Positions 1 through 30,782 of a DNA stretch of 30,782 bases are shown here, one piece after another. Under the pieces are notes generated by a model, which was not told where the DNA came from, made no database searches, and saw only the letters and a list, made by a program, of their open reading frames with translations. The stretch covers positions 1-30,782 of the forward strand of contig JAYTIW010000037.1 in the NCBI GenBank assembly GCA_043731575.1. The letters are read 5' to 3'. Each line of letters starts with the position of its first letter. Positions within the stretch are counted from its first letter, which is position 1. This DNA comes from Minisyncoccota bacterium. GTDB lineage: Bacteria; Patescibacteriota; Minisyncoccia; Phycocordibacterales; UBA5272. A program made the translations under genes and the position numbers.

Positions 1-5294: not shown

Positions 5295-7295
5295 ATGTCA
5301 GATCACGACGCTCCACAAAAAGTAACTTATATCGGTAAAGTTGATTTTCGAAATAAAGAACTAAAGTTTGGAATCAAAGAAAAAGATAGAACACGGCATA
5401 CCTATGTGATAGGTAAGACTGGAATGGGAAAGTCAACCTTTTTAGAAAATCTTGCCATTCAAGATATCAATAATGGTGAAGGTTTGTGTGTGCTAGACCC
5501 TCACGGCTCGATGGCAGAGAAGTTATTGGATCATATTCCAGAGTCACGTATTAAGGATGTCGTTTATTTTGCACCATTTGATGGTGATCATCCGATTGGG
5601 TTAAATGTTCTTGAAAAAGTTGAGCCAGATAAGAGATATCTTGTTGCTAACGGCGTGATGGCTGCATTTAAAAAGTTGTTCAAGGACCAGTTTTCTTCAC
5701 GTATGGAGTACATCCTTAATAATATTATTTTGGCACTCCTTGAGAATGATGGCCAGTCACTTCTTGGTGTTAACCGAATGTTAATTGATAAAGAATATCG
5801 CAAGAGTATTGTCGCAAATGTAACTGACCCAACCGTAAAAGATTTTTGGGAAAAAGAGTACGCGAACTATACTGATAAGTTCGCAGCAGAAGCAGCTCCT
5901 GCAATACAAAATAAAGTTGGACAATTCGTGGCTAATCCACTTATTCGAAATATTATTGGACAAAAGAAAACATCATTTGATATTCGTACATTGATGGATG
6001 AAAAAAAGATTCTCATCGTGAACCTCTCAAAAGGAAAAGTAGGAGAGGGAAATGCGAACCTTATTGGGTCGCTCCTTGTGACTAAGATTTATTTAGCTGC
6101 GATGTCTCGTGCTGATGCTGGTCCGTATGAGCTTGAAAAGCTTCCACCATTTTATTTCTATGTGGATGAGTTCCAGAACTTCGCCAACGAATCGTTTGCT
6201 TCTATCTTATCTGAAGCGCGTAAGTACAACCTCGCTCTCACAGTTGCGCACCAGTATGTCGAGCAAATGGAAGATGAGGTGAAGGCTGCAGTATTTGGTA
6301 ACGTAGGCACCATGATTGTCTTTCGTGTGGGAGCAACAGATGCTGAGATTTTTGAAAAAGAATTTGCACCAACATTTATCATGGACGATATTGTTAATCT
6401 TTCAGCACACCAGATATACCTTCGTCTCATGATTGACGGGGTTGGATCTGCGCCATTTTCTGCCCGTACACTTAATCCTGTGCAACAACCAGCAAGTTCA
6501 TTTGCTCAAGCAATCATTGCACACTCACGAGCAGCTTATGGGCGACCACGTTTCGCAGTAGAAGAAGAAATTGTTGCATTCTATACACCTGTAAAAAAAG
6601 AAGAAAAGCCCCGCGAAGCACGGCCTGAACAAACAGAGAAAGCTGTGTTTGTAGAAAAGAAAAGAGAGCCATACCAACCCCATTCCCCGATATCAAGATA
6701 TCCAATTCCAGATCAGAACATTACGCAAGGAAAAGAAGAAGCTCCTCAACAAGAAAAACCTGCAAAGACTGAACGAGAAGAGCGGGATCTTCGTGTTAGG
6801 AAAATTACCGACGAGACGCCACTTCCTCCGCGCAGAATTGATCCTAAACGAGAAGATGAGTCAAAGAAAGAAAAAATAATTCAAGAAAGGTATTCTGAAA
6901 CCAGAAAAATTGAAGAAGCTTTCCACAAACCTCCACAAGGAGGTCAAAGGACTAAACTTCCATACAAAGAAGAAAGAAGTCGCAAACAAGAAAGTCCTCT
7001 TAAAAATATTTCTGTTCCAACGTTTGATGACAAGCCCGCGCTTTCCCTTAAAGACGCTTTAGCAAAAGCGCTCAGCGAGCATATGCCTGAAAGTACAAAA
7101 AAATCAGATGAACAGATTGTGAGTGAACCTATTCATGAAGGTGTTAAGAATGAAGAGATTGTGCGTGAGAGTTTTTCACCAAAAAAACCAATACAAACCT
7201 ATGATGATGATACAAAAAAATACAATGAAGCAATAGAACTTAAAGTACGAAAAGAAATTGACGAAGAGATTTTACGAAAACTCTTAGAAGACTAA
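5295..7295 (+). CDS. VirD4/TraG/TrwB-like (type IV coupling protein / HerA-FtsK family) ATPase with a long charged C-terminal tail
   Basis: Walker A GKTGMGKS, LDPHG, Walker B FYFYVDEFQNF, LSEARKY, HQY, AVFGNVGT. The last ~230 aa are E/K/P/R-rich and low-complexity. Confidence 0.88.
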   Translation: MSDHDAPQKVTYIGKVDFRNKELKFGIKEKDRTRHTYVIGKTGMGKSTFLENLAIQDINNGEGLCVLDPHGSMAEKLLDHIPESRIKDVVYFAPFDGDHPIGLNVLEKVEPDKRYLVANGVMAAFKKLFKDQFSSRMEYILNNIILALLENDGQSLLGVNRMLIDKEYRKSIVANVTDPTVKDFWEKEYANYTDKFAAEAAPAIQNKVGQFVANPLIRNIIGQKKTSFDIRTLMDEKKILIVNLSKGKVGEGNANLIGSLLVTKIYLAAMSRADAGPYELEKLPPFYFYVDEFQNFANESFASILSEARKYNLALTVAHQYVEQMEDEVKAAVFGNVGTMIVFRVGATDAEIFEKEFAPTFIMDDIVNLSAHQIYLRLMIDGVGSAPFSARTLNPVQQPASSFAQAIIAHSRAAYGRPRFAVEEEIVAFYTPVKKEEKPREARPEQTEKAVFVEKKREPYQPHSPISRYPIPDQNITQGKEEAPQQEKPAKTEREERDLRVRKITDETPLPPRRIDPKREDESKKEKIIQERYSETRKIEEAFHKPPQGGQRTKLPYKEERSRKQESPLKNISVPTFDDKPALSLKDALAKALSEHMPESTKKSDEQIVSEPIHEGVKNEEIVRESFSPKKPIQTYDDDTKKYNEAIELKVRKEIDEEILRKLLED

Positions 7296-7305
7296 CTACA
7301 CTTGT

Positions 7306-8613
7306 ATGAAAAGACTTATTTCTCTCCTTCTCTTAATTCAAGCAACAGTGTCTCTTCATGCGCTTGTTATTAATGAAGTAATGTCTAATCCAATAGGGGA
7401 TGATGGCGGTCGTGAATGGATAGAAGTATATAACAACACTGAGAGTGATATTGACATAGCCTCGCTCACTATTTCTATTAAAGGAGCTTCCTTTATTCCT
7501 GTGACACCAGTAGCTGGAGGTACGATTATTACTAGTCATGGGTATGGGATTATTGGGTCTACAGTGAGTGGTACAACTAGGTTTATGCAAGACTACGGAA
7601 CGTATAGTGGTCTACTTTTTAGAAGCGCTATCAGTTTAGTAAATACTGGTGTGACTTCAATTGAACTTAAATTACAAGGAGTTACAATTGACACCCTTGC
7701 ATCGTACACAGCAGCCAAAGAAGGGAGTACGTACTCTTTGATTGGAGGAAGTTTCATTACAGGTGCCCCATCTCCTGGGGTAGAGAATAAGACGGTAACA
7801 TCAGAAGAAGATACTCCAATTACAACTAAAACGACAGGGAATCAAGCGACGCTTCCACAGGCCTCTCCTCCATCAGCTGATATTGTGCTTTATCTTCCTA
7901 CAGAAAAAACTGTTGTTGCCGGAGCTCCATCGCTTTTTTCGGCATCAAGCATGACTCACGCTGGTAAAGCTATTAGTGATATGTTGTATACATGGGCATT
8001 TGGTGATGGCGGACAAAGTACAGGTAGCTCAACATTGTATCGATATCTGTATCCTGGACGGTACGTTGCTCAAGTGGAAGGAACTAATGGGTTAGTAGCT
8101 GGTACTGGTAGAATGATTGTGAGAGTCGTCTCTCCAGATATTTCAATATCAAATATTGGGTCAGGAAAATATGGAAACTATATTGATATAAAAAATCCAA
8201 ACACCTACGACTTAGATATTTCATCGTGGAAGATAATGATAGATGGAGCTCCATTTTCATTTCCTAAAAACACACTTCTCGCAAATGGTGTCACTAGATT
8301 CACAGGAGTAGCCATGGGGTTCGCCAGTACAACAGTGTCCTCAAGCACACTCATTAAACTTCTTTTCCCAAACATGGACGAAGTGCTAAGGCTGTATCAA
8401 AGTGAGATAGTAAGTAGTTCATCTACAGCAGAGCAAAAGATAGCCCAAGTACAAGTGTTGCCTAGGCTGAAAATACCAAAACAACGTATTGTAAAAAATA
8501 CCCCCACTGCAACCTCTTCTAGTAGTACGTCTACCCAAATGAACACTATTTTTAAAAGTACAAAAAAAGATGTTCGCCTAGCTACGTTTATGCGCTCACT
8601 CTTTGGTAAATAG
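7306..8613 (+). CDS. Secreted lamin-tail-domain (LTD) + PKD-domain surface protein
   Basis: Signal peptide; LVINEVMSNP..D...EWIEVYN (LTD); YTWAFGDG...Y.YLYPGRY (PKD); second LTD-like YIDIKNPNTYDLDISSWKI. Confidence 0.82.
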   Translation: MKRLISLLLLIQATVSLHALVINEVMSNPIGDDGGREWIEVYNNTESDIDIASLTISIKGASFIPVTPVAGGTIITSHGYGIIGSTVSGTTRFMQDYGTYSGLLFRSAISLVNTGVTSIELKLQGVTIDTLASYTAAKEGSTYSLIGGSFITGAPSPGVENKTVTSEEDTPITTKTTGNQATLPQASPPSADIVLYLPTEKTVVAGAPSLFSASSMTHAGKAISDMLYTWAFGDGGQSTGSSTLYRYLYPGRYVAQVEGTNGLVAGTGRMIVRVVSPDISISNIGSGKYGNYIDIKNPNTYDLDISSWKIMIDGAPFSFPKNTLLANGVTRFTGVAMGFASTTVSSSTLIKLLFPNMDEVLRLYQSEIVSSSSTAEQKIAQVQVLPRLKIPKQRIVKNTPTATSSSSTSTQMNTIFKSTKKDVRLATFMRSLFGK

Positions 8614-8643
8614 CATTAGTGATATACTTAATAAAATAAGATT

Positions 8644-9450
8644 ATGATAACAGTTGCACTACAAGGGGGACTAGGTAATCAATTATTTCAGTATGCGTAT
8701 GGGCGAGCACGTATGGCAGAGGGGAAGGATGTGGTTTTTGATATTAGTTTTTTTGAGACGAATACCAAGTATACAAAAAGAGAGTATCTTCTTGGTAACT
8801 TTTTAATAGGAGATTCAATTAAAATTACACAAGAGCATCCAAAACAAAATCTACTTATAAGGATTATTAATAAGATAGATGTCACACGACGCGTACGATA
8901 TTCACAAGCAAATCTAAAAAAAGATAACAATTTTGCAGACGGGTATTATGTATCAGAAAAATATTTTGTGAAGATACGAGATGTCATTCTTAAAGAAGTG
9001 GTGCTAAGAAACAAGAGTGACAAGTATAAAGAATGGGAGCAAAAGATTCTCAGTGCAAAGAATCCTCTTATGGTTCACGCGCGACGTACAGATCATATTC
9101 TTAATAAAACATTCACTCGTATTGAGGCACCATATTATCAAGAAGCTTTGAAACACTTTGATGAAGACTGTGAAATTTTTGGTTTTTCTGACGACGCTAA
9201 GTGGTTACAAGATACAATCAAGCACCCTGTTACGATGGTGAGTGGTCAGGGGTTTACTGACTACGAGGAACTTATGCTCATGTCATTAGGCAAAAACTTT
9301 ATTATTGCGAACAGTACCTATTCTTGGTGGGGGGCATGGCTTTCTACGCATCAAGACAAAAAAATTGTTGCACCTAAAAAATGGTACGCTTCGATATTTT
9401 GGACATGGCCAAATCAGGATATAGAATTTGACGGATGGGTAAGAATATAG
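8644..9450 (+). CDS. Alpha-1,2-fucosyltransferase family (GT11)
   Basis: GGLGNQLFQYA, VHARRTD (HxRRxD), FSDD, IIANSTYSWWGAWL. Confidence 0.92.
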   Translation: MITVALQGGLGNQLFQYAYGRARMAEGKDVVFDISFFETNTKYTKREYLLGNFLIGDSIKITQEHPKQNLLIRIINKIDVTRRVRYSQANLKKDNNFADGYYVSEKYFVKIRDVILKEVVLRNKSDKYKEWEQKILSAKNPLMVHARRTDHILNKTFTRIEAPYYQEALKHFDEDCEIFGFSDDAKWLQDTIKHPVTMVSGQGFTDYEELMLMSLGKNFIIANSTYSWWGAWLSTHQDKKIVAPKKWYASIFWTWPNQDIEFDGWVRI

Positions 9451-9499
9451 TCGAATTTACCCTTATGAATAAGGGTTATTCTTGTGATACACTATAAAG

Positions 9500-10876
9500 A
9501 TGTATTCAGTTATTTTATGTGGTGGGGCAGGAACACGATTGTGGCCACTTTCTAGAAAGAGCTATTCTAAACAGTTTTTAAGTTTGTATAGTGAAAACTC
9601 TCTTATTCAAGAAACTTTTTTTAGAATGAAAGGGCTTATGCCAACGTCTCATATTTTTGTCGTTACAGGGAAAGATGGTTATTTTGAGGTTTTACGTCAA
9701 CTGCAGGAAGTCGATGAACATTTTGACGCGAAACAAATCCTTGTTGAGCCGGTAGCTTTAAATACTGCACCAGCAATAACTTACGCGATTAAGCATCTTG
9801 TAGAAATAGTGCACGTTCCACCCGATACTACTGTCATGATCGCACCTTCTGATCACTATATTGCAGATAGTGGAATATATACTAAAATTGTTCAGGATTT
9901 TGCGCTTACTATTGGTCAATACATTGGAACTATTGGTATCACCCCAACAAAGCCAGAAACTGGCTATGGGTATATCAAGAAGGGTAATTTTCTTAAACCG
10001 TATCACGCAGTTACTGAATTTAAAGAGAAGCCAAGTCAAGAAGTTGCAAAGAGTTATCTAGACACAGGTGCATATGTTTGGAATTCCGGAATGTATCTTT
10101 TTGCTATTGAAACATTTATTCAGGAACTTAAAAAACATGCTCCTAGTATTCATTCGCACTTTAAAAAGGACATGAAGACATTCCTCTTAGATTTTTCTTT
10201 AATGCCATCTATATCAATTGATTATGCACTATCTGAGAAGTCAGATAAAGTAGTTGTGTATGAGGGGGATTTTGGTTGGAATGATATAGGATCATTTGAT
10301 AGCCTTGCTGAACTTAACGGAGATAAAGAAGATAAAAGACATATCAACATAGATTCTCATAATATTTTTATCCATAATGGAAATAATAAAGTCATCGCTA
10401 CAATTGGCGTAGATGACTTAAATATTATTGATACAAAAGATGGGTTACTCATCAAAAAAAGAGGAACAGGGGAGGATGTGAAGCGTGTTGTTGAGAAGAT
10501 GAAAGAGCTTAAGATGAAAGAAGTTGATCATAGTCTTCTAGGATACCGTCCATGGGGAAAGTATGAGGTGCTTGTCGATATGCCAAATCATAAAGTAAAA
10601 AAGATAACAGTCTATCCAGGCGGAAGACTTTCTCTCCAGTCTCACACAAAAAGATCTGAGCATTGGGTTGTTGTTAAGGGGACAGCAGGAGTAACCCATG
10701 GAGAGAATTACATTCTTCTTGGCGAAAATGAGAGCACTTACATACCGTCTGCTACAAAACACCGCCTTGAGAACAAAGGGGAAGGGTTACTTGAGGTAAT
10801 AGAGGTGCAAACAGGCGGTTACCTGGAAGAAGACGACATTGTGCGATTTGACGACGAGTATGGTAGAGTGGATTGA
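9500..10876 (+). CDS. manC: Mannose-1-phosphate guanylyltransferase / mannose-6-phosphate isomerase
   Basis: ILCGGAGTRLWPLSR, EPVALNTAPAI, PSDH, PETGYGYI, WNSGMYLF, SIDYA, WNDIGS; C-terminal cupin RPWGKY...LSLQSH...SEHWVVV. Confidence 0.96.
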   Translation: MYSVILCGGAGTRLWPLSRKSYSKQFLSLYSENSLIQETFFRMKGLMPTSHIFVVTGKDGYFEVLRQLQEVDEHFDAKQILVEPVALNTAPAITYAIKHLVEIVHVPPDTTVMIAPSDHYIADSGIYTKIVQDFALTIGQYIGTIGITPTKPETGYGYIKKGNFLKPYHAVTEFKEKPSQEVAKSYLDTGAYVWNSGMYLFAIETFIQELKKHAPSIHSHFKKDMKTFLLDFSLMPSISIDYALSEKSDKVVVYEGDFGWNDIGSFDSLAELNGDKEDKRHINIDSHNIFIHNGNNKVIATIGVDDLNIIDTKDGLLIKKRGTGEDVKRVVEKMKELKMKEVDHSLLGYRPWGKYEVLVDMPNHKVKKITVYPGGRLSLQSHTKRSEHWVVVKGTAGVTHGENYILLGENESTYIPSATKHRLENKGEGLLEVIEVQTGGYLEEDDIVRFDDEYGRVD

Positions 10877-10885
10877 CGAAAAGTC

Positions 10886-11893
10886 ATGTATTTTACTATT
10901 TTAGACCTGTTTCGCTTTTTCTCTGCAATCGGTGTATTTTTCCACCACACGTTTCTTTTCCATTATGGGAGATTAGGGATATATCTCTTTTTTATGATTT
11001 CAGGGTTTGTGATTTATTTTAGCCTTAATAAAGGTGTTAAAGAATACATTGTTGGGAGATTTGTAAGGTTGTATCCAACGTTTTGGATATGTGCGACTAT
11101 TACCTTTTTAGTAACACTTGTATATGGTAACGCTATAGCAATTAAACATTACCTTATCGGGTTACTTATGTTTAATAGTGGGCACATGGAGACTATGATC
11201 GATGGGTCGTACTGGACGCTTACCTTTGAGCTTCTTTTTTATTTTTATATCGGTGTTTTTGTTTGGCTTTTTACAACAAAGAGACTGGCGTGGTTCTACA
11301 CTTCTTGGCTCCTCATTTCTTTTTTTAGTTTTTATTTTGCAGTAGATCAGGTATTTTTCTTTAAGTTATTAAGTGTTCGTTTTGCGCCATATTTTATTTT
11401 TGGAGGAGTACTTGCTCTTATCGTCGACAAATGGGACACGGTTAAATTGAAAAGTAAAATTTTGTACTCAACAGTTCTTCTAGGCTCTTGGCTTATGCCT
11501 ATCTACATCAGTAGCAAGCTACAAGATCAAAAAGAAACCATTACCAACTTTACAGGAAGCTTTGATAAAGGAGAACTTGTTATTGTAGAGGTACTTTTCA
11601 CAGTTATGTTCCTCGGTGTATTCCTTTCTCGTTTTGATTTTGCAACTAATAAATGTTTTGCGAAGATCGCTCTTACTTTAGGGAGTATTACATACCCACT
11701 CTACCTCCTTCATTGGAAAATAGGGGACACTATTATTTCTCATTACAATAATGCATATGGTGTTATCACGAATTTTTCGATAGCCGTAGCTGTACTTATC
11801 ATCATAGTCTCATATTTTATTTCCATTTACGATATACCACTTCGAAAATCAATCAAGAAAAAAATAGAAAAATTTCTATCACACCCCACGTAA
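10886..11893 (+). CDS. Acyltransferase family 3 (membrane O-acyltransferase, OafA-like)
   Basis: [48 protein letters not shown]; multiple TM helices. Confidence 0.9.
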
Positions 11894-12829
11894 ATTATTA
11901 CTCTTTAACTCTTCAAGAAATGATTCATAAGTCAGTTCTAATCCTTTGGTTACTTCAGTCATATGTGTCCATCCTAAATCATGTATCTTTTCAACATCAA
12001 GTAACTTTCGTGGAGTGCCGTCAGGTTTAGTCGTGTCAAAGATTATTTCTCCAGTATAACCAACAATATTTTTAATTATATAAGCCACTTCTTTTATTGT
12101 TATATCAGTTCCAGTACCTACGTTGACTATTTCTCGATCATTATAGTTTTCCATAAGGAAGAGAGAAGCATTTGCTAGATCGTCCACATGAAGAAACTCT
12201 CGCATAGGAGATCCTGTTCCCCATAGAGTGACTGTCGGTAATCCTTGAATCTTTGCCTCGTGGAATTTACGTATTATCGCAGGAATGACGTGGGAATTTT
12301 GTAAGTCATAGTTATCCTTTGGTCCGTAGAGATTTGTCGGCATAAGACTGATAAAGTTGTCACCATATTGATCTCTGTAAGCTTGGCATAATTTTATTCC
12401 GGCTATTTTTGCTATAGCATAAAATTCATTACTTGGCTCAAGAGCTCCTTGAAGGAGTTCATCTTCTTTTATAGGCTGTTTTGCGAATTTTGGATAAATA
12501 CAAGAAGAGCCTAAAAATAAAAGTTTCTTAACCTTGTTTAGATGTGCTGCATGAATAATATTTGTTTCTATTATTAAATTTTCATAAATAAAATCTGCTC
12601 GGAAGGTGTTGTTTGCCATAATTCCACCAACTTTAGCAGCTGCAAGGAACACATATTCTGGTTGCTCATCTTTAAAAAAAGAATTGACGGATGCTTGATT
12701 CGTCAGATCCACTTCCTCTCTTCTTTTTGTAATAATTTTGTTAAATCCAAGTTTTTTTAGATTTCTTAAAATAGCATCACCGACCATACCACGATGACCT
12801 GCTATAAATATTTTTGAGTCTTTTCGCAT
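11879..12829 (-). CDS. fcl: GDP-L-fucose synthase
   Basis: [65 protein letters not shown]. Confidence 0.96.
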
Positions 12830-12832
12830 TGT

Positions 12833-13900
12833 TTATTTTTTAAACCCCCCATTAAGTATATGCTTTTCTCTTCTTGCATGTTCAAGGTCATGTTCCATCA
12901 TCTCAGTTACTATTTCCATTATAGAAGTTTTCGGTTTCCATTGTAGTTCTTTTGCAGCTTTTAAAGCATCCCCAAGTAGCGTTTCAACCTCTGCTGGCCT
13001 ATAATAAACAGGATCAATTCGTACACGGATCGTATTTGTTTTAATTTCAACCCCTATCTCATCTAAGCCTTGTCCTTCCCAACGTAAGTCGCGGTTAACA
13101 TGATTAAATGCCCATCCAACAAACTCTCGCACACTGTATTGTTCACCGGTAGAGATTACGAAGTCATCTGGGATGTCATGTTGCATTATTTTCCACATTG
13201 CTTCAACGTAGTCCCTTGCATGTCCCCAATCACGTTTAGCATCCAAGTTACCAAGGTAGAGCACATCCTCTAATTCGTGATGAATACGTGAGACTGCTCT
13301 GGTTATTTTTTTTGTCACAAATGTCTCCCCTCGGTAAGGGCTCTCATGGTTAAAAAGAATTCCATTTGTTGCGAACATTCCGTAACTCTCTCTGTAGTTT
13401 TTTGTTATCCAGTAGCCAAATAATTTAGCAACACCATATGGACTTCGTGGATGAAAAGGAGTTAACTCATGTTGAGGTATCTCACGTACTTGTCCAAACA
13501 TTTCTGATGATGAGGCTTGGTAGAATTTAGTTGTTTTTGTTAGTCCACAAATACGAATAGCTTCAAGTAATCTTAATACTCCCATAGCATCAACATCTGC
13601 CGTATATTCTGGATTTTCAAATGATACTTTTACGTGAGATTGTGCACCAAGGTTATAAATTTCATCTGGTTTAACTTTAGCGATGATACTAATCAAGCTT
13701 GATGTGTCAGTAAGGTCACCAAAGTGAAGAAAAAATTTCGTATCCCCATGTTTATCTTTATAGATATCATCAATACGAGCAGTGTTAAAGAGAGATGTGC
13801 GGCGTTTAATGCCGTGCACTTCATAGCCTTTATCGAGTAAAAAACGAGCAAGATACGCCCCATCTTGCCCGGTTATTCCTGTAATAAGAGCTTTTTTCAT
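12833..13900 (-). CDS. gmd: GDP-mannose 4,6-dehydratase
   Basis: [68 protein letters not shown]. Confidence 0.98.
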
Positions 13901-14081
13901 TGTTCACCTATAGTAGCACGATTTAAAGCGTTGTTCAAAAATGGGGTTATTACGACCATAGACTCAAATCTGATGATGTACTTGGTGTGTTAAATTTTAA
14001 CCCACCTTATCGTTTTTGTAGGTGCTACTGAACTAAAAAAGAAAAGTTTTTTCTGTACAGAAAACCTTTCTGCGTATGTTT

Positions 14082-15131
14082 TTACTTTTTTGAAAAATAG
14101 AAATACTTAAGATTTTCTAAAAATTTAATTTTTTTAAATGGTCTATATAGTGTTGCCAGTGTCTTAAGAATACGAGATTGTCTTTTTGTGTATTTCTCTA
14201 TAAGACGTTCATGATTTCTGTAGAGTGTTGCCCTGACAGGGTTAATGGTATTTCTTTTTGCTTTCGCTAAAGGCTGATCAATTATCTTGTTGAGAAAGGT
14301 CTCAAATCCTTCCTTAACTTCTTTAAAGTCATAAGTAGCAGCAGCCACTGGTTCGTGTAGTGTTTTTAAGTAGAGTTCGTCGTTAGAGTCCAGTTCTTTG
14401 ACTCTTTCTAAGACTTGATCGAATGATTCGTAGTCATGACAGTTGATAAATCTTTTAGTATTAAATTCTCGAGAGATGTGTGGGTTGCCCCAGTAAATAG
14501 GGATAGTATTTGCTGCGATACCATTTACCAGTTTTTCTGTCGTGTATCCTGAGCGTGAAGAGTTTTCAAAAGCGATTGTGAACTTATGCTTCATCTCGTA
14601 CTCTAATTTATTTTTTACTTTTGCTCCACCTATGTTGTTAAGATATGACCCAGCGGCATTTACTTTTTTATAAGTACTCAGTGTTTCAAAAATAAGTTTA
14701 CGTTCGATATCACTTCTGTAATTTGAGTAAATAAAACTACAAAATTCTGTTTTAGTAGCAAGATTTTCTCTAGTAAAGGTTGTGTTTTTCTGTAAGTAGT
14801 TCTCACCAGCTAGGAGTAGTTCCTCCTTGGTGTAAAATACAGCCACTAGATAGAGAGGCATTCTGTAATACCTATCTTCGAATGTTAGATAATCAAAACC
14901 TACAGCATAGTCACAAAGGTTAAAGTTAGGGGAGGTATTTTCACCTGTATAAAAAATTTTAATACAGTCGTAGCGATGATGGTCAAAAGTTGACTCGTTA
15001 TAAAAAAGATACTCAGGGTCTTCTGAAAGCTCTACAGTATAAGATTTTTGAAGTGTGCTGAGAATAAAGTAACTATATGCAAAGGTATCAGTTACGCTGT
15101 GTCCACAAATTTTTACTCGTATTGTTTTCAT
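14082..15131 (-). CDS. Alpha-1,3/4-fucosyltransferase family (GT10, FucT-like)
   Basis: FYTGEN, DYAVGFD, FCSFIYSN, AGSYLNNIG, KFTIAFENS..GYTTEKL, IPIYWG. Confidence 0.9.
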   Translation of the reverse strand: MKTIRVKICGHSVTDTFAYSYFILSTLQKSYTVELSEDPEYLFYNESTFDHHRYDCIKIFYTGENTSPNFNLCDYAVGFDYLTFEDRYYRMPLYLVAVFYTKEELLLAGENYLQKNTTFTRENLATKTEFCSFIYSNYRSDIERKLIFETLSTYKKVNAAGSYLNNIGGAKVKNKLEYEMKHKFTIAFENSSRSGYTTEKLVNGIAANTIPIYWGNPHISREFNTKRFINCHDYESFDQVLERVKELDSNDELYLKTLHEPVAAATYDFKEVKEGFETFLNKIIDQPLAKAKRNTINPVRATLYRNHERLIEKYTKRQSRILKTLATLYRPFKKIKFLENLKYFYFSKK

Positions 15132-15142
15132 ATGGTTTTTAC

Positions 15143-16078
15143 TTATCTTATGGTTGCTATAATCTGACTTAGATACTTCGAGTCAGTACATTCTTCTGGG
15201 TTTCTTTCATTGATTTCATTAAAGTATTTATAGGGTACTCGTACCTGATGCTTTTCTTTTCTTAAAAACATTTCGTACTCCATATCAATATGTCCTATGT
15301 CAACGACTCTATACCCAAGAAGAAAGAGGTCGTACGCTATTACTTTTGCTGTAGGCCCAAGTGAAAGTAGCACAAACTTGTCCTTACTTTCCTCCATAAC
15401 CCGCTCTTCTATTTCTTTATAGTTTGTATAAGCGTTTTCTGGAGGACATAAAATTCTCTGTACAGACTTAGTGTTCTCAAATAAGTCATTCCCAACCCCA
15501 AGCCTGCTTTTTATTCCTTCAATGAGAATGACATCTTTGTCTCTCCAAATCTCTTTTATTTTTTTAAAAAGTACATCTGCATGTGTCTTGTCTTTATAGG
15601 CAAGGTAGTGTCTCGTCACGTTTGTGTCACCATATATCTTGTCATACGACAATAACGTTGTCCAAACATGATTGTACCTGTAGATGTGGTGCATGATGAA
15701 ATGGTATGCATAGTTAGAAAAAATACCAAGATTTCCCCACATACCTGGAATACAAATAAGCAACCCACTGTCCTTTGCTTGTAAAATATGTTCTAGCTTT
15801 TCTGAAAGCTCATCACTTCTTTTTTGAAAAGGGAGATCTATTCCATCTATGAGAGATATTTCTCCATCTCCAAAACGAATAACTGAAAGATCTTTTTCTA
15901 AAATAGTATCGATCGTTTTTTCTATGGAAAGTATATTTGGTTTTTTATTATGTGGTCGTATATACAACCTGTCTATATAATATAGGTATGCAAGAATAGG
16001 TCCTATCTTTTGGCGCATTTCAATAGAAGTTTTATTTCTCAGTACCTCTATTACTTTTTGATGTAATGGTTTTTTCAT
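15143..16078 (-). CDS. GT-D-fold glycosyltransferase (DUF1792 family)
   Basis: SVIRFGDGE, SRLGVGNDLF, CPPENAY, LSLGPTAKV, DIGHIDMEYE. Confidence 0.88.
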   Translation of the reverse strand: MKKPLHQKVIEVLRNKTSIEMRQKIGPILAYLYYIDRLYIRPHNKKPNILSIEKTIDTILEKDLSVIRFGDGEISLIDGIDLPFQKRSDELSEKLEHILQAKDSGLLICIPGMWGNLGIFSNYAYHFIMHHIYRYNHVWTTLLSYDKIYGDTNVTRHYLAYKDKTHADVLFKKIKEIWRDKDVILIEGIKSRLGVGNDLFENTKSVQRILCPPENAYTNYKEIEERVMEESKDKFVLLSLGPTAKVIAYDLFLLGYRVVDIGHIDMEYEMFLRKEKHQVRVPYKYFNEINERNPEECTDSKYLSQIIATIR

Positions 16079-16098
16079 AAAGCACAGTACACTTGTAT

Positions 16099-17103
16099 TT
16101 AGTGAGTATTTTTAACAAAAGCGAATAACTTCATTTTGCGTTGAATGATAGTGTAGTTAGGATTTGCTTTGAGAATTATTTCTTTAATAACTTCCCGATC
16201 ATCTGGTAAATGGTAGGTACAAATAGAAAGTATGGGTTTATGTTCACGTAGTATTTTCGTAGCACCTCGAAGCATATGTCGTTCATATCCTTCTATGTCA
16301 GATTTAATAAAATCAACTTTTACAATAGCGTTTTTTTCTGCCCAAGTATCTAGAGTTGTTATCTCTAGGTTTGTGTTACCGTCACCTGTTTGTATATTAA
16401 ATGAGTTACCACCAGTATTACCGTCAGAGTCATTTTCAAAAAAAGAAACAGAACCCTCCTCTTCCCCTAATCCAAGAGGTACAATAGTGATACTACCCTC
16501 AACATCTTTGTTGTATTCAATGGTTCTTTGAAGCATCGCTATATTGGCAGGGGATGGCTCAAAGGCATACACGTTAGCACCTTTTTTAGCAGCGTACGCT
16601 GAAAAGTCTCCAAGCCATGCACCAGCATCAACAACTACGTAACCTTTTTTAACTGTAATATCCTCACCATTTTTCCCAACATAGCAGTATGTTCCTTCGG
16701 GAAGTTTTTTATCTAAATCGTCAACTATTGTGTAACTGTAATTATCATTATGTTCTGTGTAGATACTAAGAGAGTCTTCGTAGACAGTGCGCATAAGATA
16801 CGTATTTTCTATTTTTGGTAAACGGATCCCATTAAAGTCGTAGTAGTCACCATGTAAAAATTTACGGTTAAACTCTTCGTTGGAAGGTTTAAGAATTGCA
16901 TTAATTTCTTTAAGTCTTTTTAATACAAAAATATTTTGTCTTTTGTTAAAATATTTTGTTTTTTCTTTGTTACAAAAAGTTGCGAGGTAGTAGAGCCCTG
17001 TAAGAAAGTACCCTGCAATTTTAAAAACATAAATACTAAAGGTGTAGTCGTTTCCCCATACCTTGAAGTACACTAATTTTTTTTTGATTGCAACGAGACT
17101 CAT
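16099..17103 (-). CDS. FkbM-family methyltransferase
   Basis: VVDAGAWLGDFS, AFEP, TTLD, FIKSDIEGYE. Confidence 0.9.
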   Translation of the reverse strand: MSLVAIKKKLVYFKVWGNDYTFSIYVFKIAGYFLTGLYYLATFCNKEKTKYFNKRQNIFVLKRLKEINAILKPSNEEFNRKFLHGDYYDFNGIRLPKIENTYLMRTVYEDSLSIYTEHNDNYSYTIVDDLDKKLPEGTYCYVGKNGEDITVKKGYVVVDAGAWLGDFSAYAAKKGANVYAFEPSPANIAMLQRTIEYNKDVEGSITIVPLGLGEEEGSVSFFENDSDGNTGGNSFNIQTGDGNTNLEITTLDTWAEKNAIVKVDFIKSDIEGYERHMLRGATKILREHKPILSICTYHLPDDREVIKEIILKANPNYTIIQRKMKLFAFVKNTH

Positions 17104-17182
17104 GGAGGTTAGATTACTAATAAGAAGTATTGGTTAGTATAGCGTACTCTGTCCTAGAATAATACCCCAAAATAAGCTCCTG

Positions 17183-18019
17183 TTATTCAAATTCTTTGAG
17201 TATTTTTTCTTTAACAAGACTGTAGGATTCCTCAACCCCAGTAAGAGTTATACCTTGTTCTAGTTCATATAACCTAGTATATGTCATGAGTCTAAAAACC
17301 ATGTAATTAAGAATAATAAGTAGTCCAAGTGTTCCATTCTTGTACGAGTGTTTACCGTAGATATATCCATAACGTGTCATGGCTGCAAACATTTTAATAA
17401 GACTAAACCTCTCTCCTTTTTCAAATTTTTGAAGTGCCTCTGTCTCAGCATACTTAAGGTGCCCAGAAATAAATTTAGTAAGTGTGTAGGTGCTAAAGTG
17501 CTTGAGTGCGTACTCCTCTGTATCATCTAAGAATATTTGTTGTTCCTTTGTTCCGGTAAACTTCCCAAGTCCATGAATGTAATTATTTTTAAAATCAATA
17601 AAGTCCTTGTGGTAAAGGAAAGGAGCGTATGACTTGTGAGCATACTTTTTAGTATTGCCCCAAAGATAGGTGTAGAGAGGAATATTAACTGATTTTATAG
17701 TATCTTGATGTGAAATTTCGACCATCTTTTCTACAAGTACTTTTGGTGCGATGTTATCTATGTATCCCCAGTATATCCAGTCTGTAGTAATTATACTTTT
17801 TACAAATTCAAAATTCTCTTCAGTCTCCATAAAAGGACTTTTGTTTTCTGGTCGTGCAAAAAACTTTGCACCGAGACTCTCAGCTATCTCTTTTGTCCTA
17901 TCGGTACTTCCTCCATCTAAAATAAATACTTCACCATACTTGATAAAGTTTTTAACGACATAAGAGATTCTTTTTTCTTCATTGTAAGCAAATAAGATAA
18001 AGGTGAGGTTATTTTTCAT
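17183..18019 (-). CDS. Glycosyltransferase family 2
   Basis: AYNEEKRI, ILDGGSTDRT, LKHF; LPS-core beta-glucosyltransferase-like layout. Confidence 0.85.
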   Translation of the reverse strand: MKNNLTFILFAYNEEKRISYVVKNFIKYGEVFILDGGSTDRTKEIAESLGAKFFARPENKSPFMETEENFEFVKSIITTDWIYWGYIDNIAPKVLVEKMVEISHQDTIKSVNIPLYTYLWGNTKKYAHKSYAPFLYHKDFIDFKNNYIHGLGKFTGTKEQQIFLDDTEEYALKHFSTYTLTKFISGHLKYAETEALQKFEKGERFSLIKMFAAMTRYGYIYGKHSYKNGTLGLLIILNYMVFRLMTYTRLYELEQGITLTGVEESYSLVKEKILKEFE

Positions 18020-18040
18020 GGAGTGTATAAGTGGTGAAGT

Positions 18041-18961
18041 TTATCGTAGCTTACGGTAGTATATAATGACATTGCCTAATTTAGCCTGCACAAGTTTTCT
18101 CTTAATAATTTCTTTTAGGGTGAACCAGTATTCACGAGTATAGAAGTAGGCTCGTAGTCTACTATTTGAGATAGGGAGATTAAACGTATCCCTAACCCAC
18201 ATAACAATTTCTAATGTTGATTGTATTCTCCCTTGTATGGTTTCTAATCCTGCAAAAACATCCCACCTTATATTAGAAGAGCGAGTTTTAACTATAGGTT
18301 CTGCGATCATTATAAATGGAGCATCTTTAAAAATACTTAGATTTACGTACGTATGAATAGCCAGGGTATCAAAAAACTTCTCTTTATCAGGGAATTCTAC
18401 CCAAGGGTCTCTTTTGAATAATTGTGTGGAAAGTCCTACAAATATACCAACCAAGTTAGTATATTTTTCTATCGAGTGTATGTATTTTGACAAGCTCATG
18501 TACTTCTCATCGTGGGGAATACGAAGATTAGGGTGGGGGAGAACTTTATTTTTGAGCGAAGCGTCGTACCCCCAACAATTAAGACCAAAGAAAGGAATAT
18601 CTTTCGAGTCTTTAATTTTTGCAAGAACAGTAGGGACAGCATTCTCAAATAATGCATCGTCATCCCCAAGACTGAGACAGTAGATGCCGGTACTTTTTTC
18701 AATAAGCTTTGCAAAACTTCTGTCAAAACCAAGATTTTTTTCATTTCTAAAATAAACGATAGCCAAGTTAGGGTATCTTCTTTGGTAAGATTGCACAATC
18801 TCCGTTGTTGTGTCTGTGCTTGCGTTGTCTGCAAGCACAACCTCAACTTCATTTTTAAGAAGCTCTGTATTTAGTTGAGACACAATGCTATCAAGACATT
18901 CAGGTAAGTATGCAGCTCTGTTATATGTTGGAATACAAATGCTTAAGAGAGTTCTACTCAT
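18041..18961 (-). CDS. Glycosyltransferase family 2 (WbaV/abequosyltransferase-like)
   Basis: LSICIPTYNRAAYL, DNASTD, NLGFDRSF, LGDDD. The ATG at 18961 is preferred over the listed 18988. Confidence 0.85.
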   Translation of the reverse strand: MSRTLLSICIPTYNRAAYLPECLDSIVSQLNTELLKNEVEVVLADNASTDTTTEIVQSYQRRYPNLAIVYFRNEKNLGFDRSFAKLIEKSTGIYCLSLGDDDALFENAVPTVLAKIKDSKDIPFFGLNCWGYDASLKNKVLPHPNLRIPHDEKYMSLSKYIHSIEKYTNLVGIFVGLSTQLFKRDPWVEFPDKEKFFDTLAIHTYVNLSIFKDAPFIMIAEPIVKTRSSNIRWDVFAGLETIQGRIQSTLEIVMWVRDTFNLPISNSRLRAYFYTREYWFTLKEIIKRKLVQAKLGNVIIYYRKLR

Positions 18962-19289
18962 GTTTTTGTGCGATTTGAATGATGTCATTTTTTACTTCTA
19001 AAAATAGATCGACACTATATTTTTTGTTCTTGAGTTAAAAGCCCAACAGAAAGAATCCTTGTAAGCCTTATTTATTGAGATGTTCAAAAACATCTTGTAC
19101 GTGTGGTATTGTAAGTACTTTTTTAGTGTTTTCATTATAGTAAGACTAATGGTACTATATTTTTTCAAAAATAAATAGACTGACTGTGCAGGTATAGTGC
19201 CCTATACCAACTAGAAATGGTACACTATCTTTCATTAGATTGTTGCTCACAATACTATCAGTCAATCATCTTACATACTATTACAACAT

Positions 19290-20174
19290 ATGCAAATTAC
19301 CATACCTGTTTTTAAATACAAAGAAATTTCTCTTACTCATCAAGTTTTTGACCCAGGGGAGTTGATACAAATTGATACTGAAAAAAACCTAGATAAAATT
19401 CTTGAACTTGACTCAAGTACTATCAAAAATATTATCATTGTTGGTGCATGGAGAGGTAATGAAGTCGCTTCTTTTTTGAGATACCCTAATGCAACAATCT
19501 ATTGTTTTGAGCCTAATGAGACTAATTACAATCATCTTGTTGATAGATGGGGGAGTAATAAAAGAGTTATATGTTTTAAGGCTGCTTGTGCATCTTTTGA
19601 CGGAGAGTCTACACTTAATGAAGCTTCACTTACAGGAAATGATTCACTTTTGCAAATTAAAAAAGATTCTAGAACAGGTTTACAACTTGTAAAAGTTCAC
19701 ACTATTAAGACCGTTAAACTAGACAGTGTTAAAGAGTTAGAAGGTAAAGATATTGACCTCCTATGGGCGGACACTCAAGGATATGAGCTTGAGGTACTTT
19801 CTGGTGCAACAGAACTTTTAAAGAGAACAACCTCTTTATTTTTAGAAGTTTACAAAAATAATATGGACTACCAAGGTGGTGTAACATATGAAGCTTTAAC
19901 AGCTTTTCTCGATCAGAGAGGATTTTATGCTTTAGGAGAAGGGATAGATAAGTATAATATTGGAGGAAATGCTTTTTTTCTTAAGAAAGGATTAACAACA
20001 AACGCTTTTCAGGTAGATGGATATTCTTTAAGAATTAACAATAGTCTACGAGAAGTGAGTAGAAAGAAAAAGTTACTTACGTTTACTCTTGTGCAAAAAT
20101 TAACAACTTTTACACCCGTACGAGTTAAGACCTTCATTCGGAAAGTCTTTTTCAGGTTAGGGGTAGAAGTTTAA
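19290..20174 (+). CDS. FkbM-family methyltransferase (opposite strand to its neighbours)
   Basis: VGAWRG, CFEP, KLDS, LLWADTQGYELEVLSGA, FLEV. Confidence 0.87.
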   Translation: MQITIPVFKYKEISLTHQVFDPGELIQIDTEKNLDKILELDSSTIKNIIIVGAWRGNEVASFLRYPNATIYCFEPNETNYNHLVDRWGSNKRVICFKAACASFDGESTLNEASLTGNDSLLQIKKDSRTGLQLVKVHTIKTVKLDSVKELEGKDIDLLWADTQGYELEVLSGATELLKRTTSLFLEVYKNNMDYQGGVTYEALTAFLDQRGFYALGEGIDKYNIGGNAFFLKKGLTTNAFQVDGYSLRINNSLREVSRKKKLLTFTLVQKLTTFTPVRVKTFIRKVFFRLGVEV

Positions 20175-20187
20175 GTTAAAGTATTTT

Positions 20188-21564
20188 TTAGATTTTAAGA
20201 ACCTTTATAACCATTGTTCTTGTTTGTTTAAATAAAAAGAGAGAAAAGAAAGGCACTGTGTATGAAACAAGTGTTGCAAATGCTGCACCAGAAATTCCAT
20301 AAATAGGAATAAGGTATATATTTAGTACTATGTTTGTAATCATACCAAGGAATGCAGCTATCGAGATATTCTTAGTTGCATTTTCTACAACTAATATTTG
20401 TTGTGCAAATGAGTTAAGTGATGCCCCAACAGTGCTCCATGCACAGATATAGAGAGCAGGAAGAGCTCCTAAGAATGCTGTGCCAAAAATAATAAAAAGT
20501 AGATACTTAGCAAGCAATGTTAGGCTAAGAGCTACAACAATAGATATACCAAGTATGGTAAGAAGAAGTTTTTTTGTCCTCTTGTAATAAAGCTCTTCAG
20601 AATTTTTTTTCGCATTTACAATTGCAGGCAAGAGGGCAGTAAGTATAAGTTGAGGTATAAAATATGATAGCTCAGAAATTCTTACAGCAGAATCATAAAG
20701 TCCTACAGCTTCTGCCCCAATCATATTTTTTAACATTACTTGGTCAATCCTTGAATAGATTAAAAAAAATGCTGACGCAAAAATAAGAGGAAAGGAATCC
20801 TTAAGAATAAGAATAACTCTTTCTTTTTTAACACTAAGCATACGAAGATCCTTATAAACCTTTGCTTTTAGATAGAGGTATCCTAACGAGTACAGTATTG
20901 GTTCTAGTAGCACAATTCCAGCAAGATAAATAACTCCTTGGTCAAAGTAAATTGTTATTATTTTTAAAATATTTAAAATAATAACAATGCAAAGAAGTAG
21001 GATTGAAGGATACTTTGATTTTGCTTCTGCTTGGAACTCGTATCCAAGTAGTTGGAAAGCCCCAAAAAAATTAGACATACTAATTATAAAAATAAGAAGT
21101 AGTGAAACATCTTTAGAAGACAGAAGGAAGGCTGTTACTGTGGTGACAACAATGGTTACAAGAGAGGCGAGTAAGCGAAGCACGACAGCGCTTCCGAGAA
21201 GTTCGTTTCTTTTCTCAGGATATTTAATGAGATCCCTATGCAGGATTTGGTCTATACCGAGGTATGCAATAAAAGAAAAGAGACTTACAAAACTAATCGC
21301 ATAACTTAGCTCTCCGTAGTTTGCTGGGCCAAGGTTTCTTGCTATATATGCAGTTGCAAAAAAAGTAATTGCCATACTCCCAATTCTTGCAAAAAACATC
21401 CAACTCATATTTTTTGAATGTTTTTGGAATCCAGGTTGTCTAAACTTTTCTTGAATGTAGAGAATAAAATCTCTGTATATTTCCATCATAATGACGTGGT
21501 GTATATTTTTTATTTTCAAAGCAAGAGCTTCTTTTGTGGAAGTTCCTTCAAAATGTTGATCCAA
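20188..21564 (-). CDS. wzx: Polysaccharide flippase (Wzx/MATE-like)
   Basis: Multi-TM protein; ARNLGPANYG, RIDQVMLKNM, VGLYDSAVR, NIVLNIYLIPIYGISGAAFATL. The start may be ATG 21489. Confidence 0.9.
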   Translation of the reverse strand: MDQHFEGTSTKEALALKIKNIHHVIMMEIYRDFILYIQEKFRQPGFQKHSKNMSWMFFARIGSMAITFFATAYIARNLGPANYGELSYAISFVSLFSFIAYLGIDQILHRDLIKYPEKRNELLGSAVVLRLLASLVTIVVTTVTAFLLSSKDVSLLLIFIISMSNFFGAFQLLGYEFQAEAKSKYPSILLLCIVIILNILKIITIYFDQGVIYLAGIVLLEPILYSLGYLYLKAKVYKDLRMLSVKKERVILILKDSFPLIFASAFFLIYSRIDQVMLKNMIGAEAVGLYDSAVRISELSYFIPQLILTALLPAIVNAKKNSEELYYKRTKKLLLTILGISIVVALSLTLLAKYLLFIIFGTAFLGALPALYICAWSTVGASLNSFAQQILVVENATKNISIAAFLGMITNIVLNIYLIPIYGISGAAFATLVSYTVPFFSLFLFKQTRTMVIKVLKI

Positions 21565-21583
21565 AAGACACGAGGATTAAAGG

Positions 21584-22804
21584 TTAGTATTTTGCTAGGA
21601 ACTCATCAATTTTATTTTGTACGTATGTAATTTGAGTATCGTCTAGTCCATGGTGACACGCAAGAACGAAAGCGCTTTTCATAATAGTATCTGTATTAGG
21701 GAAGGCGACACTTATTTTTCTACTTTCAATTTTCTTAAAACCTGGTTGTTTAAGAATGTTGCCTGCAAAAACAGGACGAGTTTGGATATTGTTGTCTTCT
21801 AAGAACGTAACTATTTCAAGACGTGTGAAAGGGGCTTTTGGTTTAATAATAATAGGAAAGGCAAGCCATGCTGTCTCTGTATTGGGTGTCTGAGTTGGTA
21901 GGATGAAGTATGTATCTTTTGTCCCTATATATTTTGTAAGATTTTCAAAGTTCCGCTTTCTCTTTTCTAAGAAACCAGGGAGTCTTTTCATTTGAGCAAG
22001 AGCAAAAGCTGAAGAAATTTCAAGAGGGAGGAAGTTATAGCCAACTTCACTGAAGATAAATTTATTGTCGTAGGGGATGCCTCCTAGTTTAAAGTTGAAG
22101 CGATTTTTAAGTAGTTCTGAGTTAGCTTTTTCCCCATAGAGAGATGATTGTCTGCCCCAACCACGAAGGACTTTAAGTCTTGCTTCCCATTTTTCATCAT
22201 TAACCATAATCATACCTCCTCCTCCTGCACCATTTATAATATGTGATCCGTAGAAGCTAGTTACTGAAATATCAGAGTGAAGACCAGTAGGTTTACCTTC
22301 GAATTTACCGCCCAAAGTATCACAAGAGTCTTCGATAAAATATAGTTTATGCTTTTTTGCAATCTCTGAGAGTGCTTTCATATTAGGAATGTTACCCATA
22401 AGAGAAGGAATCATAAGAGCTCTAGTCTTCTTCGTGACAGCACTCTTTACTTGGTCTAAGTTCACAAGATATGTTGTTGGGTCAACATCGACAAAAACAG
22501 GAATAAGACCTTTTTGTACAATTGGAGAGACGACAGTTGCAAAAGTGAGAGCGGGAGTGATAACTTCAGAACCTTTTGGAAGATTGAGTAATTCAAAAGC
22601 AAGAAGATTGGCTGAAGATCCAGAGTTAACCATAACTCCATGCTTCTTACCAAACATTTTAGCAATCTTAGATTCGAATTCTATTGTTTTATCACCCAGA
22701 GAAGTGTTTCCCTTAAGAACCTCTACAACAGCATCAATTTCTTCTTGTCCATGAACCGAAAAACCATAAGGGACTCTCAGTTTTTTTTCTGTTGCTTTAG
22801 CCAT
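21584..22804 (-). CDS. DegT/DnrJ-family PLP/PMP enzyme, RfbH(DdhC)/ColD-like NDP-4-keto-6-deoxyhexose 3-dehydrase with His in place of the catalytic Lys
   Basis: NSGSSANL, EDSCD, SFYGSH (His188, codon 22241-22243), RGWGR, GYN, QTRPVFAGN. Confidence 0.8.
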   Translation of the reverse strand: MAKATEKKLRVPYGFSVHGQEEIDAVVEVLKGNTSLGDKTIEFESKIAKMFGKKHGVMVNSGSSANLLAFELLNLPKGSEVITPALTFATVVSPIVQKGLIPVFVDVDPTTYLVNLDQVKSAVTKKTRALMIPSLMGNIPNMKALSEIAKKHKLYFIEDSCDTLGGKFEGKPTGLHSDISVTSFYGSHIINGAGGGGMIMVNDEKWEARLKVLRGWGRQSSLYGEKANSELLKNRFNFKLGGIPYDNKFIFSEVGYNFLPLEISSAFALAQMKRLPGFLEKRKRNFENLTKYIGTKDTYFILPTQTPNTETAWLAFPIIIKPKAPFTRLEIVTFLEDNNIQTRPVFAGNILKQPGFKKIESRKISVAFPNTDTIMKSAFVLACHHGLDDTQITYVQNKIDEFLAKY

Positions 22805-23062
22805 AAAATATTGTATAAATAATATTAGTAAATTGTCAGGTACCTATCTAATATACCCAATATATCAGATATATATTTTTTATCAAAGACCAAAATCCGT
22901 AATCCTTAATTTGATTAAGGGGTGGTTTTTATAGGTACGGTAGTTGATGCACAGCTCTATTTGCTATACGCTTTGACTGAGAGCTTCCTTTTAGTTACAC
23001 TGGCTACACATAAATAGTTATTTTACTCTTTTAGTTTTACTTACTCACATTTATTTATTTGT

Positions 23063-24349
23063 ATGAATTTATCTTACCCAAAGCATCACCTTGTAAAAAC
23101 AGGATATATAGCTACCTGTCAGATATGTAATTCTGATAAGCTTCACACAATCATCGATCTTGGGCATCAGCCACTGTGTGATACATTGCTCACAGATGCG
23201 ACGTTAAATGAACCCGAGAAGACATACCCACTTCGTATGATCTGGTGTGAGAATTGTACGAGCTCTCAGATTGACTATTGTGTTGACGGCAAGGAAGTCT
23301 ATCATCCAGAATACCCGTATAAGAGTGGCGTGACTAAAGAGCTTGTTGAATATCAAGTTAAGATCGCGGAAGGGCTCATTAAGAAATATGATTTGAAGCC
23401 AAACGATCTTGTAATTGATGTCGGATCAAATGATGGAACACTTCTCTCTGGATTTAAAGGAACTGGTATTAAAACTGTAGGAATTGAGCCAACTAACATT
23501 GCTAAGATTGCTAATGCTAATGGGGTTGAGACGGTGCAGGCATTTTTCGATATTAAGACTTCAGAGACAGTGAAAGCTAAGTACGGGGAGGTAGCACTCA
23601 TTGTAACCACTAACACTTTTGCACATATGCAAGGTCTTGGTGAATTCATTATGGGGGCACATAACCTCCTTAAGGAGGGAGGAAAGTTCGTTTCTGAGAC
23701 ACATTATCTTTTGAATGTTATTGAAGGAGGGCAGTTCGATACTGTGTATCACGAACACTTGCGAACATACTCACTTAAAGGCCTCGTTACACTTTTTGAT
23801 CAATATGACTTCACTGTTACTGATGTTGAACGAGGCGACAGATACGGAGGGAACATTCGTGTTCACGTGACCAAAGGAAAAGGGCATTCAGTAGCACAAG
23901 CCGTTACTGACCTCCTAGCTCTTGAAGAAAAATCTGGCCTCGGTAAATTAGAGACATTTATGGCGTGCGCTGAAAGAGTGAAGGCTGCGAGATTCCATTT
24001 TATGGAGTTCCTCTTAAATACAAAGAAAGAAGGTAAGACTATCGTAGGAAACTCATGTCCTGGAAGAAGCTCCACACTTCTTAATTATTATGGAGTAGAT
24101 TCTGACCTTCTCCCATATTTAGCTGAACAGCCGACATCACTCAAGCTTGGTATGTATCTCCCAGGGAAACATATTCCAGTGGTGAACAATCAAAGACTTA
24201 TTGATGAACAGCCTGATTATGTTGTACTTCTTGCATGGCATTACGCTAAGCCAATTATGAAACAGTTGAAGGCTAGAGGGTTAAAGTCAGACTTTGTGCT
24301 TCCACTTCCAGATTTTGAAATCGTTAAAAATGAAGACGTAGAACTCTAA
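23063..24349 (+). CDS. NDP-hexose C3-methyltransferase (Zn-binding, SAM-dependent)
   Basis: CQIC...DLGHQP...C..C zinc site, DVGSNDGTLL, GIEP, FDTVYHEHLRTYS, LLAWHY. Confidence 0.9.
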   Translation: MNLSYPKHHLVKTGYIATCQICNSDKLHTIIDLGHQPLCDTLLTDATLNEPEKTYPLRMIWCENCTSSQIDYCVDGKEVYHPEYPYKSGVTKELVEYQVKIAEGLIKKYDLKPNDLVIDVGSNDGTLLSGFKGTGIKTVGIEPTNIAKIANANGVETVQAFFDIKTSETVKAKYGEVALIVTTNTFAHMQGLGEFIMGAHNLLKEGGKFVSETHYLLNVIEGGQFDTVYHEHLRTYSLKGLVTLFDQYDFTVTDVERGDRYGGNIRVHVTKGKGHSVAQAVTDLLALEEKSGLGKLETFMACAERVKAARFHFMEFLLNTKKEGKTIVGNSCPGRSSTLLNYYGVDSDLLPYLAEQPTSLKLGMYLPGKHIPVVNNQRLIDEQPDYVVLLAWHYAKPIMKQLKARGLKSDFVLPLPDFEIVKNEDVEL

Positions 24350-24350
24350 A

Positions 24351-25352
24351 ATGAAAGTAGGCATCATCGGAAGTGGATTTGGCCTCTACGGGTTATTACC
24401 GGCGTTTAATTCTATTCCTGATGTTAAGGTTGTAGCTATCTGTGGCAAAAAGTCTGAGCGCTTACTTACATACTGTAAAAGTATTCAGCTGACAAAGGTC
24501 TACACCAATTGGGAAGAAATGCTAGAGAAGGAGCAATTAGACGCGGTAGCTATTGCCGTTGTTCCAAGCGCTCAATACAAGATTGTGAAAGTTGCAATAA
24601 AAAAAGGAATTCACATATTTGCAGAAAAGCCACTCACTTCTAAATATGAAGAGGCGAAAGAATTACTTCTACTTGCGACAAAAAAGAAACTCACTACCAC
24701 TGTGGATTTCATCTTTCCAGAGATTGAAGAATGGCAGAAAGCAAAGGAGTTGCTTGATAAAAAAGTCTATGGCGAGTTGAAGCATATTTCTGTTAATTGG
24801 GATTTTTTGAGCTATGATATTAAGAACAAAGTGTCTTCATGGAAGACTGATCTGAAGGAGGGAGGGGGTGTATTATCATTTTATGGTTCACACAGTCTGT
24901 ATTATATAGAATATTTTGTGGGCACTGTTTCAAAACTCGCCACTACTTTTACATACTCCAAAGAAAGTAAGAATGGTGCCGAGACTGGAGTTGATATGGT
25001 TGTCACCTTTAAAAATAAAGCAACAGGGCAAGTTCATATTTCTTGTAATACTATTGGTCTACAGCAACATAAGTTAGTATTTTTTTGCGAGAAAGGAACA
25101 CTTGTTCTTGAGAGTGAAAGTGGTGTCACAGAGAATTTCACGTTAACTATTCATACTGAAAATAAGAAGAAAGTTATTGCAGTTAAAAAATTAAAAACAA
25201 AAAAGAACGAAGATGAGCGTGTGCGAACCGTCGAAAAATTGGTCACACGATTCGTAGAAGGTGTCAAGAAAAGAGTACAAGTAACTCCATCATTTAAAGA
25301 AGGTGTACGCGTACAAGAATTGATAGAGAAAATACGAAATAATAAAATTTAG
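24351..25352 (+). CDS. Gfo/Idh/MocA-family oxidoreductase (candidate NDP-sugar ketoreductase)
   Basis: VGIIGSGFG, AEKPL, GGGVL...GSH; starts 2 nt after the C-methyltransferase stop. Confidence 0.88.
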   Translation: MKVGIIGSGFGLYGLLPAFNSIPDVKVVAICGKKSERLLTYCKSIQLTKVYTNWEEMLEKEQLDAVAIAVVPSAQYKIVKVAIKKGIHIFAEKPLTSKYEEAKELLLLATKKKLTTTVDFIFPEIEEWQKAKELLDKKVYGELKHISVNWDFLSYDIKNKVSSWKTDLKEGGGVLSFYGSHSLYYIEYFVGTVSKLATTFTYSKESKNGAETGVDMVVTFKNKATGQVHISCNTIGLQQHKLVFFCEKGTLVLESESGVTENFTLTIHTENKKKVIAVKKLKTKKNEDERVRTVEKLVTRFVEGVKKRVQVTPSFKEGVRVQELIEKIRNNKI

Positions 25353-25389
25353 GAGGTAAGGCGCTCTATTCCCTTATAATAAAGACACG

Positions 25390-25421
25390 TATTGACAAAT
25401 TGTCAATATATGTGTTAGTAT
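25390..25421 (+). promoter_or_regulatory. Sigma70 promoter overlapped by a palindrome (candidate operator)
   Basis: TATTGACAA-A-TTGTCAATA (25390-25408) contains TTGACA (25392-25397); TAGTAT at 25416-25421. Confidence 0.6.
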
Positions 25422-25493
25422 CAGAAACGGATATGTGTAGTTTTGTTAGCAGACGGTCCATCTGCGACTGCACATCGTACTAGGAGAAACCAA

Positions 25494-26210
25494 TTGACAG
25501 CTTATGTTCCCTCCGCGCTCTCATATGCGTGTGCAAGTTCGCTTGTCCTCGTTGACAAGCGACCCGCTGCAAATGCAGTGTTCATTGTTGACAAGCGACC
25601 CGCTGCAAATGCAGTGTTCATTCACGGCCCGCCCGCGGCTGACGACGGAATCGACACCGATCTTCTCAAGCTCGGTATCTCGATGGTCGCTTCCAAAGAG
25701 GCTGGTGCCCTGGTGATCAATGGGCTCACGGATGAAGCCTGCTGGCCAAACGGTCAGCGTCTGGCGTATCCAGGGTGCGATACCTGGGGCCGTAACCTCG
25801 TGGGGCTCGGGTATCCCGAGTATTTGAAGATTCCACCGTCGAAACACACGGCCGCCGAAAGCGACAACCTCATTCTTCTTGCCAAGGAAATGGGTTGGGG
25901 ATCTGTGGTGATCATGTCCTATCCGCACCACATTCTGCGTTGCATGTTGCAAATGGTCTTTTGTTTGGCACGGGCCAAGTCCGGTCTCAAGGTTTACACC
26001 AGGACTCTCTCGACTGTCAACTGGCAGCATGTTGCCGAGAAGGGTGTGCTCAACAACACGGCCTTCAGCGGCACTCTTGTCGACGCTCACATCCGTGAGG
26101 AATACGAGCGTTTGATCAAATACGCTGACCGTGACGGCACCGGCTACACCCCACACGCCACTTTGGAAGAACTCATCGAGTACTACCAGCAGCGTGATGC
26201 AGCTCAGTAG
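25494..26210 (+). CDS. YdcF/DUF218(ElyC/SanA)-like protein, GC-rich
   Basis: AGGAG (25482-25486) + TTG 25494, in frame with the listed ORF. HTAAESDNL...GWGSVVIMSYPHHILRC resembles the DUF218 T.EN...vlVTs..H..RA motif. Confidence 0.65.
   Translation: MTAYVPSALSYACASSLVLVDKRPAANAVFIVDKRPAANAVFIHGPPAADDGIDTDLLKLGISMVASKEAGALVINGLTDEACWPNGQRLAYPGCDTWGRNLVGLGYPEYLKIPPSKHTAAESDNLILLAKEMGWGSVVIMSYPHHILRCMLQMVFCLARAKSGLKVYTRTLSTVNWQHVAEKGVLNNTAFSGTLVDAHIREEYERLIKYADRDGTGYTPHATLEELIEYYQQRDAAQ
25551..25622 (+). repeat. Perfect 36-bp tandem duplication (VDKRPAANAVFI x2)
   Basis: GTTGACAAGCGACCCGCTGCAAATGCAGTGTTCATT at 25551-25586 and 25587-25622. Confidence 0.97.
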
Positions 26211-26236
26211 CCACCGGCTTTAGAAGTCAGAATAGA

Positions 26237-26278
26237 TCACGGCTTTCCGTGAAAGGCCCGCTTCCGCGGGCCTTTTTT
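26237..26278 (+). terminator. Rho-independent terminator preceded by a second small hairpin
   Basis: AAAGGCCCGC-TTCC-GCGGGCCTTTTTT (26252-26278); TCACGG-CTTT-CCGTGA (26237-26252). Confidence 0.88.
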
Positions 26279-26325
26279 CATGAGTAATTGAAATTATTGC
26301 TATACTATTAATATAATACCAAACT

Positions 26326-26883
26326 ATGTTGTCATCTGAAAACACCAACAATCCACTGACTGATACTGAGAAAGTGCAACTTGCAACTCTCTTGGAAAGA
26401 GCTGAGAGCTCAGACATTAAAGGAGGTATTTGGTATGAAATGGTGAAGAAGTTCATCACAGTTCCTATTGAGTTGTGTATTCTTGATACAGAGAGTAGAG
26501 TTTTTCTAGTGTACAGAAAAGATAGAGAATTCGATGGCTATCATTTACCGGGAACGGTAGTGAATGACTGGGAAACTGTGCATGATGCGCGTTTACGTCT
26601 TATACAAGGTGAAATTAAAAAAGATGCTGGCTTCGACATTTCATACCCAGAATCTATTGGATGGCTCGAAGTTAGGCGAGGCAATAGACCAGATTGTAAC
26701 CCAACCAGGCATACGGCGGCGCTTCTTCATATTACACATGTAAAAGGCGATGTTGTTCCGACAGAGGGAAGTGGGTTTTATTCTTTCGATGATATCCCAT
26801 TCAACACTCTTCCAGACCATGTATTCATGTTGCGATTTTTTAAAAGGTATTTAGAAAATGGAAAGCCAATTCTTGGAGAATAG
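26326..26883 (+). CDS. Nudix-fold hydrolase, GDP-mannose mannosyl hydrolase (Gmm/NudD)-like
   Basis: VPIELCILD...VFLVYR, YHLPGTVVNDWETVHDARLRLIQGE (degenerate Nudix box), RH. Confidence 0.65.
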   Translation: MLSSENTNNPLTDTEKVQLATLLERAESSDIKGGIWYEMVKKFITVPIELCILDTESRVFLVYRKDREFDGYHLPGTVVNDWETVHDARLRLIQGEIKKDAGFDISYPESIGWLEVRRGNRPDCNPTRHTAALLHITHVKGDVVPTEGSGFYSFDDIPFNTLPDHVFMLRFFKRYLENGKPILGE

Positions 26884-27060
26884 TCATTTTAAAGATATTT
26901 TTTCAATACAAATTTTTTTAAAAGTAAGCTTGTAAAAGGGGTTGATAAACGTTATAATTGTTGTAGTTTAAGAGTAAAGGGTTAGCTGTAGTACTTTGAG
27001 ATATTTCTCTAAAGCCTATAGATATCAATGATATTCTCAGTACTCCACACTCCTATTACA

Positions 27061-28131
27061 ATGAAAGAATTTTACAAGAATAAAAAAATACTAGTCACGG
27101 GACACACAGGCTTTAAGGGCGCATGGCTCTCTCAGATTCTTCTTAACTGGGGTGCGGAGGTCATCGGTATTTCACTTCGCCCGACAACAACACCGAACAT
27201 GTTTGGTGCAATTGGTCTTGAGAGTAGGGTTACTAATTACTTTACTGACATTGATGATCTGGAGGCAATGAAGAAAATTTTTAATAAAGAAAAGCCGGAG
27301 ATTGTTTTTCATCTTGCAGCACAGCCAATAGTGAGAAGGAGCTATGATGACCCGATAGAAACATTTTCTACTAACTGCATGGGTACGGCACACATTTTGG
27401 AAGCAATGAGAGAGATTAAGTCTGTTAAGTCAGCAGTTATCATCACAACTGATAAAGTATATGAGAACAAAGAGTGGCACTATCCATATCGTGAGAGTGA
27501 TCCGCTTGGGGGGTATGATCCATATAGTGCGAGTAAGGCTGCAGCTGACCTTATTACAAGTTCTTATATGCAATCATTTTTTAATCCAGAAGATTTCGGC
27601 ACTAAACATAATACTCTAGTAGCAATTGCGCGTGCAGGTAATGTTGTAGGAGGAGGTGACTGGGCAGACTACCGTCTCATACCGGATGTGATTCGTGCTG
27701 TCTACCATGAAGGGACTCATGTTGAAATTAGAAATCCCGATGCGATACGTCCATGGCAGCATGTCCTTGAGCCACTCTCTGGCTATCTTATGCTTGCGAA
27801 GCGTCTTTATGAAAAAGAAAAACATCTTTCCCAAGCATGGAACTTCGGTCCGCATAATGATAGTTTTGTGAGTGTGGAGAATCTTCTTACTGAGGCTAAA
27901 AAAGCTATGCCAAGTTTTGTGTATATTGTTAAACCTGATATGACTGGGAAACATGAGGCCGGATTACTTAAGCTTGATATCAATAAAACAGCACATCACC
28001 TTAGTTGGAAACCAAAGGTTAATTTTGAACAGACTATAGCTCTTACTTTTGATTGGTATAAAAATTATTATGAAAAAAAGGAGGATGTGGTAGTATTTAC
28101 TAACAAACAAATTAATGCCTTTTTTCGATAA
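27061..28131 (+). CDS. rfbG: CDP-glucose 4,6-dehydratase
   Basis: ILVTGHTGFKGAWL, HLAAQPIVRRSY, ITTDKVYEN, DPYSASKA, ARAGNVVGGGDW, RPWQHVLEPLSGY, WNFGP. ATG 27061 is preferred over the listed 27028. Confidence 0.96.
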   Translation: MKEFYKNKKILVTGHTGFKGAWLSQILLNWGAEVIGISLRPTTTPNMFGAIGLESRVTNYFTDIDDLEAMKKIFNKEKPEIVFHLAAQPIVRRSYDDPIETFSTNCMGTAHILEAMREIKSVKSAVIITTDKVYENKEWHYPYRESDPLGGYDPYSASKAAADLITSSYMQSFFNPEDFGTKHNTLVAIARAGNVVGGGDWADYRLIPDVIRAVYHEGTHVEIRNPDAIRPWQHVLEPLSGYLMLAKRLYEKEKHLSQAWNFGPHNDSFVSVENLLTEAKKAMPSFVYIVKPDMTGKHEAGLLKLDINKTAHHLSWKPKVNFEQTIALTFDWYKNYYEKKEDVVVFTNKQINAFFR

Positions 28132-28134
28132 CCT

Positions 28135-28905
28135 ATGAAAGTCGTACTACTAGCCGGGGGTCTTGGCACCAGATTAAATGAGGAAACAACCCTCAAACCA
28201 AAGCCAATGGTTGAAATTGGGGGTAAGCCAATACTTTGGCACATTATGAAGATATATTCTCATCACGGGTTCAATGAGTTTATTATTTGCCTTGGGTATA
28301 AGAGTCATTATATTAAGGATTGGTTTAATGACCACATGCTTCATAATAGTGATGTCACTTTTAATTTAGAAGATGGGACTACTACTATCCATAAAAGTAG
28401 TGCTGAGAAGTGGAAAGTAACCCTTGTTGATACTGGCTACCATACAATGACAGGTGGGAGAATAAAAAGAGTACAAGAATACATTGGGAACGAAACTTTT
28501 ATGGTTACTTATGGAGATGGTGTTGGCGATATCGACATTAGTGCTCTTGTTGCTTTTCATAAGAAGAATAAAGGGGTTGTTACGGTAACTGCTGTTACTC
28601 CAGAAGGACGATTTGGCACACTTACTATAGATCATAATTCTCATGTAACAGCTTTTAGTGAAAAGACAGATAATAAAGTAAAAATAAATGGAGGTTTCTT
28701 TGTGCTTGAGCCAGAGATATTTAAATACCTAGAAAATGATGAAACTATTTTCGAGAAAGGGCCACTTGAGAGACTTGCTAAAGATAATCAGCTTAAAGCA
28801 TATTCTCATGAAGGTTTCTGGAAGCCAATGGATACACTTAACGATAAGAATAAGTTGGAAGATATTTGGAACAAAGGTGGCGCACCTTGGAAAGTTTGGA
28901 TCTAG
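28135..28905 (+). CDS. rfbF: Glucose-1-phosphate cytidylyltransferase
   Basis: LAGGLGTRLNEET..KPKPMVEIGGKPILWHIMK, TMTGGRIKR, TYGDG, INGGFFV, FWKPMDT, APWKVW. Confidence 0.96.
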   Translation: MKVVLLAGGLGTRLNEETTLKPKPMVEIGGKPILWHIMKIYSHHGFNEFIICLGYKSHYIKDWFNDHMLHNSDVTFNLEDGTTTIHKSSAEKWKVTLVDTGYHTMTGGRIKRVQEYIGNETFMVTYGDGVGDIDISALVAFHKKNKGVVTVTAVTPEGRFGTLTIDHNSHVTAFSEKTDNKVKINGGFFVLEPEIFKYLENDETIFEKGPLERLAKDNQLKAYSHEGFWKPMDTLNDKNKLEDIWNKGGAPWKVWI

Positions 28906-28949
28906 GAAATTATGGATATAAGATCTTTATACAAAGAGTACTCTGTTAC

Positions 28950-30737
28950 ATGAAAAAACCAACCAACAAAAAATTGTGCTCAGAACTAATTGTTGACTTT
29001 TTGTCACAGAAGAAGATCACTCATGTTTTTGATTTAACAGGCGGGATGATTACATATCTTGAGGATGCTATTAGTAAAAAAAAGGGGATGACGTGTGTTC
29101 CTATGCATCATGAACAGGCGGCAGGATTCGCGGCTGAGGGGTATGCACGAAAGGGACAGAACTTCGGTGTAGCACTAGCAACGAGTGGACCAGGAGCAAC
29201 AAATCTCATTACCGCAATTGGAAGTTGTTACTTTGACTCTATTCCAACTATGTTTATTATCGGGCAGGTTCATACCGAAAACTTAAAGAAGAATGATCAA
29301 GTGCGCCAAGAAGGTTTTCAGGAGACAGATATTACAACCGTTGTAAAAACACTCACTAAGTATTCTGTGCTTGTAAAAGATGTGAATGCAGTTATATATG
29401 AACTTGAAAAAGCGTATTACATTATGACCTCTGGCCGTTTCGGATCTGTGCTTATCGATATTCCAATTAATCTTCAGCGTACTGAGATAGACGAAAAATC
29501 TGTGAAGCACTTTTTCGGTTCTCGTGAACACGTTCAAATGGAAAGTAACGTTAAGAAGACTTTCGGTAAGGAGGTGCAAAAAAGTAAAGTAACACAATTA
29601 GAAAAGTTACTTCGTAACGCAAAAGCACCATGTGTCATTATTGGGAATGGTGTGCGTCTTTCTAGTACAACAAAAGAGCTTTCAGAGTTCGTTACAAAAA
29701 ACAACCTCCCAGTCCTGACGTCATTACTTGGTATTGACTCGTATCCATTTTCAAAAAACCTCGTTGGGTACATTGGTTCAAATGGTAATCGAGATGCGAA
29801 TATTATTTTTGCAAATGCAGACCTTATTATTGCCTTAGGGACAAGATTGGATGTTCGTCAGATAGGTGCTGCAAAATTTTTTAACCCTACTGCAAAACTT
29901 GTGCATGTTGACATTGATAAAAGTTCCATTAATTATAGTCTTATGTCAGCACTTTCTTTTGAAACTGATCTTGTGCATTTTTTCAAAGCTACAAAGCATA
30001 TTGCAACAAAAAAGAAAGAAGCGTGGAGTTTGTTCATACGTAAAGTACAAGAAAAGTTCCCACGACTACACTCATATTCTGACAAAGAAGTTGACCCAAA
30101 TACATTTTTCCATGAACTCTCAGCCTTAACGCAAGCCAAGGCAACAATTATTGCTGATGTTGGTCAAAATCAAATGTGGTGCGCTCAATCGTGGAAGGTA
30201 AAAAAGAACCAGAGACTCCTTTTTTCTGGGGGGATGGGGGCAATGGGTTTTTCTTTACCTGCCGCTATTGGAGCATGGTATGCTGATCAATCTTCTTCAC
30301 TTATTGTTACGTGTGGAGACGGAGGGATACAGATTAATATTCAAGAATTAGAAACGGTGAGTAGGAACAAGATTCCACTTAAGTTATTTATTATTAATAA
30401 CAAATCTTTGGGGATGGTTAGGGAATTTCAAGATCTTTATTTTAATAAAAATTATCAGTCAACAGTAAAGGGATATGGACATCCTGACTTTAAGAAAATT
30501 GCGTATGCATATGATTTTGAGTATGTAAAAATTGGGTCAATTTCTAAAAGTGATCCTGTTATTAAAGAGATTGTACAAAATAAGAAACCAGTACTTATTG
30601 AAGTAGAGCTCTCAATAACAGCGACGCTTCAGCCAAAAGTCGTCTACGGACACGCACTCGATGACCAGTCGCCATATCTTAATGAAACACAGAAATCGGA
30701 ACTAGAAGAACTTAAAAGAAACCTAAAGGCGTCATAA
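28950..30737 (+). CDS. ThDP-dependent acetolactate-synthase-like enzyme (YerE-like sugar C-C carboligase candidate)
   Basis: HHEQAAGFAAEGYAR, ATSGPGATN, FQETD, DVGQNQMW, GGMGAMGFSLPAAIG, GDGG...NNKSLGMVREFQ. ATG 28950 is preferred over the listed 28866. Confidence 0.88.
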   Translation: MKKPTNKKLCSELIVDFLSQKKITHVFDLTGGMITYLEDAISKKKGMTCVPMHHEQAAGFAAEGYARKGQNFGVALATSGPGATNLITAIGSCYFDSIPTMFIIGQVHTENLKKNDQVRQEGFQETDITTVVKTLTKYSVLVKDVNAVIYELEKAYYIMTSGRFGSVLIDIPINLQRTEIDEKSVKHFFGSREHVQMESNVKKTFGKEVQKSKVTQLEKLLRNAKAPCVIIGNGVRLSSTTKELSEFVTKNNLPVLTSLLGIDSYPFSKNLVGYIGSNGNRDANIIFANADLIIALGTRLDVRQIGAAKFFNPTAKLVHVDIDKSSINYSLMSALSFETDLVHFFKATKHIATKKKEAWSLFIRKVQEKFPRLHSYSDKEVDPNTFFHELSALTQAKATIIADVGQNQMWCAQSWKVKKNQRLLFSGGMGAMGFSLPAAIGAWYADQSSSLIVTCGDGGIQINIQELETVSRNKIPLKLFIINNKSLGMVREFQDLYFNKNYQSTVKGYGHPDFKKIAYAYDFEYVKIGSISKSDPVIKEIVQNKKPVLIEVELSITATLQPKVVYGHALDDQSPYLNETQKSELEELKRNLKAS

Positions 30738-30751
30738 TTGTAAATATGTAC

Positions 30752-30782
30752 ATGAAAAAAATAGCAATTCTTGGGGCAACTG
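30752..30782 (+). CDS. 5' end of an NAD(P)-dependent epimerase/reductase (truncated by the window)
   Basis: MKKIAILGAT, a Rossmann glycine-rich start. Confidence 0.65.
   Translation, partial: MKKIAILGAT

What the first reader, a model, noticed from the sequence alone, without database searches (positions are those of the whole stretch)
21584..22804. RfbH(E1)-like 3-dehydrase that keeps the catalytic His but lacks the [2Fe-2S] cysteines, with no E3 reductase nearby
Seen: SFYGSH has His188 where DegT aminotransferases have the Schiff-base Lys. The whole 406-aa protein has only two Cys (C161 in EDSCD and one near the C-terminus). The segment that reads WGRDCxC...C in RfbH/DdhC here reads WGRQSSLYGEK, and YDHKY reads YDNKF. 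No DdhD/AscD-like flavo-iron-sulfur reductase gene is in the window. Established: E1 needs its Fe-S cluster and E3 for C3 deoxygenation of the CDP-sugar, whereas ColD does it for the GDP-sugar with His, PLP and glutamate alone. Inference: this is either a ColD-type mechanism on an RfbH scaffold acting on CDP-4-keto-6-deoxyglucose (an Fe-S-free route to 3,6-dideoxyhexoses, suited to a redox-poor minimal cell), or a divergent ColD making GDP-colitose with gmd/fcl.
Basis: partly seen in the sequence, partly recalled or inferred. Interest (0 to 1): 0.65.

Follow-up and report, generated by a model that had tools for sequence, protein, structure and literature searches.

The report
Iron-sulfur-free E1-like sugar 3-dehydratase
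This gene from an ultra-small (Patescibacteria) bacterium encodes a relative of the textbook iron-sulfur enzyme E1/RfbH that has lost its iron-sulfur site; it belongs to a large, widespread and apparently untested enzyme branch that probably removes the 3-hydroxyl of a CDP-sugar without iron or a reductase partner.

Summary
The 406-aa protein (21584-22804, minus strand) has His188 in the Schiff-base Lys slot and only two Cys. It lacks three of the four [2Fe-2S] ligand Cys of E1.

It is not a one-off. It sits in a well-supported clade of Cys-less E1-like proteins nested inside the E1 lineage and separate from ColD. The clade occurs in Patescibacteria, Alphaproteobacteria, Legionellaceae, Bacteroidota, SAR11 and SAR86. 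Most members also lack the fourth Cys.

About half of the related loci carry rfbF and rfbG. The gene often fills the ddhC slot (rfbF-rfbG-gene). Some relatives are fused to sugar epimerase, reductase or C-methyltransferase domains, which argues for a 4-keto product.

Genomes with the Cys-less form mostly lack any FNR-type reductase (13 of 18). Genomes with the Fe-S form almost always have one (11 of 12).

Best reading: an Fe-S-independent CDP-4-keto-6-deoxyglucose 3-dehydratase with a ColD-like PMP/PLP cycle, feeding the neighbouring C-methyltransferase and ThDP enzyme. This is inferred, not shown. The GDP-colitose alternative is not supported: gmd and fcl are explained by two fucosyltransferases.

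This scan has flagged the same clade on other DNA at least 37 times. I found no biochemical paper on it.

The parts
21584..22804 (-). Cys-less E1/RfbH-like PMP-dependent sugar 3-dehydratase gene (406 aa; H188, S187, C161, loop 216-249)
22241..22246 (-). Codons for Ser187-His188, the dyad in the Schiff-base Lys slot. It reads Ser-His as in ColD and Ala-His in Fe-S E1.
   Evidence: PDB title of 3gr9 (ColD H188K S187N)
22058..22159 (-). Codons for residues 216-249. This segment (WGR...YDNKF) replaces the C-x-C-x7-C iron-sulfur loop and the YDHKY motif of E1.
20188..21564 (-). Wzx-type flippase gene 19 bp downstream. No terminator-like site lies between them, so they are probably co-transcribed.
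22810..22886 (-). Two promoter-like sites just upstream of the ATG. These are consensus matches only and are not enriched over shuffles.
23063..24349 (+). Divergent sugar C-methyltransferase (Methyltransf_13/23/14). This family is fused to a Cys-less E1-like protein in SAR86. In a Saccharibacteria locus (L031) a 79%-identical C-methyltransferase is colinear with a Cys-less E1-like gene that is 68% identical to this protein.
24351..25352 (+). Gfo/Idh/MocA oxidoreductase, a candidate keto-reductase of the pathway
27028..28131 (+). CDP-glucose 4,6-dehydratase (rfbG/ddhB), which makes the presumed substrate
   Evidence: TIGR02622, 483.8 bits, cut-off 278
28135..28905 (+). Glucose-1-phosphate cytidylyltransferase (rfbF/ddhA)
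   Evidence: TIGR02623, 393.8 bits, cut-off 300
28866..30737 (+). Acetolactate-synthase-like ThDP enzyme (YerE-like candidate). It scores below all ALS equivalog cut-offs, and no ilvC was found in the genome.

Best explanation
The gene encodes a PMP-dependent nucleotide-sugar 3-dehydratase of the E1 (RfbH/DdhC/AscC) lineage that has no iron-sulfur cluster and needs no E3-type reductase. RfbF and RfbG, encoded 4-6 kb away, make CDP-4-keto-6-deoxy-D-glucose. The enzyme forms a PMP-sugar ketimine, and His188 (with Ser187) drives loss of the 3-hydroxyl. Electrons cannot be fed in through a cluster. Instead, the ene-amine intermediate is released and hydrolysed to CDP-4-keto-3,6-dideoxyglucose plus ammonia, as in ColD. 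PLP is then returned to PMP by transamination with an amino acid, probably L-glutamate. The 4-keto product is passed to the neighbouring C-methyltransferase, ThDP enzyme and reductases. The finished sugar is built into a surface glycan that the co-transcribed Wzx flippase exports. Shown here: the sequence features, the clade, its gene contexts and the reductase co-occurrence. Inferred: the substrate, the product and the ColD-like cofactor cycle.
For: The fold and nearest solved relative are E1. By sequence, 3bcx scores 1.4e-76 against 1.3e-47 for ColD. The AlphaFold model has pLDDT 94.3, TM 0.89 to 3bcx and 0.84-0.86 to ColD. PLP/PMP-site residues and His188 are invariant in the clade. The three loop Cys are 0% in the 47-row clade and 91-95% in 67 Fe-S-type rows. 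The remaining Cys161 is Ala in 53 of 71 genome hits. The clade has SH-aLRT 99 and lies inside a 132-row E1 superclade (99) that excludes the ColD-like rows. On context, rfbF and rfbG equivalogs are in the window. Of 76 Cys-less loci, 40 have an rfbF-type gene, 39 an rfbG-type gene and only 2 a gmd. In 23 of 71, rfbG is directly upstream on the same strand. ThDP enzymes and C-methyltransferases accompany Cys-less and Fe-S forms at similar rates (15/76 vs 6/21; 8/76 vs 4/21), as expected for the same pathway slot. Natural fusions to SDR, RmlC-like, RmlD-like and C-methyltransferase domains exist, and all of these act on 4-keto sugars. On reductases, 6 of 7 and 7 of 11 Cys-less Patescibacteria/DPANN genomes have no PF00175 protein at all, against 1 of 12 Fe-S-type genomes. 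The phylum background is 196 of 301 with one; Fisher p is about 0.001, but related genomes are not independent. Ser187 and Phe249 match the ColD-like rows and differ from the Fe-S rows. In the genus of L051 (record title Tatlockia), 10 of 24 species carry only the Cys-less form. In the nine of these examined in wider context it lies next to rfbF, and in eight of the nine a ThDP enzyme 40-43% identical to the window's lies nearby. Yersiniose A, a 3,6-dideoxy branched sugar, is reported from Legionella (Tatlockia) micdadei and L. maceachernii (reference 59 of PMC7867332).
Against: No member of this clade has been assayed, as far as the held library shows. The review PMC8987622 knows only E1, ColD and SpnQ. 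The same review reports that SpnQ acts as an aminotransferase without its reductase, so a His enzyme of this lineage can transaminate. In this window the gene is on the opposite strand and 4.2 kb from rfbG/rfbF, so substrate assignment rests on co-occurrence. No glutamate-binding residues could be checked. No glutamate dehydrogenase was found in the 80%-complete genome, so the amino donor and the fate of the keto acid are unknown. Some Cys-less loci (SAR11) sit with rmlA/rmlB-type genes, so nucleotide specificity may vary within the clade. The genome is incomplete.
Confidence: 0.6

Rival explanations
1. It is a 4-aminotransferase in practice. Without a cluster and reductase, the PMP-sugar adduct is resolved by transamination, as SpnQ does in vitro, giving CDP-4-amino-4,6-dideoxyglucose.
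For: The review PMC8987622 reports aminotransferase activity of SpnQ with PLP and glutamate when no reductase is present. The fold is that of DegT aminotransferases.
Against: His188 is invariant and Ser187 nearly so (70 of 71), which is the ColD dyad and not the Asn-Lys of aminotransferases (3gr9 title). Fusions to RmlC-like, RmlD-like, SDR and C-methyltransferase domains, and the frequent ThDP-enzyme neighbour, all need a 4-keto sugar. No N-acyl- or N-methyltransferase partner stood out, but this was not searched systematically.
Confidence: 0.13
2. It is a 3-dehydratase whose ene-amine intermediate is reduced by a different partner, such as the adjacent Gfo/Idh/MocA oxidoreductase or an SDR using NAD(P)H. 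PMP would then be kept and no amino donor consumed.
For: A C-methyltransferase-GFO-E1-like gene trio is colinear in a Saccharibacteria locus, and the same three genes are neighbours here. SDR genes follow the E1-like gene in many proteobacterial loci.
Against: I know of no precedent for hydride reduction of a PMP-glucoseen adduct. GFO occurs in only 3 of 76 loci. The SDR and GFO genes are more simply the 4-keto reductases every such pathway needs.
Confidence: 0.1
3. It is a divergent ColD that makes GDP-4-keto-3,6-dideoxymannose for GDP-colitose, together with the window's manC, gmd and fcl.
For: manC, gmd and an fcl-type gene lie 8-12 kb away. The protein lacks Fe-S, as ColD does.
Against: It lies within the E1 superclade, apart from the ColD-like rows. 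E1 scores 261 bits against 166 for ColD. The fcl gene passes the GDP-L-fucose synthase equivalog cut-off (507 > 500), and GT11 and GT10 fucosyltransferase genes flank gmd/fcl. Only 2 of 76 Cys-less loci have a gmd nearby. A genuine ColD between gmd and fcl exists in genome G192 and hits only ColD in the PDB.
Confidence: 0.03
4. It still binds a metal cluster or uses an unrecognised electron donor through other ligands (C161, C383, His384/385).
For: C383 is fairly conserved in the clade (74-80%) and His384 is nearly invariant.
Against: C161 is Ala in most members, so at most one Cys column is conserved. His384 matches a family-wide His also seen in Lys-type aminotransferases (my reading of the alignments). 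This genus shows no SUFBD_core or NifU_N scaffold gene, and most host genomes have no FNR-type reductase.
Confidence: 0.04

Closest known systems
E1 (AscC / DdhC / RfbH), CDP-6-deoxy-L-threo-D-glycero-4-hexulose 3-dehydrase of Yersinia and Salmonella (PDB 3bcx, 3bb8)
   Same: It is the nearest solved relative by sequence and by fold. It has His in the Lys slot, belongs to the same lineage in the tree and has the same gene neighbours rfbF/rfbG, often in the same operon position.
   Different: Three of the four [2Fe-2S] Cys ligands are missing here, and all four are missing in most clade members. No E3 or FNR-type partner was found in the genome. It has Ser-His instead of Ala-His, Ile instead of the second His, and YDNKF instead of YDHKY. 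It scores 363.6 bits, below the RfbH equivalog cut-off of 423.
ColD, GDP-4-keto-6-deoxy-D-mannose 3-dehydratase (PDB 2gms, 3b8x, 3gr9)
   Same: It has no iron-sulfur cluster, carries His188 preceded by Ser187, and has Phe at the position of the second Tyr of E1's YDHKY. The cofactor cycle proposed here is ColD's (mechanism as described in PMC8987622).
   Different: It belongs to a different clade and is only about 28% identical. ColD-like rows lack the WGR motif. The context is CDP-glucose genes rather than a gmd-colD-colC arrangement.
SpnQ-type dTDP-4-keto-2,6-dideoxyglucose 3-dehydratases
   Same: They are E1-like enzymes with no dedicated E3 gene nearby (PMC8987622).
   Different: SpnQ keeps the Fe-S motif and uses general ferredoxin or flavodoxin reductases. 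This protein has no motif, and its genome shows no such reductase.
Yersiniose A pathway (ddhD-ddhA-ddhB-ddhC-yerE-yerF) of Yersinia pseudotuberculosis
   Same: The gene set matches: cytidylyltransferase, CDP-glucose 4,6-dehydratase, E1-type enzyme and an ALS-like ThDP enzyme.
   Different: There is no ddhD and the E1 lacks Fe-S. An extra C-methyltransferase and a GFO oxidoreductase are present. The genes are split over both strands.

Membership tests
DegT/DnrJ/EryC1/StrS fold-type I PLP/PMP sugar enzymes | Pfam PF01041 match over the whole length, and the aminotransferase fold | tested here: met
   PF01041 scores 268.8 bits over residues 19-399. The model has pLDDT 94.3, and all top fold matches belong to this family.
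E1 / RfbH / DdhC (Fe-S, PMP-dependent CDP-sugar 3-dehydrase) | Score at or above the curated equivalog cut-off (NF011936) | tested here: not met
   363.6 bits against a cut-off of 423
E1 / RfbH / DdhC (Fe-S, PMP-dependent CDP-sugar 3-dehydrase) | His replaces the Schiff-base Lys | tested here: met
   His188 is in the S+5 register and is invariant in the clade.
E1 / RfbH / DdhC (Fe-S, PMP-dependent CDP-sugar 3-dehydrase) | Four Cys ligands of the [2Fe-2S] cluster (E1 C193, C251, C253, C261) | tested here: not met
   Only the C193 equivalent (C161) is present. The three loop columns are 0% Cys in the clade and 91-95% in Fe-S-type rows.
E1 / RfbH / DdhC (Fe-S, PMP-dependent CDP-sugar 3-dehydrase) | E3 (DdhD/AscD) or another FNR-type or ferredoxin electron donor in the genome | tested here: not met
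   No PF00175 and no PF00111 match was found in G000, which is about 80% complete. The same holds for 13 of 18 Cys-less host genomes.
E1 / RfbH / DdhC (Fe-S, PMP-dependent CDP-sugar 3-dehydrase) | Genomic association with glucose-1-P cytidylyltransferase and CDP-glucose 4,6-dehydratase | tested here: met
   Both equivalogs are in the window. Both lie within 10 kb in 33 of 71 related loci, and rfbG is directly upstream in 23.
ColD (Fe-S-free GDP-sugar 3-dehydratase) | Placement in the ColD clade, with ColD as the best solved match | tested here: not met
   It lies outside the ColD-like rows in the tree. E1 scores 261 bits against 166 for ColD.
ColD (Fe-S-free GDP-sugar 3-dehydratase) | Ser-His dyad and no Fe-S ligands | tested here: met
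   S187-H188 is present. Ser is 83% in the clade, 86% in ColD-like rows and 3% in Fe-S rows.
ColD (Fe-S-free GDP-sugar 3-dehydratase) | A gmd-colD-colC (fcl-like) gene context for GDP-colitose | tested here: not met
   gmd and fcl are 8-10 kb away, flanked by GT10 and GT11 fucosyltransferase genes, and fcl passes the GDP-fucose synthase cut-off. Only 2 of 76 related loci have a gmd.
ColD-like mechanism (works like, not membership) | 3-deoxygenation with PLP/PMP and L-glutamate alone, releasing ammonia and 2-oxoglutarate | not testable with these tools
   This needs an enzyme assay.

The most novel reading that the evidence does not exclude
The E1 scaffold without its cluster uses a third chemistry. 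The PMP-bound 3,4-ene intermediate would be reduced directly by hydride from a neighbouring NAD(P)H oxidoreductase (the Gfo/Idh/MocA or SDR partner). The cell would then deoxygenate C3 with neither iron-sulfur electron transfer (E1/E3) nor consumption of an amino donor (ColD).
Probability: 0.08. Interest if true: 0.75.

Novelty: new variant of a known kind. Interest (0 to 1): 0.5.

Why it matters
Textbooks give one route to CDP-3,6-dideoxyhexoses such as abequose, tyvelose, paratose, ascarylose and yersiniose. That route is E1 with its [2Fe-2S] cluster plus the flavo-iron-sulfur reductase E3.

If this clade does the same step without iron or a reductase, three things follow:
- The E1/E3 pair is only one of two solutions on the same scaffold.
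- Many genes annotated 'CDP-6-deoxy-D-xylo-4-hexulose-3-dehydrase / E1' or 'aminotransferase' are mislabelled as to mechanism.
- 3,6-dideoxy and branched sugars become accessible to cells that have no FNR-type reductase. In this genus no SUF or ISC scaffold was found either.

It would also give glyco-engineers a one-protein, oxygen-insensitive tool for making CDP-3,6-dideoxy sugars. Culturable hosts such as Sinorhizobium psoraleae, Novosphingobium lindaniclasticum and Legionellaceae make the question directly testable.

Tried and rejected
Things that failed or led nowhere:
I got context from the genome search, the fetch from genomes and the search for related loci instead.
The 12-row alignment A2 worked.
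- Looking for an adjacent E3 by BLAST, by a home-made FNR HMM and by a GGxGxxP/RxYS motif found one only in 3 of 97 loci, all Fe-S type and from one Patescibacteria family. Most Fe-S-type loci also lack an adjacent reductase, so adjacency does not discriminate. I therefore used whole-genome presence in small genomes.
- The primary papers on E1, SpnQ and ColD (PMC2782820, PMC2515268, PMC2242600, PMC2515278) are not held. What I say about the four-Cys motif rests on the review PMC8987622, my alignment and memory.
- I could not view the alignment to PDB 9wvy ('putative NDP-4-keto-6-deoxyglucose-3-dehydratase', E = 9e-37, weaker than ColD), so its type is unknown.
G330 (one contig, 3,310,028 bp) fits the reported 3.3 Mb plasmid-free genome (PMC4256840), but that is not an identification.

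Readings rejected:
- Long open frames in L057, L068 and L069 looked like fusions, but they have no extra domain.
- Divergent ColD, pseudogene and residual metal site (see rival explanations).
Full report
**1. Observation**

The ORF at 21584-22804 on the minus strand is intact and gives a 406-aa protein, P0001.
- SFYGSH is at residues 183-188, EDSCD at 158-162, WGRQSSLYGEK at 216-226 and YDNKF at 245-249. The only Cys are C161 and C383.
- Pfam calls it DegT/DnrJ/EryC1/StrS (268.8 bits).
- The best NCBIfam model is RfbH (NF011936), at 363.6 bits against a cut-off of 423.
- The best solved relatives are E1 of Yersinia (3bcx 1.4e-76; 3bb8, the H220K mutant), then ColD (1.3e-47).
- In the alignment to 3bcx, C161 pairs with E1 C193 and His188 with E1 His220. 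E1 C251, C253 and C261 face a Cys-free stretch.
- His188 lies five residues after the motif Ser. That is the register of Lys in Lys-type paralogues such as SFHPVK in L014.

**2. A family trait, not an accident**

- A word-indexed search gave 7990 relatives at E ≤ 1e-20. The top 120 are 70-92% identical, are 397-451 aa long and come mostly from Patescibacteria metagenomes.
- An exhaustive search of 1.84 billion representatives gave 1176 clusters at E ≤ 1e-30.
- I aligned the best 150 to the query and saw two motif classes. One reads SFYPAHH ... WGRDCWC...C..RF ... YDH, the Fe-S type. The other reads SFY[GA]SH[IV] ... WGRxS....E..E...RF..DGIPYD, with no Cys in the loop.
- In 67 Fe-S-type rows the columns matching query positions 161, 220, 222 and 232 are 100, 94, 95 and 91% Cys. 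This recovers the C-X57-C-X-C-X7-C motif. In the Cys-less clade the last three columns are 0% Cys.
- I built an IQ-TREE tree of 147 rows with the trait columns removed, rooted on Lys-type paralogues. It puts the query in a 47-row clade (SH-aLRT 99) in which no row has any of the three loop-ligand Cys (one row carries a single, differently placed Cys in that stretch).
- That clade sits inside a 132-row E1 superclade (99) that excludes the ColD-like rows. Fe-S rows are basal, so the loss is derived. A few other small lineages lost the Cys independently. This was a quick search with LG+G4, so deep branches are only moderately supported.

**3. Distribution**

- One scan of species-representative genomes returned 80 loci. 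Of the 83 E1-family reading frames found in them, 74 were scored Cys-less and 9 Fe-S type. Of those 74 frames, 71 are full-length and were used for the column counts and context below.
- Hosts named in the record titles include Saccharibacteria, Paceibacterota, Levyibacteriota and a Woesearchaeota archaeon. They also include Sinorhizobium psoraleae, Novosphingobium lindaniclasticum, Sphingomonas oligoaromativorans, Aliiroseovarius, Leisingera, Legionellaceae, Coxiellaceae, many Bacteroidota, Pelagibacteraceae and SAR86.
- In 53 of the 71 full-length hits the remaining Cys161 is Ala (EDSADT). His188 is 71/71 and Ser187 70/71. With at most one conserved Cys column (C383), a four-ligand cluster is not possible for the clade.

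**4. Structure**

AlphaFold2 with the 31-row alignment gave mean pLDDT 94.3 and pTM 0.92. The replaced loop (residues 219-235) is modelled as three short helices with somewhat lower confidence, 79-87. Foldseek ranks E1 first (TM 0.89, 36% identity), then a metagenomic transaminase, then ColD (TM 0.84-0.86, 28%).

**5. Context in the window**

- rfbG (27028-28131; TIGR02622, 483.8 bits) and rfbF (28135-28905; TIGR02623, 393.8 bits) both pass their equivalog cut-offs.
- They are followed by an ALS-like ThDP enzyme that scores below every ALS cut-off. No ilvC was found in the genome.
- Divergent from the gene lie a sugar C-methyltransferase and a Gfo/Idh/MocA oxidoreductase.
- A Wzx flippase gene starts 19 bp downstream, with no terminator-like site between.
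- manC, gmd and fcl are further away. fcl passes the GDP-L-fucose synthase cut-off (507.3 > 500) and gmd its own (565 > 415). A GT11 and a GT10 fucosyltransferase flank them. The GDP branch is therefore explained by fucosylation and needs no ColD.

**6. Context elsewhere**

I compared reading frames in 97 loci with the window's proteins and with E. coli RmlABCD.
- Of 76 Cys-less loci, 40 have an rfbF-type gene, 39 an rfbG-type gene, 8 an rmlA-type gene (SAR11) and only 2 a gmd.
- In 23 of the 71 full-length loci from the genome scan, rfbG is directly upstream on the same strand.
- In Sinorhizobium, Novosphingobium, Legionellaceae, Coxiellaceae and Aquirickettsiella the order is rfbF-rfbG-gene, which is the ddhA-ddhB-ddhC arrangement.
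- ThDP enzymes (15/76 vs 6/21) and C-methyltransferases (8/76 vs 4/21) accompany the two forms at similar rates. This is what one expects if both forms fill the same pathway slot.
- In a Saccharibacteria locus the C-methyltransferase (79% identical), GFO (50%) and E1-like gene (68%) are colinear.

**7. Fusions**

Representatives of the Cys-less clade are fused to an SDR 4,6-dehydratase/epimerase-type domain, to an RmlC-like 3,5-epimerase, and to RmlC plus RmlD-like reductase. In SAR86 the fusion partner is the C-methyltransferase family that neighbours the gene here. All these partners act on 4-keto sugars. None is a flavin reductase. This favours a 4-keto product over a 4-amino product.

**8. 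Reductase co-occurrence**

- In a 301-genome sample of the phylum, 196 genomes (65%) carry a PF00175 protein.
- Among the 19 genomes with a strong E1-family gene, classified by motif, 6 of the 7 Cys-less hosts have none. Of the 12 Fe-S-type hosts, 11 have one, and in three it is adjacent to the gene.
- In 11 further Cys-less Patescibacteria/DPANN genomes, 7 have none.
- Fisher's exact test gives p = 0.0017 for 1/7 against 11/12, and p = 0.0008 for 5/18 against 11/12. Related genomes are not independent and completeness varies, so these p values overstate the case. The direction is clear.
- The window's own genome has no PF00175 and no PF00111 match.

**9. ColD-like active-site touches**

I scanned all columns for positions where the Cys-less clade agrees with the ColD-like rows and disagrees with the Fe-S rows. 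Only two turned up. One is Ser187, the residue before the catalytic His (Ser 83% / 86% against Ala 85%). The other is Phe249 (87% / 86% against Tyr 84%). ColD Ser187 is one of the two residues changed in the PDB entry titled 'ColD H188K S187N'. This is suggestive and no more.

**10. A possible natural experiment**

- The genus of locus L051 is called Tatlockia in the record title. Of its 24 species genomes, 10 have an E1-family gene. All 10 are about 50% identical to the query, and no Fe-S-type hit appeared at the 1e-60 threshold.
- In the nine of these examined in wider context, the gene reads EDSADT and has the Cys-free loop. It lies next to rfbF and, in eight of the nine, near a ThDP enzyme 40-43% identical to the window's.
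- The title of reference 59 in PMC7867332 states that yersiniose A, a 3,6-dideoxy-4-C-branched octose, is an LPS constituent of Legionella micdadei and L. maceachernii.
- I could not name the genomes. G330 is a single 3,310,028-bp contig, which fits the 3.3 Mb plasmid-free L. micdadei genome of PMC4256840. That is not an identification.
- If those species carry only the Cys-less enzyme, its 3-deoxygenating role would be nearly settled.

**11. Mechanism**

According to the review PMC8987622, E1, ColD and SpnQ all form the PMP-sugar Schiff base and use the His to expel the 3-OH. They differ in how the 3,4-ene intermediate is resolved. E1 and SpnQ reduce it through the cluster. ColD hydrolyses it and regenerates PMP from glutamate. 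With no cluster and mostly no reductase in the cell, the ColD route is the simplest resolution for this clade. That step is inferred.

The main rival is SpnQ-like transamination, which the same review reports for SpnQ without its reductase. The fusions, the ThDP and C-methyltransferase partners and the conserved Ser-His dyad argue against it.

**12. Fe-S economy**

Neither the window's genome (about 80% complete) nor the 100%-complete genome of the same genus shows a SUFBD_core or NifU_N gene. Other Cys-less hosts do have them. An Fe-S-free enzyme therefore fits this genus, but the clade is not confined to such cells.

**13. Prior knowledge**

The held literature lists only E1, ColD and SpnQ as characterised 3-dehydratases. 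The Campylobacter 3,6-dideoxyheptose enzymes are true ColD orthologues, 62-67% identical. Five searches found no paper on an Fe-S-free CDP enzyme. Most subscription papers are not held, so this is absence in the library only.

Earlier notes of this scan describe the same clade in at least 36 other genomes and reach the same reading. I had stated my own reading before seeing them.

**14. Verdict**

This is a real, conserved and widespread enzyme variant. It is a new variant of a known kind, of moderate interest and readily testable.

Noticed in passing
whole genome G000 and same-genus genome G211: No SUFBD_core (PF01458) and no NifU_N (PF01592) gene was found in the window's genome (about 80% complete) or in the 100%-complete genome of the same genus. 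A same-family genome and other Patescibacteria do have them. The genus may lack the usual Fe-S assembly scaffolds.
   Followed up: partly
L134-L142 (nine species genomes of the genus whose record title is Tatlockia), e.g. L134:8517-14767: A conserved cluster holds rfbF, a Cys-less E1-like gene (EDSADT, no ligand Cys at all) and an SDR; in eight of the nine loci a ThDP enzyme 40-43% identical to the window's lies nearby. Yersiniose A is reported from Legionella (Tatlockia) micdadei and L. maceachernii, so this may link the clade to a known 3,6-dideoxy branched sugar. The species could not be named.
   Followed up: partly
L079:9992-12436 (SAR86 single-cell genome): One open frame of 815 aa joins a Cys-less E1-like domain (20-396) to a sugar C-methyltransferase (Methyltransf_13/23/14). 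That family is encoded divergently next to the gene in this window.
   Followed up: partly
proteins P0132, P0149, P0159, P0166 and other representatives with two matched stretches: Several relatives of both types carry an insertion of about 250 aa right after the ED.C motif (query residue about 158-160). In P0132 it matches intein/Hint domains. This would be an intein in the PLP-site strand of a sugar dehydratase.
   Followed up: partly
L026:8685-9485, L027:7243-7989, L029:2148-2909: In one Patescibacteria family the Fe-S-type rfbH has an adjacent FNR-like gene of about 230-250 aa. It has the GGTG.TP motif but no ferredoxin domain. It looks like a short E3-like partner that differs from classical DdhD/AscD.
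   Followed up: partly
L021 (G192:C1), genes at 1791-2741, 4693-5871, 6849-7862 and 9375-10697: One Patescibacteria genome carries a genuine ColD-type gene between gmd and an fcl-like gene. It hits only ColD in the PDB at 1e-40. Four kb away it also has an Fe-S-type E1 with a ThDP enzyme, so both dideoxy routes sit in one glycan locus.
   Followed up: partly
window 8644-15131: A GT11 (alpha-1,2) and a GT10 (alpha-1,3/4, with FucT_N domain) fucosyltransferase flank manC, gmd and fcl. The glycan island at 10-22 kb has lower G+C (0.34-0.37 against 0.40-0.42). This suggests a doubly fucosylated surface glycan in a CPR bacterium.
   Followed up: no
window 25443-26210 (+) and 25521-26156 (-): A 255-aa frame with no family match contains an exact 12-residue tandem repeat (VDKRPAANAVFI twice) and is mirrored by a 211-aa antisense frame. 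A weak relative (26% identity over 202 aa) lies in the related locus L014.
   Followed up: no
window 22804-22886 (-): The closer of two promoter-like sites ends its -10 hexamer 6 nt before the ATG, and no Shine-Dalgarno-like purine run is visible. The mRNA may be leaderless or nearly so.
   Followed up: no

What the first reader, a model, noticed from the sequence alone, without database searches (positions are those of the whole stretch)
27061..30782. rfbG-rfbF-ThDP enzyme-reductase: yersiniose-type C4-branched sugar pathway in a probable CPR genome
Seen: a complete acetolactate-synthase-like ThDP enzyme (catalytic Glu in HHEQ, GDGG...NN motif) directly after rfbG and rfbF and directly before an NAD(P)-binding gene. 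No ilvH/ilvC/ilvD is in the window. Established: YerE adds a pyruvate-derived two-carbon unit to C4 of CDP-4-keto-3,6-dideoxyglucose and YerF reduces it, giving yersiniose A; CPR genomes generally lack branched-chain amino-acid synthesis. Inference: this is a sugar carboligase. With the atypical 3-dehydrase, the C-methyltransferase and the WbaV-like GT2 (18041-18961) as candidate transferase, the product may be yersiniose or an undescribed branched octose, for example one retaining the 3-OH or carrying a 3-C-methyl.
Basis: partly seen in the sequence, partly recalled or inferred. Interest (0 to 1): 0.6.

Follow-up and report, generated by a model that had tools for sequence, protein, structure and literature searches.

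The report
Sugar-branching thiamine enzyme in tiny bacterium
The gene that looks like acetolactate synthase in this ultra-small (CPR/Patescibacteria) bacterium is most likely a YerE-type enzyme that adds a short carbon branch to a CDP-activated deoxysugar for a surface glycan; this is a known kind of pathway in a new host, not amino-acid synthesis.

Summary
The window ends with rfbG (27061-28131), rfbF (28135-28905), a complete 595-aa ThDP enzyme (28950-30737) and the first 10 codons of an NAD(P)-binding gene (30752-30782).

The rest of that gene is at the start of contig C50 of the same genome, which continues the glycan locus.

The ThDP enzyme is not a true acetolactate synthase:
- It scores below NCBI's AHAS cut-off.
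- It has no small subunit next to it, and no ilvC, ilvD or ilvH was found in the 80%-complete genome.
- A maximum-likelihood tree separates it from true AHAS with 100/100 support. It falls in the group that holds the Yersinia proteins, the closest solved structure 5AHK and JanthE.
- It shares that group's signatures: a 6-residue insert, Phe in place of the AHAS Trp, and a C-terminal motif.

The downstream SDR is 37% identical to the gene that occupies the yerF position in Yersinia-type clusters.

The same cassette, including the E1-like 3-dehydrase gene, recurs in at least 9 related CPR loci. It differs from the textbook pathway: no E3 reductase was found, and the E1-like enzyme lacks the iron-sulfur cysteines.

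The donor (pyruvate), the acceptor and the final sugar are inferred, not shown.

This scan has already noted the same cassette in many other CPR genomes. I class it as a new member of a known kind, of moderate interest.

The parts
28950..30737 (+). YerE-like ThDP-dependent carboligase (595 aa)
   Evidence: It has the three ThDP domains. AHAS model TIGR00118 scores 443 bits, below the 538 cut-off. The best solved relative is 5AHK at 388.6 bits, against 280 or less for AHAS. The ML tree separates it from true AHAS at 100/100. It carries the YerE-group signatures.
30752..30782 (+). 5' end (10 codons, MKKIAILGAT) of the YerF-like extended SDR; the rest is contig C50 (L048) 2-877
   Evidence: C50 frame 2 continues the gene from about residue 18. 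It is 58% identical to the SDR that follows the ThDP gene in L002. It is 37% identical (E 3e-55) to the gene in the yerF position of L051. It matches PF01370 and keeps YxxxK as YAIAK.
28135..28905 (+). RfbF/DdhA, glucose-1-phosphate cytidylyltransferase
   Evidence: TIGR02623 393.8 bits, above the cut-off.
27061..28131 (+). RfbG/DdhB, CDP-glucose 4,6-dehydratase (ORF opens at 27028)
   Evidence: TIGR02622 483.8 bits, above the cut-off.
21584..22804 (-). E1/RfbH-like PMP/PLP 3-dehydrase without the [2Fe-2S] cysteines
   Evidence: The best solved relative is E1 (3BCX) at 261 bits. His is kept at the E1 His220 position and Cys193 is kept, but Cys251, Cys253 and Cys261 are absent. All 8 CPR homologues aligned show the same, whereas YerE-like clusters of other phyla have the CxC...C motif.
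26326..26883 (+). Divergent NUDIX-like protein, conserved just upstream of rfbG in many related loci
   Evidence: Weak PF00293 match, E 8e-4. NUDIX clusters are its nearest neighbours in the ESM Atlas. Homologues occupy the same position in L001, L002, L006, L010 and L011.
25443..26210 (+). Conserved protein of unknown function (255 aa)
   Evidence: No family match. Homologues occupy the same position in L003 and L007.
23063..24349 (+). TylC3-type sugar C-methyltransferase (accessory module)
   Evidence: PF08421, PF13489 and PF08484. Present in 5 of 10 related loci.
24351..25352 (+). GFO/IDH/MocA oxidoreductase paired with the C-methyltransferase
   Evidence: PF01408, PF22725 and PF02894. It co-occurs with the C-methyltransferase.
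20188..21564 (-). Wzx-type flippase
   Evidence: PF01943. It is syntenic next to the E1-like gene in related loci.
18041..18988 (-). Generic GT2 glycosyltransferase, a candidate transferase only
   Evidence: PF00535. No specific NCBIfam model matched.

Best explanation
The four co-directional genes rfbG, rfbF, the ThDP enzyme and the SDR, together with the divergently transcribed E1-like gene, form a cassette for a CDP-activated C4-acyl-branched deoxyhexose of the yersiniose type.

Proposed steps:
1. RfbF makes CDP-glucose. This assignment is shown by equivalog-level family matches.
2. RfbG makes CDP-4-keto-6-deoxyglucose. This assignment is shown the same way.
3. The E1-like enzyme removes the 3-hydroxyl without an iron-sulfur cluster or an E3 reductase, probably by a ColD-like PLP/glutamate cycle. 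This is inferred.
4. The ThDP enzyme decarboxylates a 2-keto acid, most likely pyruvate, and adds the resulting acyl anion to the C4 ketone. The product is a tertiary alcohol carrying an acetyl branch. This is inferred from homology to YerE.
5. The SDR reduces the branch ketone to a 1-hydroxyethyl group. This is inferred from homology to the gene in the yerF position.
6. The sugar is then built into a Wzx-flipped surface glycan. This is inferred.
For: (1) The enzyme fails the AHAS equivalog cut-off, 443 bits against 538.

(2) It is the only PF02775 protein in the genome. No ilvC, ilvH/N or ilvD was found.

(3) Control true AHAS genes (803, 811 and 653 bits) each have ilvN directly beside them. 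This gene is followed by an SDR.

(4) In the ML tree, true AHAS separate from all YerE-like rows at 100/100. The window sits in a CPR clade (100/100) inside the group that holds the Y. pseudotuberculosis and Y. enterocolitica proteins and P0152, which scores 704 bits to 5AHK.

(5) It shares four signatures with 5AHK and the Yersinia protein that AHAS lacks:
- a 6-residue insert, GQVxTxxLKxxxxxRQxGFQE;
- RLDxRQ in place of RFDDR;
- Phe in place of the AHAS Trp in GMVRxFQ;
- the C-terminal motif PKxxYGxxxDxQxP.

(6) Synteny: all 9 related CPR loci that extend past the ThDP gene (L002-L008, L010, L011) carry rfbG-rfbF-ThDP-SDR. All 8 of them that reach far enough upstream also carry the E1-like gene.

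(7) The genome's own SDR is 37% identical over 299 aa (E 3e-55) to the gene directly after the YerE orthologue in Yersinia-type clusters. Those clusters run E3-rfbF-rfbG-E1-ThDP-SDR.

(8) No pyruvate-aldolase family that could supply longer hydroxy-keto-acid donors was found in the genome. No such gene lies in the window or in C50.

(9) A transketolase shows that the cell uses ThDP anyway.
Against: - No enzyme of this CPR clade has been assayed.
- Identity to the Yersinia protein is only 37%, little above the 33-35% to true AHAS. The case therefore rests on the tree, the indels and the context.
- The position of the CPR clade inside the YerE-like group is unresolved (support 81/79).
- Donor preference is known to differ among YerE-like enzymes: ErwE rejects pyruvate and JanthE is broad (PMC9306805, PMC12247030).
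- The E1-like enzyme lacks the iron-sulfur site, and no E3 was found in the genome. So 3-deoxygenation, and with it the acceptor, is inferred.
- A second Fcl-like SDR is also conserved nearby. It could use the E1-like product for a separate 3,6-dideoxyhexose.
- The genome is only about 80% complete.
Confidence: 0.72

Rival explanations
1. The enzyme class and acceptor are the same, but the donor is a longer or functionalised 2-keto acid, as for ErwE, MyGE or JanthE. The product would then carry a C3-C7 side chain rather than the two-carbon branch of yersiniose.
For: Donor range varies widely within the YerE-like group, and ErwE rejects pyruvate (PMC9306805, PMC12247030). A Pectobacterium protein (P0380) sits in the same tight clade as the Yersinia proteins, so phylogeny does not fix the donor. 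Earlier notes of this scan on related cassettes proposed long chains.
Against: No HMGL-like or HpcH/HpaI aldolase and no other keto-acid-forming gene was found in the window, in C50 or in the genome. The enzyme is closer to 5AHK (388.6 bits) than to JanthE 8RPH (243.7 bits). A 0.6-0.8 Mb genome has few keto acids other than pyruvate, although a host could supply them.
Confidence: 0.13
2. The carboligase acts on a different 4-keto acceptor. This could be CDP-4-keto-6-deoxyglucose with the 3-OH retained, or a C-methylated intermediate made by the neighbouring C-methyltransferase. In this reading the E1-like enzyme and the second SDR make a separate 3,6-dideoxyhexose.
For: The E1-like enzyme is atypical and lies in the other, divergent operon. 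An Fcl-like SDR is conserved downstream. In L008 and L010 an RmlC-like epimerase and a reductase sit next to the E1-like gene. A C-methyltransferase/GFO module lies between the two operons in this window.
Against: The E1-like gene accompanies the ThDP gene in every related locus that reaches far enough upstream. In the Yersinia-type clusters E1 sits directly before the ThDP gene. The C-methyltransferase module is present in only 5 of 10 loci, and sister ThDP genes differ in having it: L002 lacks it and L003 has it. The ThDP signature motifs do not differ between the two kinds of locus.
Confidence: 0.1
3. It is a true acetolactate or acetohydroxyacid synthase, for branched-chain amino acids or acetoin, that merely happens to lie next to sugar genes.
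For: Automatic pipelines name its homologues 'acetolactate synthase large subunit'. Its best NCBIfam match is the AHAS model. Some sampled Patescibacteria genomes do carry enzymes with the AHAS signature motifs.
Against: It scores below the AHAS cut-off. The tree separates it from AHAS at 100/100. The AHAS Trp is replaced and the YerE-type insert is present. It has no ilvN neighbour, unlike the control AHAS genes. No ilvC, ilvD or ilvH was found in the genome. Its synteny with sugar genes is conserved.
Confidence: 0.02

Closest known systems
Yersiniose A pathway of Yersinia pseudotuberculosis O:6 (ddhD-ddhA-ddhB-ddhC-yerE-yerF; Chen, Guo and Liu 1998, as cited in PMC9306805 and PMC12247030)
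   Same: It has homologues of ddhA (rfbF), ddhB (rfbG), ddhC (the E1-like gene), yerE (37% identity to the Y. pseudotuberculosis protein P0332) and the gene in the yerF position (37%). The ThDP gene is directly followed by the SDR.
   Different: No ddhD/E3 was found in the locus or the genome. The E1-like enzyme lacks 3 of the 4 iron-sulfur cysteines. The order of rfbG and rfbF is reversed, and the E1-like gene is divergently transcribed with the wzx and GT genes. The host is a CPR bacterium, for which no lipopolysaccharide has been shown (general knowledge). Extra C-methyltransferase/GFO and NUDIX-like genes are present.
PpYerE of Pseudomonas protegens. I recall that its structure is PDB 5AHK, deposited as 'acetolactate synthase II large subunit'; the paper library did not confirm the code.
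   Same: It is the best solved relative: 388.6 bits, aligned over residues 10-575 including the C-terminal motif. It shares the insert, the Phe for Trp, RxDVRQ and MHHEQ. If a 20-residue tag is assumed, chain residue 499 equals native Val479, the residue mutated in PpYerE (PMC12247030). The window has Val at that position.
   Different: The two are far diverged (window to the related P0152, 39%). The physiological role of PpYerE is itself not demonstrated.
ErwE/ErwF (erwiniose, Pectobacterium atrosepticum), MyGE, and JanthE (PDB 8RPH)
   Same: They belong to the same YerE-like subclass of decarboxylase-type ThDP enzymes that add acyl groups to ketones. ErwE is likewise followed by a reductase (PMC9306805).
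   Different: Those enzymes use longer or hydroxylated donors, and the erw cluster carries an aldolase/dehydrogenase pair to supply them. No such genes are found here. JanthE scores only 243.7 bits.
Biosynthetic acetohydroxyacid synthase large subunit (IlvB/IlvI/IlvG)
   Same: It has the same three-domain fold family, the catalytic Glu and the GDG...NN ThDP motif, at 33-35% identity.
   Different: It scores below the equivalog cut-off. It lies on the other side of a 100/100 branch. It has no small subunit and no ilv pathway. The Trp that selects 2-ketobutyrate is replaced by Phe, and there is an extra 6-residue insert.

Membership tests
YerE-like ThDP lyases (decarboxylase superfamily) | Three-domain ThDP enzyme with a catalytic Glu and a GDG-X24-27-NN motif | tested here: met
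   PF02776, PF00205 and PF02775. Glu55 lies in MHHEQ. G456-D-G is followed by 24 residues and then N483-N484.
YerE-like ThDP lyases (decarboxylase superfamily) | Groups with characterised YerE-type proteins rather than with AHAS | tested here: met
   ML tree of 45 rows: AHAS separate from the rest at 100/100. The window lies in the part that holds the Yersinia proteins and the 5AHK proxy P0152. PDB scores are 388.6 bits for 5AHK against 280 or less for AHAS. The identity of P0332 with the published YerE is inferred from organism and length, not checked by accession.
YerE-like ThDP lyases (decarboxylase superfamily) | Encoded in a deoxy-keto-sugar gene cluster and followed by a reductase | tested here: met
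   rfbG-rfbF-ThDP-SDR occurs here and in 9 related loci.
YerE-like ThDP lyases (decarboxylase superfamily) | Carboligation of a 2-keto acid to the ketone of a CDP-4-keto sugar; bound FAD | not testable with these tools
   This needs an enzyme assay. FAD-binding residues were not examined.
Yersiniose A pathway (ddhDABC-yerEF) | DdhA and DdhB (CDP-glucose synthesis and 4,6-dehydration) | tested here: met
   TIGR02623 and TIGR02622, both above their cut-offs.
Yersiniose A pathway (ddhDABC-yerEF) | DdhC/E1 with the [2Fe-2S] motif C-X57-C-X1-C-X7-C (the motif is recalled from the E1 literature; the positions were read from 3BCX) | tested here: not met
   His is kept at position 220 and Cys193 is kept. 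Cys251, Cys253 and Cys261 are absent in the window and in the 8 CPR homologues aligned. RfbH model NF011936 scores 363.6 bits, below the 423 cut-off.
Yersiniose A pathway (ddhDABC-yerEF) | DdhD/E3 reductase (Fer2 + FAD_binding_6 + NAD_binding_1) | tested here: not met
   No PF00175 match in the own genome, which is 79.8% complete. No gene of E3 size or position stood out in the ORF lists of the related CPR loci, though not every flank ORF was scanned against Pfam. E3 lies directly upstream of rfbF in Yersinia-type loci L050, L051 and L063.
Yersiniose A pathway (ddhDABC-yerEF) | YerF-type reductase directly after yerE | tested here: met
   The SDR split between the window end and C50 is 37% identical (E 3e-55) to the gene after the YerE orthologue in L051. 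About 33 Yersinia-type loci have this SDR type in that position. The published YerF sequence itself was not available.
Biosynthetic AHAS large subunit | Reaches the equivalog score, pairs with a small subunit, and ilvC and ilvD are present | tested here: not met
   443 bits against a cut-off of 538. No ilvN/H, ilvC or ilvD was found. Control AHAS genes have an adjacent ilvN.

The most novel reading that the evidence does not exclude
In genomes such as this one, which carry the C-methyltransferase/GFO module between the two operons, the carboligase may act on a C-methylated or 3-hydroxy-retaining CDP-4-keto sugar. That would give a doubly branched octose that has not been described, made without any iron-sulfur or E3 step.
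Probability: 0.1. Interest if true: 0.6.

Novelty: new member of a known kind. Interest (0 to 1): 0.35.

Why it matters
- It corrects a recurrent mis-annotation. Pipelines label this clade 'acetolactate synthase large subunit', which would wrongly suggest branched-chain amino-acid synthesis in a CPR genome.
- It shows that a bacterium with a genome well under 1 Mb (628 kb assembled at about 80% completeness) spends about 40 kb on an elaborate, strain-variable surface glycan. That glycan locus includes fucose genes, methyltransferases and probably a C-branched deoxysugar. This bears on how episymbiotic cells are recognised by hosts and phages.
- The CPR clade is an untested branch of YerE-like carboligases, which are sought as biocatalysts for chiral tertiary alcohols. 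It comes with an E3-free, iron-sulfur-free route to the keto-sugar acceptor.

Tried and rejected
Context came from the search for related loci and the genome search instead.
[quoted passage not shown] 2024, ref. 70 of PMC12247030) is not held. I could not check whether it already covers CPR.
- The code 5AHK occurs in no held paper. Its identity with PpYerE rests on my memory plus the Val479 numbering match.
- I tried to reach gammaproteobacterial genomes through L009. This failed: that 'Gammaproteobacteria' MAG has class peers of 0.7-1.3 Mb, so it looks CPR-like. Yersinia-type loci were obtained from metagenome contigs instead.
- No thiamine pyrophosphokinase was found in the genome, so the source of ThDP is open.
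- Paper searches for CPR together with dideoxyhexose or branched sugars found nothing relevant.
- No RNA holder was listed for the stretch.
- The promoter and terminator scan was close to the shuffled background and is not used as evidence.
- The true-AHAS reading was considered and rejected (see the rival explanations).
- The 'WbaV-like' label for the GT2 was not supported by any specific model.


Full report
**What is there.** The window is the whole of contig C37 of a 627,694-bp assembly in 93 contigs, 79.8% complete. Its last 3.7 kb hold four co-directional genes.
- ORF 27028-28131 is CDP-glucose 4,6-dehydratase: TIGR02622 483.8 bits against a cut-off of 278. Its homologues of 355-356 aa point to a start at 27061.
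- 28135-28905 is glucose-1-phosphate cytidylyltransferase: TIGR02623 393.8 bits against a cut-off of 300.
- 28950-30737 is a 595-aa ThDP enzyme with the three Pfam domains of the decarboxylase family.
- An ORF starting at 30752 reads MKKIAILGAT and is cut by the contig end.

In the ThDP enzyme the catalytic Glu55 lies in MHHEQ. The ThDP motif is G456-D-G, 24 residues, then N483-N484.

**What lies beyond the window.** I took the SDR genes that follow the ThDP gene in related loci and searched the genome with them by tblastn. They hit the first 877 bases of contig C50.
- C50 reads on from about residue 18 of the same protein: VREFFLENKNYSLFLFSRS..., 58% identical to the L002 SDR.
- C37 and C50 are therefore neighbours across a gap of about 7 codons.
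- The SDR matches PF01370 (Epimerase family) and keeps the catalytic YxxxK as YAIAK.
- C50 continues the glycan locus with an Fcl-like SDR, a Gmm-like NUDIX, a GT2, an FkbM methyltransferase, a DXD glycosyltransferase, a DUF268 methyltransferase and a 738-aa Wzy_C/O-antigen-ligase-like protein with TPR repeats.

Upstream, the window also holds GDP-fucose genes (manC, gmd, fcl), GT10, GT11, GT-D and GT2 transferases, Wzx, an E1-like gene and a C-methyltransferase/GFO pair. Altogether about 40 kb is devoted to one glycan.

**It is not an acetolactate synthase.**
- The AHAS equivalog model TIGR00118 scores 443 bits, below its cut-off of 538.
- The gene is the only PF02775 protein in the genome.
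- ilvC, ilvH/N and ilvD are not found, with the caveat that about a fifth of the genome is missing.
- As a control, I looked for true AHAS genes in the genomes of more distant hits. They score 803, 811 and 653 bits, and each has ilvN directly beside it.
- In an IQ-TREE analysis of 45 proteins, nine AHAS-type rows separate from all other rows with 100/100 support. Three of the nine were scored above the AHAS cut-off. The other six were assigned by the AHAS signature motifs.
- The window falls in a clade of CPR sequences (100/100). That clade lies in an unresolved group (81/79) with a tight clade holding proteins named from Yersinia pseudotuberculosis, Y. enterocolitica and Pectobacterium, plus P0152.
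- P0152 scores 704 bits to PDB chain 5AHK.
- The window protein itself scores 388.6 bits to 5AHK, 280 or less to any AHAS structure, and 243.7 to JanthE 8RPH. The 8RPH code is confirmed in PMC12188165.

From memory, 5AHK is PpYerE. I could not confirm the code in the library. A 20-residue tag would make chain Val499 equal to native Val479, which is the residue mutated in PpYerE according to PMC12247030.

**Signatures.** Against 180 homologues, the YerE-like rows including the window share four features:
- a 6-residue insert, GQVxTxxLKxxxxxRQxGFQE;
- RLDxRQ;
- Phe in GMVRxFQ;
- a C-terminal motif, PKxxYGxxxDxQxP.

The AHAS rows instead have GQVxxxxIGxDAFQE, RFDDR, Trp in GMVRQWQ and a different C-terminus. 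That Trp is the AHAS residue known to select 2-ketobutyrate as acceptor (established knowledge of AHAS).

**Conserved context.** Eleven loci from CPR-type MAGs encode orthologues at 56-72% identity.
- All nine that extend past the ThDP gene carry rfbG-rfbF-ThDP followed within a few bases by an SDR of 284-313 aa.
- All eight that reach far enough upstream have the E1-like gene divergently transcribed with wzx.
- Around relatives of the Y. pseudotuberculosis protein, metagenome loci show the published order E3-rfbF-rfbG-E1-ThDP-SDR. E3 there carries Fer2, FAD_binding_6 and NAD_binding_1.
- The SDR in that yerF position is 34-40% identical to the CPR SDRs, and 37% over 299 aa (E 3e-55) to this genome's own.

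The ThDP gene and the SDR are thus homologous as a pair to yerE and yerF.

**How the CPR version differs.**
- The E1-like protein keeps the His that marks dehydrases (E1 His220) and keeps Cys193. It lacks Cys251, Cys253 and Cys261 of the [2Fe-2S] site.
- All eight CPR homologues aligned are the same.
- In contrast, 55 of 56 E1 genes in the Yersinia-type loci carry the cysteines, as do those of Bacillota and Gastranaerophilales clusters.
- No E3-type reductase is found in the genome.

A ColD-like, reductase-free 3-deoxygenation would give the same CDP-4-keto-3,6-dideoxyglucose. That step is inference.

**Donor and acceptor.** These are inferred, not shown. Pyruvate is the simplest donor:
- YpYerE uses it (PMC9306805, PMC12247030).
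- The erwiniose cluster encodes an aldolase/dehydrogenase pair to supply its longer donor. No HMGL-like or HpcH/HpaI aldolase is found in this genome or locus.

Donor range does vary within the family, however.

The C-methyltransferase/GFO module is present in only 5 of 10 loci. Sister ThDP genes differ in having it: L002 lacks it and L003 has it. The ThDP motifs do not differ between the two kinds of locus. I therefore read the module as an optional or separate branch from the shared CDP-4-keto intermediate.

A conserved Fcl-like SDR leaves open that the E1-like product also feeds a plain 3,6-dideoxyhexose. So does the RmlC-like epimerase plus reductase found in L008 and L010.

**Distribution.**
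- About 95 clusters at 90% identity have 48% or more identity to the window protein. The few that carry a name are mostly titled Patescibacteria, Parcubacteria or Paceibacterota.
- In an even sample of 400 genomes of the phylum, none has an orthologue above 37% identity.
- The same-genus and same-family genomes (both 100% complete) and three same-order genomes lack both the ThDP gene and the CDP-glucose dehydratase.

The cassette is thus a patchy, variable island, as glycan loci usually are. The stretch is held by sediment metagenomes of one study.

**Novelty.** YerE-like enzymes and their clusters are an established family, with more than 200 predicted from gene-cluster similarity according to PMC12247030. 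I found no held paper that places them in CPR. This scan has already noted the same cassette in many other CPR genomes. Those notes are not independent evidence, but they show that the find is recurrent. I class it as a new member of a known kind. The iron-sulfur-free, E3-free feeding step is the less ordinary part and is the subject of a separate finding on this window.

Noticed in passing
L048 (own genome contig C50) 1-10224: C50 continues the window after a gap of about 20 nt. It carries the rest of the YerF-like SDR, an Fcl-like SDR (907-1932, -), a Gmm-like NUDIX, a GT2, an FkbM methyltransferase, a DXD glycosyltransferase, a DUF268 methyltransferase and a 738-aa Wzy_C/O-antigen-ligase-like protein with TPR (7793-10009). 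The last could be a polymerase, a ligase or a protein O-glycosyltransferase.
   Followed up: partly
L039-L042, L044, L046, L047 (Patescibacteria genomes): Seven of the eleven best ThDP hits in the 400-genome phylum sample carry the true-AHAS signatures: no insert, RFDDR and Trp in GMVRQWQ. Some CPR genomes may therefore encode real acetohydroxyacid synthases. Whether ilvN or ilvC is adjacent was not checked.
   Followed up: no
L009 / G005: The MAG titled 'uncultured Gammaproteobacteria bacterium' has an 0.8-Mb genome, and its GTDB class peers are 0.7-1.3 Mb. The NCBI label is probably wrong and the MAG is CPR-like.
   Followed up: partly
L013 (Gastranaerophilales) 6080-14568; L085 and L088: Some clusters hold two or three paralogous YerE-like ThDP genes side by side. 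L013 has three. In L085 and L088 a 610-aa second copy directly follows the YerE orthologue. This hints at sugars with more than one ThDP-installed branch, or at alternative donors.
   Followed up: no
L008 5240-6679 (-) and L010 2359-3793 (-): An RmlC-type 3,5-epimerase and an SDR reductase sit between wzx and the E1-like gene. This resembles an ascarylose-type finish for a plain 3,6-dideoxyhexose alongside the branched sugar.
   Followed up: partly
window 26326-26883 and 25443-26210: A divergent NUDIX-like protein and a 255-aa protein with no family match take turns, or both occur, in the slot just upstream of rfbG across related loci. Their role in the CDP-sugar pathway is unknown.
   Followed up: partly
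window 5295-8613: A TraG/TrwB-like coupling-protein ATPase (666 aa) is followed by a protein with lamin-tail and PKD domains. Both lie just upstream of the glycan locus.
   Followed up: no
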